From an uncultured Bacteroidaceae bacterium (GTDB taxonomy: Bacteria > Bacteroidota > Bacteroidia > Bacteroidales > Bacteroidaceae): DNA of 64,000 nucleotides. This document shows positions 1-64,000 of the stretch, piece after piece. A program made the translations under genes and the position numbers. The stretch is taken from positions 46,320-110,319 of the forward strand of contig CAYPZK010000002.1 of NCBI GenBank assembly GCA_964415385.1, given 5' to 3'. Numbering within the stretch: the stretch's first letter is position 1; each line of letters starts with the position of its first letter. Under the pieces are notes generated by a model, which saw only the letters and a program-made list of their open reading frames with translations, had not been told where the DNA came from and ran no database searches.

Positions 1-3000
1 GTGTCAAGGGCGGTGCGGATGGCGGGCAGGTCTGTGATTTCCACGCGGATGCGGTCTGTGATGGCGAGACCGGATTCCTTGCGGATGCCTTGGATGCGCT
101 TCACGAGTTCGCGTGCCAGAGCCTCGTTCTTCAGTTCCGGCGTGATGTTGATGTCGAGAGCCACCGTGAGCGTGCCCTCGTTGGCCACCGTCCATCCGGG
201 GATGTCCTCGCTGATGATGTCAACGTCGGCGAGTTCGATACAGACATCCTGTCCGTCGGCCTGCAAGTTGATTTGTCCGTCCTGTTCGAGCGCGGCAATC
301 TGCTCCTGTGACATGGCGGCCACAGCGTTGCTGACGGCCTTCATCATCTTGCCGAATTTCTTGCCCATCACGCGGAAGTTGCATTTCACCTTCTTGACGA
401 GCATGCCGGCTCCTTCCACAAACTGGAGCTCCTTGACATTCACTTCGTTGAGAATGAGTTGTTTCATCTGCTCGATGCGCTCTTTCTGTTGCGGGTCGGT
501 CACAGGAATGCTGATGCACTGGAGCGGCTGGCGCACGATGATTTGTTCTTTCTTGCGCAGGGCGAGAACCATCGAGGTGATGTGCTGTGCCAGCTCCATG
601 CGGCTTTCCAGTTCTGTGTCGATGCATGCTTCATCGGCCACGGGGAAATGGGCCAGATGCACCGATTCGGCTTCTGCATGATGATGGATGGCCGTGAGGT
701 CGCGGTAGAGCTGGTCGGCATAGAACGGCGCAATCGGGGCGATGAGCTTTGCCACCATCACCAGACAGGTGTAGAGCGTCTGATAGGCCGAGAGCTTGTC
801 GGCATCCATCTCACCGCCCCAGAAGCGTTTGCGGTTGAGGCGCACGTACCAGTTGGAGAGGTTGTCGATGACGAAAGTCTGGATGAGGCGTCCGGCCCGT
901 GTCGGCTCCAGGTCGTCCAGGCTCGCGGTGACATCCTTCACGAGCGTGTTGAGTTCCGAAATCACCCAGCGGTCGATTTCGGGGCGCTGTGCCAGTGGAA
1001 TCTCAGGCTGCGAGTCGTCGAAGCCGTCCACGTTGGCATACATGGTGAAGAACGTATAGGTCTGGAAGAGCTTGCCGAAGAAGGTGCGGCTCACTTCCGC
1101 CACGCCGTCCTCGTCGAACCGCAGGTTGTCCCACGGCTGGGAGTTGGTCATCATGTACCAGCGCACGGCATCGGTGCCGTACTTCTCGATGCAGTCGAAC
1201 GGATTGACGGCGTTGCCGAGACGTTTGGACATCTTCATGCCGTTCTTGTCGAGCACGAGACCGTTTGAGATGACGGCTCGGAACGAGATGGTGTTGAACA
1301 CCATCGTGGCGATGGCGTGGAGCGTGAAGAACCAGCCGCGGGTCTGGTCCACGCCCTCGGCGATGAAGTCGGCAGGGAACACCGTTCCACTGTCGAACGC
1401 TTCTTTGTTTTCGAACGGATAATGGATCTGGGCGTATGGCATGGAGCCGGAGTCAAACCACACATCGATGAGATCCAGCTCGCGTGTGAGCACGTTGCCC
1501 TTGTCGCTGACGAGCCGGATGTCGTCCACGTAGGGGCGGTGGAGGTCGATGCGGTCGTAGTTGGCCTGCGACATGTCGCCCGGAACGAATCCCTTGTCCT
1601 TGAGTGGGTTGCTGTCCATCACGCCGGCCGCTACGGCTTTCTCGATTTCGTTATAGAGTTCTTCCACGCTGCCGATGCAGATTTCCTCGCGTGTGTCCTT
1701 GTTCCGCCAAATCGGGAGCGGTGTGCCCCAGAATCGGGAGCGGGACAGGTTCCAGTCGTTCAGGTTTTCGAGCCATTTTCCGAAACGTCCCGTGCCTGTC
1801 GATTCCGGCTTCCACTTGATGGTCTTGTTGAGCTCCACCATGCGGTCCTTGCAGGCGGTGGAGCGGATGAACCACGAGTCGAGCGGATAGTAGAGCACAG
1901 GCTTGTCGGTGCGCCAGCAGTGCGGATAGTTGTGCACGTGCTTGGCGATTTTGTAGGCCGAGCCTTCCTGTTTCATTTCCATGCAGAGGATGATGTTGAG
2001 GTCTTCGGCTTTGTCGGCTGCCGCCTCGTCATACTTTCCGCCTTCGTTGAAGCGCGGGTCGTAGGCGTTCTTCACATAGTCGCCGGCGTGATGGGCGTAA
2101 GCCTGACGGTTCACGCACTTGTCAAGGAACTCGTCGGCCAGTTCGTCCATCTTGTAGTATTTGCCGGTGAGATCGACCATCGGTCGTGTCTCCCCTCCCT
2201 TGTTGATGAGGAAAAGGGATGGGATGCCTGCCGCTTTTCCCACTTTGGCATCGTCGGCTCCGAAGGTCGGGGCGATATGTACGATGCCCGTGCCCTCCTC
2301 GGTCGTCACGTAGTCGCCGGGGATGACGCGGAAAGCTTCGTCCTCCATCTCCACAAATTGGTCGTGCCCCACGTTGAAGAGCTTGTCAGGATGTGCGGCC
2401 GCGGCCTGCCGGACGAATTCGGGCGCGTTGGCATCCACTTTCTCGCACGGCTTCACCCATGGCATCAGCTGGGCGTATTTCATACCCACGAGGTCGGTGC
2501 CTTTGTAATGTCCTACGATGCGGTACGGCACGGTCTTGTCGCCCGGCTTGTAGCCGTCGAGCGGCAGCGTGGAGCCTTCGGGCTTGAGGTAGTTGCCCAC
2601 GCAGGCTTCGGCCATGAGTGCACTGATGGGCTGTCCGTTGTAGGGGTTGTAGGTCTGTACGCAGACATAGTCTATTTTCGGGCCGACGCAGAGCGCCACG
2701 TTCGACGGCAGCGTCCACGGCGTGGTAGTCCAGGCGAGGAAGCACGGCTCTCCCCACTGCTGCATTTCAGGCTTGGGGTTGAGCGCCTTGAAGATGGCCG
2801 TCACGGTGGTGTCCTTCACGTCGCGGTAGCAGCCCGGCTGGTTCAGCTCGTGGCTCGACAGTCCCGTGCCTGCGGCCGGCGAATAGGGCTGTATGGTGTA
2901 GCCCTTGTAGAGCAGTTGCTTCTGGTAGAGTTGCTTGAGCAGCCACCAGAGCGTTTCGATGTATTTGTTGTCATACGTGATGTACGGATGCTCGAGATCC

Positions 3001-3431
3001 ACCCAGTATCCCATCTTCCGGCTCAAGTCGGTCCATTCGTTCGTGTACATCATCACGTTTTTGCGGCACCGCGCGTTGTAGTCCTCGATGGAGATTGTTT
3101 TTCCGATGGCCTCCTTCGTGATGCCGAGCTCTTTCTCCACGCTCAGCTCCACGGGCAGCCCGTGCGTGTCCCATCCGGCCTTGCGTTTCACCTGGAATCC
3201 CTGCATGGTCTTGAAGCGGCAGATAGTGTCCTTCAGCGTGCGGGCCATCACGTGGTGGATGCCTGGATGGCCGTTGGCCGACGGCGGTCCTTCGAAGAAG
3301 ATGAACGAAGGGCAGCCTTCACGTTCTGTCACACTCTTGTGGAACACATCCGCTGCGTCCCACTCCTTCAGCACCTCCTTGTTCACCTCGCTCAGGTCTA
3401 GGTGGGCGCGTTCTGCAAATCTTTTTGCCAT
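1..3431 (-). CDS. ileS: isoleucine--tRNA ligase, partial (C-terminus lies left of the window)
   Basis: My own translation of the minus strand from ATG at 3431 gives MAKRFAERAHLDLSEVNKEVLKEWD... It has a class-I HIGH-type motif (PSANGHPGIHH) and a KMSKR motif. It is absent from the ORF track because no stop falls inside the window. The plus-strand ORFs 1..3401 are its antisense shadows. Confidence 0.9.
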   Translation of the reverse strand, partial: MAKRFAERAHLDLSEVNKEVLKEWDAADVFHKSVTEREGCPSFIFFEGPPSANGHPGIHHVMARTLKDTICRFKTMQGFQVKRKAGWDTHGLPVELSVEKELGITKEAIGKTISIEDYNARCRKNVMMYTNEWTDLSRKMGYWVDLEHPYITYDNKYIETLWWLLKQLYQKQLLYKGYTIQPYSPAAGTGLSSHELNQPGCYRDVKDTTVTAIFKALNPKPEMQQWGEPCFLAWTTTPWTLPSNVALCVGPKIDYVCVQTYNPYNGQPISALMAEACVGNYLKPEGSTLPLDGYKPGDKTVPYRIVGHYKGTDLVGMKYAQLMPWVKPCEKVDANAPEFVRQAAAAHPDKLFNVGHDQFVEMEDEAFRVIPGDYVTTEEGTGIVHIAPTFGADDAKVGKAAGIPSLFLINKGGETRPMVDLTGKYYKMDELADEFLDKCVNRQAYAHHAGDYVKNAYDPRFNEGGKYDEAAADKAEDLNIILCMEMKQEGSAYKIAKHVHNYPHCWRTDKPVLYYPLDSWFIRSTACKDRMVELNKTIKWKPESTGTGRFGKWLENLNDWNLSRSRFWGTPLPIWRNKDTREEICIGSVEELYNEIEKAVAAGVMDSNPLKDKGFVPGDMSQANYDRIDLHRPYVDDIRLVSDKGNVLTRELDLIDVWFDSGSMPYAQIHYPFENKEAFDSGTVFPADFIAEGVDQTRGWFFTLHAIATMVFNTISFRAVISNGLVLDKNGMKMSKRLGNAVNPFDCIEKYGTDAVRWYMMTNSQPWDNLRFDEDGVAEVSRTFFGKLFQTYTFFTMYANVDGFDDSQPEIPLAQRPEIDRWVISELNTLVKDVTASLDDLEPTRAGRLIQTFVIDNLSNWYVRLNRKRFWGGEMDADKLSAYQTLYTCLVMVAKLIAPIAPFYADQLYRDLTAIHHHAEAESVHLAHFPVADEACIDTELESRMELAQHITSMVLALRKKEQIIVRQPLQCISIPVTDPQQKERIEQMKQLILNEVNVKELQFVEGAGMLVKKVKCNFRVMGKKFGKMMKAVSNAVAAMSQEQIAALEQDGQINLQADGQDVCIELADVDIISEDIPGWTVANEGTLTVALDINITPELKNEALARELVKRIQGIRKESGLAITDRIRVEITDLPAIRTALD

Positions 3432-3474
3432 ATTTGTTGTCTTTCTGTTTCTGATTTTTCTTATCCGGACCATT

Positions 3475-3933
3475 TCACACCAGTTTGATGTCCTCGATGC
3501 GCTGTTCCTTTCCGCAGTAGCGGCATTTCACGATGCCCTGCTTCTTGTCGGTCACGTAGAACACTGTCTTCATCGGCTCGTTGTTCGTGATGCAGACGGG
3601 ATTGGCGCAGCGCACCACGTTCGTCAGCTCGTCGGGCAGCGTCACCTCCTTCTTCTCCACCACCTCGTAGTCGCGGATGACGCAGAGGCGGATGTTGGGA
3701 CAGACGACGGCCAGCCGGCTGATTTCCGCATCGGTGAAGAAGCGGTTGGCCACCTTGATGAGTCCTTTCTTCCCCATTTTCTTGCTGGAGAGATTGTTGC
3801 CGATGAGCACCGGCGACGATTCCTGTTCGAGCTGCAGCAGCTGCGACACGGTGAACACCTTCTCGGTCGGTATGTGGTCGATGACGGTGCCCTCCTCCAG
3901 AGCTGCCACCATCAGGTCTTTTTGCTTTGCCAT
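3475..3933 (-). CDS. pyrI: aspartate carbamoyltransferase regulatory subunit
   Basis: 152-aa ORF with a C-terminal Cys cluster (CANPVC...CRYC) typical of the PyrI Zn domain. It sits directly downstream of pyrB. Confidence 0.9.
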
Positions 3934-4011
3934 GTGAGAAAAAAACTGTCAATAAATTGATGAATGCGTTGAACTCTCAGAATGATTCCCTTTCTCATTC
4001 AAGGAAGGTCT

Positions 4012-4989
4012 TCAATTCAAGGAAGGTCTTCCAGAAGGGGCAGGGGAGGTCTTCGGATGGTCCCGTCGTACGTCGTCGAGCGTGATGCCGAGTACGTGGC
4101 AGATGAGCGCCTCACGGGCATAGAGCCCGTTCCGTGCCTGCTCGAAATAGTAGGCGTGCGGCGATTCGTCCACGGCATATTCGATTTCGTTCACGCGCGG
4201 CAGCGGGTGCAGGATTTTCATGTTTGGCCGGCATTTCCCCAGCATGTCGGCCCGCAGGATATAGGTGTTCTTCACCCGCTCATACTCCATCAGGTCGGTG
4301 AAGCGTTCCCGCTGCACACGCGTCATATAGAGGATGTCAGCGTCGGCGATGGTGTCCGCCGTGAAGTCGCGTTGCTCCTTGTACCGGATGCCGTTCTGCC
4401 GGCAGTAGAGCTTGTATTCCTCCGGCATGTCCAGCTCCTGCGGCGCGATGAAGTGGAACGTGGGGTTGTATTTGCGCATCGACATGAGGAGCGAGTGTAC
4501 CGTCCGCCCATACTTCAGGTCGCCCACCATGTAGATGTTCAAATTGTCGAGCGTTCCCTGTGTCTTATAGATGGAATAGAGGTCGAGCATGGTCTGCGAG
4601 GGATGCAGGTTCGACCCGTCGCCCGCGTTGATGATAGGCACGTCCGTCACCTCGCTGGCATAGAGCGCTGCGCCTTCCAGTTTGTGCCGCATCACAATCA
4701 CATCGGCATAGTTCGACACCATCTTGATGGTGTCTTTCAGCGTTTCGCCCTTCGACCAGCTCGAAGCCTTCGGGTCTGCAAAACCGATGACTCGTGCGCC
4801 GAGGCGGTTGGCCGCCGTCTCGAAGCTGAGACGCGTGCGCGTGGACGGCTCGAAGAAGAGGGTGGCCACCACCTTTCCCCGCAGGAGCTCGCGGTTCGGC
4901 TGCTGCTCAAATTCAGCCGCCATGTCGAGCAGGTACTGGATTTTTTCGCGGTCGTAATCCGCAATCGAGACGATGCTTCTGTTTTCCAT
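4012..4989 (-). CDS. pyrB: aspartate carbamoyltransferase catalytic subunit
   Basis: 325-aa ORF with the STRTRLSFE carbamoyl-phosphate motif, HPSQ and LPRVNEI motifs. Confidence 0.92.
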
Positions 4990-5143
4990 AACGTTTGTTC
5001 CGTCAGTGTGTGTGTCGAATGGCTCCGGCGCGGCATTCTTGGGGTGTCCGCGTCCGTTACCCTTAAAAATCGGACAAAGTTACGACAAAAAAACGAGAGA
5101 ACCGAATTTTCGGCAATCATTTTGAGCTTCGGAAAAAATGTCG

Positions 5144-5151
5144 TACCTTTG
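5144..5151 (+). promoter_or_regulatory. Bacteroidota-type -7 promoter box TACCTTTG (TAnnTTTG)
   Basis: Exact TAnnTTTG match about 30 nt upstream of ATG 5182. Confidence 0.5.
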
Positions 5152-5181
5152 CGCAGAATTCAGATTCAATCCGAAGAATCG

Positions 5182-5967
5182 ATGAAAATACGGGAAATCA
5201 TTGGAGCCCTTGAACAATTCGCTCCTCTGTCCCTGCAAGACGGCTTCGACCATGCTGGACTGCAGATAGGATTAACGGAGGATGCAGACGCGTCAGGGGC
5301 TTTGTTGTGTTTAGACGTGACCGAGGATGTGCTGGCCGAGGCTGCGGCCAAAGGCTGCAACTTGGTGGTGGCTCATCATCCGTTGCTGTTCCATGCGTTG
5401 CAGAGCATCACGGGAGCCGACTACGTTCAGCGGTGCGTCTTCCGTGCCATCCGGCAGGGCATTGCCGTCTATGCTGCCCACACCAACCTCGATAACGCGC
5501 CGGGAGGGGTGAGCTGGCGGATGGCGCAGAAGCTCGGTCTCACGGACTGCAGGTCTCTCGATCCGAAAGAAGACATGCCGCAGGCAGGGGCGGGGCTGAC
5601 AGGCTCGTTGCCGCAGCCCATGGGGCGCGAAGACTTTCTGAGGCTCGTGAAGAAAACGTTCAGGGTCGCCTGTGTGCGCTACAACGCGTGGACAGGCAGG
5701 CAAGTGCGTCGCGTGGCACTCTGCGGCGGTGCCGGTGCCGGTCTCATTCCCCATGCCGTGAAGGCCGGAGCCGACGTGTTCCTCACGGGCGAAATCGGCT
5801 ACCACCGCTTCTTCGGCCTGGAGCGTGACATTCAGCTGGTGGAAATCGGACACTTCGAGAGTGAGCAGTTCACGCTGGAGATTCTGCGCGACATCATCGC
5901 AGAAGCCGACCCGCGGCTCCCGATTTTCGACACGGAAACAAAGACCAATCCAATCCTTTATCTATAA
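5182..5967 (+). CDS. Nif3-like dinuclear metal centre protein (YbgI / GTP cyclohydrolase 1 type 2 family)
   Basis: Internal ATG of ORF 3982..5967 gives MKIREIIGALEQFAPLSLQDGFDHAGLQIG...VVAHHPLLF...TGEIGYH...EIGHFESE. The upstream part of that ORF is the antisense shadow of pyrB. Confidence 0.85.
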   Translation: MKIREIIGALEQFAPLSLQDGFDHAGLQIGLTEDADASGALLCLDVTEDVLAEAAAKGCNLVVAHHPLLFHALQSITGADYVQRCVFRAIRQGIAVYAAHTNLDNAPGGVSWRMAQKLGLTDCRSLDPKEDMPQAGAGLTGSLPQPMGREDFLRLVKKTFRVACVRYNAWTGRQVRRVALCGGAGAGLIPHAVKAGADVFLTGEIGYHRFFGLERDIQLVEIGHFESEQFTLEILRDIIAEADPRLPIFDTETKTNPILYL

Positions 5968-5986
5968 AAACAAATTTTTCAGGAAT

Positions 5987-6847
5987 ATGGCAAAAAAGAA
6001 AGAGGTGAGCCCTGCGGAAATGCCCGTGGAGGAGAAGCTCAAGAATCTCTATCAGCTGCAAACGCTGTTGACGGAAATCGACAAGGTGCACGACCTGCGC
6101 GGCGAACTCCCGCTCGAAGTGGAGGACATCGAGAATGAAATCGAGGGTCTCACAACCCGTATCAACAACACCACGTCGGAGGTGACTGAAATCCGCAGCC
6201 GCATCAACGAACTCAAGGGAAAAATCGAGTTGGCCTCGGGCAAGCTCGAAGAATACAAGCAGCAGCTCGACAACGTGCGCAACAGCCGCGACTACGACCT
6301 GCTCAACAAGGAAATCGAGTTCCAGACCCTCGAAATCGAGCTGGCGCAGAAGCGCATCCGTGAGGCCCAGGCCGCCGAGGCTTCCAAGGAGGAGCTCATC
6401 GAGCAGAGCCGGCATACGAAAGAGGAACGCCAGCAGGATCTGGACGTGAAGAAGAATGAGCTGGACGAAATCGTGGCCGAGACAAAGGCTGAGGAGGAAA
6501 AGCTCCGGGAAAAGGCCAAGAACTTGGAGATGCAGATTGAGCCGCGCCTGCTGCAGTCATTCAAGCGCATCCGCAAGAACTCACGCAACGGACTCGGCAT
6601 CGTCTATGTGCAGCGCGATGCCTGCGGCGGCTGCTTTGCCAAGATTCCACCACAGCGTCAGTTAGACGTGCGCATGCGCAAGAAAATCATCGTGTGCGAA
6701 TATTGTGGCCGCATTCTCATCGACCCTGAGCTGGCCGGCGTGAAGCTGGACGCTCCGAAGGACGAGAAACCGAAACGGAAGCGCACGGCCACCATTCGTC
6801 GTGCCAAGACCGACCAGACGGCCGAGAGTGCCAACGACTCAGAGTGA
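5987..6847 (+). CDS. coiled-coil zinc-ribbon protein (DUF164-like), usual partner of Nif3
   Basis: ATG at 5987 is in frame with ORF 5825..6847. Long coiled coil followed by a CGGC...CEYCGRIL zinc ribbon, adjacent to the Nif3 gene. Confidence 0.8.
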   Translation: MAKKKEVSPAEMPVEEKLKNLYQLQTLLTEIDKVHDLRGELPLEVEDIENEIEGLTTRINNTTSEVTEIRSRINELKGKIELASGKLEEYKQQLDNVRNSRDYDLLNKEIEFQTLEIELAQKRIREAQAAEASKEELIEQSRHTKEERQQDLDVKKNELDEIVAETKAEEEKLREKAKNLEMQIEPRLLQSFKRIRKNSRNGLGIVYVQRDACGGCFAKIPPQRQLDVRMRKKIIVCEYCGRILIDPELAGVKLDAPKDEKPKRKRTATIRRAKTDQTAESANDSE

Positions 6848-8020
6848 AGTCTGCGGGCGGAGGGCATCGCGCAGCTGCGTGAGCCCCCGCTCCACGATGG
6901 CGCGCGGCGACCCTATGTTGAGCCGCATGAATCCCCGTCCCTCGCGGCCGAACATCTCACCGTCGTTGAGAGCCAGACGGGCGCGGTTGACGAACAGGTC
7001 GTTGAGAGCGGCCTGGGACAGTCCGAGCGCACGGCAGTCGAGCCAGACGAGGAAGGAGGCCTGCGGCCGGAGAGGGCGTATCTGCGGCATCTCCTTCCGA
7101 CAGAAATCTTCCACAAAACGGATGTTCCCTTCCAGATAGGCCAGCAGCCCGCGCCGCCACGCTTCCCCGTGCCGGAGCGCGGCGATGGTGGCAATGGGAG
7201 CGAAGAGCGGCGGGTCGTTGAACTCGTTGGCGGAAAGCCATTCGTAGAAAGGCTTTCTGATGGTTGCGTCCGGCACGATGGCCCATGAGCTGACGATGCC
7301 GGCGATATTGAACGTCTTGCTCGGTGCCCCGAAAGTGATGCTGCAGGCGGCGGCCTTCTTGCTCACAGAGGCGAAGGGCAGGTGCTTGTGGCCGAAGAGC
7401 GCGAGGTCGCAATGAATTTCATCGGAGACCACGAGAATGTGGTGCTCATAGCAGAAGTCCGCGAGGCGCGTCAGCGTGTCGCGGTCCCACACGATGCCGG
7501 CCGGATTGTGCGGATTGCAGAGAATGAGCAGGCGGCACTTCGTGTCGGCCACCCGTGCCAATTGGTCGAAGTCCATCGTATAGGAGCCGTCGGCATTCTC
7601 GCGCAGCGGATTATAGACCACCTCGCGCTTGTTCCCGAGAGGCGTGAGGCGGAAGGGATGATAGACGGGGGGCTGGATGATGACCTTTTCGTCAGGCTTG
7701 ACGAAAAAGTTGACCACCATGCCGATGCCTTTCACGATGCCGGGAATATAGGTGAGCCATTCGCGTTCCACCTGCCACTGATGGTGGTCGGCAATCCAGC
7801 GCATGACGGTGGGCCAGTAGTCGGCCGGCTCCACGGTATAGCCGAAGAGGGAATGGTCGAGGCGGCGGCGCAGCGCGTCGGTGATGAACTCCGGCGTTTC
7901 GAAATCCATGTCGGCCACCCACATCGGCAGCAGGTCGGCGCGGCCATACCGTTCCCCGAGCACCTCGTGTTTCAGGTCGCCGCTGCCGCTGCGGTTTACG
8001 ATTTTATCGAAATCATACAT
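6839..8020 (-). CDS. MalY/PatB-family PLP-dependent C-S lyase (cystathionine beta-lyase-like aminotransferase)
   Basis: 393 aa with MYDFDKIVNRSGSGDLKH..., CNPHNPAG and SKTFNIAG (PLP lysine context). Confidence 0.85.
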   Translation of the reverse strand: MYDFDKIVNRSGSGDLKHEVLGERYGRADLLPMWVADMDFETPEFITDALRRRLDHSLFGYTVEPADYWPTVMRWIADHHQWQVEREWLTYIPGIVKGIGMVVNFFVKPDEKVIIQPPVYHPFRLTPLGNKREVVYNPLRENADGSYTMDFDQLARVADTKCRLLILCNPHNPAGIVWDRDTLTRLADFCYEHHILVVSDEIHCDLALFGHKHLPFASVSKKAAACSITFGAPSKTFNIAGIVSSWAIVPDATIRKPFYEWLSANEFNDPPLFAPIATIAALRHGEAWRRGLLAYLEGNIRFVEDFCRKEMPQIRPLRPQASFLVWLDCRALGLSQAALNDLFVNRARLALNDGEMFGREGRGFMRLNIGSPRAIVERGLTQLRDALRPQTSL

Positions 8021-8038
8021 ATATTCAGAACCAAGTCT

Positions 8039-9220
8039 TTAAGATTTCCGGCAAGCCTGGATGATGTCTGCCGCAATGTCGTCCATGTCCTCCAGTCCCA
8101 CGGAGATGCGGATGGTCGTGTCGAGCACATCCATCGCGGCGCGTTGTTCGTCGGTGAACGGACCGAAAATCGTGCTGGCGGGGTGGATGGCCAGCGTGCG
8201 GCTGTCGAAGAGGTTCGTGGCCCGCTTCACCACTTGCAGACGGTTGATGAAGTCGTAGCAGGCGGCTTGGCTTTCGAGGTCGATGGTCAGCATGGCTCCC
8301 GCTGTCAGTCTGAACTGACTGACAGCCAGTTCGTGGAACGGATTGTCCTCCAGTCCCACATAGTTCACGCGCCGGATCTCGTCCACCGCGCGGAGCTTCT
8401 TTGCCAGTTGCAGCGTGTTGGCCGCCTGCACCTGATAGCGGGCTTCCAGCGTTTCGAGCCCGATGGTCTGCATGTAGGCCACGTGAGGCGTCATGTAGCC
8501 ACCCAGATTGCGCAGCAGTTCCAGACGGATGCGGTCCTTGAACGGCTTCACCGTTCCGTAGTCGATGATGAGTCCGCCGATGCTCGTGGCACCGCCGGAA
8601 AGATATTTCGTGCTGGAGACGACCTCGATGTCAACGCCTAAGGCATGGCTGTCGAAAGCTGTAAAAGGAATCGCCGTGGTGTCTGCGATGAGCGGAATAC
8701 CATGGCGATGTGCGATGGAGGCCAGACCGCGCAGGTCTGCCACCTCCAGTTGGGGGTTGGTGATGATTTCGAGGAAGATACAACAGGAGTCGTCGTCCAC
8801 GTTGCGCTCTACCTCTTCCAGATTCGTCAGGTCGCAACAGTGCGGCCGGATGCCGAGACGCGGGAACGTGTCGGCCAACAGCGAGTAGGAGTTGCCGAAG
8901 AGATGGCGCGACGACACGATGTTCCGCCCCTGCCGTGCCACAGCCAGCAGAGCCGTGCTGATGGCCGCCATGCCCGAGTTGAGGGCTATCACCTCCTTGG
9001 CGTTGGTGAGAGCCTTCACAATCTGTTCGAGATGGATGACGGTGGGATTGGTCACGCGCGAATAGTCGGGCATGTCCGTCCGGCTGCAAAACGCATCGGC
9101 CATGTCCTGTGCATTGTCGAACTCGTAGGCGGCACAATGGTAAACGGGCATGCTCAGTGCTCCGTAGGGGTCCCGCAACCGGTAAGGCGTGTGAAGTGCC
9201 TGGGTTTGCTTTTTCATCAT
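8039..9220 (-). CDS. Cys/Met-metabolism PLP-dependent enzyme (O-acetylhomoserine sulfhydrylase-like)
   Basis: 393 aa with the SSTKYLSGG PLP-lysine motif and TNPT. Family-level call only. Confidence 0.75.
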   Translation of the reverse strand: MMKKQTQALHTPYRLRDPYGALSMPVYHCAAYEFDNAQDMADAFCSRTDMPDYSRVTNPTVIHLEQIVKALTNAKEVIALNSGMAAISTALLAVARQGRNIVSSRHLFGNSYSLLADTFPRLGIRPHCCDLTNLEEVERNVDDDSCCIFLEIITNPQLEVADLRGLASIAHRHGIPLIADTTAIPFTAFDSHALGVDIEVVSSTKYLSGGATSIGGLIIDYGTVKPFKDRIRLELLRNLGGYMTPHVAYMQTIGLETLEARYQVQAANTLQLAKKLRAVDEIRRVNYVGLEDNPFHELAVSQFRLTAGAMLTIDLESQAACYDFINRLQVVKRATNLFDSRTLAIHPASTIFGPFTDEQRAAMDVLDTTIRISVGLEDMDDIAADIIQACRKS

Positions 9221-9359
9221 ATATATAGAAATAGGTATGGATGTTTCGGTACAAAGATATGGAAAAAGCCCGGAATTTCCGTCAGGAAGCCTTGCTGTTT
9301 CGCATGTTTTCAGAAAATAATTCCACTGCGGGGCGTTTTTTCAAAATAGAATTCTCCTG

Positions 9360-9857
9360 TCAAGCCTCTTTTTCCCCGCCCGTCACCTCCTCGAACGTGG
9401 GCAGCTGTTCCAGAAACTCGTAGGTCTGCTCTGCGTAATTCATGCGGCAGCAATAGTGTTGCAGACCGTTGCTGACCACGAGAAAGTCCACGTGCATCAC
9501 CATGTTGTAGCGGCTGATCTGGCTGAACACCCGCTGTGTGATGGCCACCTCCGGCCGTTTGTACTCCACAATCATGCGGGGGCGCAGCCGGCGGTCGTAC
9601 ACCACCGTGTCGCAGCGGCGGCTCATCCGCCCGAGCCTCAGCTCGATTTCGTTGCCCATCAGCGCGGAGCGGTAGCCGAGCGTGTCCGTCAGATAGTGCA
9701 CGAAGTTCTGGCGCACCCACTCCTCCGGCGTGAGTGCCACAAAGCGGCGGCGCAGCGTGTCGAAAATCCTCCTCGCGCCGTCCCGCTCTTGGATGTTCGC
9801 CTCGAAGGGGGGCAGGTTCAGTTCCGCCAGCGGCCTTTCGTCTCTCTTTTCCGTCAT
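9360..9857 (-). CDS. type I restriction enzyme HsdR N-terminal domain-containing protein (stand-alone)
   Basis: Internal ATG at 9857 of ORF 9360..10100 gives MTEKRDERPLAELNLPPFEANIQERDG...CDTVVYD...IVEYKRPEV. This has a PD-(D/E)xK-like D...EYK pattern. A TAAGTTTG box on the minus strand lies upstream. Confidence 0.7.
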   Translation of the reverse strand: MTEKRDERPLAELNLPPFEANIQERDGARRIFDTLRRRFVALTPEEWVRQNFVHYLTDTLGYRSALMGNEIELRLGRMSRRCDTVVYDRRLRPRMIVEYKRPEVAITQRVFSQISRYNMVMHVDFLVVSNGLQHYCCRMNYAEQTYEFLEQLPTFEEVTGGEKEA

Positions 9858-9899
9858 GTTTCCGTCATGTCTTTTGTCTGCGGAATGTGTTTCGGGTTG

Positions 9900-9907
9900 C
9901 AAACTTA
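9900..9907 (-). promoter_or_regulatory. -7 promoter box TAAGTTTG (minus strand)
   Basis: The reverse complement of CAAACTTA matches TAnnTTTG, about 43 nt upstream of ATG 9857. Confidence 0.45.
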
Positions 9908-10019
9908 TAAAAAATGGTTGACATTTCCGCCTTCCCGTCTCCGTAATTTTTTGACAACTTCTGCGGAGAAAATTCCCAAACAGGGGCTTGAAAATTCCTC
10001 TTTCAGCCTGATTCCAGAC

Positions 10020-10085
10020 AAAACGAACGCGTTCGTTTTCTGAAACGAAGGCCTTCGTCCGGCGGAACGAACGCCTTCGTCGGAC
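10020..10085. terminator. three tandem related palindromic hairpins (bidirectional terminator region)
   Basis: AAAACGAACGCGTTCGTTTT (10020-10039), ACGAAGGCCTTCGT (10045-10058) and ACGAACGCCTTCGT (10067-10080). They lie downstream of the minus-strand Wzx-GT2 operon. Confidence 0.5.
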
Positions 10086-10169
10086 ACGGAATCCGCGCAT
10101 TTGCCAAATTTTCTCGGCGCAGTTCAGGACTTTTCTCCGCGCCGTTCCGGATTTCCGTCGCGCGTCGTC

Positions 10170-11198
10170 TCAGGAGGATTGTTTGTTGCCTCTGCGGGGG
10201 AAGAGGGGACGGAGGAGGGCGTAGAGGCGCTGGGCGCGGAGGAAGGGGGCGAAGGTGCGGAAGGGGTAGTACCAGGGCTTCAGCTTGAGGCGGAGGCTGA
10301 TGAGGGAGGCATCGATGGTGGGGAGCATGGCGGCGAAGCGGTGCCGGATGGCGGTCTGCTCGGAGGGCATGAACCGGCGGCGGTGGTGCTCGTAGTAGCG
10401 CCAGCAGGCGATGAGGTTGAGCCAGCGGTGGTTCTCGTAGAGACGGAGGATGGAGTCCCAGTCGAGGGTTTGGTTCCGGGGCAGGCGTGCCTCGGTCAGC
10501 AGTTGGTTCCGCATGCTCAGGTTCGCGTCCATATAGTCGAAGCGGAGGATGGAGCAGCGGTTGGTCATGGAGGCGGGGTGCTTGCGGTAGAAGTATTGTC
10601 CGTCGGAGAGGACGACGCGCCGGCTGTGAAGATAGTGGAGGCGGGTGGTGTTGTCGTCGCTGTAGAGGCGTGAGGAGTCGTCGAAGGGGTAGGCGTGGTG
10701 GATGGAAGCGCGGACGAGATAGAGCCCGTGGAGGCTCCAGTCGAGGCTGAGGCGGAAAGCTTCGGAGCCGCTCATGACGGGCCGTGTGCCCCGGCAGGGG
10801 TAGGGGACAGTGAGGCCGTTCCGGTCTTCGTAGAAGAGCATGAGCCGGAAGACGGCGCAGTCGGCCTGTGGGGTGCGCTGGATGGCTTCGAGGGCTTTCC
10901 CGATGGCATCGGGAGCCAGCCAGTCGTCGCTGTCCACCATGGTGATGAAGTCGCCGGTGGCGATTTTGAGTCCTTCGTTCCGTGCCTTGGCCTGCCCTTC
11001 GTTGACGGTTTTGTTGATGATGGTGATGCGCGGGTCGCGGGCGGCGTAGGTCTGGAGGATGCGGAGCGAGTCGTCTTGGGAGGCGTCGTTGATGCAGATG
11101 ATCTGGAGGTCTGGCATCGTCTGGCTGAGGAGGGAGTCGAGACAGGCGGGCAGATAGGGGGCGGCGTTATAGACGGCGGTGAGGATGGAGACTTTCAC
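10170..11198 (-). CDS. glycosyltransferase family 2
   Basis: GTG start at 11198 overlaps the upstream stop (GTGA). Sequence begins VKVSILTAVYNAAPYLPACLDSLLSQT, then INDASQDDS and VDSDDW (DxD). The ORF-track extension to 11504 is a shadow of the upstream gene. Confidence 0.85.
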   Translation of the reverse strand: MKVSILTAVYNAAPYLPACLDSLLSQTMPDLQIICINDASQDDSLRILQTYAARDPRITIINKTVNEGQAKARNEGLKIATGDFITMVDSDDWLAPDAIGKALEAIQRTPQADCAVFRLMLFYEDRNGLTVPYPCRGTRPVMSGSEAFRLSLDWSLHGLYLVRASIHHAYPFDDSSRLYSDDNTTRLHYLHSRRVVLSDGQYFYRKHPASMTNRCSILRFDYMDANLSMRNQLLTEARLPRNQTLDWDSILRLYENHRWLNLIACWRYYEHHRRRFMPSEQTAIRHRFAAMLPTIDASLISLRLKLKPWYYPFRTFAPFLRAQRLYALLRPLFPRRGNKQSS

Positions 11199-12769
11199 TG
11201 TTTTTTCTCTCTGTTGTGGAAGGGGTGGAAGGAGTGGACGGCTGCGCGTATCTTCTGCACGATGGCGGTCTCGCGGTTGAGGATGCGGAAGGAGATGCGG
11301 AGGGAGATGAGGAGCACGGCGGTGCCGAGGGTCCATTTCAGCAGGAGGCTGGTCTGGAGGGCACAGAAGACGGCCGTGGTGAGGAGCAGGAACTGGAGGG
11401 CATAGAATCTGAGGGGGCGGCGGTCGGCTCGGTAGCCGTAGCGGAAATGGTAGAGGAGGTAGATGACGAGCATGTTGAGCAGCCCGCCGGCGGAGAGGGC
11501 CCATCCGGCTCCTGTGAGCCCCCGGAGGTGGAAGGCGAGGGGGATGGCGCAGGCGATGAAGATGTCATAGATGAGCTCCGTGAGCATGTACATCTTCGAG
11601 TCGCCGCGGGCGAGGGGCAGATAGGCGACGGGCAGCGTGAGTGCCTTGAAGAACATGTAGTAGGTGGCGCAGATGGCCATCGGCGCTGCTACAAGGAACT
11701 TGTGGGAGTTGAGGAGGACGATGAAGAAGGGCATGGCCAGCGCGAAGAGGATGAGGCAGGGGGCGATGAGGAGCACGCAGACTTCGATTTGCCGGTTGAC
11801 GATGATGTTCTGCCGGCGGGGGTCGGAGCCGGCTGCGGAGAGGCGGGGAAAATAGTCGGCCTCGATGGCTCCGAACACCATCGAGGCATAGCTGACGGCC
11901 ATGGCGTAGCCGGTGTTGTAGAAGCCGACATCGGCCAGCTCGCCGAAGCGGAGAATCTGGGTGCGGATGATGTATTCGGCTCCCTGTCCGAAGATGCCGG
12001 CGATGATATAGGCTACGCCTAATCCCAGCATGGGAAGTCCGTCGCTGACGGCTCTGCGGATTCTGCGTGTCAGGTGCCAGGGGACGACTCGTGTGGAGAA
12101 CCGGAGCAGGATGAGCAGGAAGGCGAGGTTGGAGAGCAGGAGGGCGGGAACGATGCCCCGGATGCCGAGCCAGAGGTAGATGGGGGAGCAGATGATGAGG
12201 GTGGAGACGGCGCCGATGGCTGAAACCGTGGCTACCTTGCGCAACTGTTTCGTGCCTTTCAGGATGGCGAGCTCGCCGCCGCAGAGAGCCAGGATGCCCA
12301 CGATGGGGGAGAGCAGCATGAAAGTGGTGGTGTAGTCGGTGCTGCTGAAGGTCCACCGGCTGAGCCAGGGGGCGAGGACGAAGCAGACGATGGTGCCGAA
12401 GATGGCGGTGAGGAGGCTCCAGGTGCGGACGGCTCCGGCATATCGGGCCACACGGAGCCTGTCGCCCGTGGCCGCCAGCTCGGCCATGTATTTCACTGCG
12501 CTGAAGGAGATGCCGAAGTTGGTGGACTGCTCCACGAGCTGGACGGCGTTGTTGTAGATGCCGGCGAGGGCTACGCCGTTGGGACCGAGCAGGCAGACGG
12601 TGATTTTGTTCCGGATGAGATTGACGAGGAGCGTCAGCATCTGGATGCCGCCGAAGAGCCCTGTGTATTTCAGGGCATGGGTATATGTGGTGTCATCGTC
12701 TTTCGTGTCCGGCGCGACGCGGTTCCTGCCGGTCGTATTGCGTTCGTCTGACATGCTTTCCGCTCTCAT
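11195..12769 (-). CDS. oligosaccharide flippase (Wzx / MOP superfamily polysaccharide biosynthesis protein)
   Basis: 524 aa, multi-pass hydrophobic profile, translationally coupled to the GT2 gene. The start may be the internal Met at 12754. Confidence 0.75.
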   Translation of the reverse strand: MRAESMSDERNTTGRNRVAPDTKDDDTTYTHALKYTGLFGGIQMLTLLVNLIRNKITVCLLGPNGVALAGIYNNAVQLVEQSTNFGISFSAVKYMAELAATGDRLRVARYAGAVRTWSLLTAIFGTIVCFVLAPWLSRWTFSSTDYTTTFMLLSPIVGILALCGGELAILKGTKQLRKVATVSAIGAVSTLIICSPIYLWLGIRGIVPALLLSNLAFLLILLRFSTRVVPWHLTRRIRRAVSDGLPMLGLGVAYIIAGIFGQGAEYIIRTQILRFGELADVGFYNTGYAMAVSYASMVFGAIEADYFPRLSAAGSDPRRQNIIVNRQIEVCVLLIAPCLILFALAMPFFIVLLNSHKFLVAAPMAICATYYMFFKALTLPVAYLPLARGDSKMYMLTELIYDIFIACAIPLAFHLRGLTGAGWALSAGGLLNMLVIYLLYHFRYGYRADRRPLRFYALQFLLLTTAVFCALQTSLLLKWTLGTAVLLISLRISFRILNRETAIVQKIRAAVHSFHPFHNREKKQ

Positions 12770-12793
12770 GGACAGGTGGGGTGTAGGTGTGTG

Positions 12794-13387
12794 TTATTCC
12801 TCGCTGGTGGCCGTGCGGACGCGGCTCAGGGTTTCGGGGGTCATTTGCAGATAGGAGGCGACGATGTGGAGGGGCGTGCGCCGGATGATGTCGGGGTGGT
12901 CGTGGAGCGTGCGCACGTAGCGTTCGCGTGCAGTCTCGAAGCGGAGCGTGTCTGCCTTGACTTGGGAGATGATGAGCGACTCCTTGAGGATGTTCATCAG
13001 GAAGGCGCAGTATTCGTAGGAGGTGTGCGTCAGTGTGCAGAAGTCGTCGTAGGGGATGGCGTAGAGCAGGGAGGGCTCGAGCGTCTCGGCCATGAGCTTC
13101 GACGGCTCGTGCTTGAAGAGGCTTTCGATGCAGATGATCATGCTGCCTTCGTAGCCGATGTGCTCGGTCAGTTCCTTTCCGTTCTTGGTGTAGTACTGCC
13201 GCACCAATCCTTTATCAACGTAGTAGATGTACTTGCAGATTTCTCCCTCGCTGACGAATTGCACGCCCTTGGCCATTTTCTGCGGAACGAGCAGCTCGGT
13301 CAGATGGTCGAGTCCCTGCTGGCTGAGCACGCTGTAGCGGCGTGCCAGTGTGCGTGCGATGTCGCGTCGTTGGTCTATAGTTGCCAT
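12794..13387 (-). CDS. Crp/Fnr-family transcriptional regulator
   Basis: 197 aa with an N-terminal cNMP-binding-like beta-barrel and a C-terminal HTH (IVASYLQMTPETLSRVR). Confidence 0.8.
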   Translation of the reverse strand: MATIDQRRDIARTLARRYSVLSQQGLDHLTELLVPQKMAKGVQFVSEGEICKYIYYVDKGLVRQYYTKNGKELTEHIGYEGSMIICIESLFKHEPSKLMAETLEPSLLYAIPYDDFCTLTHTSYEYCAFLMNILKESLIISQVKADTLRFETARERYVRTLHDHPDIIRRTPLHIVASYLQMTPETLSRVRTATSEE

Positions 13388-13440
13388 TGCTTCAGAACTT
13401 TTTGATGGATGTAGGGGAAAGTATTCACGTCACGTGTGGT

Positions 13441-14112
13441 TCAGGTGGTGTAGGTGCGCTCGCCGAAAATCTTCGTCCCGACTCTCACGATGGTGGCTCC
13501 CTCTTCCACGGCCACGGGATAGTCGTGGCTCATGCCCATCGACAGTTCGCAGAACGTGTCCTGTCCGGCGAAGAAGGTTGTCTGCACCTGCCGGAACAGG
13601 TCGTGGACGCTGCGGAACTCACGGCGGACTTCCGACAGGTCGTCCGTGTTGGTCGCCATGCACATGAGGCCGCTGGGCCGCACGTGCCGGAGCCCGCGCC
13701 AGGAGCCTTCGCCGAGCATGGCGAGCAACTCGTCGGGGGTGAAGCCGAATTTGGTTTCCTCGCGGGCGATGTGGACTTGGAGCAGACAGGGAATCGTGCG
13801 TCCGGCCTTGGCGGCCTGCTTGTCGATTTCGCGCAGCAGCTTCAGTGTGTCCACGGACTGGATGAGCGACACGAAGGGGGCGATGTATTTCACCTTATTG
13901 GTCTGGAGGTGGCCGATGAAGTGCCACTCCGTGTCGGCGGGCATCTGGGGCTGTTTCATGACCATCTCCTGCACGTGGTTTTCTCCGAACAGCCGCTGTC
14001 CCGCATCGTAGGCCTCGCGCAGCGCCTCCACGGGATGGTATTTCGACACGGCCACCAGCCGGACATTTCCGGGCAGGGTGGAGCGCACGGCTGCCAGACG
14101 CTCGCGGATCAT
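13441..14112 (-). CDS. YggS-family pyridoxal-phosphate homeostasis protein
   Basis: 223 aa with VAVSKYHP (PLP lysine), HFIGHLQTNKV and SMGMSHDY. Confidence 0.9.
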   Translation of the reverse strand: MIRERLAAVRSTLPGNVRLVAVSKYHPVEALREAYDAGQRLFGENHVQEMVMKQPQMPADTEWHFIGHLQTNKVKYIAPFVSLIQSVDTLKLLREIDKQAAKAGRTIPCLLQVHIAREETKFGFTPDELLAMLGEGSWRGLRHVRPSGLMCMATNTDDLSEVRREFRSVHDLFRQVQTTFFAGQDTFCELSMGMSHDYPVAVEEGATIVRVGTKIFGERTYTT

Positions 14113-14585
14113 ACGCGGGCCTCCTGCTGTCCGGTCTTGTCGTCGCCGGTGCCGAACGGGAACACGTCCAGGATGTTGGTTTCCTGCACCGTGTTGATTT
14201 CGTAGTCGGCCATCGAGCCTTTCATGCCTTCCACAAAGCGGTCAACGGCATCGCGGAAATCGGCTGCCTGCACCAGGATGAGACTGGCGGTTTTCTTTTC
14301 TGCCTGCGACTTCTCGTCAAGGGTGATGAACATGCATTTCACCTTATACCATTTGTCGGCGTTCTCTGCGTCGGACGTGAACATCTCGGCGTATTTCACC
14401 CGTTTGATGTCCGTCACCACCAGCTCGCCGTTGCAGTAGGGAGTGATTTCCTTGATGATGCGCGCCTCGGCCTCGGTGAAGTTCAGGGCATCCACGAGAT
14501 AGGGTTCCACGACTTTCTTGATTTTCCCGTCTTCGAGTGTCTTTTCGGTTTTCACCTTGCACTCGAACCAATTGTTCATAATCAT
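14109..14585 (-). CDS. DUF4494 domain-containing protein
   Basis: ORF 14109..14621. The start was moved to Met-13 (MIMNNWFECKV...) because a TAACTTTG -7 box at 14619-14626 overlaps the longer start. ATGA overlap with the yggS-like gene. Confidence 0.65.
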   Translation of the reverse strand: MIMNNWFECKVKTEKTLEDGKIKKVVEPYLVDALNFTEAEARIIKEITPYCNGELVVTDIKRVKYAEMFTSDAENADKWYKVKCMFITLDEKSQAEKKTASLILVQAADFRDAVDRFVEGMKGSMADYEINTVQETNILDVFPFGTGDDKTGQQEARV

Positions 14586-14618
14586 GATGCTGTGTGTGCT
14601 TTCGTTGCTAATGTTGCG

Positions 14619-14626
14619 CAAAGTTA
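14619..14626 (-). promoter_or_regulatory. -7 promoter box TAACTTTG (minus strand)
   Basis: Reverse complement of CAAAGTTA, just upstream of the DUF4494 gene. Confidence 0.45.
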
Positions 14627-14722
14627 CGAAAAAATTGATTTATGACAATTCTTCGGACTGAAAACTCTCCATAAAAAAACAGCTGTGCGGTGGAAAGCTT
14701 CCGTCTGTGCGGGGAGGAATGG

Positions 14723-15943
14723 TCAATCCATGCGCTGGGTGCAGAGATAGTATTTCTTGATTTTCTTGGAGAGTGTCTCGATGTTCAGCATGTCGGATTC
14801 CTGTGCCACGTCGCGGATGGTGCCGTCTTTCGCGAGGATTTCGATGTTGTCGTCGTAGATGTTGTACATGTCCTTGCCGACTTCTTTGAGTGCCATGAGA
14901 TAGGAGGCGTCTTCGCGGCTGACGGCGAAGTGGCTGGCAAGGGCGGCGCGTTTCTCCTCTATATAGTCGGGCGTGAAGGGGTCTTCGCTGACTTCGACGC
15001 GGAAGATGTGGCGGTTGATGAAGTCGTTGCTGAGCAGGGCGAGGATTTTGTCGCTGTGGTGCTGCCAGACACTGAGGGCGCAGATGATGTCGTTGTCGTC
15101 GAGGTCGAGATAGTGATGGAGGCAGTCGGCATCGGCATAGAAGCGGTCGGGGCCGATGTCTTGGGTCAGGAAGAAGTGGAGGGCAGGGCTGGCGAAGAGA
15201 CTCACGCCATTGGCGGCCAGATACTTGGCGCGCCGGAGGGCGTTGATGAGTACGTGCTCGGCGGCCACGGCTGTCTTGTGGAGATAGACTTGCCAGTACA
15301 TGAGCCGCCGGCTGACTAAATAGTTCTCGATGGAGTAGATGCCTTTTTTCTCGACGACGAGATGGTCGTCCACCACGTTGAGCATCTCGATGATGCGTGC
15401 GCTGCCGATGTTGCCCTCGGTCACTCCCGTGAAAAAGGAATCGCGCCGAAGGTAGTCGAGGCGGTCCACGTCGAGCTGCGAGGAGATGAGCTGGTGGAGG
15501 AATTGCTTACCGTAGTCGCCCTGAAAGATTTTGATGGCCAGCGTGAGCTGTCCGCGAAACTCCTCGTTCATCTGCTGCATGATGAGCAGTGAAATCTGCT
15601 CGTGGCTGACGCCGCTGATCAGGGTGTTCTCAAGGACGTGGCTGAAGGGGCCGTGGCCGATGTCGTGCAGGAGGATGGCGGCGAGCACGGCTTCTTCTTC
15701 GGAGTCGAAGATGAAGTTGCCTTTGCGGATGAGGGAGCGCGTGGCGAGCGTCATGAGGTGGAAGGCTCCGAGGCTGTGCTGGAAGCGTGTGTGCTGTGCG
15801 CCGGGATAGACCACGCTGGCCAGTCCGAGCTGTTTGATGCGGCTCAAACGGTAGAAGGCGGGATGGCATACGATGTCGTAGAGCAGTCCCTTGGGAATGC
15901 GGATGAAGCCGAAAACGGGGTCGCTGATGATTTTGGAGTCCAC
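14723..15943 (-). CDS. HD domain-containing phosphohydrolase (dGTPase-like)
   Basis: 406 aa with RFQHSLGAFHL and LLHDIGHGPFSH (HD motif). Confidence 0.85.
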   Translation of the reverse strand: MDSKIISDPVFGFIRIPKGLLYDIVCHPAFYRLSRIKQLGLASVVYPGAQHTRFQHSLGAFHLMTLATRSLIRKGNFIFDSEEEAVLAAILLHDIGHGPFSHVLENTLISGVSHEQISLLIMQQMNEEFRGQLTLAIKIFQGDYGKQFLHQLISSQLDVDRLDYLRRDSFFTGVTEGNIGSARIIEMLNVVDDHLVVEKKGIYSIENYLVSRRLMYWQVYLHKTAVAAEHVLINALRRAKYLAANGVSLFASPALHFFLTQDIGPDRFYADADCLHHYLDLDDNDIICALSVWQHHSDKILALLSNDFINRHIFRVEVSEDPFTPDYIEEKRAALASHFAVSREDASYLMALKEVGKDMYNIYDDNIEILAKDGTIRDVAQESDMLNIETLSKKIKKYYLCTQRMD

Positions 15944-15986
15944 GGATTGTGAGAAGAGAGGAGAGAAAGAGGGAGAGGGTGTATGT

Positions 15987-16859
15987 TTATCTGATGCTCG
16001 TCAGCTCGCCGGCCATCTGCTGCTGGAGCTCATGTGCTTGCTGTGCCGCGGCTTCGGCGAAGTCAGCCTCGGAGGAGGCGAAGATGATGCCTCGGGAGGA
16101 ATTGACGAGCAGACCGCATTCGGCTGTCATGCCGTAGCGGCAGACTTCGGCGAGGCTGCCTCCCTGTGCGCCGACACCGGGCACGAGGAGAAAGTGATGG
16201 GGCACGATGCGGCGGACATCCTGGAAGAGCTCGCCGCGGGTGGCGCCGACAACGTACATCATATTGTCCGCATTGCCCCACTCCTGGCTCTTCCGGAGCA
16301 CTTTCTCGAAGAGCCGTTCGCCGTTTTTGTCTTCCGTGAGCTGGAAGTCAAGACTGCCCTTGTTGGATGTGAGGGCGAGCAGAGTGACCCATTTGCCCGG
16401 ATATTGGAGAAAGGGTGTGACGGAGTCCTCGCCCATGTAGGGTGCTACGGTGAGCGAGTCCACGCCGTATTGCTGGAAGAAGGTGCGTGCGTAGAGGCTA
16501 CTGGTGTTGCCGATGTCGCCACGTTTGGCATCGGCGATGATGAAGTGTCCGGGGTAGTGCCGGCGGATGTAGCTGACGGTCTGTTCGAAGGCCGCGATGC
16601 CGTTCGCTCCCTGCTCTTCGTAGAAAGCGAGGTTGGGCTTGTAGGCCACGCAATAAGGGGCGGTGGCATCGATGATACGCCGGTTGAAGGCCGTCATCAG
16701 GAGCAGGTTGATGTTGTTGGGGCTGATGCCCTCTCTGTCGGCCTTATGAGTGATTTCGTCGGTGAGTGACTGCGGTATTTTCTGGATGTCGGTGTCGAGG
16801 CCGACGCACAGGAAGCTCCGTTTCTTGAAGATTTGCTGTATAAGTTCTTGTCGTGTCAT
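15987..16859 (-). CDS. pyrF: orotidine-5'-phosphate decarboxylase (type 2)
   Basis: [22 protein letters not shown]..., [15 protein letters not shown] at 16859 overlaps the stop of the upstream endonuclease gene (ATGA). Confidence 0.9.
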
Positions 16860-17503
16860 TTTGTTTTCCAAAATTTTTCTATGTCGTCAAACCATTGTTT
16901 CCGTTTACCTATCTTGCTGATTTCATTATCGTAGAAATTCTGAAGTTGTTCGCAGAGCTGTAGCATCCATTCTTTTCTGTTGATGACAGGGCTGAATATG
17001 AGGTTGTTCGCATTGGCGATTTGTATTTGCCCCCATCCCAGTGCGCCGATGGTCAGGCAATCCCAGTCAAAGGCTTCGATGGGCTTGAAATGACATTGTG
17101 TGTAAATGATTTTCTGTGCTTTTACTTCGTATTCAACGACTAAGATGCAAAATACGTTGGAATCGTTTTTGTAGAAGTTGGTTAGCCGTTGCACCGAAAT
17201 CAGGTTTGGCATGTTGAAGTCCGTGTTGAGGTTGTGGGTCTTACAATCGACAGCGTAATATCGGTTCTGGACATCGTGGAAGGCCATGTCTTCCATCGAC
17301 CGTCGCGTAAATCCGTTTCTGAAATCCTTTAGTTTGTCGTACGGGATGCATTGCTGTATCCCATTCTTCTCGCTGAGAAATTCTTGGACAGCATCTCCGA
17401 TGGCGCGTGGAGAGTTCAGCAATTCTCCTTTGACGATTTCTTGTCCATCCTGATTAAGGAGCTGTAGCACGTTTTTGGCGGTTTCACTTAACAAGTGTTC
17501 CAT
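16856..17503 (-). CDS. putative type II restriction endonuclease (PD-(D/E)xK-like, specificity unknown)
   Basis: Internal ATG at 17503 ([11 protein letters not shown]...). It lies 11 nt after the methyltransferase stop. D...EYEVK pattern (AVDCKTH...VVEYEVK). Low-GC region. Confidence 0.6.
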
Positions 17504-17514
17504 GTTTTGGAGAT

Positions 17515-18522
17515 TTAGAAAAGGGTCATTTGCTTCGATGGTCTTTCGACTATGTGGCGTGTCTGGGATGCTTTGATTCTGACTCTTTGCTGTCCAGCTG
17601 TATTGCGCTCCCAAAAGACACCGTTGGAATACCCTTGAATCGTAGAATCTCTCAATGCCATATCCAGGCGTTTTTCTGCCCAGCAACAATATTCAGCATT
17701 GATTTCCACGCCACAATATTGTCTGTTAAGTTTTCGGGCAACAACGCTTGTGGTTCCGCTGCCGAGAAAAGGGTCGAAGACCATATCCCCTTCTTTTGAA
17801 GATGCCAGAATGAGCTTGGCTATCAGCTTCTCCGGCTTCTGCGTGGGGTGGTCGGTGTTTTCTGGCATGGACCAGAACGGCACGCTGATGTCATCCCAGA
17901 AATTGGAGGGGCAGGTGGTTCGGTAGTTTCCCTGGGCGGTTTCCTCCCAGTCCTTGGGCTTACCGTCTGTCCGGTAGGGGGCGATGACCCTGCGTCTGAT
18001 TTTCACAGCTTCAATATTGAAGTAATAGTCCTTAGGGTCGTTCACTGCGAACCAGATGTCCTCCATGTTGTTTTTCCAGTTGGATTTCGCGCCTCTTCCT
18101 TTTTCTCTTTGCCATGTGATGCGGTTCATGATGTGGAGGTATTGAGATAAGACCTGCTGCATGGCTGCAGTGCATCGCCAGTCCGCGCAGAGATACAATG
18201 AGCCGTCCGGCTTCAGCTTCTGGATGACCTGTGGCAGCCATTGATTGAGATACTCCACATATTGTCCGTATGTCTTCGCCGTAAATTTATTTCCATGAAA
18301 ATCTTTGGTGAGATTGTAGGGAGGGTCAATGATGATTAAATCGGCAAAGTGGTTCGGAAGATATGGGAGTGTTGAGAGGAGGTCGTCATTGATGGTACGG
18401 TTCACGTAGGAAGCGTTGTAGAGTTTCAACGCCTTGCTGGTTATCAGACGTTGACTATAGATGTTTTTTTCCTCCGTGCTGAGGCTTAATGTTCTGTTTC
18501 TGGGTGCTCTTTCAGCGGTCAT
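17515..18522 (-). CDS. site-specific DNA methyltransferase, beta class (DPPY, so probably N6-adenine)
   Basis: 335 aa with motif IV IIIDPPYN preceding motif I FDPFLGSGTT (beta-class order). Low GC. Confidence 0.85.
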   Translation of the reverse strand: MTAERAPRNRTLSLSTEEKNIYSQRLITSKALKLYNASYVNRTINDDLLSTLPYLPNHFADLIIIDPPYNLTKDFHGNKFTAKTYGQYVEYLNQWLPQVIQKLKPDGSLYLCADWRCTAAMQQVLSQYLHIMNRITWQREKGRGAKSNWKNNMEDIWFAVNDPKDYYFNIEAVKIRRRVIAPYRTDGKPKDWEETAQGNYRTTCPSNFWDDISVPFWSMPENTDHPTQKPEKLIAKLILASSKEGDMVFDPFLGSGTTSVVARKLNRQYCGVEINAEYCCWAEKRLDMALRDSTIQGYSNGVFWERNTAGQQRVRIKASQTRHIVERPSKQMTLF

Positions 18523-18533
18523 TGTCGTTGTCC

Positions 18534-19643
18534 TTATAGTTCTGCTGCTTTCAGTTTCTCAGCGTTTTCGGCCACGATGAGGTGGTCGATGCAGTCTTGG
18601 ATGTCGCCGTCCAGGAAGGCCGCGAGGTTGTGGATGGTGTAGTTGATGCGATGGTCCGTCACCCGTCCCTGCGGGTAGTTGTAGGTGCGGATTTTGGCGG
18701 AGCGGTCGCCGGTCGAGACCATTGTCTTCCGTCGCGACGCAATGTTGTCGATGTATTTCTGATGCTCGCGGTCGTAGATACGCGTGCGCAGGCGTGCGAG
18801 CGCACGCTCCTTATTTTTCGGCTGGTCGCGCGTCTCCGTGCATTCCACGAGGATTTCCTCCTTTTCGCCCGTGTCGGGGTCGGTCCACAGGTAGCGGGCG
18901 CGCACACCCGATTCCACCTTGTTCACGTTCTGTCCGCCGGCACCCGACGAGCGGAATGTGTCCCATTTGATTTCGTTCTCGTTGATTTGCACGTCGAAGG
19001 GTTCGGCTTCGGGCAGTACGGCCACAGTGGCTGCCGAGGTGTGGATGCGCCCTTGGGTTTCGGTGGCGGGCACGCGTTGCACGCGGTGTACGCCCGATTC
19101 GTATTTCAGTGTGCCGAAGACATTCTCGCCCGTCACGTTGAAGATGATTTCCTTGTAGCCTCCGGCCGCTCCCTCGCTGAAGGAAGAGACGCTCACGTGC
19201 CATCCCTTCGTCTCGCAGTATTTGGAGTACATGCGGAAGAGGTCGCCGGCGAAGAGTGCTGCCTCGTCGCCCCCCGTGCCGCTCCGGATTTCCATGACCA
19301 CGTTCTTGCCGTCTTCGGGGTCGGCGGGGATGAGGAGGAGCTTGATCCGCTCTTCGAGCGCGGGCAGCAGTCTCTCGTTCGCGTCGATTTCCTCGCGGGC
19401 CATGTCTTTCATCTCGGGGTCGTCCTCGTGGGCGAGCACCTGCCTTGCCTCTTCGAGATGCGCCCGGCAGTCGATATATTCCTGCCGTGCCCCGACGAGG
19501 CTCTCCAAGTCTTTGTATTCCTTCGTGAGCCTCACGTAGCGTTTCTGGTCGGCGATGACGCTGGGGTCGGTGATGAACGTGGACACCTCCTCGAAGCGGC
19601 TCACGATGCCGTCCAGCTTGTCCAGGATGTTGTTGCTTGCCAT
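18534..19643 (-). CDS. prfA: peptide chain release factor 1
   Basis: 369 aa with the GGQ motif (SGAGGQNVNK) and the RF1-type P-A-T tripeptide (RVPATETQGR). Confidence 0.93.
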   Translation of the reverse strand: MASNNILDKLDGIVSRFEEVSTFITDPSVIADQKRYVRLTKEYKDLESLVGARQEYIDCRAHLEEARQVLAHEDDPEMKDMAREEIDANERLLPALEERIKLLLIPADPEDGKNVVMEIRSGTGGDEAALFAGDLFRMYSKYCETKGWHVSVSSFSEGAAGGYKEIIFNVTGENVFGTLKYESGVHRVQRVPATETQGRIHTSAATVAVLPEAEPFDVQINENEIKWDTFRSSGAGGQNVNKVESGVRARYLWTDPDTGEKEEILVECTETRDQPKNKERALARLRTRIYDREHQKYIDNIASRRKTMVSTGDRSAKIRTYNYPQGRVTDHRINYTIHNLAAFLDGDIQDCIDHLIVAENAEKLKAAEL

Positions 19644-19679
19644 GATGGGATATGGGGAGAAAAAGCGATGGGAGAGCGG

Positions 19680-20852
19680 TTAATAGTCAAACGTGCCGTA
19701 TTCGCTGTGGATGGTGAGGCTCTTCCGCCCCTTCTCGATGTGACCTACCACCTGTGCGTCGATGTTGAACGAGCGGGAAATGTCGATGACCTGCTCTGCT
19801 GCCTCTGCCGGCACATAGACTTCGAGCCGGTGGCCCATGTTGAACACCTTGTACATCTCGTTCCAGTCCGTGCCGCTCTGTTGCTGGATGGCCTTGAAGA
19901 GGGGCGGGACGGGGAACATGTGGTCTTTCACTACCCGGCAGTCATCGCCCACGAAGTGGAGCACCTTGGTCTGTGCGCCGCCCGTGCAGTGTACCATGCC
20001 GTGAATCTGCGGTCGCAGCTGTTCGAGCAGTTGCTTGATGACGGGTGCGTAGGTGCGGGTGGGCGAAAGCACCAGCTGTCCTGCGTTCAGCGGCACGCCT
20101 TCCACGGAATCCTGCAGGGCATACGTGCCGCTGTACACCAGTTCCTTCGGGATGGCATGGTCGTAGCTCTCGGGGTATTTCATGGCCAGGTATTTGGCGA
20201 ACATGTCGTGACGTGCGCTGGTCAGTCCGTTGCTGCCCATGCCGCCGTTGTAGGCCGTCTCGTAGGTGGCCTGCCCGCAGCTGGACAGCCCTACGATGAC
20301 ATCGCCCGGTCGGATGTTCGCGTTGTCAATCACGTCGGCCCGCTTCATGCGGCACGTTACGGTGGAGTCCACGATGATGGTGCGCACCAAGTCGCCCACG
20401 TCGGCCGTCTCGCCGCCCGTAGCATAGATGCCGATGCCCATGTCGCGCATCTGTCGCAGCAGCTCATCCGTTCCGTTGATGATGGCCGCGATGACCTCTC
20501 CCGGAATGAGCGTCTTGTTGCGCCCGATGGTGCTGCTCACGAGGATGTTGTCCACGGCTCCCACGCAAAGCAGGTCGTCCGTGTTCATGACGAGCGCGTC
20601 CTGTGCGATGCCTTTCCACACGCTCAGGTCGCCCGTCTCGCGCCAGTACATGTAGGCCAGGCTCGACTTTGTGCCCGCTCCGTCGGCATGCATGACGTTG
20701 CAGTAGGCAGGGTCGCCACCAAGTATGTCAGGAATGATTTTGCAGAAAGCCTGCGGAAAGATACCCTTGTCGATGTTCTTGATGGCGTTGTGCACGTCTT
20801 CTTTCGCCGCGCTCACGCCGCGCGACATATACCTTTGTTGAGTTGTCATCAT
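19680..20852 (-). CDS. purM: AIR synthase-family protein (phosphoribosylformylglycinamidine cyclo-ligase-like)
   Basis: Start taken at MMTTQQRYMSRGVSAAKEDV (20852). A TACCTTTG box on the minus strand lies 25 nt upstream, so the ORF-track start at 20939 is inside or upstream of the promoter. Confidence 0.8.
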   Translation of the reverse strand: MMTTQQRYMSRGVSAAKEDVHNAIKNIDKGIFPQAFCKIIPDILGGDPAYCNVMHADGAGTKSSLAYMYWRETGDLSVWKGIAQDALVMNTDDLLCVGAVDNILVSSTIGRNKTLIPGEVIAAIINGTDELLRQMRDMGIGIYATGGETADVGDLVRTIIVDSTVTCRMKRADVIDNANIRPGDVIVGLSSCGQATYETAYNGGMGSNGLTSARHDMFAKYLAMKYPESYDHAIPKELVYSGTYALQDSVEGVPLNAGQLVLSPTRTYAPVIKQLLEQLRPQIHGMVHCTGGAQTKVLHFVGDDCRVVKDHMFPVPPLFKAIQQQSGTDWNEMYKVFNMGHRLEVYVPAEAAEQVIDISRSFNIDAQVVGHIEKGRKSLTIHSEYGTFDY

Positions 20853-20876
20853 GTCGGATTTAGAGTTCAATAGGTG

Positions 20877-20884
20877 CAAAGGTA
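20877..20884 (-). promoter_or_regulatory. -7 promoter box TACCTTTG (minus strand) for purM
   Basis: Exact TAnnTTTG match. Divergent with the box at 20928-20935. Confidence 0.5.
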
Positions 20885-20927
20885 ACGGAAAAAAACGAAA
20901 AGGATGGCATAAATTCCCAAAAAGTCG

Positions 20928-20935
20928 TAACTTTG
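20928..20935 (+). promoter_or_regulatory. -7 promoter box TAACTTTG for the 20976 gene
   Basis: Exact TAnnTTTG match, 41 nt upstream of ATG 20976. Confidence 0.5.
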
Positions 20936-20975
20936 CCACGGTTTTTCACCCTCTCTCCCAAAAACATCTTCTATC

Positions 20976-22268
20976 ATGATACCAAGAGCCATCTCCCTGC
21001 TCATTCTGCTCACACTCTCCGCCCTCAGCTCCGTCTCCGCACAGTCCTCAGGCGGAAAGACAGCCCCGGTGCCGAAACCCTACGAACCCAAGGCACTCCT
21101 GAAGTCGGTGAAAGCCCTCTACAAGTCCGGCTCCTACGCGCAAATCGACAAGGATCTCACCGCCGCCTTCGCCAGCTGGCCCGAAGCCGCCGCCGACGTG
21201 CGTCTCAACTTCTACGAGACCTCCGCCCACTATCAGCTGGCCGTGGCCGAGAATACCAAGATTTTTCTGAACAACAAGCCCGACACCGCCGCCTATTTCA
21301 CCCACGTGCTGGGTGTCTTCCGCTACGGAATGCGTTGCGATTCGCTCGACCATCTTCCTGATGCCCGAGGCCGTGTCCGTCCGCGCTACACCCGTCCCCT
21401 CACCCGCTGCGTGAGCCCTCTGTCCGGCAACCTGCTCAGCGGGGGTAAATATTTCTACAAGCAACGGCAGTACGCCACTGCCTACACCTATTTCGACACT
21501 TACCTGCGCTCCCTCGCCAACCCCCTCTGCTCCCCTTCTTCAGCAGTGGCTGGCGGAGACACCAATGCCGACAGCGTGGGCATCGCCCGCCTGGCCGTGA
21601 CCTCCGCCTACGGAGCCCGACGCTATGCCGATGTCCTCCACTGGCTGCCGCTGGCTCTCACCGACACCGCCGGTCAGGCTCCGTTGCTCGAACTGCAAGT
21701 CCAGTCGCTCCGCCAGACGGGCGACACGACCGCTTGTCTTGCCGCCCTCCGCAGCGCCTTTCGCCGTTGTCCTCTCCATCCCTTCTTCTCCGCCGCCCTC
21801 ATCGCCCACTACGACAGCCTGCACGACCACGCCGCCTCGCTCCGTGTGGTTGACACGCTCCTCACGCTCCGTCCCCGCAACCCCCGCTATTGGTATCTGC
21901 GCGGCCGTCTTCTGCAGACCCTCGTGCAGCCCGACTCCGCCGTCACCGCCTACCAGCGTGCCGCTGCCTTCGTCCCCACCGACACGGCCTCCGCTCCCGT
22001 CCTCGCCGCCGTCTATGCCGCCTTGGGCAGCGCATGGACCGACTGCGCTCACCGTTTCTTTGCCCGTGCCAACCTCACAATCGGTTCCAAGGGCTATGCC
22101 GCCAACCGCCGCCGCCTGCTTCAGCTCTACGACCACGCCCGCGAGGCCTTCGAGGAAGCCCGCCGGCTCGCTCCTGCTGACCCCTCCCTCTGGCGTGACG
22201 GACTCCGCGAAGCCTACTTCAAGCTCAACCGCGGCAGCGACCTCAAGGCCTTGGAAGCCTCACATTGA
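20976..22268 (+). CDS. secreted hypothetical protein, helical-repeat (TPR-like) appearance
   Basis: 430 aa with an N-terminal signal peptide (MIPRAISLLILLTLSALSSVSAQS). Ala/Leu-rich helical repeats. No family recognised. Confidence 0.6.
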   Translation: MIPRAISLLILLTLSALSSVSAQSSGGKTAPVPKPYEPKALLKSVKALYKSGSYAQIDKDLTAAFASWPEAAADVRLNFYETSAHYQLAVAENTKIFLNNKPDTAAYFTHVLGVFRYGMRCDSLDHLPDARGRVRPRYTRPLTRCVSPLSGNLLSGGKYFYKQRQYATAYTYFDTYLRSLANPLCSPSSAVAGGDTNADSVGIARLAVTSAYGARRYADVLHWLPLALTDTAGQAPLLELQVQSLRQTGDTTACLAALRSAFRRCPLHPFFSAALIAHYDSLHDHAASLRVVDTLLTLRPRNPRYWYLRGRLLQTLVQPDSAVTAYQRAAAFVPTDTASAPVLAAVYAALGSAWTDCAHRFFARANLTIGSKGYAANRRRLLQLYDHAREAFEEARRLAPADPSLWRDGLREAYFKLNRGSDLKALEASH

Positions 22269-22460
22269 CATCCCTTTATCTCCCCTTCCATGACCAATCT
22301 TCAATCTTTTCATCTTCAATTTGAAAGCTTCCCTTTAACATCCCTTCCATTTTCAATTGTCAATCTTGCCGGCAGCGACCAGTCAAGTTCTGCGGAGCAG
22401 ACTTCCAAAATCCGTCTTGAAAATCTCCGTTTCAGTCTGACTTTTTCCAAAACGGACGCA

Positions 22461-22483
22461 AGATTTTGCAAGCAAAATCTTTT
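22461..22483 (+). terminator. hairpin AGATTTTG-CAAG-CAAAATCT followed by T/A-rich run
   Basis: 8-bp stem and 4-nt loop read directly from the sequence, about 190 nt after the 22268 stop. Confidence 0.45.
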
Positions 22484-23010
22484 ATATATATTCTATCTAT
22501 ATGGGGCATAAAACGAAACGGTAGAGTGGGGGAGTTGGGAAAAGTGGGCTAAAGGTGTTTGTTTACAATGAGTTACGAGTGGATGGAGAAATGGGGCGAA
22601 AAAAACGAAACGGTTTTCATTGCTTTACATTGGCTTTACATCGGGAGGCTTCGAGGTGGCTGTTTTGAGGGTGGTTCTTTACATCAAGGCTTCGAAAACG
22701 GGCGAAATGATGGGGTAGGGGATGCTTCTACGCTGATGAGGCTTCAGGAAGCACGGAAATGGGCACAGAACACGCTGAAAATGGCTTTGCGGTGGCTTGG
22801 CCGTGAATGCTTGAAAGGGGCGGAAATATGGCGGGAAACGGCTGTAACAAAGCTAATTGGCGCGGTTTTGTAGTGCGGAAGATATGTGGAGGGAACGCTT
22901 TGGGTTCGTTTTGGGGCTTTGTGTGGGCTTTCTATGGCATAAAATGGCTTGCGAATAATGGTAAAACGCCGTTAAAACGGAATTATGGCGGCGTTGATTT
23001 GAATGCTGTG

Positions 23011-23038
23011 AGGGAGGGCTTGTCGCTCTCCCTTTTTT
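23011..23038 (+). terminator. hairpin AGGGAG-N11-CTCCCT followed by TTTTTT
   Basis: Read directly. It lies about 20 nt before the first GGGGTTACA repeat unit. Confidence 0.4.
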
Positions 23039-23066
23039 ATGCCCAAACGGTTCGTTTTTCGAGTTT

Positions 23067-23170
23067 GGGGTTACACTTGGGGTTACAGAGAGGGGTTACA
23101 TTTTAGGTTGTGAGAAAAACGAGTTTGGGGTTACATTTTTCACGAGTTTGGGGTTACATTAGGGGTTACA
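23067..23170 (+). repeat. six direct GGGGTTACA repeats, three of them within the longer unit CGAGTTTGGGGTTACA (candidate transposase-binding sites of the prophage left end)
   Basis: Copies at 23067, 23079, 23092, 23127, 23150 and 23162, all in the same orientation. They lie about 340 bp outside the repressor gene, the position Mu attL sites occupy. Confidence 0.6.
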
Positions 23171-23505
23171 TTTTAACGTATTTCGAGGGTGTTTCAGATG
23201 TGGAAACCAGCCCTTCGCCGCAAGTTCGTGGCGATTTTCGGGGTTTAAGGTGGGGGAAACTGCCCATTTGAAAACCGCTACACCTTATATATAATATATG
23301 CGCAAATGGCTTGATTACAGCGTGTTTGGCTTGTAATGCCCCTGTTTTGACCCCGAAAAGCGTGTGCGGAGGCTTTTCGGGGGTGTTTTGGGGTGTGCGG
23401 GGAGCGTGAGCGCGTGGTACGTGTGTGTGCGTGTGGATTGGGTGCGCCTGTGTGGTTGGTGCGGTTGGGGTTATCGTTTGCGCGTCCATGCGATGTAAAG
23501 CGTGG

Positions 23506-23904
23506 TTATCCGACAAGGGCAGACTCTGAAGAGGCGGCAGCGGAGGCATCGACCCCCCTGCGCCGTTCGAGTTCGTCTATCTGTGCCTTGAGCCTGCCGA
23601 TTTCTTCGGCTTGTTCGGTGATTTTTTCAAGAAGCTTGCTCGCGAAAGCATCGTGTTGTGCAGCGGTTTGTGTGGGCGAAGCAGTTGCGGATGGCTCGGA
23701 GGAGAGCATCTCTCCCCTACCCGTCAATAACCATGACGGAGATATATCTCCACATTTTGCGTATATGAGTTCGTTGTCAAACGTGTTCCGCGCAATCCAT
23801 GCACTTACGGTTTGTGGACTTACTCCCAGCATCTTGGCAAACTGCGCCTTATTTCCATTTGTGTAGTGGTCTATTAGCTGTGCCACCATAGTTTTTTTCT
23901 CCAT
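23506..23904 (-). CDS. phage CI-type HTH repressor
   Basis: 132 aa. NGNKAQFAKMLGVSPQTVSAWIARNTF...SPSWLLTGRGEM is the CI-repressor N-terminal HTH signature. C-terminal coiled coil. Divergent from the early operon. Confidence 0.8.
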   Translation of the reverse strand: MEKKTMVAQLIDHYTNGNKAQFAKMLGVSPQTVSAWIARNTFDNELIYAKCGDISPSWLLTGRGEMLSSEPSATASPTQTAAQHDAFASKLLEKITEQAEEIGRLKAQIDELERRRGVDASAAASSESALVG

Positions 23905-23950
23905 CTGAAAAGAAAATCTACGTTGTGCGGAAAAATAATCCGCGATTTGT

Positions 23951-23968
23951 TTTGTAGGTATCTACAAA
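23951..23968. promoter_or_regulatory. operator-like palindrome TTTGTAG-GTAT-CTACAAA inside the early promoter spacer
   Basis: 7-bp arms, located between a TTTG (-33-like) element and the TACCTTTG box. Confidence 0.45.
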
Positions 23969-23973
23969 TTGTT

Positions 23974-23981
23974 TACCTTTG
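23974..23981 (+). promoter_or_regulatory. early promoter -7 box TACCTTTG
   Basis: TTTG lies 20 nt upstream. The first early ORF starts at 24067. Confidence 0.55.
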
Positions 23982-24010
23982 CAGGCGAGTTAATGATATT
24001 AACGCCGCGC

Positions 24011-24018
24011 CAAAGGTA
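24011..24018 (-). promoter_or_regulatory. -7 box TACCTTTG on the minus strand (candidate repressor promoter, face-to-face with the early promoter)
   Basis: Reverse complement of CAAAGGTA. It lies to the right of the plus-strand box, so the two transcripts would overlap. Confidence 0.4.
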
Positions 24019-24066
24019 CGAAAAATTGGCGAGGTAAACGAATGTTAATGGTTAAAAGACAAAGCG

Positions 24067-24486
24067 ATGACAAAAGAAGAATTCGAAAAACGGACGGGTC
24101 TGAAGGTAAAGGCCGAGGTATTTGACAAGGTGCAAGACATCTACATGGCGTGTGGCGAAGGAATGAACAAGGACGGGTTCTGCGCCTTGTGGAAAGAGAA
24201 CAACTTCCGTGCGCTGCTGGACGCGGTGACCGGCGAGTGGAAAATCAGCGAGGGCGCCTACAACCTCGCCATGAAAAAGATCAAGGAGATGGAAGCCGAG
24301 CGTGAGTCTGACAACTGGGAGTTGGCGGAGCTGCTGCTTGGCAAGGCCGCCGCCCATCAGGACAGCGACCTGCGGCGTGAGGCGGTGAAGCTGATCGGCG
24401 AACGGAACGCCGTGCTGACGATGCTGCGGCTGAACCTGCCTCTACAGGAAGAGGACATGGAATACATCAAGAACCACTTAAAATAA
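24067..24486 (+). CDS. hypothetical early protein
   Basis: 139-aa ORF with balanced composition. First gene after the early promoter. Confidence 0.6.
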   Translation: MTKEEFEKRTGLKVKAEVFDKVQDIYMACGEGMNKDGFCALWKENNFRALLDAVTGEWKISEGAYNLAMKKIKEMEAERESDNWELAELLLGKAAAHQDSDLRREAVKLIGERNAVLTMLRLNLPLQEEDMEYIKNHLK

Positions 24487-24637
24487 TAAAAGATTATGGC
24501 AAAGTTATTTGCGCGAGAAATCGCCCCTGTGTTTGACGCAGAGTGTGAAGTGAAGGCGGTGAGGATAAACTACCGCGTGTGTGGAAGAACCGTGAAGACG
24601 GTGGAGGTTCCGGTGGCAAGCAGGAGAGCCGCAAGGT

Positions 24638-25051
24638 CTATGGTTTACTTTCCGAAAAGTCGTGAGGCTCGGAACGCCACAGGGCATCGATTATCGGGAT
24701 CATCGTCTCCTCGGAGTGGTCAGAGTGAACATAGACTTGCTCAGCTTGAGCGGCAGCGGCGGAACCTATTATTCTTGGTATGCCGCATTCTTGCAGCCGC
24801 CCCTGGATATAGGCTACGTCCATCAGAACTTGCAGCTGAAAGCGTCGGCGACTTATCTTGTCTTTCTCAGGAGTCGGCAGCTTGTCTGAGAAATCGTATG
24901 GTGCGAGATTCTGCCTCTCGAAATTCCACATCAGGTATTTCGCCAGCCAGACGGACTGGTCGTCGTCATTGAAAATGGTAGGAAGGAGTCCCATGAAGTA
25001 ATTGCGTAGAGCCTCTGTCTGGGCTTTTAGCATGATGAGTTCTGTGTTCAT
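24638..25051 (-). CDS. hypothetical protein, antisense-oriented insert in the early region
   Basis: 137-aa ORF with protein-like composition and lower local GC. The overlapping plus ORF 24496..24972 becomes R/S-rich (shadow-like) across it. Confidence 0.55.
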   Translation of the reverse strand: MNTELIMLKAQTEALRNYFMGLLPTIFNDDDQSVWLAKYLMWNFERQNLAPYDFSDKLPTPEKDKISRRRFQLQVLMDVAYIQGRLQECGIPRIIGSAAAAQAEQVYVHSDHSEETMIPIIDALWRSEPHDFSESKP

Positions 25052-25157
25052 TGCTGGTAAAAGTTGTAAACGGCTGTAAAGTTAGTGATTTCAGGCGATA
25101 AAGCAGAGCCCGGACGGAGGAAAGCAACATAAAAGAATCAATAAAACGAATAAAGAA

Positions 25158-25535
25158 ATGGCAAAGCGAATTTATGTGGAGGAGCGGGCGAAGGCTCACC
25201 TCCGGAGAGTGTTCAAGTGTTCGAACGTGATGGTGTGGAAAGCGCTGACGTTTGAGAGTGACAGCAAGCTGGCCCGCAGGATCCGCTACGTGGCCCTGAA
25301 GGAGCTGGGCGGCGTGGCGAGCTGGAAGCCTGCCGAGATGGAGACGACGCACGAGGAGGCGGAGAAGACGATGACGCAGACCTTCGGCGACAGGGTGAAG
25401 CTCGTTGCGAGCAAGGCGGAGCCTGAGGTGCTGGTATATGTGGACGGCAAGGTGGCTCGCCGCGAGAAATGCGAGAGCATCGCGTCGCTGATGTCGTTGC
25501 AGAACGAGGTGCAGTGTATGGCTATGAGCCTGTAG
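25158..25535 (+). CDS. hypothetical early protein (possible small DNA-binding protein upstream of the transposase)
   Basis: 125-aa ORF ending in TAG, 11 nt before the transposase ATG. Confidence 0.55.
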   Translation: MAKRIYVEERAKAHLRRVFKCSNVMVWKALTFESDSKLARRIRYVALKELGGVASWKPAEMETTHEEAEKTMTQTFGDRVKLVASKAEPEVLVYVDGKVARREKCESIASLMSLQNEVQCMAMSL

Positions 25536-25546
25536 GGAGGTGGCGT

Positions 25547-27664
25547 ATGGAATATTACGGCAAGATATTGTGCATCTCGTATGAAGACTTGACGTATGAC
25601 GACCGTCCTGCGGTTGTCGGCGGCGGGTTGGATTACAGCCGGAGCCGCTGTCTGGGCGGCAGGCGTCCCGAGACGCTTGCGCCTGACGTTCTTGCCCCCA
25701 TCATGACCGTTCCGAACTACAAGCAGTTGTGCAGGCGCGGGCAAATCAACGTGGTTCGCAGGGGCGGCGGCCTTGGCGAGAACGCACTTGTGGAGGTAGC
25801 CACGCTGCCTGTGAGGTTCAAGGAGCACATCAAGGAGAAATATGGAGAGATGGAACAGGACATACTGAAGGACTGGTTCGGGCAGCACTACCGCATCGAC
25901 GCGGAGGCGCGGAAGTTCTTCACGCAGTTCCGCTTTGATGACGGCGGCACGCTGCCGCCGGAGAAAGTGAACGAGTACACGGTGAACGCGTCGGCTTTGG
26001 AGGCCGTGGTTGCCGTGATGCGTGACACGAACATCATGCGCAAGGCGATGCACGGCCAGACGGTGAACTGGGGCGCGATGGCGGGAGCCATCAGCTATTA
26101 CAGGGAGGAGTTCGGCCACACGCTGCCGCTGAGCCCGAACAGGTTCAAGCAGCGCGTGTCGGCGTACCAGAAGGAGGGCTACGAGTCGCTGATCAGCAAG
26201 AAGTACCGGAACCGCAACTCGCAAAAGCGGACTGTGGAGGTGGTGAAATTAGTGCTGAGCCTTGACTGCCAGCCGGACGGCACGCGGCCGTTCAACACCG
26301 TTGTGGGCGAGGCTTATAACCGCTTCGTTACAGGCGAGGTGGAGGTGGTGGACCCCGTTACGGGTGAACTGTACGACCCGAAAGCGTTCGTGGACAAGAA
26401 GGGCAACCCGCTGGTGCTTAGCGCGGCGACCATCAGCAACATACTGAACAGCCCGGAACATAAGGCATTGAGGGCAAAATACCACGACACGGGATGGACG
26501 TTCAGTCAGACGTACAGGCCGCATCACCTGCGGCACAACCCGATGTTCGCGCTGAGCAAGATAAGTGCGGACGACCGAGACCTGCCGTTCTTGATGAAAG
26601 GGAGCCAGAGGGTACACGGGTACTTTATCTACGACGTGTTGAGCGGTTGTGTGATAGGCAAGGCATACGCGCGGAAGAAAGACGACAGCTTGTTTGTGGA
26701 GTGCGTGCGGGATATGTTCCGTCTGCTGCTTAGGGAAGGTTGGAACATGCCAGCCGAAATAGAGGTGGAGCACCACATCGTGAACCACTTCGCCGACGGC
26801 TTTATGAAGGCGCAGGTGCTGTTCCCGCTGGTAAGGTGGTGCAACCCCGGCAACAGCCAGGAAAAGAGCGCGGAGCATAAGAACAGGCAGTTCCGCTACG
26901 GCGTGGAGAAGCGTAACCATGCCAACACGGGCAGGTTCTACGCACGGCTGGAGGCCAACCGCCCCAAGGTGGAGAAGGTCTACGACGAGACAAACAACAA
27001 ATGGAAGGAGAAGGAATACACATGGGAAGAGATAGTGGCGAGCAACGGGCGAGACATTGACGAGTTCAACCACGAGCTGCACCCCGACCAGAAGCGTTTC
27101 AAGGGCATGACGCGCTGGGACGTGCTGACGATGATGCAGAACCCCGGCCTGAAGCCTATAGAGGAATGGTATCTGTACCGCTACATCGGCGAGAAGACCG
27201 AGACGACGATACGGAGGAACATGTACTGCACGGTGATGCATCAACAGTACGTGCTGCCAGAGCCGCAGGTGATACGAAAGCTGAAGCCCGGCAACACTAA
27301 GGTGGAGGCCTACTGGCTACCCGACGCGGACGGCGGTGTCGGCGAGGTGTACATCTGGCAGGACGACGAGTACATCTGCCGCTGCAAGCGGGCGGCAAGG
27401 TACAACACCGCCCGCGCGGAGCAGACGGAAGAGGACGTGGCGGCCTATACGGAGCAGGCCAAGTATGTGAGCCAGTTCGACAAGATGATGAGGGACGGCA
27501 AGATAAGCCCCGTGCTGGCATTGAAGAAAGCGGACGCGTCGGCGATAAGGCAGGTGGAGGCCAAGACCGTGCAGGGCGTACAGCCGCAGGAAGAGGCGGA
27601 CGACGACTACACGGACTACATGGACATGAGCCGCTACCGCAGGGAGGCGGTGGGCAGGATATGA
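25547..27664 (+). CDS. Mu-A-like DDE transposase/integrase-core protein
   Basis: ATG 25547 preceded by GGGAGG. 705 aa. Candidate catalytic acidic residues sit in ISADDRDLPF, IYDVLSGCV and EIEVEHH contexts. Followed by a MuB-like ATPase. Confidence 0.8.
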   Translation: MEYYGKILCISYEDLTYDDRPAVVGGGLDYSRSRCLGGRRPETLAPDVLAPIMTVPNYKQLCRRGQINVVRRGGGLGENALVEVATLPVRFKEHIKEKYGEMEQDILKDWFGQHYRIDAEARKFFTQFRFDDGGTLPPEKVNEYTVNASALEAVVAVMRDTNIMRKAMHGQTVNWGAMAGAISYYREEFGHTLPLSPNRFKQRVSAYQKEGYESLISKKYRNRNSQKRTVEVVKLVLSLDCQPDGTRPFNTVVGEAYNRFVTGEVEVVDPVTGELYDPKAFVDKKGNPLVLSAATISNILNSPEHKALRAKYHDTGWTFSQTYRPHHLRHNPMFALSKISADDRDLPFLMKGSQRVHGYFIYDVLSGCVIGKAYARKKDDSLFVECVRDMFRLLLREGWNMPAEIEVEHHIVNHFADGFMKAQVLFPLVRWCNPGNSQEKSAEHKNRQFRYGVEKRNHANTGRFYARLEANRPKVEKVYDETNNKWKEKEYTWEEIVASNGRDIDEFNHELHPDQKRFKGMTRWDVLTMMQNPGLKPIEEWYLYRYIGEKTETTIRRNMYCTVMHQQYVLPEPQVIRKLKPGNTKVEAYWLPDADGGVGEVYIWQDDEYICRCKRAARYNTARAEQTEEDVAAYTEQAKYVSQFDKMMRDGKISPVLALKKADASAIRQVEAKTVQGVQPQEEADDDYTDYMDMSRYRREAVGRI

Positions 27665-27802
27665 AAGACAACGCGTTTAGCATGGGACGGAAGCCCCGAG
27701 AGGCCGTAGGATGACAAACCGGAAAGACGGTTGGCAGCCCGGAAAGACGGGCATTTTAACGACAATCGAAAGCAATTCAAACAAGATAAAAGCAGCATTC
27801 AA

Positions 27803-28681
27803 ATGAGAATCACAGAAGACATCAAGCGCAGGATAGCGTCGGCGATAGAAGCCGACCGCAGGAACTATCCGAGCGACAACAAGCACGCCGTGAGCCTCGG
27901 CATCTCGGCGAGTGTGTACAACAGCATCAAAAAGGGCAACTGGGAGAAGCAGGTGAGCGACGCCGGCTGGGTGGGCATGGCCCGCCGGCTTGGCGTTACG
28001 CTTCACGAGGAGCAGCCATGGGCGGCTGCCGAGACGCCGACGTGGGTGTTCGTGAGCGAGCAGCTGCGGGTGTGCCAGGAGAGCGGTCTGAGCGCGATAC
28101 TGTGCGACATCCCGAACATCGGCAAGACGTTCACGGCCCGGGCATACGCCAAGAGCCACAGGAACGCCGTCTATATCGACTGCTCGCAGGTGAAGACGAA
28201 GCTGAAATTAGTGCGGAAGATCGCCAAGGAGTTCGGCGTGGGCAGCCTGGGCAGGTACAGCGACATCTACGACGACCTGGTGGAATACCTGCGGACGATA
28301 GACACGCCGCTGGTGATACTGGACGAGGCGGGCGACCTGCAATACGAGGCGTTCCTGGAGCTGAAAGCCCTGTGGAACGCGACGGAGCGTTGCTGCGGCT
28401 GGTACATGATGGGCGCGGACGGGCTGCGGGCCAAGATAGGCCGTAACGTGGAGAGCCTGAAGGTGGGCTATGCGGAGATGCTGAGCCGCTTCGGCGACAC
28501 GTTCAGCAGGGTTACGCCGGAGGACGAGCGCGAGCGCAGGAAGTTCCTGTTGGCGCAGGCCGCCATCATCGCGAAGGTGAACGCGCCGCAGGGCACGGAC
28601 GTGATGCGCATCGTGAACGCGACGGGCGGCGGCCTGAGGCGCGTATATACCGAGATAGAGAAACTGAAGAGAGAGGCGTAA
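27803..28681 (+). CDS. MuB-like AAA+ transposition ATPase
   Basis: ATG 27803 (MRITEDIKRR...). N-terminal HTH-like region. Walker A-like DIPNIGKTF and Walker B VILDEAGD. Confidence 0.75.
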   Translation: MRITEDIKRRIASAIEADRRNYPSDNKHAVSLGISASVYNSIKKGNWEKQVSDAGWVGMARRLGVTLHEEQPWAAAETPTWVFVSEQLRVCQESGLSAILCDIPNIGKTFTARAYAKSHRNAVYIDCSQVKTKLKLVRKIAKEFGVGSLGRYSDIYDDLVEYLRTIDTPLVILDEAGDLQYEAFLELKALWNATERCCGWYMMGADGLRAKIGRNVESLKVGYAEMLSRFGDTFSRVTPEDERERRKFLLAQAAIIAKVNAPQGTDVMRIVNATGGGLRRVYTEIEKLKREA

Positions 28682-28962
28682 TGAAGGCCAAAATCAACAA
28701 CAACATAATTCCAAAGACTATGGAGACAAAGAAAAACGAGAAGACCCCGAGCCGCCAGGATGCGGCATTGTGGGAGGTGCGGCGTTACGAGGCCGCCAAG
28801 GAGTTCATGTCGCGCAACGTGCTGCCGGAGGCGGTGCGCATGCTGGAGGCCGGCTACTCGCCATTCGGCGACGACGGCGAATTTGCGAAGAAGTGCGCGG
28901 GGGCGGCCGTGGAATATGCCGACGCGCTGTTGGCGGAGCTTGGAAAGGACGCGGGAAAATGA
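28681..28962 (+). CDS. hypothetical protein
   Basis: 93-aa ORF, ATGA-coupled to the next gene. Confidence 0.5.
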   Translation: MKAKINNNIIPKTMETKKNEKTPSRQDAALWEVRRYEAAKEFMSRNVLPEAVRMLEAGYSPFGDDGEFAKKCAGAAVEYADALLAELGKDAGK

Positions 28963-29600
28963 AACTGCGACGCGCATACAGCCCGACGGACATCATGAAG
29001 ATGAAGATACCGTCGTTTGCGTTCACGGGGGCGTGGCAGGCTTCGCTGGGCAATCCGGCGAAGACGGGCACGTGGATCATCTGGGGCGCGAGCGGGAACG
29101 GGAAGACGAGCTTCGTGATGCAGCTGGCCAAGTATCTGTGCCGCTTTGACAGGGTGCTGTATGACAGCCTTGAGGAGGGCACGGGCCTGAGCGTGCAGAA
29201 GAGCATGGTGCGGCACAGGATGCAGGAGGTGAGCGGACGGTTCACGGTGCTGGACAGGGAGCCTATGGAGCAGCTGTGCGAGCGCCTAAGCAAGCGCAAG
29301 AGCCCCGGCATCGTGATTATCGATAGCCTGCAGTACAGCGGAATCACCTACAACGGCTACAAGCAGATGAAGGAGCGCTTCCACAACAAGCTGCTCATCT
29401 TTGTGAGCCACGCGCAGGGCATGCACCCCGAGGGCAGGGTCGGCGGCAAGATAGAGTATGACGCGGACATCAAGATAATGGTGGAGGGTTTCAGGGCGAG
29501 TTGCAAGAGCCGCTTCATGGACAGCCCTGGTGTGCCCTACACCATTTGGGAGGAAGGCGCGGCCAAGTACACGCTCGGCTGCGAGGATGAAAACAAGTAA
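28959..29600 (+). CDS. P-loop ATPase (RecA/KaiC-like core)
   Basis: ATG 28959 in frame with ORF 28770..29600. Walker A GASGNGKTS and Walker B-like IVIIDSLQ. Confidence 0.65.
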   Translation: MKLRRAYSPTDIMKMKIPSFAFTGAWQASLGNPAKTGTWIIWGASGNGKTSFVMQLAKYLCRFDRVLYDSLEEGTGLSVQKSMVRHRMQEVSGRFTVLDREPMEQLCERLSKRKSPGIVIIDSLQYSGITYNGYKQMKERFHNKLLIFVSHAQGMHPEGRVGGKIEYDADIKIMVEGFRASCKSRFMDSPGVPYTIWEEGAAKYTLGCEDENK

Positions 29601-29613
29601 GAAACCATTAAAA

Positions 29614-30102
29614 ATGAGACAGAACATGAACAAGAGAGTTTACATCAGCGGCGCGATAGCGCACTATGACATGGACGAAAGGAAGGCGGCGTTCAAGACC
29701 GCCGCCGAGCGACTGAAGAAAGCGGGTTACGAACCCCTTAACCCGTTTGAGAACGGTCTGCCCCAACCTGGGGACTGGCGTATGCACATGAAGGTGGACA
29801 TCAAGACGCTGCTGAGCTGCCAGTACATCTATATGCTGAAAGGCTGGTGGACGAGCAAGGGCGCGAAGCTGGAGCTTGACGTGGCGACCTCGTGCGGGCT
29901 GAAGCCCCTGTTTGAGGAGGACGGCGCACACGAGAGGGAGCAGGAGTGCTGCTTCTGCGGCAGGAAGTTCTACGGTATGGGCAACGACCCGTGGCCGCTG
30001 GCAGATGACGGCGTATGCTGCGACGACTGCCAGTGGGAGAAAGTGCTTCCGGCGCGATACAAGTTGGCGAAGACGACGAAAGAGAGAGAAAACGAAGTAT
30101 AA
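29614..30102 (+). CDS. DUF4406 (nucleoside 2-deoxyribosyltransferase-like) protein with C-terminal Cys-rich extension
   Basis: NKRVYISGAI...LLSCQYIYMLKGWWTSKGAKLELDVA resembles DUF4406. The tail CCFCGRKF...CCDDC looks zinc-binding. The start could be 29626. Confidence 0.55.
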   Translation: MRQNMNKRVYISGAIAHYDMDERKAAFKTAAERLKKAGYEPLNPFENGLPQPGDWRMHMKVDIKTLLSCQYIYMLKGWWTSKGAKLELDVATSCGLKPLFEEDGAHEREQECCFCGRKFYGMGNDPWPLADDGVCCDDCQWEKVLPARYKLAKTTKERENEV

Positions 30103-30122
30103 CCATTAAAAACCGAACAAAG

Positions 30123-30320
30123 ATGAAGACAAAAATTCAGAAGTTGCTGTTGCCGAAATGGTGGAACCCGCTGTTTTGGCTGCTGGTGGTGTTCGCCCCG
30201 ATGCTTGGCGTGGTTGCCGGCATCCTGGGCGGCGCGTTTGCTGGTATGCTGATGGGCTACGAGAGAGGCCTTGACGTGGCCCGAAAGAAAATGCACAAGA
30301 TAAACGAGCAGATAGCATGA
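30123..30320 (+). CDS. small membrane protein
   Basis: 65 aa with one clear hydrophobic helix (WWNPLFWLLVVFAPMLGVVAGILGGAFAGML). Confidence 0.5.
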   Translation: MKTKIQKLLLPKWWNPLFWLLVVFAPMLGVVAGILGGAFAGMLMGYERGLDVARKKMHKINEQIA

Positions 30321-30751
30321 GTACGGGTGATTACCGGCGTTTTTACGCCTCGTTGAACAAACTGTACGGCTGCGACGCTGAGGAGCTGAAGGAGAGCCTC
30401 GTGAGCAGCTACACGGACGGCCGGACGACGCACCTCCATGAGATGGAGGACTGGGAGTACAAGACCATGTGCGAGTCGCTTGAGGAGAAGACTGGCTGGA
30501 AGGAGATGCGTCGCAAGGCGCGGAGCCTGTGCCTGAAGCTGATGCAGAAGGCCGGCGTGGACACGACGGACTGGGACAAGGTGAACGCCTTTTGCGCGAG
30601 TCCGCGTATAGCGGGCAAGGCATTTGCCCGTCTGGACTTGAAAGAGCTGGCCGCCGTCCAGACGAAACTGCGCGTCATCATCAGGAAAGGCGGATTGAAG
30701 CCAAGACGTCAGACCATAGTGTTGCCGATGCCGCCCTGCGGCGTGGCATAA
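30317..30751 (+). CDS. possible GemA/Mu gp16-like protein (DUF1018)
   Basis: 144 aa, positioned between the transposition genes and gam. Two-module helical pattern. Weak recall-based call. Confidence 0.4.
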   Translation: MSTGDYRRFYASLNKLYGCDAEELKESLVSSYTDGRTTHLHEMEDWEYKTMCESLEEKTGWKEMRRKARSLCLKLMQKAGVDTTDWDKVNAFCASPRIAGKAFARLDLKELAAVQTKLRVIIRKGGLKPRRQTIVLPMPPCGVA

Positions 30752-30803
30752 GTAAAACTTGAGTGTTAATCACAATAAAACCAACAATTAAAAAATCAAG
30801 ACA

Positions 30804-31349
30804 ATGGCAAGACAGAAAAAGACCATTATCACGGGCGTGACGAGAGAGCGCGCCGACGAGGCGTTTGCCACGTATGCGAAGAGCAACGCCCAGATTCAGA
30901 AAATCAATGCGGAGATAGAGTTGCAGTGTGCCAAGATCCGCGAGAAGTGGCAGGACAGGCTGGCGAGCTTAGCCGCGGAGAAAGAGACGGCGTTTGACAC
31001 GCTGCAGAGCTTCGCCACGGAGAACCAGGCGGAACTGTTCACGAAGAAGAAGAGCCTGGAGATGGCCCACGGGACGATAGGGTTCCGCACGGGCACCCCG
31101 AAGCTGAAGCTGCTGCGCGGGTTCACTTGGATCAGCGCGCTGCCGCTGGTGAAGGAGTTCCTGCCGGCCTATGTGAGGCAGAGCGAGGAAGTGGCCAAGG
31201 ACAAGCTGCTGGCCGACCGCGACGCGGAAGTGAAGGTGGAGGGCGAAGCCGCCGCCAGGCCGATGAGCGAGCAGATGGCGAAGTGCGGCATCCAGGTGGT
31301 TCAGGAAGAGGCGTTCTTCGTGGAGCCGAAGAAAGAGGAGACAGCATGA
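30804..31349 (+). CDS. gam: host-nuclease inhibitor Gam-family protein (Mu Gam-like)
   Basis: 181 aa. N-terminal coiled coil then GTIGFRTGTPKLKL, which aligns by eye with the Mu Gam architecture. Confidence 0.75.
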   Translation: MARQKKTIITGVTRERADEAFATYAKSNAQIQKINAEIELQCAKIREKWQDRLASLAAEKETAFDTLQSFATENQAELFTKKKSLEMAHGTIGFRTGTPKLKLLRGFTWISALPLVKEFLPAYVRQSEEVAKDKLLADRDAEVKVEGEAAARPMSEQMAKCGIQVVQEEAFFVEPKKEETA

Positions 31350-31395
31350 CGGGATAGCGGCCTGCAGTCGCCTGTTTTGTTTACACTGTTAATGG

Positions 31396-31431
31396 AAAGA
31401 GCGGTAGATTAGACATTTACCGCTCTTTTTT
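31396..31431 (+). terminator. rho-independent terminator ending the early operon
   Basis: AAAGAGCGGTA-N11-TACCGCTCTTT (11-bp stem) followed by a T run. Confidence 0.8.
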
Positions 31432-31455
31432 GCGTTGATTATGAAAAAAGATTTG

Positions 31456-31463
31456 TAACTTTG
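31456..31463 (+). promoter_or_regulatory. -7 promoter box TAACTTTG
   Basis: 20 nt upstream of ATG 31483, immediately after the early terminator. Confidence 0.5.
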
Positions 31464-31482
31464 TGGAATAGAAAGCGCAGGG

Positions 31483-31770
31483 ATGTCGAGAAGAGGAAGG
31501 AACAAGGAACTCATCAGGAAGCGCGACGAGCAGTTGTGCCGCCGCTACGTTTATTGGACGGAGAAGCAGCGTCTCCGTTTCGACGATGCCTTGCGCATAC
31601 TTTCGGAGCAGGAGTTTTTCATCAGCGAGGAGCGCATCCTGGCCATCATCCGTCGCAAGGGGGGCGAGCTGGAGGCGATAGCGCTGAAGCCTGTGAAGAA
31701 AGTGAAGCAGCCGAAGCTGACGGCGAAGCAGCTGGACTTGTTTGAGACGGAGGGCGTGGGCTACGAGTAG
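31483..31770 (+). CDS. small basic protein, candidate middle/late transcription regulator
   Basis: 95 aa. Stand-alone unit with its own promoter between the early terminator and the convergent head module. The function is inference only. Confidence 0.45.
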   Translation: MSRRGRNKELIRKRDEQLCRRYVYWTEKQRLRFDDALRILSEQEFFISEERILAIIRRKGGELEAIALKPVKKVKQPKLTAKQLDLFETEGVGYE

Positions 31771-31778
31771 AAACGGCC

Positions 31779-32222
31779 TCAGTCGGGCGCGGCGGAGCTG
31801 TCGTCCATCTCAAACTGGAAGATGTACTCATATACCTTTACAGCCCCCGGCATGGAGTAGAATCGCGTCTTGGTGCGGAATATGGGCCCCATGTCGGGAA
31901 GCGGACAGAAGCACTGCAGGGCGGTGTAGAGCCGGTTGGCGAGTGAAAGCCGCTGGGCTACCTTTTCCTCCGTGCCTGAGCCGTAGTGCGTGTCGTGGTA
32001 GCAATCGACGGCGAGGCGTGCTGAGAACTGGACGGTACCCTTCTGCGTGCCGAGGCCGATGTCGTTCCAGTCGGCTTCGAGGTTGCCGACGAGTGCGCAT
32101 GGGAATGTTACGGGGTAGGTGTCCTCGTCGGTTTCGAGTTGTCCGTAGTCCTCATCGACGAGGGAGAGTTCGGGCATTTCCTGCCTGATCTGCTCGAGGA
32201 TTTTGATGAAAAGTTCTTCCAT
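31779..32222 (-). CDS. hypothetical virion protein (last gene of the leftward head module)
   Basis: 147-aa ORF with protein-like composition. Confidence 0.5.
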   Translation of the reverse strand: MEELFIKILEQIRQEMPELSLVDEDYGQLETDEDTYPVTFPCALVGNLEADWNDIGLGTQKGTVQFSARLAVDCYHDTHYGSGTEEKVAQRLSLANRLYTALQCFCPLPDMGPIFRTKTRFYSMPGAVKVYEYIFQFEMDDSSAAPD

Positions 32223-32228
32223 GACTGT

Positions 32229-32852
32229 TTATGTGTTTAATGTCTTGTTGATTTCGTTTTCTATACGTTGGTTGATTTGCGTATTGAGTTCGGCACTTTC
32301 GCCGATGAACTGTCGCTGGGGGATGCGGACGCGCAGTTTCTTCTTGCGTGTGAGCGCGAGCGATTTCCAGAACTGCGCGGCGGTTGTCTCTATCTTTGGT
32401 GCAGAAGCCTTGTTTTTGGGCTTTCTTTTGGCCTGTGTCGCTTTCTTTTTCCGTCCTTGGGCATTGTAGTACATGGCCCATGCGAAGCGCCTCATTCGGG
32501 GCGTTACGGTGGGGTTGGTGTCGCCGCCGAAGTTATGGATGGCGGCATAGGGGAGGTCGTTGGAGACGACTACGCGGAAGTCGGAGGGCGTGTATTTGAT
32601 GGACGAGAAAAGGTGTCGCCGCGAGGAGAGCAGCGGGCCGTATTGCGAGGCCGCCCCTTTCATGCCCGAGTTCTGCCGCCGTGTGGTAGGCCACGGGTGC
32701 AGGCCGTTGTTTTGGAAGCCGGACTTTCGGAAGTTGTCCTGGTAGAAGTCCTTTGCCATGCGTCCGACGACGACGGGGAGGTTGCGGCGGAGTAGCTTTT
32801 CGACCTCGCGCTGCTTCTTTTTGAGTTCGTTGGAGAAATCTTTTATGTCCAT
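32229..32852 (-). CDS. phage virion morphogenesis protein (Mu gpG-like)
   Basis: LPYAAIHNFGGDT hallmark. Start taken at MDIKDF (32852). 32873 is also possible. Confidence 0.75.
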   Translation of the reverse strand: MDIKDFSNELKKKQREVEKLLRRNLPVVVGRMAKDFYQDNFRKSGFQNNGLHPWPTTRRQNSGMKGAASQYGPLLSSRRHLFSSIKYTPSDFRVVVSNDLPYAAIHNFGGDTNPTVTPRMRRFAWAMYYNAQGRKKKATQAKRKPKNKASAPKIETTAAQFWKSLALTRKKKLRVRIPQRQFIGESAELNTQINQRIENEINKTLNT

Positions 32853-32856
32853 ATCG

Positions 32857-33081
32857 TTACGAATGCGTTGCATGTTTGTTTGCCTTGCCAATGAGGATAA
32901 AGAGAGCACCTTTCCTGCGGCAGAATGCTTGCTTTGCGAGAAACATCATAGCCACGAGGCATTCCCCAAAGGATGGCCGGTAAAATGCCATGGTGTTTTC
33001 GACATTCAAATGCCCTTTGAGGCACATTTGAATGGCTTTCAAATTCCACAATTTCAGTATTTCGCGTTCTTTCTTTTTCAT
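32857..33081 (-). CDS. small ORF downstream of the MuF C-terminal module (candidate immunity protein)
   Basis: 74 codons from ATG 33081 (MKKKEREILKLWNLK...). Low GC. The stop is 4 nt before the Mu-G-like start. Weak. Confidence 0.3.
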   Translation of the reverse strand: MKKKEREILKLWNLKAIQMCLKGHLNVENTMAFYRPSFGECLVAMMFLAKQAFCRRKGALFILIGKANKHATHS

Positions 33082-33108
33082 TTTCTTTGTTCGTTGGAGA
33101 TTAAGTTG

Positions 33109-33116
33109 TACCTTTG
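33109..33116 (+). promoter_or_regulatory. -7 box TACCTTTG with TTTG 20 nt upstream (orphan plus-strand promoter)
   Basis: TTTG at 33086-33089 and TACCTTTG at 33109-33116. There is no plus-strand ORF downstream. Confidence 0.4.
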
Positions 33117-33167
33117 CACCAGCTTCGCAAGAAGTTAGGGACAGGACTGAAAGGTCGTGTACCACGC

Positions 33168-33196
33168 AGAGCCGTTTTTTAGCGGCTCTATTTTTT
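33168..33196 (+). terminator. hairpin AGAGCCG-N8-CGGCTCT followed by ATTTTTT
   Basis: Read directly. The T run is present only on the plus strand. Confidence 0.5.
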
Positions 33197-34565
33197 ACAT
33201 ACTTCTCAATACCTTATCATTCTTGAAATAGAAGTAGATTGAAAGTCCGGGGTACTTGCGTTTGGCTTCATTTAGTGCTTCGTAAATGTCGGATGTCCTT
33301 TTTTCAAGTTCAAAGACAATTGCTTTAGCCCCTTGTTCCTTAAACGCTTTCTTCGCATACTTCTCAATGTTGTTGTGGCTGCCTGTAGCCTTTAATTCGG
33401 CAGGTGTTCCGTCCAGCGTGATGTCGTAGGTCTCCCCTACCGGTCTGTTCACTCCATGGAGGTATTCCACCTTGTGGCCGTTATCCGCAATAACCATACA
33501 CATATTGAGTTCTTTCTTGTATTTCTTCTTTTCTTGTTTTGAGGCTTTAGCTTCTGTGATGCGCTCTTTCTCTGTCATCACATAGCCATCGGCATTCTTG
33601 GAGTTGTAGGAATGTTCCCACTGCTTTTTGTCGTACTTGTGAATTTCACGTGCCAGAGCCTTGTCGATGCACCCATTGATGTACGGGCAGTTGTAGCAGT
33701 CCTTGACGCGGTTTTGGAAGAGGAAGCGCAGCCGGTCTTTGAGCGAGGGCTTGTAGAAGTCGCAACGTGCGCAGGAGGACGGGAAATACGGGTGGTCTTG
33801 GCTGAATGTCGCCCTGTCTTGCCCCGGATTGCCCGAGAGCCCCGGCTGTGGCTGTGAGGAGGCGGGAACGTCGGCCGGAATGTCGGTGGGCTGCTCGTCG
33901 GTGGACGAGAGCGAGCACTTGCAGTTCCACCGGTCGCCCGGCCTGTGCTGTTTCCAGAATGGGTCGTCGATGGGACGTATGGTGCCCCAGAAGATGCGGT
34001 GGTCGGCTCCTGGATGTGCGGAGGTGGAGGGCATCCACTTGAGGTTGGGGAGGACGTCGCGCTCGCGCTCGAACTGCTGCCAGTCGGCCGCCTGGTGAGC
34101 GCGGATGACGGCGGTGTCGTACTCCGTTTGGAACCAGGCGCGGCACTGGTGGGAGGCTATGGGCTGTATGTCCTTCACCCACTGCGAGAACGGCTTGAGG
34201 CTGCCGTCGGTGTTGAGTAGGCGTGCCGCGATGTCGCGCTGGAAGCGGTGCGTCTTGAAAGCCGCGAACACCTCGTCGGAGTGGCGCAGGGCGTGGTAGA
34301 AGTCGTCGTCGGGGTCGTCGGGTTGGAAACCCTCGGTGACGGCGAGGTCGAGGAACTGGCAGAACTCGCGCAGGAGGCCGGTCTCGAGATAGTCCTTTTT
34401 CCCGCCCCGCTTGGCGTAGATGTCCCGTAGGGCATGCAGCAGCACGTCGGCGTCGAAAGAGAAGCCGGAAGACGCCGGATTGTCGCTGTCGTAGTAGAGG
34501 TGGTTGACTACCAGTCTAAATCCGCCCCGTGCGGCGACGGGGCCCATGCGAAAAAACGCCGCCAC
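33195..34565 (-). CDS. Mu-F/SPP1 gp7-family head morphogenesis protein with a low-GC C-terminal nuclease-like module
   Basis: MuF core FQTEYDTAVIRAHQAADWQ...HPGADHRIFWGT...RPGDRWNCKCSL. The last ~150 aa show a compositional break and a YDITLDGTPAELK (D..ExK) pattern. The start may be 34547. Confidence 0.8.
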   Translation of the reverse strand: MAAFFRMGPVAARGGFRLVVNHLYYDSDNPASSGFSFDADVLLHALRDIYAKRGGKKDYLETGLLREFCQFLDLAVTEGFQPDDPDDDFYHALRHSDEVFAAFKTHRFQRDIAARLLNTDGSLKPFSQWVKDIQPIASHQCRAWFQTEYDTAVIRAHQAADWQQFERERDVLPNLKWMPSTSAHPGADHRIFWGTIRPIDDPFWKQHRPGDRWNCKCSLSSTDEQPTDIPADVPASSQPQPGLSGNPGQDRATFSQDHPYFPSSCARCDFYKPSLKDRLRFLFQNRVKDCYNCPYINGCIDKALAREIHKYDKKQWEHSYNSKNADGYVMTEKERITEAKASKQEKKKYKKELNMCMVIADNGHKVEYLHGVNRPVGETYDITLDGTPAELKATGSHNNIEKYAKKAFKEQGAKAIVFELEKRTSDIYEALNEAKRKYPGLSIYFYFKNDKVLRSM

Positions 34566-35914
34566 CAGTCCTTGAAGCCCTTTTTGGATTTGGGCGGGTT
34601 GGGAACGTCCTTGTGCTTGCCGTCATCGTTGGTGTCGCCGTCCGGCTCGTCGTCATCGTCATTGTCCTTGTGCTGTGCCGCCGCGAGCGCGGCCTGCGCC
34701 CGCTGCCTGTCGTCGATGCGCTGCTGCTCCTGCGCGGCTTTCTGCGCGTCGTAGTCCTTGGGCTTCTCCACGCCGAACTCCTCGTAGAGCCAGTCGTCGT
34801 CGACGGGGAGGGAGAAGTTCGTGCGGAGCTGCGTGAGTATGGACATCTTGGTGCTCATATCCACATCCTTCTGCTCTGGGAAGCAGAACTGTCCGCCCTT
34901 GGTGTCGATGCCCATGGCGGCGAAGATGTCCGCCATGTCGTAGTTGAGGATGTCGAGGATATAGAGGCGGTCGGACTGTGTGACCTTGTCCTCGACCTTC
35001 TTGTGTACGGTGCCGAGCGCCTGCGTGCCGTTCTCGGACGACTCGGTGGTGAGCGTGTTGCCGAGGATGAGCTTTGAGATCTCGTTGTTGCAGCGTTCGC
35101 AGAGTTTCTCATAGACCTCTGCGGAACCCGTCTTGTTGCCCGCCTCCACGAGGTTGAGTTCCGTGTCCTTGCCGTGAATGAACGTGGCGAGCGCGCCGAG
35201 CGAGTTGGCGTCCTCGAGCGCGCGCTTGCGGCTGTCCTCGTCATCGGTTTCGTAGGTGTATTCCTGTATGGGCATCCCGAAGACCTCGGAGAACTGCGCC
35301 CAGTCCGCTGTGGTGTTGCGCTTGTAGATGACCCATGGCGCGGCCTTGGCGAGCAGCCCGAGGTCGTCCTGCCCGCCCACGAAGAGGAGGTCGGGGTACT
35401 CGTCCCAGGAAGTGCCTGTGATGTCGGTCTGCTGTCGGAGGATGAGGTGGCGGACGGGGTCGACGTGCTTCCTTGGAATGAGGTCGTAGTCCACCCACTG
35501 TCCGTTGCGGTAGAACTGGAGGAGCGAGAAGCCCCAGAAGCGGGCGTCGAGGAGGTCGGCTATGCAGCGGTTGAACCACGGCGAGTGGATCTGCTCGTTG
35601 ACGCGGTCGTCGGGCTTGCCGTTGCGCCGGAACTCGATCTGCGAGCAGAGGACGGCGTTCTTGCGCTTCTCGATGACGCAGGAGAGGTGTGTGTCGATGA
35701 GGATGTCGGTGTAGAGGTCGTAGAGGCGCGAGCGCCGCGAGAAGTCGACGTCCTCGGCGGCGCGTATGGCCGTCATGAAGTCGGCGGTGTCGATGCCGAA
35801 TCGCTTGGGCTGCGTGAGGCGTATGACGGCGGGTTGCCGCTGCCCCGGACGTGGCACGTTGCCGCTGACGGTGATGCGCCCTTTTTGGTTATTGGAATTT
35901 CTTCGTTTGCTCAT
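34508..35914 (-). CDS. portal protein (DUF935 / Mu gp29-like)
   Basis: 468 aa, located between TerL/DUF1320 and MuF. Acidic C-terminal tail. Confidence 0.8.
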   Translation of the reverse strand: MSKRRNSNNQKGRITVSGNVPRPGQRQPAVIRLTQPKRFGIDTADFMTAIRAAEDVDFSRRSRLYDLYTDILIDTHLSCVIEKRKNAVLCSQIEFRRNGKPDDRVNEQIHSPWFNRCIADLLDARFWGFSLLQFYRNGQWVDYDLIPRKHVDPVRHLILRQQTDITGTSWDEYPDLLFVGGQDDLGLLAKAAPWVIYKRNTTADWAQFSEVFGMPIQEYTYETDDEDSRKRALEDANSLGALATFIHGKDTELNLVEAGNKTGSAEVYEKLCERCNNEISKLILGNTLTTESSENGTQALGTVHKKVEDKVTQSDRLYILDILNYDMADIFAAMGIDTKGGQFCFPEQKDVDMSTKMSILTQLRTNFSLPVDDDWLYEEFGVEKPKDYDAQKAAQEQQRIDDRQRAQAALAAAQHKDNDDDDEPDGDTNDDGKHKDVPNPPKSKKGFKDWWRRFFAWAPSPHGADLDW

Positions 35915-35927
35915 ATCTTGAAAGGTG

Positions 35928-36353
35928 TTATAGTCTGTTTACACGTTTTCGGTTGCTTCGGAACATGAGCGGCGCCTTGGCCGCGCGTTCCTCTTCGGGG
36001 AGTAGTGGCACGCCCTCGATGGAGATTTCCTCGTCGGCCACGGCCCGCATCCACTCCACCGCGCGGTCGTACCTGTCCTTGCGGATTTGGGAGAGCTTTT
36101 GCGGGTTGTGTATGGAGAAGATGTGGTAGACGGCGATGTCGAGCGCCATCATCAGTACGAGCTGGTTGCGGTCGCCGCCCTCGGCGGAGAATATGGCGTC
36201 GCAGTCGTAGCGTTTGGAAAGGTAGCAGCGCATCTCGGCGATGGCGCGGTCGGAGCAGATCTCCACGAGGGAGGCGTCGTCTCGCGTGAGGGCGTCGAGG
36301 ATGTCGCGGTGTACGGTGGCGTCGAAGTCGTCAATGGTTATGAACTTGCCCAT
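35928..36353 (-). CDS. DUF1320 (Mu gp36-like) protein
   Basis: 141 aa. Position and MGKFITIDDFDATVHRDILDALT... resemble the gp36 family. Confidence 0.6.
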   Translation of the reverse strand: MGKFITIDDFDATVHRDILDALTRDDASLVEICSDRAIAEMRCYLSKRYDCDAIFSAEGGDRNQLVLMMALDIAVYHIFSIHNPQKLSQIRKDRYDRAVEWMRAVADEEISIEGVPLLPEEERAAKAPLMFRSNRKRVNRL

Positions 36354-36355
36354 GG

Positions 36356-37888
36356 TTATAGTCTGAATTTGTTGCGGTTTCTGATGGAATGGCGTGACTG
36401 TGTGATGGGCCTGTCGGCCTTCTGCATGGTCTCGTCAATCTTGCGGTTCCCGCCCTCGACGGCGTCGGGGCCGTCGGCGGGGTATTTGAGCGAGAGGGTG
36501 AAGAGGCGGAACTGGTCTTCGAGCTCCTTCATGTGCGGGTTGTCGCGCTCCGCCTCGTTGAGGATGAGGTTGCCCTCGCGGTTCATGGGCTCGAGGTTGG
36601 CCTCGATGCGTGTGGCCTTGTCGGTTTTCTTCTCCTCGTCGCTCATGATGTAGAGGGTGATGTCCTTCTCTTTCCTGACCTTGCGGACAAGTGGCTTGAA
36701 GACCTGCTGGAAGAACGGGTCCTGGAGCTTGTTGTTCTCCATCCAGCAATAGACGGTGGCGCGCCCCGCCACGTATTCGAGCAGCTGCACGTACCAGTCG
36801 ATGAACTCGGCGTTGAGCGCCTGTGCGAGCCTTGCCTTGATGACGTAGAGCTTGCCGTCGCGCTTTCCAAGGAGCATGACCGCCTTGAAGGACTTTCCCT
36901 TCTTGCCCTTGCTCTCGCCCGGTGCGGGGTCGCCGTAGATGACGAGGAACTTGAACTTGGAGAGTGGCGGCACCTTGCCATAGACGACCTCCTTGAATAT
37001 CTCGCCCTCGGATATGGGGTTGTTGAAGTACTCGTGCTGCTGCGAGAGCGTGGAGATGGAGGCGAGTGTGCGGTCGATGTCTGCCTCGGAGTTTTTCTCC
37101 GGCCAGGTGGAGCGCCCCTGCCTGTCGCGTATGTTGACGATGTCCCAGTGGTCGGCCATGGCTCCCGCGCGTGTGACGCAGCAGTCCTTGGCGATGATGT
37201 TGCCGCAGAAGATGACCAGCGTGGGCTCGGAGACGGAGCGTGTGGGATAGAGCGCCTGTTCCCACCACTCCCAGCGTTTCTGTATGATGTCGGGGTTCTT
37301 GGTGTCCTCGTCGGTGTCGAAGTCGTCGATGAGCAGCACGTCGGGTCGTATGGCCTCGTTGCGCGAGCCACGCGGCGACTGCCCCGCGCCGATGGCCCGG
37401 AACGCCGCCCCCGACTTGGTGAGGAACTCGTCCTCCGTCCATGAGCCGAGCGTCTGCTGCCTGCCGTAGTAGGCCTCGATGCGCCCGTTGGCCTCGAAGT
37501 TGGCTCGGTAGGGCGCGAGCAGTCGGACGGCGTTGTCCTTGCTGTTGGAGGTGAGGATGACGTTCCGCTTGCGGCGCGTGAGGACGAGGTAGAATACGAT
37601 GAACATGGTGATGGTGGACTTGGCCAGCTCGCGGCTCCAGGAGAGCACCTCGTACCACTCGTCGTGTGCGAGTATGCGGCGTATTGCCTTCTTCTGGAAG
37701 TCGGCAAAGTCGTACTTGGCGTAACCCGGGAAGAAGTATTTTATCCACTCCAGCGGGTGCGCCTCGAGGTATATGCGGTGCCTTTCGCGCTCGGCGTGCG
37801 GCATGTTGCGGTCGACGGGCGTCTCGCGGCGGATGTCCTCCTTGTACTGCTCCCAATGCAGGAGCGCGTTCTTGTCCTGTATTCTCAT
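36356..37888 (-). CDS. terminase large subunit
   Basis: 510 aa. The ATPase region has LLIDDFD (Walker B-like). C-terminal nuclease-like region. Upstream of the portal. Confidence 0.8.
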   Translation of the reverse strand: MRIQDKNALLHWEQYKEDIRRETPVDRNMPHAERERHRIYLEAHPLEWIKYFFPGYAKYDFADFQKKAIRRILAHDEWYEVLSWSRELAKSTITMFIVFYLVLTRRKRNVILTSNSKDNAVRLLAPYRANFEANGRIEAYYGRQQTLGSWTEDEFLTKSGAAFRAIGAGQSPRGSRNEAIRPDVLLIDDFDTDEDTKNPDIIQKRWEWWEQALYPTRSVSEPTLVIFCGNIIAKDCCVTRAGAMADHWDIVNIRDRQGRSTWPEKNSEADIDRTLASISTLSQQHEYFNNPISEGEIFKEVVYGKVPPLSKFKFLVIYGDPAPGESKGKKGKSFKAVMLLGKRDGKLYVIKARLAQALNAEFIDWYVQLLEYVAGRATVYCWMENNKLQDPFFQQVFKPLVRKVRKEKDITLYIMSDEEKKTDKATRIEANLEPMNREGNLILNEAERDNPHMKELEDQFRLFTLSLKYPADGPDAVEGGNRKIDETMQKADRPITQSRHSIRNRNKFRL

Positions 37889-37903
37889 AAGCCGTCGTGT
37901 TTG

Positions 37904-38350
37904 TTACAAGATTGATTTGATGAAAGCGTCGGCGAGGCCGGTCACCTCCTTGGCCTTTTCGAGGTCGAGAGGCCGCAGGAAGTCGATGAAGCGTGTGAGC
38001 ACGGAGATGACGTCGGCGATGCCCGCCTCGGTCTCCATCTGCCGGATGGACTTGGAGAGCTTGCCGATGATGTCCGCCTCTTGGGAGGTGGCGAAGCGGC
38101 TGCCCTCGTCGCGTGCGGCGATGGCGCGGTTTATTTCCGCCACCTGGCGGTAGAGGTTGCGCACCTGCTCCTCGCGTGTGAGGGTGATGCCGGCGCGCTG
38201 CGCCTCCCATTTGCCGGCGCGCACCCAGTTGGAGACGGAAACGCGTGAGACGCCGACGCGGTCGGCGATTTCCTGCTGTGTGAGGTTTTCCTTGAGGTAG
38301 AGCGTCTTCGCCCATTCCTTTTTCTGTGTATTTGTCAGTTCCTTAGCCAT
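37904..38350 (-). CDS. terminase small subunit-like HTH protein
   Basis: ATG 38350 (MAKELTNTQKKEWAKTLYLKENLTQQEIADRVGVSRVSVSNWV). First gene of the leftward late module. Confidence 0.65.
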   Translation of the reverse strand: MAKELTNTQKKEWAKTLYLKENLTQQEIADRVGVSRVSVSNWVRAGKWEAQRAGITLTREEQVRNLYRQVAEINRAIAARDEGSRFATSQEADIIGKLSKSIRQMETEAGIADVISVLTRFIDFLRPLDLEKAKEVTGLADAFIKSIL

Positions 38351-38371
38351 ATAACGCATGTTAAAGTGGTG

Positions 38372-38502
38372 CAAAGTTGGGGAGATTTTTCGTGTTTGGA
38401 AAAACGTGTCCGCATGATGACAAGTTAAAACGTCATGATAACGTTTTAAAGTTTCATGATAAAAACACGATTTGCGAGGGAGGGAAATAAACCTCAATTT
38501 TG
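38372..38502. promoter_or_regulatory. divergent late control region: CAACTTTG (minus, 38372-38379), three CATGAT boxes at 21-bp phasing (38413, 38434, 38455), inverted repeat AAAACGT-N7-ACGTTTT (38427-38447), CAATTTTG (plus, 38495-38502)
   Basis: All elements were read directly from the sequence. Confidence 0.5.
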
Positions 38503-38552
38503 CATCGCAAAAGCGGGCGGACATGCCCGTAACGAACTGACAGAAAAGAAGA

Positions 38553-39593
38553 ATGGACAAGAAAAGATTTTTCAATATCACGGGCAAGGACGGCAGGGGC
38601 GTGATCCTGCTGTACGGCGACATCGGCGGCGACGTGGAGAGCGGGTCGATAGCGCGGGAGCTGATGGAGGCGGAATCCTCCTATGAGGGCATCGACGTGC
38701 GCATCAACAGCGTGGGCGGCGAGGTGTATGCCGGCATCGCCATCTTCAACGCGCTGCGGAACAGCAAGGCCGACATCCGCATCTACGTGGACGGCATCGC
38801 TGCGAGCATGGCGAGCGTGATAGCGCTGTGCGGGAAGCCCGTGGAGATGAGCCAGTACGCGCGCTTGATGCTCCACAGCGTGAGCGGCAGCTGCTACGGC
38901 AACAAGAACGACCTGAGGAGCATGCTGGCGGAGATAGAGGGGCTGGAGGACACCTTGTGCCGCATGTACGCGGCGAAGATGGGCAAGGACGCGGAGGAGA
39001 TCAAGGCCGCCTATTTTGACGGCGAAGACCACTGGCTGACGGCCGGCGAGGCGTTGGCCCTGGGACTGGTCGACGGCATCTATGACGCGGAGCCTGTGCC
39101 CGAGGAGAGCACCCCGGAGCAGATATACAACATATTCAATAACCGGCTCAGAGAGCCACAAAAAGAGAACGACATGAATTTAGAAGAACTGAAGAAGCGT
39201 GCGCAGTTCAAGGACTGCGCGACGGAGGCCGACGTGCTGGAGCGCATCGGCGAGCTTGAGGCGAAGGCCGCCAAGGCCGGGACCCTTGAGAGCGAGAACA
39301 CGCAGCTGAAGGCGAAGGTGAAGGCGCATGAGGACGCGGCGGAGGCCGCTGCCGCCGCAGAGCGCAAGACCCTGCTTGACGCCGCCGAGGGCGACGGCCG
39401 CATCACGGCTGAGACCCGCCCCGTGTACGAGAACCTTTTGAAGGAGCATTTCGAGGACGGGAAGAAAGCCCTTGCCGCCCTTGCCCCGAAGCGCAAGGTG
39501 CTGGACGACCTTGGCGGCGACCCCAAGAAGGAGAGCCCGTGGGAGAGACGGCAGAAAGAGATCCAGGACAGATACAACCGCAACAACCAATAA
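38553..39593 (+). CDS. ClpP/S49-type head maturation protease fused to a scaffold-like coiled-coil domain
   Basis: INSVGGEVYAGIAIFNAL...DGIAASMAS (Ser protease core), followed by an Ala/Glu/Lys-rich C-terminal half. Confidence 0.8.
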   Translation: MDKKRFFNITGKDGRGVILLYGDIGGDVESGSIARELMEAESSYEGIDVRINSVGGEVYAGIAIFNALRNSKADIRIYVDGIAASMASVIALCGKPVEMSQYARLMLHSVSGSCYGNKNDLRSMLAEIEGLEDTLCRMYAAKMGKDAEEIKAAYFDGEDHWLTAGEALALGLVDGIYDAEPVPEESTPEQIYNIFNNRLREPQKENDMNLEELKKRAQFKDCATEADVLERIGELEAKAAKAGTLESENTQLKAKVKAHEDAAEAAAAAERKTLLDAAEGDGRITAETRPVYENLLKEHFEDGKKALAALAPKRKVLDDLGGDPKKESPWERRQKEIQDRYNRNNQ

Positions 39594-39609
39594 AAAAAGA
39601 GAAGAGACA

Positions 39610-40569
39610 ATGGCACTCACAATCAAGAACACAAACTACAACGGCGAGGTGCTGGAGCAGCTCCTTACCGTGGCGACGACGAACAACGAGATCGTGGAGA
39701 AGGGTCTTATCCACGTGATCCCCGGCGTGTCGAAGAAAATCAGCATCCCCCGCCTGCATGTTGGGAAGATGCTGCAGAAGCAGAAGGAAGACCCGCAAGT
39801 GTCGGACAGCAAGGGCGACTTCTCGTACAGCGAGCAGGAGCTGAACCCTGTGGACTTCATGGCGTTCACCGTGTTCAACCCGCGCGTGTTCGAGGGCATC
39901 TGGCGCCCGTGGCAGCCCAAGGGCGACCTTGTGTTCGCCGAGCTTCCGCCCAGCGCACAGAACGCGCTGCTCGACGCGCTGTCGAAGCAGGTGCAGTTCG
40001 AGCTGGGCTCGCACTACATCAACGGCGTTTACGGCGACGATGACGACCACCTGTTCAACGGCATCCTGACACAGGCCGCCAAGGACAGCGACGTGGTGGT
40101 TGTGTCGAGCGACGCCACGAAGATGACGGACAGGCTGAAGGCCGTGCGCGAGAAGATACCCGTGGCGATGATCGAGAACCCGAACCTGCGGTTCCTGATG
40201 AGCCCGACGGACTTCAACAAGTATGACGACGAGCTGACCGCCCGCGAGTACAAGAACCGTGACGAGACCACGCGCAACATCAAGATGTACAAGGACATCA
40301 AGATCGAGACGCTGGCGGCCTGGCCTGACGACCTTGTGGTGGCCACCTTGTGCAGCCCGAACGCGATGACGACGAACCTGTTCGCCGCCGTGAACCTGCA
40401 GGACGACGAGCACGTGATCAAGATAGGGCCGGTGAGCAACATGAGCGAGCTGTACTTCTTCAAGATGTTGATGAAGGCCGACACCAACATTGCCTTTGGC
40501 GAGGAGTTCATCGTGCTGGACAGCAGGTCAGAGCCCAAGTTCAAGGCTGCGAGCAGCACCGGGGAATAG
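39610..40569 (+). CDS. major capsid protein
   Basis: ATG 39610 in frame with ORF 39472..40569. 319 aa, directly after the protease-scaffold gene. Confidence 0.75.
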   Translation: MALTIKNTNYNGEVLEQLLTVATTNNEIVEKGLIHVIPGVSKKISIPRLHVGKMLQKQKEDPQVSDSKGDFSYSEQELNPVDFMAFTVFNPRVFEGIWRPWQPKGDLVFAELPPSAQNALLDALSKQVQFELGSHYINGVYGDDDDHLFNGILTQAAKDSDVVVVSSDATKMTDRLKAVREKIPVAMIENPNLRFLMSPTDFNKYDDELTAREYKNRDETTRNIKMYKDIKIETLAAWPDDLVVATLCSPNAMTTNLFAAVNLQDDEHVIKIGPVSNMSELYFFKMLMKADTNIAFGEEFIVLDSRSEPKFKAASSTGE

Positions 40570-40585
40570 AAATGCTTAAGACGCC

Positions 40586-41050
40586 ATGGCACGATTGAAG
40601 TATCTGGTCATCCATTGCACGGCGACCCCCGAGGGCAGGGAGGTGTCTGCCTCTGACATCCGTCACTGGCACACCGACCCTGTCTCGAAAGGCGGTCGTG
40701 GCTGGAAGCAGGTGGGCTACACCGACCTGGTGCACCTTGACGGCAAGGTGGAGCGTCTGGTGGCCAACAACGAGGACGCCAACGTCGATCCGTGGGAGGT
40801 CACCAACGGGGCCAGGGGCTACAACAGCGTGAGCCGCCACATCGTGTATGCGGGCGGCTGCGACAGGCAGATGCAGCCCAAGGACACGCGGACGGCGGCG
40901 CAGAAAGAAGCACTGGCGGCTTATGTGAGGGACTTCCACAGGCGTTTCCCGAGCGTGAGGATTGTAGGCCACAGGGAGCTGGACAGCGGCAAGGCTTGCC
41001 CGAGCTTCGACGTGCAGAAGTGGCTGAAGGAAATCGGCATCAACCAATAA
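40586..41050 (+). CDS. N-acetylmuramoyl-L-alanine amidase (Amidase_2/PGRP-type endolysin)
   Basis: LVIHCTATPEG...GHRELDSGKACPSFD, a zinc-amidase signature. Confidence 0.85.
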   Translation: MARLKYLVIHCTATPEGREVSASDIRHWHTDPVSKGGRGWKQVGYTDLVHLDGKVERLVANNEDANVDPWEVTNGARGYNSVSRHIVYAGGCDRQMQPKDTRTAAQKEALAAYVRDFHRRFPSVRIVGHRELDSGKACPSFDVQKWLKEIGINQ

Positions 41051-41065
41051 ACAAAGCGAGCGGAC

Positions 41066-41563
41066 ATGGAACTCAGCGAGATAGTGAACGTGATACTCGG
41101 CGGCGGGCTTGTGGGCACCGTGGCGGCCATCGTGTCGCTGCGAGCCACCGTCAGGAAAGCGAAAGCGGAAGCGACGAAGGCGGAAGCCGACGCCGAGACC
41201 GTTCGCCTTGACAACGCCGAGCATGCCACGCGGATATTGATAGAGAACATCGTGAAACCCCTGAAGGAGGAATTCAATGAGACGAAGAAAGAGTTGGCCC
41301 GCAACACGCGCGAGATGGCCCGCCTCAGGAAGGCCATTGACGGCGCCAACAGTTGCAAGCATCGTGATGATTGCCCTGTTCTTGAGCGGATGCGCGAGCA
41401 GCCGAAAGGCGGCGAGAGCGGAAGTGACGGAGAGGCAGACGACGGCGGGCGAGACACAGAGCGCGAGACAATGGCGGGCAGACAGCGCAAGCGAGGTCGT
41501 AGAAATACGGACAGAGCCGCTGGTGGTGCCGACGTCGGAGGTTCGGATGACGATAGCGGCTGA
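41066..41563 (+). CDS. N-terminally membrane-anchored coiled-coil protein (i-spanin-like or holin-like)
   Basis: One TM segment (IVNVILGGGLVGTVAAIVSL) then a charged coiled coil. The 3' third overlaps the next gene and looks low-complexity. Confidence 0.45.
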   Translation: MELSEIVNVILGGGLVGTVAAIVSLRATVRKAKAEATKAEADAETVRLDNAEHATRILIENIVKPLKEEFNETKKELARNTREMARLRKAIDGANSCKHRDDCPVLERMREQPKGGESGSDGEADDGGRDTERETMAGRQRKRGRRNTDRAAGGADVGGSDDDSG

Positions 41564-41924
41564 CAGCCTGCGCAAGCTGCCCGAGGGCGCCGTCTATGCA
41601 GACGGCAGCGGGCAGGCGCATGTATCGGTGGGCCGCAAGGCGGCCACGGCGACGGAGCCGGAATACATCTACGTGTACGCGAGTTGCGACAGCCTGGCAT
41701 TGCAGTGCGAGCGTTACGAGCGGACGATACGGGAAATGAAACGTAGCGCGGGCGACGCGGCCAGCACGCAGAAAGAGCAGACGGCGGAATCGCACAGCGC
41801 TACGGAGAAAGAGACGCGGCAGGGAGGCCGCAGAATGCCATTGAAATGGTATTTGACGGGCATTCTGACGGGCTTGCTGCTGCCGAGAGCAAAGAAGATT
41901 ATATCAACCATTAAAAAGCAATAG
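41367..41924 (+). CDS. lipoprotein with C-terminal hydrophobic helix (o-spanin / unimolecular-spanin-like)
   Basis: ATG 41367 gives MIALFLSGCASS (lipobox LSGC). C-terminus is LKWYLTGILTGLLLP. Out of frame and overlapping 41066..41563. Confidence 0.55.
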   Translation: MIALFLSGCASSRKAARAEVTERQTTAGETQSARQWRADSASEVVEIRTEPLVVPTSEVRMTIAADSLRKLPEGAVYADGSGQAHVSVGRKAATATEPEYIYVYASCDSLALQCERYERTIREMKRSAGDAASTQKEQTAESHSATEKETRQGGRRMPLKWYLTGILTGLLLPRAKKIISTIKKQ

Positions 41925-41928
41925 GAAA

Positions 41929-42417
41929 ATGGACAAAAAATTTTTGTACGGTTTGAACAAGATGACCTTCAACAACAAGGAGGTCGGCTACATTGAGAAG
42001 GACAGCTTCGAATGGGGCGGAAGCGCCCCTGAGAGTGTGGACGTGGAGGCGGAGCAGGTGCCTGACGCGCCTGTGCTGGTGCTGTCGCAGAAGAACGGCA
42101 CGATAGCTCCGACATTCAACCTGATCCAGCTGGACTATGAGAACCTGGCAGCCATGCTTGGCGGCACTCTTGTAGGCACGGAGGGTGCTTACACAGGTTG
42201 GAATGCGCCAACCGAGCTGGTGCAACTGACGGGTCCGTGCACCATCGACACGCCGAGCGGGAAGCGCATCAGCATTCCGAACGCTATGCTGCTGGCCAAC
42301 CTCGACGGCAAGCTGACCCTGACGGAGGTGTCGAAGGTGGCCTGCACGCTGAAGGTGATGAAGCCGAGCGACGGCAGTGCGCCTTATCAGATACTTGACA
42401 TTCCCGCCAGTGAGTGA
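41929..42417 (+). CDS. major tail (tube) protein, siphovirus-type
   Basis: 162 aa, directly upstream of the chaperone / frameshift / tape-measure trio. Confidence 0.6.
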   Translation: MDKKFLYGLNKMTFNNKEVGYIEKDSFEWGGSAPESVDVEAEQVPDAPVLVLSQKNGTIAPTFNLIQLDYENLAAMLGGTLVGTEGAYTGWNAPTELVQLTGPCTIDTPSGKRISIPNAMLLANLDGKLTLTEVSKVACTLKVMKPSDGSAPYQILDIPASE

Positions 42418-42427
42418 AACGTGAGGT

Positions 42428-42901
42428 ATGGACGATAGGAAGATCCAACAGGAGGCATCGGAGGCGCTGCTTGACATCGGCGTCTCCGTGCCTTTGAAGC
42501 CAGTTCGCATACCGTTTCGCAAGAAGCCGTTGTACCTGCGGCTGACGATGCGCCGTCCCCGCCTTGGCACGCAGATAAAGATTGCACGGATATACCTTGG
42601 CCTTGGCGTGAGTTATGCCGAGATGGAGGCCATGGACAAGGACGCACAGATGAAGTTTGTTGCGGAGCACGGCAAGGACATCTCGAAGATGGTAGCGCTG
42701 ACGATGTGCGGATCGTGGTGGAAGCCGGTGTGGGCGGTGTCGTGGGTATTGCGGCATTGTGTGGACAACCTGTACCTGCAGGTGGCGATGATGAAGTTCG
42801 TGCTGCTGCTGGGTACGGAAAATTTTATGCCTATTATCAAATCAGCGGAGCGGACGAATCCGATGAAGCTGAGGTTGAGCCGGGGAAGGAAGGGGAGTTA
42901 A
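42428..42901 (+). CDS. tail assembly chaperone (G analogue)
   Basis: 157 aa, precedes the tape measure and contains the slippery site. Confidence 0.7.
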   Translation: MDDRKIQQEASEALLDIGVSVPLKPVRIPFRKKPLYLRLTMRRPRLGTQIKIARIYLGLGVSYAEMEAMDKDAQMKFVAEHGKDISKMVALTMCGSWWKPVWAVSWVLRHCVDNLYLQVAMMKFVLLLGTENFMPIIKSAERTNPMKLRLSRGRKGS

Positions 42902-43119
42902 CGACCGAGTATGAGGGAAGCCATAGCCCCTTCGGACTGGTCTGGCAGATAGCGAGCGCGACGGGATGGAGCCGCGAGTACATCCTGAACGGCGTGAACT
43001 ACCAGACATTGATCATGATGCTGGCGGACGCTCCCCGCTACGTCAGGAAACGCAAAGGGAGCGAAAGAAACGGTGGCGATGATGTCCTGGGCTTTTTCCA
43101 GAGCAACCTCGCGAAATGA
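42428..43119 (+). CDS. tail assembly chaperone -1 frameshift product (G-T analogue)
   Basis: ORF 42706..43119 is in the -1 frame relative to 42428. It stays open from the slippery site to 20 nt before the tape-measure ATG. Confidence 0.6.
42820..42826 (+). promoter_or_regulatory. -1 programmed frameshift slippery heptamer A_AAT_TTT
   Basis: Zero-frame codons are GAA AAT TTT. The -1 frame reads AAA TTT. Confidence 0.6.
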
Positions 43120-43139
43120 CATGAAGATATAGACGGAGC

Positions 43140-46100
43140 ATGAAACCTGTTCAGATTGAGTTTTTGATGAAGGGCAACCTGAAGGAAGGCATGATGGAGG
43201 CCCAGGGCGTGGCGGCGGGACTTGACGGCACGCTGAGCGGCTTGCGCAACACCCTTGCCGGACTGTTCGCGGCGGACAAACTGACTGACTTTGTGAGAAA
43301 GATCATGGACGTTCGCGGTGAGGTGGAGTCCTTGCAGATTTCCTTTGAGACGCTTGCGGGCGTGACCAAGGGTCGTGAGCTGTTCGGCGACATCAAGGAC
43401 TATGCGGTGAGTACTCCGATGATGATGCAGGATCTGGCAAAAGGCGCGCAGACCCTGCTTGCTTTCAACATAGAGGCGGAAAAGGTGATGCCCATACTGC
43501 GCGAGATAGGCGACATATCGATGGGCGACTCGCAGAAGTTCAATTCGCTCACCCTTGCGTTCGCCCAGATGTCGAGTACGGGCAAACTGATGGGTCAGGA
43601 TCTTTTGCAGATGATCAACGCCGGCTTCAACCCGCTCACCGTCATCGCCGAGAAAACCGGCAAGAGCATGAGCGAGCTGAAAGACGAAATGTCGGCCGGC
43701 AAGATAAGCGTGGAGATGGTGTCCGACGCGTTCGCCTCCGCCACGGCCGAGGGCGGCAAGTTCAACGGCATGCTGGAGAAGCAGAGCAAGGGCATGAAAG
43801 GTGCGATGAGCAACCTTGAGGGAGCCTGGGAAGACGCCTTGAACGGCATGGGCGAGAAAGGCGAAAGCTTCTTGGTGGACGTGATAGACCTGACGACCGA
43901 GGCGGTCAAGAACTTCGACAAGCTCGGAACCGCCATCCTTATGGTGGTCGCCGCCTACGGTGAGTACAAGGGCGTGCTTATGGCTGTACAGGCATACCAA
44001 AGCATGATAGCCAAGCAGAAGCAGACCATTGAGGCTGACCGCGTGAGCGAGTTGCAAGGGCTTGTGGACAAATACAAGGCTTCTCTTGATACGGAGGCCG
44101 TCAATGCCGAGACCGCCGCCACCCAAGCCAACACAGCCGCCAAGAACGGCAATGCGGCAGCCATCGACGCCGAGGTACGTGCCATGGAGGAGGAACTGCG
44201 TGCCAAAGTGGCCACAGCGGAGGCAAACTACAACGAGGCGACCAGCCAGGCGGCAGCGGCATCGCTGCGTGTCGATGACGCCAACGAAGCCGTAAGAGCC
44301 GCAGAGGAACAATACGAGGCCGTCTTGAAACTGGGTGACGGCGAGGCCATCGAGCGTGCGGAACTGGAACTGAACACCGCCGCGTCCGATGCCAATTCCG
44401 CCGCGAAGAATTTACAGGCGGCAAGGTCTGACGTGGCTGCCGCCGCAGAGCAGAAAGAGGCTGCCGCGACCAGGCTTTCCACTTTTCAGACGCAGGTCGA
44501 CACGATACAGAAGAACGCCAACACGAAGGCCACCGGCCTGTGGGCTGCCGCGACCAATCTTTGCACCAAGGCGGTGAATGGGCTGAAGGCGGCGTTCCTG
44601 TCAAATCCGTTCGGCATCGCCCTTGTCGCCATCACTTCCATCATCGGCTTGCTCTCAATGTTCTCGTCAGAGACGGACGACGCTTCGGACTCGCTGGATC
44701 GTTTCCGCAAGAAGGTGCTGGAGGAGCAGTCGCAGCTCAATTCCTATTATGCGGTGCTGACCAATGTGGAGAAAGGCTCCAAAAGCTACCAGGCCGCACT
44801 TGAGGGCATCAATACACTCGCGAGGGAATACAACCTCCAGCAGATAGGAGTCAATGACACGCTGGAGGAACAGAAACAGAAATACGACGCCCTGACTGAA
44901 GCCATCAGGCGGCAGGCGGCGGAGAAGACATTGTCGGAGGCCGTTTCCACAGCCAACGAGAACGCCATGAAAGCCGAGAAGGAAGCCATGGAAGACCTGA
45001 TGGATGCTGCCGGCGATGCCACCTACAAGACGGTGGAGCAGACCGTAGAGGATGTCGATGGCGTGTCCGTGTCGGTGAGTAAGGTTGTGGACGAGGCCAG
45101 CGCGAATATCCGGCAAATCACATCCGCCACATGGAACATGATCTCAACGGACGTGATGAGCCATTCGCAGCAGATTTCCGCGGCATTTGCCAAGTCGCAG
45201 GAGGATGGGGAGAAAGCCGTTGAGGACGAGGTCGCCACGATTGAGGGCATACTGCGGTCGCTGGGTGTGACGGACAAGGAGATAGAGGGCTTCCATGACG
45301 ACCTGTATGACTACGTGGAGACTTCCGCACAGGGTTTCAAGACCGCCTATTCGGAACTTGCCCGCACCAAGGCGCAGTTGCAGGGCATCGCCAACGCCAC
45401 GGAGGAGGCGAAGGAAACCGCCAACACCGCCATTGCGGACATGAACTACGAGCAGCTTGTCAAGGAGGCGCAAAGAGTGCAGGGCGAGATAGACAAGCTC
45501 AATGACAAGCCTGTCAAAGTCAAGACAGACAATACGGAGCTTGAGGAACTGAAATCGCTCCTTGAGCAGATAAACGGCCTTCTACCCCAAAAACTGACGG
45601 AAGGGTCGGAGGCAGACCTTTCGCAAAGGCTGAAAGACGCACAGGAAAAGCGAAGCAAGGCCCTCCCCGGCTCGAAGGAATGGAAGGATGCCAACAAGGA
45701 GGTGGGAAAACTTAACGCCCGTCTGACCAACTTACGCGGTCAGCACGCCGAGTCCACCGGCAAGGGCGGAAGCAAGAACAGCCTTGTGGAAAAGAGGCGC
45801 GAGCAACAGCGGGAGCGGCTTCGCCAGATTGAGGACATGGCTGTGGAGACCCGCCAGTTCGAGATTGACAAGATGAGTGAGGGAACGGACAAGACCCTTG
45901 CCCAGGCGAAACTTGACTATGACAAACGCAAGACGGAGATTCAGCGTTCCTATGAGGACTTGAAACAGGAAAAGATAGAGGCCGCCCGCAAGTTGTGGGA
46001 GGCCAACCCCAAGAACAAGGACAAGGTCTTTGATGCTTCCACAGTCGATACCGCATATACAGAAGAGGAACAGAAGAATTACCAGGCCGCCATTGCCGCC

Positions 46101-48353
46101 AACGAGAAAGAACGCGAGCAATCCACACTCGCGGTATATGAGGCGGAAGCGCAGGCGATGCGCGACTTCCTGAAGGAATACGGCAGCTATCAGCAGCAGA
46201 AACTGGCCATAGCGGAAGACTACGCCGAGAAGATAAAGAACGCGCAAACAGCGGGTGAGCGGAAGAGTCTGGAGAAAGAACGCGACAAGGCGTTGGAGCA
46301 GGTTGATGTGGAAGCGTTGAAGCAGAGCATCGACTGGGGTTCGCTGTTCGGCGAGTTCGGGGCTATGTTCAAGGATCAGCTGGAGCCTACGATAGCGAAA
46401 TTGCGCGGCATCACAAGGAGCGATGGCTTCAAGCAAGGCAGTGTTGAAGACCAGCAAATCGTGTATGGGCTGATCTCGAAGCTCGAGCAAAGCGCGACGG
46501 TGTGGGATGGCGACATCTTCAAGAAGGTGAGCGACGACATGGAGGCATATCAGCGTTCGATGCAGGAACTGATAGCCGCGCAGGAGACGGAGAAAAACGT
46601 GTTCGATGAAACCTCGGTAGCGTTGGAACAAGCCAGGTCTAACGTAAGGAACGCCGAACTTGCCGATGATAAGGACGCGAAGGCGGTATGGCAGGCGGAG
46701 GTGAACCGGCTGACCATGAAGCAGCAGGAAGCGGGCGAGCGGGTGCAGGCGTGCAGCCGCGCTGCAAACGAGGCGACGGTGAACCTGAAGAGCAGCGCGG
46801 ACAGGGCGAAGAACATGTTCGAGGGCTTGGAGAGTGCCATCAGCGGACTGACGAGCGGTACGCTGAAAGGTGTCGGGCAGAGCCTGATGCAGTTTGACAA
46901 ACTGTTCGGCGGCAGTGAGATCACGAAGAAAGTGGGCAATGCGTTGGCTTCCGGCGTGCAAGGATTGCTGGGCAAGGACAGCGGCGTGAGCAAGGCTCTT
47001 TCCAAGGCGTTGGGCGACACGGGCATGATAGGCGATATACTGAGCGCGGTGCTGGGCATTTTCGACGCGATAGCGGAGAGTGGCATCAGCGGCATTGTCA
47101 CGAGCCTCCAGGACACCATATTGGGAGCCGTGGAGGGATTGCTTGACGATGTGTTCAGCGGCGACATCATTAGCAAGCCCCTTGGGAACATGGCGGAACA
47201 CCTGAACCATATCCTTGACACGGTGAGTTTCGGAGGTTTCTCGAAACTGACGGGCTGGCTTGGCGACGGGGAGAGCGACAAGAACCTGGAGCGCGACCTG
47301 GAGCGGCTGAGCCAGAGCAACGACGACCTGAAACAGGCCATTGACAACCTGGCAGACGAGCTTGACGATGCGCACATGAGCGACGTGAGCGGCCTTTACG
47401 AGCAACAGAAGAAGAATATAGAGGAACTGGAGGCCAATGCGCAGGAAAGTATGCGACGCAGCGGTGCCGCCTATACGAACGGACACTGGTACAAAGCCTA
47501 TACCGACGGGCATCACTCCTCGAACCACAAGATCAACAAAGGCATGAGCAGTGCGGAGTGGGACGCCATCAGCGATCTGTTGGGGAAGAGTGTGCGGAGC
47601 GCCGGCGACTTCTGGGCGTTGTCGAGCAAGGAGATGTACGAGGTGGCCACCATGCTGACGAGCGAGTACACCCACATCAAGGACTTGGCGGATGACGGCT
47701 ATAAGGACGCGGCCCAGTTCATGGACGACTACATCGGCTACTGGAAGGAACTGGAGGAGATAGAGAACGCCTACAGGGAGAAGATGACCGGCATCTCGTT
47801 TGACACGGCGAAGAGTTCGTTCAACAGTCTGGTGAAAGACGTGAAGAACGGCACGAAGGAGATGATAGCCAGTGTGGACGACATGTTCGAGGACGCTATT
47901 CTGAACTGGCTGATGAGCGAGGAATACGGCGACCGCCTGCAACAGTGGTATGAGAAGTTCGCGGAATACATGCAGGGCGGGCTGAAGAAATGGGAGGCCG
48001 ACGAATTGCGGGCGTGGTACGGCGAGATCTTCGACGACATGAACAAGGAGCGCGATGCGGCGTATGACGCCGCGGGCATCGACCCCGACTCGGATGGCAC
48101 GACGCAAAGCGGGAAGAGCGGCAGTTTTGAGACGATGACCCAGGACCAGGGCACGAAGCTTGAGGGATTATTTACGAGCGGGCAGCAGCACTGGGCGAGC
48201 ATGGACGAATTGCTGCGGGGCATCAGCGACCGCTGGGGCGGCATGCTTGAAAGCCTTGGCGCGCTTGTGGAGAACACGAGCCATTGCGTGAGGCTGAAGG
48301 ACATCGCGGAGGACATAGAGAAGATCCGCAGGGACGGCATAAAAATGAGATAA
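43140..48353 (+). CDS. tail tape measure protein
   Basis: 1737 aa. Long Ala/Glu/Lys-rich helical protein following the chaperone pair. Confidence 0.85.
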   Translation: MKPVQIEFLMKGNLKEGMMEAQGVAAGLDGTLSGLRNTLAGLFAADKLTDFVRKIMDVRGEVESLQISFETLAGVTKGRELFGDIKDYAVSTPMMMQDLAKGAQTLLAFNIEAEKVMPILREIGDISMGDSQKFNSLTLAFAQMSSTGKLMGQDLLQMINAGFNPLTVIAEKTGKSMSELKDEMSAGKISVEMVSDAFASATAEGGKFNGMLEKQSKGMKGAMSNLEGAWEDALNGMGEKGESFLVDVIDLTTEAVKNFDKLGTAILMVVAAYGEYKGVLMAVQAYQSMIAKQKQTIEADRVSELQGLVDKYKASLDTEAVNAETAATQANTAAKNGNAAAIDAEVRAMEEELRAKVATAEANYNEATSQAAAASLRVDDANEAVRAAEEQYEAVLKLGDGEAIERAELELNTAASDANSAAKNLQAARSDVAAAAEQKEAAATRLSTFQTQVDTIQKNANTKATGLWAAATNLCTKAVNGLKAAFLSNPFGIALVAITSIIGLLSMFSSETDDASDSLDRFRKKVLEEQSQLNSYYAVLTNVEKGSKSYQAALEGINTLAREYNLQQIGVNDTLEEQKQKYDALTEAIRRQAAEKTLSEAVSTANENAMKAEKEAMEDLMDAAGDATYKTVEQTVEDVDGVSVSVSKVVDEASANIRQITSATWNMISTDVMSHSQQISAAFAKSQEDGEKAVEDEVATIEGILRSLGVTDKEIEGFHDDLYDYVETSAQGFKTAYSELARTKAQLQGIANATEEAKETANTAIADMNYEQLVKEAQRVQGEIDKLNDKPVKVKTDNTELEELKSLLEQINGLLPQKLTEGSEADLSQRLKDAQEKRSKALPGSKEWKDANKEVGKLNARLTNLRGQHAESTGKGGSKNSLVEKRREQQRERLRQIEDMAVETRQFEIDKMSEGTDKTLAQAKLDYDKRKTEIQRSYEDLKQEKIEAARKLWEANPKNKDKVFDASTVDTAYTEEEQKNYQAAIAANEKEREQSTLAVYEAEAQAMRDFLKEYGSYQQQKLAIAEDYAEKIKNAQTAGERKSLEKERDKALEQVDVEALKQSIDWGSLFGEFGAMFKDQLEPTIAKLRGITRSDGFKQGSVEDQQIVYGLISKLEQSATVWDGDIFKKVSDDMEAYQRSMQELIAAQETEKNVFDETSVALEQARSNVRNAELADDKDAKAVWQAEVNRLTMKQQEAGERVQACSRAANEATVNLKSSADRAKNMFEGLESAISGLTSGTLKGVGQSLMQFDKLFGGSEITKKVGNALASGVQGLLGKDSGVSKALSKALGDTGMIGDILSAVLGIFDAIAESGISGIVTSLQDTILGAVEGLLDDVFSGDIISKPLGNMAEHLNHILDTVSFGGFSKLTGWLGDGESDKNLERDLERLSQSNDDLKQAIDNLADELDDAHMSDVSGLYEQQKKNIEELEANAQESMRRSGAAYTNGHWYKAYTDGHHSSNHKINKGMSSAEWDAISDLLGKSVRSAGDFWALSSKEMYEVATMLTSEYTHIKDLADDGYKDAAQFMDDYIGYWKELEEIENAYREKMTGISFDTAKSSFNSLVKDVKNGTKEMIASVDDMFEDAILNWLMSEEYGDRLQQWYEKFAEYMQGGLKKWEADELRAWYGEIFDDMNKERDAAYDAAGIDPDSDGTTQSGKSGSFETMTQDQGTKLEGLFTSGQQHWASMDELLRGISDRWGGMLESLGALVENTSHCVRLKDIAEDIEKIRRDGIKMR

Positions 48354-48357
48354 GGCA

Positions 48358-48831
48358 ATGGCACAGGAGAAAGACATATTGAGCGGCCAGGTGCTGGTGA
48401 ACGGCGTGGATCTGTGGACGGCCTACGGAGTTTTCCTCAGGGAGGAGCGCAAGGGCGGTCATGACAACCTGAACGCGTTGCTGGCACCGGCGAAGATGAA
48501 GAGCCATGTGTCGGTGAACATCAGGGAGCAGGACGGCGAGGAGATGAGTGCGAAGTTGGACGCACGGAGCGAAGGCAGGGACGTGACGCTTCATTTCGCC
48601 CTGCGTGCGGAAAGCCCTTCGGCTTTTGTTAGCGGTTATGCCAGTTTTGTGAGACTCCTGAAGGAGGGCGAGGACGGCTGGCTGACATTGAAGTTCCCTA
48701 CGCTTGGGCTGGAGATGAAGGTGTACGCCGTGGAGTGGTCGAGCTTTACGGCCATCAGCAACCTGTGGGTGAGCGGCAAGCAGTGCGGGGCTTTCAAGGT
48801 GAAATTCAGGGAACCCGTATCCTCGTTCTAA
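48358..48831 (+). CDS. distal tail protein-like
   Basis: 157 aa, immediately after the tape measure. Positional call. Confidence 0.5.
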   Translation: MAQEKDILSGQVLVNGVDLWTAYGVFLREERKGGHDNLNALLAPAKMKSHVSVNIREQDGEEMSAKLDARSEGRDVTLHFALRAESPSAFVSGYASFVRLLKEGEDGWLTLKFPTLGLEMKVYAVEWSSFTAISNLWVSGKQCGAFKVKFREPVSSF

Positions 48832-48855
48832 CGGTATTCAAACGGCATTGGAATC

Positions 48856-51800
48856 ATGATAACGATATACGGAAGCGACGGCACGCAGAAGTGCAAGATA
48901 GAGCCGGGGAGCAGCAGCCGGCAGGACAAGGTGTTGCAGGGCGACAATGTGCTGTCGCTCTCGTTCACGCATTACGCCTTTTTGGAACTTGACGTGAACG
49001 ACTGGTGCGACTTCGAGGGCGAGCGTTACTGGCTGATGGAGAAGTACCTGCCCAAGGAGAAGAGCAAGGGCGAGTGGGAATACGACGTGAAGCTGTACGG
49101 CATCGAAAGCCTTGTGAAGCGCTTCCTCGTGCTGAACAATACGGACGGGCAGAACGAGGCCGTGTTCACGCTGACCGCGCCCGCAAGCGAGCATGTGCGC
49201 TTAATTGTGGAGTGCATCAACAACGGGATGGACAACACGACCAACTGGAAGGTTGGCGAGGTGGTGGAGACGGAGAATCTGACCATCGACTACGAGGGAA
49301 CGTACTGCGACGAGGCGTTGAAGAAGGTGGCGGAAGCTGCGGAAACGGAATGGTGGATAGAGGGAAATACGGTGAATGTAAGCCGCTGTGAGCATGGAGA
49401 GGAACTGACGCTGCGCTACGGGGAGAGCCTGACCTCGCTGGAACGCGACGAGGCGGACAATGTGAAGTTCTACACGCGCCTGTTCCCGATAGGGAGCAGC
49501 CGGAACATCGACGCGGCGAAGTACGGGCACAGCCGCCTGCAGCTGCCGGACGGTGCGAAGTATGTGGACATGGACGACCTTGTGGCGAAATACGGCGTCA
49601 TCCACCACTACGAGCAGGAGTCGTTCAGCGACATCTATCCGAGACGGACCGGCACGGTGAGCGCCGTGCGGCAAGAAGAGACCAAGGACACGGACGGCAA
49701 CGCTTTCACGATATATTATTTCAAGGACGAGGGCTTGACTTTCGATCCCAACGACTACGAGATAGCCGGATTGGTGAAGCATGTGGCGTTTGAGAGCGGA
49801 GAGCTGGCTGGACGTGATTTCGAGGTGAATTATGACAGCCAGACGAAGGAGTTTGAGATTATCACCACGTGGCCCTACGACGACAACACACAGTTGCCAG
49901 GCGGCAGCCTTGTGCCGGCGGCGGGCAACACGTATATCCTGTGGAACATCCGCATGCCGGACGAATACTACACACTGGCTGAGCAGGAATTCAAGGAGGC
50001 TGTCGATGCCTACAACCAAAAGCACTGCATAGACGCCAGCGTGTACAAAGCCCCGACGAATCCCAAGTGGGTGGAACGCACAGGCGCGGATTTGTATGTG
50101 GGCCGCAGGGTGCGTTTGGAGAGCGCGGAGTTCTTCCCCGAGACGGGCTACAGGAGCAGCCGCATCACGCGTGTGACAAGGAAAGTGGACGACCCCGCGC
50201 AGATGGACTTGGAGATCAGCGATGCGGTGGGTACGGGCATGATGACGAAGATAGAGGACAGTATCGATGACGCGAAGAGTTATGCCGGTAGTGTGGTGGG
50301 GACGCTGAACGTGCCGGATGTCGTCCGCAGCTGGGACACCACTCCGGCGACGGACACGAACATATACAGCGCGAGGCGCTCGCATCTGGAGTTCCTGAGC
50401 AAGAAGCGCGCCGACAGGGCGAAGAAGCGCATCACCTTTGACGAGGGCATCGGGCTTGGCGACTTTGAGAGCGGGAAGCAAGGCGGCGAGATGGACGGCG
50501 AGGGCAACGGCGAGTTGCTGTCGCTGATTGTAAGGACATTCCTGCGCGACCCCAACTTCCAGAGCGGCTTCACGGGCAAGGGCTGGAAGCTGTGGATGGA
50601 GGAGGGCTTGTCGCGTCTTGAGATAGACCGTCTGACGGTAAGGCAGATCATGACCGTGTTCGAGCTTGTCATAGACCGCATCAGAGCCGTTGGTGGGCAA
50701 ATCGTGGTGAGTGCGGCCAACGGCAAGATAAAGACCGTGGAGGACACGGGTGATGCATACAAGCTGACCTTTGAGGACGGAAACTATTTTCAGGCGCACG
50801 ACCTGATGCGCTGCCAGGTGCGTTTTAAGGGCACCGGCATCCGCTCGTACTGGGTGGAGGTGGCCAGCGTGGACGGGGAATCGGTGACGATAGCCAAGAG
50901 CGAGTTTGCGGACAGCGACACCAGCAACACCACGCCGCAGGTGGGCGACGAGGTGGTGTTGTTCGGGAACACAGAGGACACGCTGCGGCAGAACCTTATC
51001 ACCATATCGGCGACGGAGGACGGCCAGCCGCGCATCGACATACAGGACGGCGTGAAGTCAAAGAGCCTGGCGGACAGCCTGCGCACAAGGCTGGGCAACC
51101 TTGACGGTATCAGCGACCCGTGGTTTGGCGACAACCAGCCACACGGCAACGGCCTGTATGCGGACAACGCCTATTTGCGCGGCACGTTCCTGCTCTCGAC
51201 GGGCGAGGACGTGAAGACGCTGTTTGAGGTCATTGAGGGCAAGATCCGCAGCAGCGTGGAGGCGTTGCGTCAGGACTTTGTGGAGGACCGGGGCTTTCTG
51301 AGCAACCCGACGTTCGGGGACGGCCTGAGCAAATGGCAGACGGAGAGCAAGACGATCTTCTGGCTGGCAGGGAGCAAGTGGATATGGGCGAACGGTGCGG
51401 CGCTGTCGAAGAAAGGCGACGGCGCTACGCTGATGGAGGACGACGGGCGGATTGTGGTGCGCCTGCGTGACGGCTACATCGTGCAGAAGCTGGCGAACAT
51501 GCAGAGCGTGCCGAACTTCACGGAGAACAGCGACGGGGAGAAAGAGCCCTGCGCGGTGTATGTGAGCTTCATGTACCGCTGCGCGAAGGCGGGAACGCTG
51601 AAAGTGGCTTTCGACGGCGTGGACAAGACAGGCTTCGAGAACTTCAACAGCATGGAAGTGGAAGAGGAAATAGCCGTGACGGAGGGCTACCGGCAGTGGA
51701 CGGGCAGCGGCCTGTGGAACGGGACGGGCGACTTCAAGCTGAGCTTCACGGGCGAGATGACGCTGTACCTGGTTGTGCTGAGCACGGACAGGGTGGAGGC

Positions 51801-52947
51801 GCTGACGTACAAGTACCGGACACTGCTGGAGCAGAGCGAGAAACTGGTGAGGATAGCAGCGCAGAACTTCGACCAGGACGGGAACGTCTTGAGCGAGAGC
51901 GGCATCATGGTGAAAGCGAGTGGCAGTGGCATCTATGCGCAGACAGCGGACGGAAAGGTGGCGCTCATCGGCGTGGCCGTGACGGAGACCGGCAGCGACG
52001 GTACGGAGAAAACCGTGATCAAGCTGACGGCGGACAACATCCAATTAGAGGGTTTGGTGACGGCGAACGGGAACTTCAAGATACTGGAGGACGGGAGCAT
52101 CGAGGCCGTGAACGGCAAGTTCGGCGGGGAGGTGAACGCCACGAGCGGTAAGATAGGGGGCTTCACGATCAAGGAAAACAGCATAGATACCGACGATGAC
52201 GGCGTGCTGAAGATAGGCGGCGAGGACTTCAACACGCGCTTCGGCACGACGAGCGGTGAGAAGACGGTGCAGGTCCAGGGCGGCATTGGTCAGAGCATAC
52301 CTGCGGAGTACCAATTCGCGTACAAGGAGAACAACCGTCTGACGGTGCGCAACACGGGTACGGGGAAATACGACTGGCTGAACATCCTCGTGGCGAACGT
52401 GATGGACATCGACTATTACAAGAGCACGAGCAGCACGGTGGCGGCCCGTAACCGCTACGGCTACCAGTTCGCGATGTGCGGGAGTGGCCATGTGGTGCAG
52501 GACGGCATCGTGGAGGGCATGTGCCTCGACGTGATAGACAACTATACGGCGAACAACCAGTACCAGCTGATCCAGCCGCCGATGTGGTGCAACCGCATCT
52601 GCGTGGACAGCGGGGACTACACGAACTGCATCGTGATACTGCCCGACAAATACTCGCTGTGGTCGTGCATGGGGTGTGGCTTTTTGACGACGGATACGGC
52701 GAAGAAATTCTCGTTCAGGATAGACATCATCAACACGGGCGGCAAGACGGTGTACGTGGCTGGCTGGAACAGCAGCAAGGTGTCGAGCGGCGAGAAGGTG
52801 TTTGAGAACACGGACTTTCCGATGGTGTACAAGAACGGGAGCCAGGGGACGGACATGACGGACTTCGCGCTGGGGTCGAACAAGGTGATGAGCCTGTTGC
52901 TGGTGTATGACGGGACGGACTACAAGGCATTCATATTGAATTCATAA
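48856..52947 (+). CDS. large tail tip / tail-associated (Tal-like) structural protein
   Basis: 1363 aa. The N-terminal ~350 aa resemble siphovirus tail-tip proteins and the position fits. Confidence 0.6.
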   Translation: MITIYGSDGTQKCKIEPGSSSRQDKVLQGDNVLSLSFTHYAFLELDVNDWCDFEGERYWLMEKYLPKEKSKGEWEYDVKLYGIESLVKRFLVLNNTDGQNEAVFTLTAPASEHVRLIVECINNGMDNTTNWKVGEVVETENLTIDYEGTYCDEALKKVAEAAETEWWIEGNTVNVSRCEHGEELTLRYGESLTSLERDEADNVKFYTRLFPIGSSRNIDAAKYGHSRLQLPDGAKYVDMDDLVAKYGVIHHYEQESFSDIYPRRTGTVSAVRQEETKDTDGNAFTIYYFKDEGLTFDPNDYEIAGLVKHVAFESGELAGRDFEVNYDSQTKEFEIITTWPYDDNTQLPGGSLVPAAGNTYILWNIRMPDEYYTLAEQEFKEAVDAYNQKHCIDASVYKAPTNPKWVERTGADLYVGRRVRLESAEFFPETGYRSSRITRVTRKVDDPAQMDLEISDAVGTGMMTKIEDSIDDAKSYAGSVVGTLNVPDVVRSWDTTPATDTNIYSARRSHLEFLSKKRADRAKKRITFDEGIGLGDFESGKQGGEMDGEGNGELLSLIVRTFLRDPNFQSGFTGKGWKLWMEEGLSRLEIDRLTVRQIMTVFELVIDRIRAVGGQIVVSAANGKIKTVEDTGDAYKLTFEDGNYFQAHDLMRCQVRFKGTGIRSYWVEVASVDGESVTIAKSEFADSDTSNTTPQVGDEVVLFGNTEDTLRQNLITISATEDGQPRIDIQDGVKSKSLADSLRTRLGNLDGISDPWFGDNQPHGNGLYADNAYLRGTFLLSTGEDVKTLFEVIEGKIRSSVEALRQDFVEDRGFLSNPTFGDGLSKWQTESKTIFWLAGSKWIWANGAALSKKGDGATLMEDDGRIVVRLRDGYIVQKLANMQSVPNFTENSDGEKEPCAVYVSFMYRCAKAGTLKVAFDGVDKTGFENFNSMEVEEEIAVTEGYRQWTGSGLWNGTGDFKLSFTGEMTLYLVVLSTDRVEALTYKYRTLLEQSEKLVRIAAQNFDQDGNVLSESGIMVKASGSGIYAQTADGKVALIGVAVTETGSDGTEKTVIKLTADNIQLEGLVTANGNFKILEDGSIEAVNGKFGGEVNATSGKIGGFTIKENSIDTDDDGVLKIGGEDFNTRFGTTSGEKTVQVQGGIGQSIPAEYQFAYKENNRLTVRNTGTGKYDWLNILVANVMDIDYYKSTSSTVAARNRYGYQFAMCGSGHVVQDGIVEGMCLDVIDNYTANNQYQLIQPPMWCNRICVDSGDYTNCIVILPDKYSLWSCMGCGFLTTDTAKKFSFRIDIINTGGKTVYVAGWNSSKVSSGEKVFENTDFPMVYKNGSQGTDMTDFALGSNKVMSLLLVYDGTDYKAFILNS

Positions 52948-52978
52948 TAAAACAAGGAAACAACAAAACCAAAGAAAT

Positions 52979-55900
52979 ATGGCAACGATGACAGACGAGG
53001 AGCGCAGTGCGCTGAAGAGTGAACTGAAGAACGAGGTTCTGGAAGAGATAAAGAGCGGGAGCAACGACATAACGGAACTTGATACGGTCGATACGCTTGA
53101 CAATGTCAAGAGCTTGCCCGCCTTACAGGATGAGACGCTTGTTCTTGCGCCAATATCTTTGTTGGGAAAACCAGCGACTGAAGCGGCTGAGACGGCTAAC
53201 GCGGCGGCTAAAGTGGCAAACGCGGCAGCGGAGAAAGCCGACGATGCGGCGGATACGGCTGTCCATGCGGCGAGTGCGGCCAACGATGCGGCGGAATCGG
53301 CGCAGAAAGTGGTGAGTGCCGCCGTGGTGGTGAGCGGAACGGGCGAGAAGAGCGTGACGCAGGATGGCAATGACAACGTGGCGAGCGGCGACAACTCGGT
53401 GGCGTTCGGGCAGAGCAATACCGTGAGCGGAAAGAACTCGGTGGCCCTTGGCCAGGACAACGAGGCGACGGGCAGCGAGAGCATCGCGCTGGGTGACGAC
53501 AATACGGCGAGCGGCAACAATGCGATAGCAGAGGGTCACCTGACGGTGGCGAGCGGGAGCAGCAGCCACTCGGAGGGCAACAGCACGGAGAGTGCGGGCA
53601 AGTACAGCCATGCGGAAGGCCTTGGAACGAAGGCCGTAGGCGTTGCGAGCCATGCCCAGGGCCAGTACAACGTGGGAAACGATGACACCTTGGACGAGGT
53701 TGGCATGGGCACGTCGGACACGGATCGGAAGAATGCCGAGGAGACGAAGACGGACGGCAAGAAATACCTTGTGGGCGTTGGCGGCTACGACGGCACGAAC
53801 GCGGGTGCGGACGGTGTGGAGAGCGTGCAGGAGGTGATAGAAGGCATGGAGAGCGCGGACGAGAAAGCCCTGTCGGGCATGACGGTCCGCTTTGACGGCT
53901 TTGTGTCCGGCACCACGATTTCTGGGCAGGCTTCGCGCGCCACGACGAGCGTGTATTATGACACGGAGAACAAGCGGTTCGTGTACAAGACGGAGACGGG
54001 TACGATGGTGACGGCATGGGGCGACGACACGGACTTGTACATGAATGCGGACCGCACCGAGATACTGAAGGACAGGTGCTACCTGCTGGACGGTACACTG
54101 TATGCGTGGAGCGAAAAGGAGGGCACGCTTGCGGAGGCAGGCGGCAGCGGAAGTGGCAGCGGCTTCTACAACGTGACGCAAGAGCAGCCATTGGCAGACG
54201 GCACATACTACACGAAGGACACGGCCATCGCAGCCCTGGCGGACGCCAAGGTCAAGGACGAGGACAAGCCCGGCATGATAGTGACCTTTGAGCAGAGCGC
54301 GGGCGTGTGGGCGGACTACCGTTTTGTCGGGAGCAGCATCGACAGTTTCCTGTTGCCCGCAAGCTGGGAGGAATACGGCGGCAAGATAAAGAGCGTGTCG
54401 CTGAACGGCACGGACATCACGCCCGACAGCAACGGCAATGTGGCTCTCGCGATTGACCAAATCAGCGTGGACGAGAGCCTGGACGAGAGCAGCACCAATC
54501 CCGTGCAGAATGCCGTCGTGGCAAGCAAGATAAACGAGATCAGCGACGCGGCGGTCGGCGGTGTGGAAGTCATATCGGACGACGAGAAGAACACGCTCAA
54601 CATCCTCAACAAGAAAGGCACGGTGATAGCCAGCGCGGAGTTCACGGGCGGAGGCGGCAGCGGCACTTCGACCGCGAGCCGCATCGTCCTGACGGCGGCA
54701 CTCGACAAGACACAGGTCAAGGAGGGCGGCACGGCGGAACTCACTTACAGTTACAACCACGTGAACAGCGACAACGAGGCGGACGGCATCAAGGCCGACA
54801 TCACCGTGACCATACAACGCGGCACGACCAAGACCTACGAGCAGACCATCAAGGACGTTAGTGCGGGAACATACACACTTGACGTTTCGGAATATCTGCT
54901 TGCGGGTACGATGGACATCTATGTGAAAGCCGTCGCCACGACCGCCGAGGGCACGCAGCAGACGAAGCAGGCGTATGTGAGTTTGCAGGTCATCACCCTT
55001 ACGCTCACTTCAAGTTATAATCTCGGCACCAATATCGCACAAGGCGGCTACAAGAACACTGACACGATAGAGATACCGTTCACCATCACGGGCAGCGGCA
55101 CGAAGGACGTATCGATGTACCTGGACGGCGGCACGACCCCGACCGTCCAGACGATTAACAAGAGCGGCACGGTCAACGGATCATTCACCATCCAAGGCTC
55201 GGCACTTACCGCAGGGCGGCACACCGTGCAATTGGTGGCGGAGCGCAGCGGCCTGAAGTCGGACAGCATCTTCATCGATATCCTGAAAGCAGGTAACGAC
55301 GCGGCGTTTGTGGGCGTGAAATACACCGACACGGACGGCACGATACTGACGGGCGACGACATCACGCCGACGATCAAGGCGGCGCAGTACGAGACCATGA
55401 GCTTCCAGTACATCGCATACGACCCCGACACCACGCCCGCCACGGTGGAGGTTTGGCTCAACTCGAAACTAAGCCAGACCATCAACGCGCCGCGCACGAT
55501 GCAGACCTACACCAACCGCCCGACGGAGCAGGGAACGCAGACACTGGAGTTGAAAATCGGCAGCGTGAGCCGGACGGTGAGCGTGAACGTGGTGGAAAGC
55601 AGCATCGACATCAGCGAGGCGACCTACGGCTTGGTTGCGAAGTTGAGCGCGGCAGGCAGGAGCAACGGTGAGGCCGACCCTGCCGTCTGGGAAAGCGGCG
55701 ACATCAAGACCACGTTCAGCGGGATGGACTGGAGCAGCAACGGCTGGACGGGCGACGCGCTGAAACTGACGAACGGTGCAAAGGCCGTGATAGGCTACCA
55801 GCCGTTCAAGAGCGACGTCAAGAGCACGGGCCTGACGGTGGAGGTGACGATGCGCGTGAGCAACGTGATGACGCGCACCGCTCCCGTGTTGAGCTGCATC

Positions 55901-63237: not shown

Positions 63238-64000
63238 ATGAGAAAGCAATATCTATCGGCACCGCTTCCATTCCAGGGGCAGAAGCGGAGGTTCGCCAAG
63301 GAGTACATGAAAGTGCTCGGGCAGTTCCCTGACGGCACGACATTCGTTGACCTGTTCGGCGGCAGCGGGCTGCTGTCGCACATCGCCAAATGCCGGAAGC
63401 CGAACTCCAAGGTGGTGTACAACGACTACGACGGCTACCGGCAACGCTTGGAGGCCATACCCGAGACCAACGCGCTGCTGGCGGAGTTGAGGGCGTTGGT
63501 GCATACGCCGCATGACAAGGCCATACTCGGCGAGGAGCGGGAGCGCGTGTTGAGTTGTGTGCGCAGGTACGAGCGGGACTACGGCTACGTGGACTACATC
63601 ACGCTGTCCTCGTCCGTACTGTTCTCGATGAAGTATGTGACCAACTTTGCCGAACTGGAGAAAGAGACCTTATATAATAATGTAAAGCAGACGGACTATC
63701 CGCCGTGCGACGGCTACCTTGACGGGCTGACCATCACCTCGTGCGACTACAGGGAGGTGTTCCGCCGGTACAAGGACGAGCCGGAGGTGGTGTTCATCGT
63801 CGATCCGCCTTATTTGAGCACGGACAGCAAGACATACAAGATGTACTGGAAGCTGTCCGACTATCTCGATGTGCTGACCGTGCTGGCGGGGCACCGCTTT
63901 ATTTATTTCACCTCGAACAAGTCGTCCATCATAGAATTGTGCGACTGGATGGGCAGGAACCGCACCGTCGGCAACCCTTTCGCGAAATGCAGCCGCAGGG
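63238..64000 (+). CDS. DNA adenine methyltransferase (Dam/D12-class-like), partial at the window edge
   Basis: My own translation gives MRKQYLSAPLPFQGQKRRF...FVDLFGGSGLL (motif I) ... VFIVDPPYLS (motif IV). Absent from the ORF track because no stop falls in the window. Confidence 0.75.
   Translation, partial: MRKQYLSAPLPFQGQKRRFAKEYMKVLGQFPDGTTFVDLFGGSGLLSHIAKCRKPNSKVVYNDYDGYRQRLEAIPETNALLAELRALVHTPHDKAILGEERERVLSCVRRYERDYGYVDYITLSSSVLFSMKYVTNFAELEKETLYNNVKQTDYPPCDGYLDGLTITSCDYREVFRRYKDEPEVVFIVDPPYLSTDSKTYKMYWKLSDYLDVLTVLAGHRFIYFTSNKSSIIELCDWMGRNRTVGNPFAKCSRR

Follow-up and report, generated by a model that had tools for sequence, protein, structure and literature searches.

A CotH kinase-fold module in the DGR-targeted, probable tail-fibre gene of a Hankyphage-like prophage from a high-GC Bacteroidales chromosome

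Few temperate phages of Bacteroidales in the human gut are as widespread as the Hankyphage-type prophages, and the target protein of the Hankyphage DGR is the presumed determinant of host range. The target of Hankyphage p00 (BK010646.1 31489-38226, 2245 aa) was called a tail fibre and was found to be diversified by its own DGR in culture (published Hankyphage work). Mass spectrometry identified it among PEG-precipitated particles, in a sample that also contained the non-structural Gam, a transposition protein and thymidylate synthase (PMC12135933). Laboratory-made Hankyphage particles were mostly tail-less and non-infectious (published Hankyphage work). DGR targets with CotH domains have been described in four papers, all without experiments: as category f1 targets of about 2000 aa containing CotH and Laminin_G_3 (Wu 2018, PMC5758913), as the viral target cluster PC_00012 with a CotH-like kinase (Roux 2020, bioRxiv 10.1101/2020.04.01.020958), as a phage fusion of CotH kinase and hypervariable C-type lectin that is "currently unstudied" (Benler 2021, PMC8008677), and as domain group 3, combining CotH (5JDA), a carbohydrate-binding motif and LRR (Macadangdang 2024, bioRxiv 10.1101/2024.11.15.621889). 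A reading of the present locus from its sequence only had considered a CotH-like module within a DGR-diversified phage fibre to be undescribed, a view that these four reports overturn. Our literature searches did not retrieve experimental work on phage CotH, and the combination of CotH with crAss returned only noise.

Mtd, the DGR target of phage BPP-1, is a single-purpose protein of about 380 aa. Like the protein analyzed here, it is subject to adenine mutagenesis of a C-terminal receptor-binding surface, and its gene is adjoined by TR and RT. In contrast to the BPP-1 DGR, our locus has no recognisable Avd, and profile searches of PDB and Pfam returned no CLec match. In a Phyre2 survey, the Hankyphage target fell outside the group of Mtd-like proteins (PMC6199706).

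The DNA analyzed here, referred to as the window, is a stretch of 64,000 nucleotides from an uncultured Bacteroidaceae bacterium; all features given with coordinates below lie on its forward strand. The gene of interest (52979-60379) has an ATG start and encodes 2466 aa, as the ORF list and the translation confirmed for the originally proposed reading frame, and its product matches phrog_14959 with 2062 bits. With a probability of roughly 0.75, we take it to belong to a Mu-like transposable siphovirus prophage of the Hankyphage type, residing in a high-GC Bacteroidales chromosome, and to encode the distal tail fibre or receptor-binding protein of this phage. The ORF, its domains with the CotH fold, the conservation of the motifs, the adenine pattern of VR and TR and the synteny are what the analysis shows; for the place of the protein on the virion, its trimeric state, its activity as a kinase and its substrate, we rely on inference. 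The gene follows a tail module (43140-52947) consisting of a tape measure gene (43140-48353, TMP_3 E 6e-25), a gene for a small hub/Dit-like tail protein (48358-48831) and a gene for a Tal-like minor tail protein of 1363 aa (48856-52947). Within this module, a weak Prophage_tail match and matches to phrog_6305 ("tail protein") and phrog_22546 were also obtained. In all relatives that carry the Tal-like gene, the fibre gene is located directly 3' of it.

The prophage is organised in a Mu-like manner, with MuA and MuB genes, a minus-strand block of MuF, portal and terminase genes, a protease and a capsid gene. The inverted head module was considered as an anomaly and rejected, since p00 carries the same minus-strand block. 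Within the tail module, the gene order is identical to that of p00, and the succession of TMP, hub, minor tail protein, DGR target, TR, RT and an ORF labelled Avd in p00 is the same in both phages. The prophage thereby shows the Hankyphage-type synteny of a Mu-like Bacteroidales phage. Its proteins are about 60-78% identical to those of p00, and its nucleotide similarity to Hankyphage probably lies below the genus-level value of >70%. The flanking host DNA has a GC content of 58% and is not classical Bacteroides; the nearest neighbours of its PrfA are 82-86% identical and place the host in a Bacteroidales lineage. Both the tail-gene neighbourhood and the synteny with Hankyphage fit the earlier interpretation of the protein as a mosaic, DGR-diversified phage fibre. 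A module-by-module comparison with Pfam, AlphaFold models and profiles showed that the proposed order and coordinates of the modules were right almost throughout.

The p00 target is 66% identical to the fibre of the window over aa 397-2466, and both proteins have Ig-like, LamG, CotH and LRR-like modules and a C-terminal VR domain in the same order. The fibre of the window is 221 aa longer, and p00 has no counterpart of its YadA-type beta-roll (aa 119-262) or of an additional module (aa 263-396). The two loci further differ in that the RT of the window has an in-frame stop and its host flank 58% GC. With the published class of about 2000 aa, the fibre shares the very long polypeptide, the C-terminal VR, the CotH, Laminin_G_3, LRR-like and CBM-like motifs and the prophage setting. 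For that class, the motifs were reported as weak or mixed, with no family-wide analysis of catalytic residues, and neither a YadA-type insert nor relatives lacking a DGR were reported. The new elements are minor: a YadA-like insert grafted into the stalk, a host of high GC content and DGR-less relatives.

The N-terminal segment of about 60 aa (52979-53158), a putative tail-tip anchor, is 37-56% identical in most of 31 full-length relatives and is replaced by other N-termini in six sequences (L006, L007, L018, L027, L028 and L043). Both N-terminal and C-terminal modules are swapped as cassettes among the relatives, an exchange at the fibre termini that is typical of receptor-binding proteins and that a survey of homologous fibres, suggested by the sequence-only reading, had been meant to reveal. 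The anchor is followed by a predicted coiled-coil stalk (aa 61-118, 53159-53332), of which the Ala-rich composition (41% Ala) agrees with the initial description; Pfam Alanine_zipper matched this stretch below threshold (E 0.025), and comparable Ala-rich stretches are present in p00, L002, L010 and L034.

The repeats previously recognised as YadA/Hep_Hag-like at about 53341-53690 belong to a left-handed beta-roll of the YadA-head type with a connector (aa 119-262, 53333-53764). YadA_head (PF05658) scored 51.8 bits against a cutoff of 25 over aa ~127-238 (nt ~53357-53692), and the block consists of eight repeats in a clean 14-residue register, so that this assignment holds; LbR_Ice_bind matched the same block with 29.3 bits. 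The BLAST survey showed that the insert is absent from all 31 full-length relatives and is therefore specific to the fibre of the window among them, and a scan of IMG/VR returned just two weak partial matches, both outside the repeats. The block itself has 24,478 relatives at E<=1e-3. The closest of these are phage tail spike or fibre proteins, some of them annotated as tail spikes, and the best matches include proteins with DUF2793 and with the intramolecular chaperone domain Peptidase_G2. The 14-residue YadA-head repeats are thus shared with trimeric autotransporter adhesins and phage spikes, but in contrast to the autotransporter adhesins, the fibre has neither a YadA anchor nor an autotransporter context, and the repeats form an N-proximal insert.

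Beta-rich spacer modules (aa 263-396 and aa 397-920, 53765-55738) connect the stalk to the central part of the protein. The BLAST survey found the first of them in a subset of relatives and the second in all. The spacers of aa 397-920 are probably Ig-like. For the spacer region as a whole, Pfam matches such as Big_7, BatD and PPC are weak (E 0.01-0.1), and PHROG matches were obtained to phrog_24896 and phrog_9915. The LamG or concanavalin-A-like lectin domain (aa 946-1089, 55814-56245), previously expected at about 55741-56245, is established by a Laminin_G_3 match (PF13385) above the Pfam threshold (31.9 bits, cutoff 27.6, E 1.8e-7), covering profile positions 13-149 of 151. C-terminal to the CotH-like module, aa ~1665-1850 (57971-58528) probably form a divergent leucine-rich-repeat region. 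LRR_4 and LRR_EndoS scored 17-21 bits (E 4e-4 to 8e-3) and remained below their cutoffs of 27-28, similarly low LRR scores were obtained for eight out of nine relatives, and no non-LRR family competes for the region. The LRR-like units initially noted at about 58010-58510 are thus supported insofar as LRR families are the sole ones that match, albeit below the Pfam cutoffs. The adjacent beta-sandwich modules (58529-59533; AF2 model, pTM 0.85) are weakly CBM-like, with weak Foldseek matches to CBM35/Xyn30D (3.9e-4) and to CBM51 and the gingipain K2 adhesin (~1e-2).

A CotH-like region had been proposed at about 56371-57780, and we assign aa ~1120-1600 (56336-57778) to the CotH atypical-kinase fold by AF2 modelling, Foldseek and hhalign. 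The match to Pfam CotH (PF08757) remained below the cutoff of 23.8 bits, both for the whole protein (14.2 bits) and for the isolated segment (18.7 bits, E 0.0014), and covers profile positions 157-251 of 322. When the region was compared with 5.8 billion sequences by phmmer, Pfam-annotated CotH proteins were retrieved at E 3e-11 to 2e-4, and 18 of 32 aligned relatives matched Pfam CotH directly (best 1.3e-27). The AF2 model of the region (pTM 0.81) had significant Foldseek matches in the PDB exclusively to Bacillus cereus CotH, 5JDA/5JD9 (E 3e-9, prob 1.0, target TM 0.69). The atypical kinases PI3K, HipA/HipT and CtkA ranked behind them at E>0.08, and BFVD contributed 18 viral CotH-fold matches. 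5JD9 was missed by sequence and profile searches, whether started from the CotH segment alone, from the family profile A2, from the Pfam-CotH relative P0040 or from the CotH-only profile A3, so that the comparison of folds and hhalign were needed; hhalign aligned the family with Bacillus CotH at E 7.6e-5 and a probability of 62%. The proposal of a CotH-like region is therefore upheld by fold, phmmer, hhalign and the Pfam matches of relatives, whereas the Pfam score of the segment itself is below threshold. The outcome that would have spoken against the sequence-only reading, a domain search with no significant CotH or LamG match, did not occur: LamG is significant by Pfam, and CotH by fold and profile comparison. 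Judged by its predicted structure, the module genuinely belongs to the CotH kinase fold. It has the atypical kinase fold, the D-x4-N loop and the D-x-D metal site in common with Bacillus CotH (5JD9/5JDA, PF08757), but is only about 12% identical and scores below the Pfam gathering threshold. Bacillus CotH is a free coat protein of 360 aa, whereas the module described here is an internal part of a presumed virion protein of 2466 aa. The closest non-phage relatives of the module look secreted, as judged by eye from the N-terminal consensus.

The candidate catalytic residues of the module are D1442 (57302-57304), N1447 (57317-57319), D1464 (57368-57370) and D1466 (57374-57376). In the hhalign alignment, the motifs are superimposed on each other, VD1442QRAKN1447 on FDGFVHN and YYD1464GD1466 on PWDYD, and D1442-x4-N1447 and D1464-x-D1466 correspond to what are presumably D228/N233/D251 of B. 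subtilis CotH. The positions of D228 and D251 were mapped via a gapless alignment to 5JD9_A of what we take to be the B. subtilis CotH sequence; its numbering differs by one residue from that used in the literature, and the identification of the two residues is presumptive for that reason. Within the family alignment, D1442 is conserved in 29/29, N1447 in 27/28, D1464 in 26/26 and D1466 in 27/27 sequences. All 38 recovered fibre ORFs, at 45-83% identity, contain D-x4-N (36 VDQRAKN and two VDQFAKN), and D-x-D was located in 36 of them, the regular expression for D-x-D finding no match in L042 and L043, the most divergent of the 38. The catalytic residues, for which a check of conservation had been suggested, are thus conserved in the 36 relatives in which both motifs were located. 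Both motifs are also retained in stand-alone CotH proteins of about 414 aa. In B. subtilis CotH, the exchanges D228Q and D251A yielded catalytically dead protein (PMC7821199). The active site of the module looks intact, and from the conserved residues we infer that the module is active in phosphotransfer and not a catalytically dead scaffold.

This prediction has to be weighed against the alternative that the CotH module has no catalytic role and acts as a binding or scaffold domain, a second receptor-binding site in a purely adhesive, multi-lectin fibre, which we consider unlikely but worth serious attention. CotH family members can act as ligands of host receptors, as Mucorales invasins bind GRP78 or integrin, but fungal CotH binds GRP78 through a surface peptide that has no relation to the active site (PMC9973265). 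Binding-type LamG, LRR-like and CBM-like modules flank the module, little ATP would be available to a virion in the gut lumen, and the sub-threshold Pfam score reflects strong divergence. Against this, the presence of D-x4-N in 38/38 ORFs and the location of D-x-D in 36 are hard to explain without catalysis or binding of nucleotide or metal. The CotH-bearing core is retained even in lineages without a DGR, and together with the conservation of the motifs and the cassette exchange around the core, this argues for an essential and catalysis-dependent kinase module in the fibre. We regard it as a rather doubtful extension that a working kinase displayed on the virion makes the fibre an enzymatic one of a new functional class. 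Where depolymerase fibres degrade a surface polymer, such a fibre would phosphorylate a component of the host envelope at adsorption or tail proteins of the phage itself at assembly, and the neighbouring DGR-variable domain would steer the choice of substrate or receptor.

That a DGR targets the fibre gene is evident from the repeats. The variable repeat (VR, 60199-60311, aa 2407-2445) and the template repeat (TR, 60606-60718, with 25 adenines) both comprise 113 nt and are 89% identical, and all 12 mismatches between them are located at adenines of the TR. An A occupies the first or second position in 16 codons of the TR, and 11 codons are AAY. The VR is part of a C-terminal ligand-binding domain (aa ~2186-2466, 59534-60376), and the VR-bearing domain of such targets was called a C-type lectin (PMC6199706) or "CLec3" (PMC5758913). 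A DGR-lectin module had also been proposed for the fibre of the window, and of this proposal, the DGR is substantiated by the adenine pattern, whereas the lectin fold was not confirmed: Foldseek with a 616-aa C-terminal model gave no CLec fold among the best 50 matches, and the last 282 aa used as a profile found no match in PDB or Pfam. Across the variable residues, the pLDDT of the AF2 model is <50.

An improbable reading of the variable domain is that it binds, together with the lectin modules, mammalian mucus glycans instead of a bacterial receptor, such that the DGR would tune diffusion in mucus. "Bacteriophage adherence to mucus" was proposed for Hankyphage by Benler et al., and Hankyphage genomes across host species can differ solely in the VR, an observation that fits a host-range function equally well (PMC6199706). 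The Ig-like, LamG and CBM-like modules of the fibre would be compatible with such adherence, but its gene occupies the canonical slot of the receptor-binding protein. Mucus-binding Ig domains of other phages are found on the capsid, as in T4 Hoc, and not in the tail-tip slot, and the paradigmatic DGR of BPP-1 switches the host receptor (PMC6199706).

The DGR reverse transcriptase gene (60936-62240) is located 0.2 kb 3' of the TR (RVT_1 E 1.5e-13; phrog_1423 E 1.5e-105) and is collinear with the p00 RT of 434 codons. Codon 35 (61038-61040) is an in-frame TAG that interrupts the gene; this codon is CAG in p00 and encodes Gln in 12 of 17 homologous RTs, and an intact ORF extends over 61071-62240. 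Recoding of TAG to Gln was rejected, since a suppressor tRNA is absent from the window, TAG serves as the stop codon of another phage ORF, and every large phage ORF is intact under the standard code. Due to the premature stop, diversification may be frozen in this copy. Downstream of the RT, a conserved ORF of 162 aa (62253-62741; DUF4376, 29.3 bits; phrog_19239, E 9e-70) has copies of 60-65% identity 3' of the RT in relatives, and its Hankyphage homologue was labelled Avd (PMC12135933 supplement). It did not match solved Avd structures and is not recognisable as a canonical Avd, and no Avd-like ORF was found between VR and RT. At least eight relatives have no RT nearby, indicating that a fibre of this type is not inherently tied to diversification by a DGR.

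The proposal of Roux et al. that such proteins manipulate host signalling, for example division or dormancy, would make the protein a kinase effector with a variable domain that targets bacterial proteins and not a host-range fibre (bioRxiv 10.1101/2020.04.01.020958), which we consider very improbable: the kinase fold with its intact active site, the predicted proximity of kinase and VR in the folded protein (bioRxiv 10.1101/2020.04.01.020958) and the presumptive nature of the tail location speak for it, but the gene belongs to a late tail module directly 3' of the Tal-like gene, the N-terminal anchor types co-vary between lineages, the coiled-coil/beta-roll stalk, Ig-like spacers and lectin/CBM modules constitute a fibre architecture, the nearest relatives of the CotH module outside phages look, by eye, like secreted proteins, and a probably trimeric protein of 2466 aa is unlikely to act as an effector in the cytoplasm.

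As a distal tail fibre or receptor-binding protein, the protein would use its short conserved N-terminus to dock onto the tail tip, in a position downstream of the Tal-like protein. The Ala-rich coiled coil and the grafted YadA-type beta-roll, which is confined to the copy in the window, would form a presumably trimeric stalk, distal to which the Ig-like spacers, LamG, the CotH kinase fold, the probable LRR and the CBM-like beta-sandwiches would be arranged. Error-prone cDNA made from the TR would replace the VR and thereby rewrite roughly 16 variable codons of the C-terminal ligand-binding domain, which would alter the binding specificity and, in consequence, the host range. ATP is scarce outside cells, which counts against a kinase function, and the CotH kinase would most likely act on the fibre or neighbouring tail proteins during assembly in the ATP-rich host cytoplasm, in analogy to the patterning of the spore coat by CotH. 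The main alternative would be phosphorylation of a host envelope component at adsorption. The window adds no new concept to the biology of Hankyphage-type phages, but the conservation of the CotH motifs wherever they were located in relatives of 45% to 83% identity, the retention of the CotH-bearing core where a DGR is missing and the cassette exchange of the N-terminal stalk or anchor and of the C-terminal binding domain sharpen the question of which role a kinase-fold domain plays in a tail fibre.

The fibre gene proposed in the sequence-only reading is present at 52979..60379 on the plus strand as an ATG-initiated ORF of 2466 aa, and all sequence strings quoted from its translation were found at the positions given. 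An open frame of 7.4 kb in DNA of 58–60% GC is no chance event, and the protein matched the phage family phrog_14959 end-to-end (2062 bits) as well as dozens of phage records in tblastn searches. The proposed order of modules held almost throughout. An Ala-rich stalk (aa 61–118, 41% Ala) is followed by adhesin-head repeats of the YadA_head family (aa 127–238, eight repeats in perfect 14-residue register; 51.8 bits, cutoff 25) and by Laminin_G_3 (aa 946–1089; 31.9 bits, cutoff 27.6), both above the Pfam cutoffs, and the CotH module was recovered by fold and profile comparisons. The leucine-rich repeats and the C-type lectin were not confirmed. For aa ~1665–1850, LRR_4 and LRR_EndoS were the sole matching families, always with 17–21 bits and thus below their cutoffs, in the query and in eight of nine relatives; at most, this segment can be called a probable divergent LRR. 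In Foldseek, the model of the C-terminal region (aa 1851–2466, pTM 0.85) resembled CBM35, CBM51 and adhesin beta-sandwiches only weakly and matched no C-type lectin, and a family profile of the last 282 aa matched nothing in PDB or Pfam, so that the label of a DGR-lectin derives from the literature and not from these tests.

The CotH assignment is not supported by Pfam alone (the whole protein scores 14.2 bits and the segment 18.7 bits, cutoff 23.8), but four other, independent lines support it. In phmmer searches of 5.8 billion proteins, aa 1100–1640 reached PF08757-annotated proteins of ~414 aa with E-values of 3e-11 to 2e-4, and 18 of the 32 aligned relatives themselves matched PF08757 (best 1.3e-27). 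The AlphaFold2 model of the segment (pTM 0.81, 238 residues with pLDDT ≥ 90) had the Bacillus cereus CotH kinase structures 5JDA and 5JD9 as its sole significant PDB matches (E 3e-9, probability 1.00, target TM 0.69), followed by the atypical kinases PI3K, HipA/HipT and CtkA at E > 0.08. Among viral proteins in BFVD, 18 matched at E ≤ 1e-3, several of them bearing CotH or spore-coat-like names and originating from gut siphoviruses, crAss-like phages and Bacillus phage G. Finally, hhalign aligned the family with Bacillus CotH (5JD9_A sequence) at E 7.6e-5. Outside the fibres, the module has its nearest relatives in stand-alone proteins of ~414 aa that pass the Pfam CotH model (P0040–P0054). By eye, their N-terminal consensus, MKKK..LK....VLA...L.GA, is hydrophobic and resembles a signal peptide, which suggests that the fibre module evolved from secreted CotH proteins.

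In the hhalign alignment, VD1442-QRAK-N1447 is paired with FD-GFVH-N, and YY-D1464-G-D1466 with PW-D-Y-D of Bacillus CotH. In the B. subtilis CotH sequence used for this mapping, the catalytic Asp residues fall at 227 and 250, a uniform offset of one residue from D228 and D251, and we therefore only infer, albeit tightly, that the motif Asp residues of the fibre are equivalent to the latter. The D228Q and D251A variants of B. subtilis CotH are catalytically dead (PMC7821199). Where covered in the family alignment, D1442 (29/29), N1447 (27/28), D1464 (26/26), D1466 (27/27), K1190 (29/29) and K1234 (30/30) are conserved. Genome loci yielded 38 fibre ORFs, spanning 45–83% identity, and every one has the D-x4-N motif, as VDQRAKN in 36 and VDQFAKN in two; YYD[GK]DT was located in 36 of them and was not matched by the regular expression in the two most divergent (L042, L043). 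Together with the fold and profile evidence, this conservation indicates a genuine CotH-fold domain that is probably catalytically competent, and the strictness of the motifs argues for enzymatic activity. A non-catalytic binding module, for which the CotH invasins of Mucorales provide a precedent (PMC9973265), appears rather unlikely. As an enzyme, the module might phosphorylate in the ATP-rich cytoplasm during assembly, which we favour by analogy to the patterning of the spore coat by CotH (PMC7821199), or alternatively it could act on a component of the host envelope.

The window starts with bacterial chromosome (1 to ~22,000; prfA, a purM-like gene, a PatB-type C-S lyase, a sulfhydrylase, a GT2 glycosyltransferase and a flippase) and continues from ~23–25 kb onward as a Mu-like transposable prophage, whose left end lies between a TPR-protein gene (20976–22268) and the MuA-type transposase (25469–27664). 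A MuB-like protein (27731–28681), a MuF-like gene with the portal on the minus strand (33195–35914), a head protease, a capsid-region protein, a 157-aa tail protein, a 1363-aa Tal-like protein and the tape measure (43140–48353) were recognized. Gene order and strands, including the minus-strand packaging block, are those of the Bacteroides phage Hankyphage p00 (BK010646), in which the DGR target occupies the position of our fibre gene and is 66% identical over aa 397–2466. By analogy to the 42.8-kb p00, the right end should lie beyond the window. The tape measure has 1737 aa here versus 1455 aa in p00, implying a proportionally longer tail. The GC content of the prophage (23000–64000, 58.4%) equals that of the host flank (1–22300, 58.1%), while Hankyphage loci from Bacteroides have 52–55% and other relatives 39–58%, and the composition of the prophage appears to have adapted to a Bacteroidales host of unusually high GC. 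The nearest named neighbours of the window PrfA, from Bacteroides/Bacteroidaceae MAGs, are 82–86% identical, which points to an uncultured high-GC Bacteroidales lineage as host.

All 12 differences between the VR (60199–60311) and the TR (60606–60718) fall on TR adenines, of which there are 25; the 11 AAY codons of the TR cover aa 2415–2439. This lineage has had an active DGR in the past. Downstream of the TR, the translation of 60936–62240 is collinear with the 434-codon RT of p00 except for codon 35, which is TAG (61038–61040) here, CAG in p00 and a Gln codon in 12 of 17 homologous RTs; an intact RT ORF starts only at GTG 61071. Recoding of TAG was rejected because the window encodes no tRNA and another phage ORF ends at TAG. 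A nonsense mutation or a sequencing error is probable, and with this stop the DGR may now be frozen in this copy. A canonical Avd was not recognizable, and no Avd-like ORF lies between VR and RT. For the conserved ORF after the RT (62253–62741), labelled Avd in the Hankyphage study (PMC12135933), DUF4376 and phrog_19239 were the only matches, and no solved Avd structure was hit; DGRs of this type may use a non-canonical accessory protein, or theirs may have been mis-assigned.

A survey of one genome per species yielded 47 loci, whose named hosts belong to the Bacteroidales (Bacteroides, Phocaeicola, Prevotella, Hoylesella, Hallella, Xylanibacter, Muribaculaceae, Duncaniella). The two best contig matches, both 83% identical in the CotH segment, stem from an 'Oscillospiraceae' MAG (L002, CAYSJX010000001.1, 43.5 kb) and a 'Streptococcaceae' MAG (L003, CAVDAU010000106.1, 8.4 kb); since every other named host is a member of the Bacteroidales, mis-binning of phage contigs into Firmicutes MAGs is the probable explanation. 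Homologous fibres appear to differ by modular swaps. All 31 full-length ORFs (2219–2419 aa) share a core that begins at aa ~397 and reaches the C-terminus, preceded by several unrelated N-terminal types. These putative anchor types vary by lineage (L006/L007/L018/L028, L027, L043). The YadA-type block was found in none of the 31, nor in IMG/VR relatives; at E ≤ 1e-3 it has 24,478 related proteins, a very large repeat superfamily in which the best matches contain phage-fibre domains such as Peptidase_G2, and its closest relatives are tail spike or fibre proteins of Flavobacterium phages, Verrucomicrobia phages and a crAss-like phage. At the other end, the C-terminal ~600 aa of L002, L027 and L038 are only 37–50% identical to the window (58529–60376), with 37–44% for the C-terminal domain itself, compared to 56–83% for their CotH modules, suggesting that the binding domain was swapped as a cassette. 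An RT lies within 1 kb downstream of the fibre gene in ~17 loci and is absent from at least eight loci with 4.7–5.5 kb of downstream sequence (L015, L019, L024, L025, L036, L039, L044, L046), mostly from Muribaculaceae and Prevotella; a search of 1.5 kb in the tested RT-less loci, which encode full-length CotH-bearing homologues (2244–2332 aa), revealed no TR. Thus, the family exists also without a DGR. L015 has kept the 'Avd'-like ORF.

A distal tail fibre or receptor-binding protein is the best-supported function. The N-terminus would dock the fibre, the coiled coil and beta-roll stalk would hold it out, and several glycan- or protein-binding modules would be combined with a DGR-rewritable tip. 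The Hankyphage homologue was diversified in culture and was detected in particle preparations (PMC12135933). Mucus adherence (PMC6199706) seems an improbable main role, and a host-manipulating effector, as put forward by Roux et al. (bioRxiv 10.1101/2020.04.01.020958), is slightly less probable still.

That CotH in a DGR-diversified phage fibre had not been described proved wrong. CotH is not mentioned in either of the two Hankyphage papers, but Wu et al. 2018 (PMC5758913) listed CotH and Laminin_G_3 as 'primary motifs' of ~2000-aa, probably phage-borne targets (category f1), Roux et al. 2020 reported a CotH-like kinase in a viral target of 2284 aa (PC_00012), Benler et al. 2021 (PMC8008677) called a phage CotH kinase domain fused to a hypervariable C-type lectin 'currently unstudied', and domain group 3 of Macadangdang et al. 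2024 (bioRxiv 10.1101/2024.11.15.621889; >2000 aa) combines CotH active-region motifs (5JDA) with carbohydrate-binding motifs and LRRs. Our literature search found no experimental work on phage CotH. The observation is thus confirmed and its interpretation partly supported: the fibre belongs to a known, repeatedly noted and experimentally untouched family, to which this copy adds only the YadA-type insert, the high-GC host and the truncated RT, and the comparison of relatives adds the invariant active site, the existence of DGR-less members and the exchange of cassettes at both ends.
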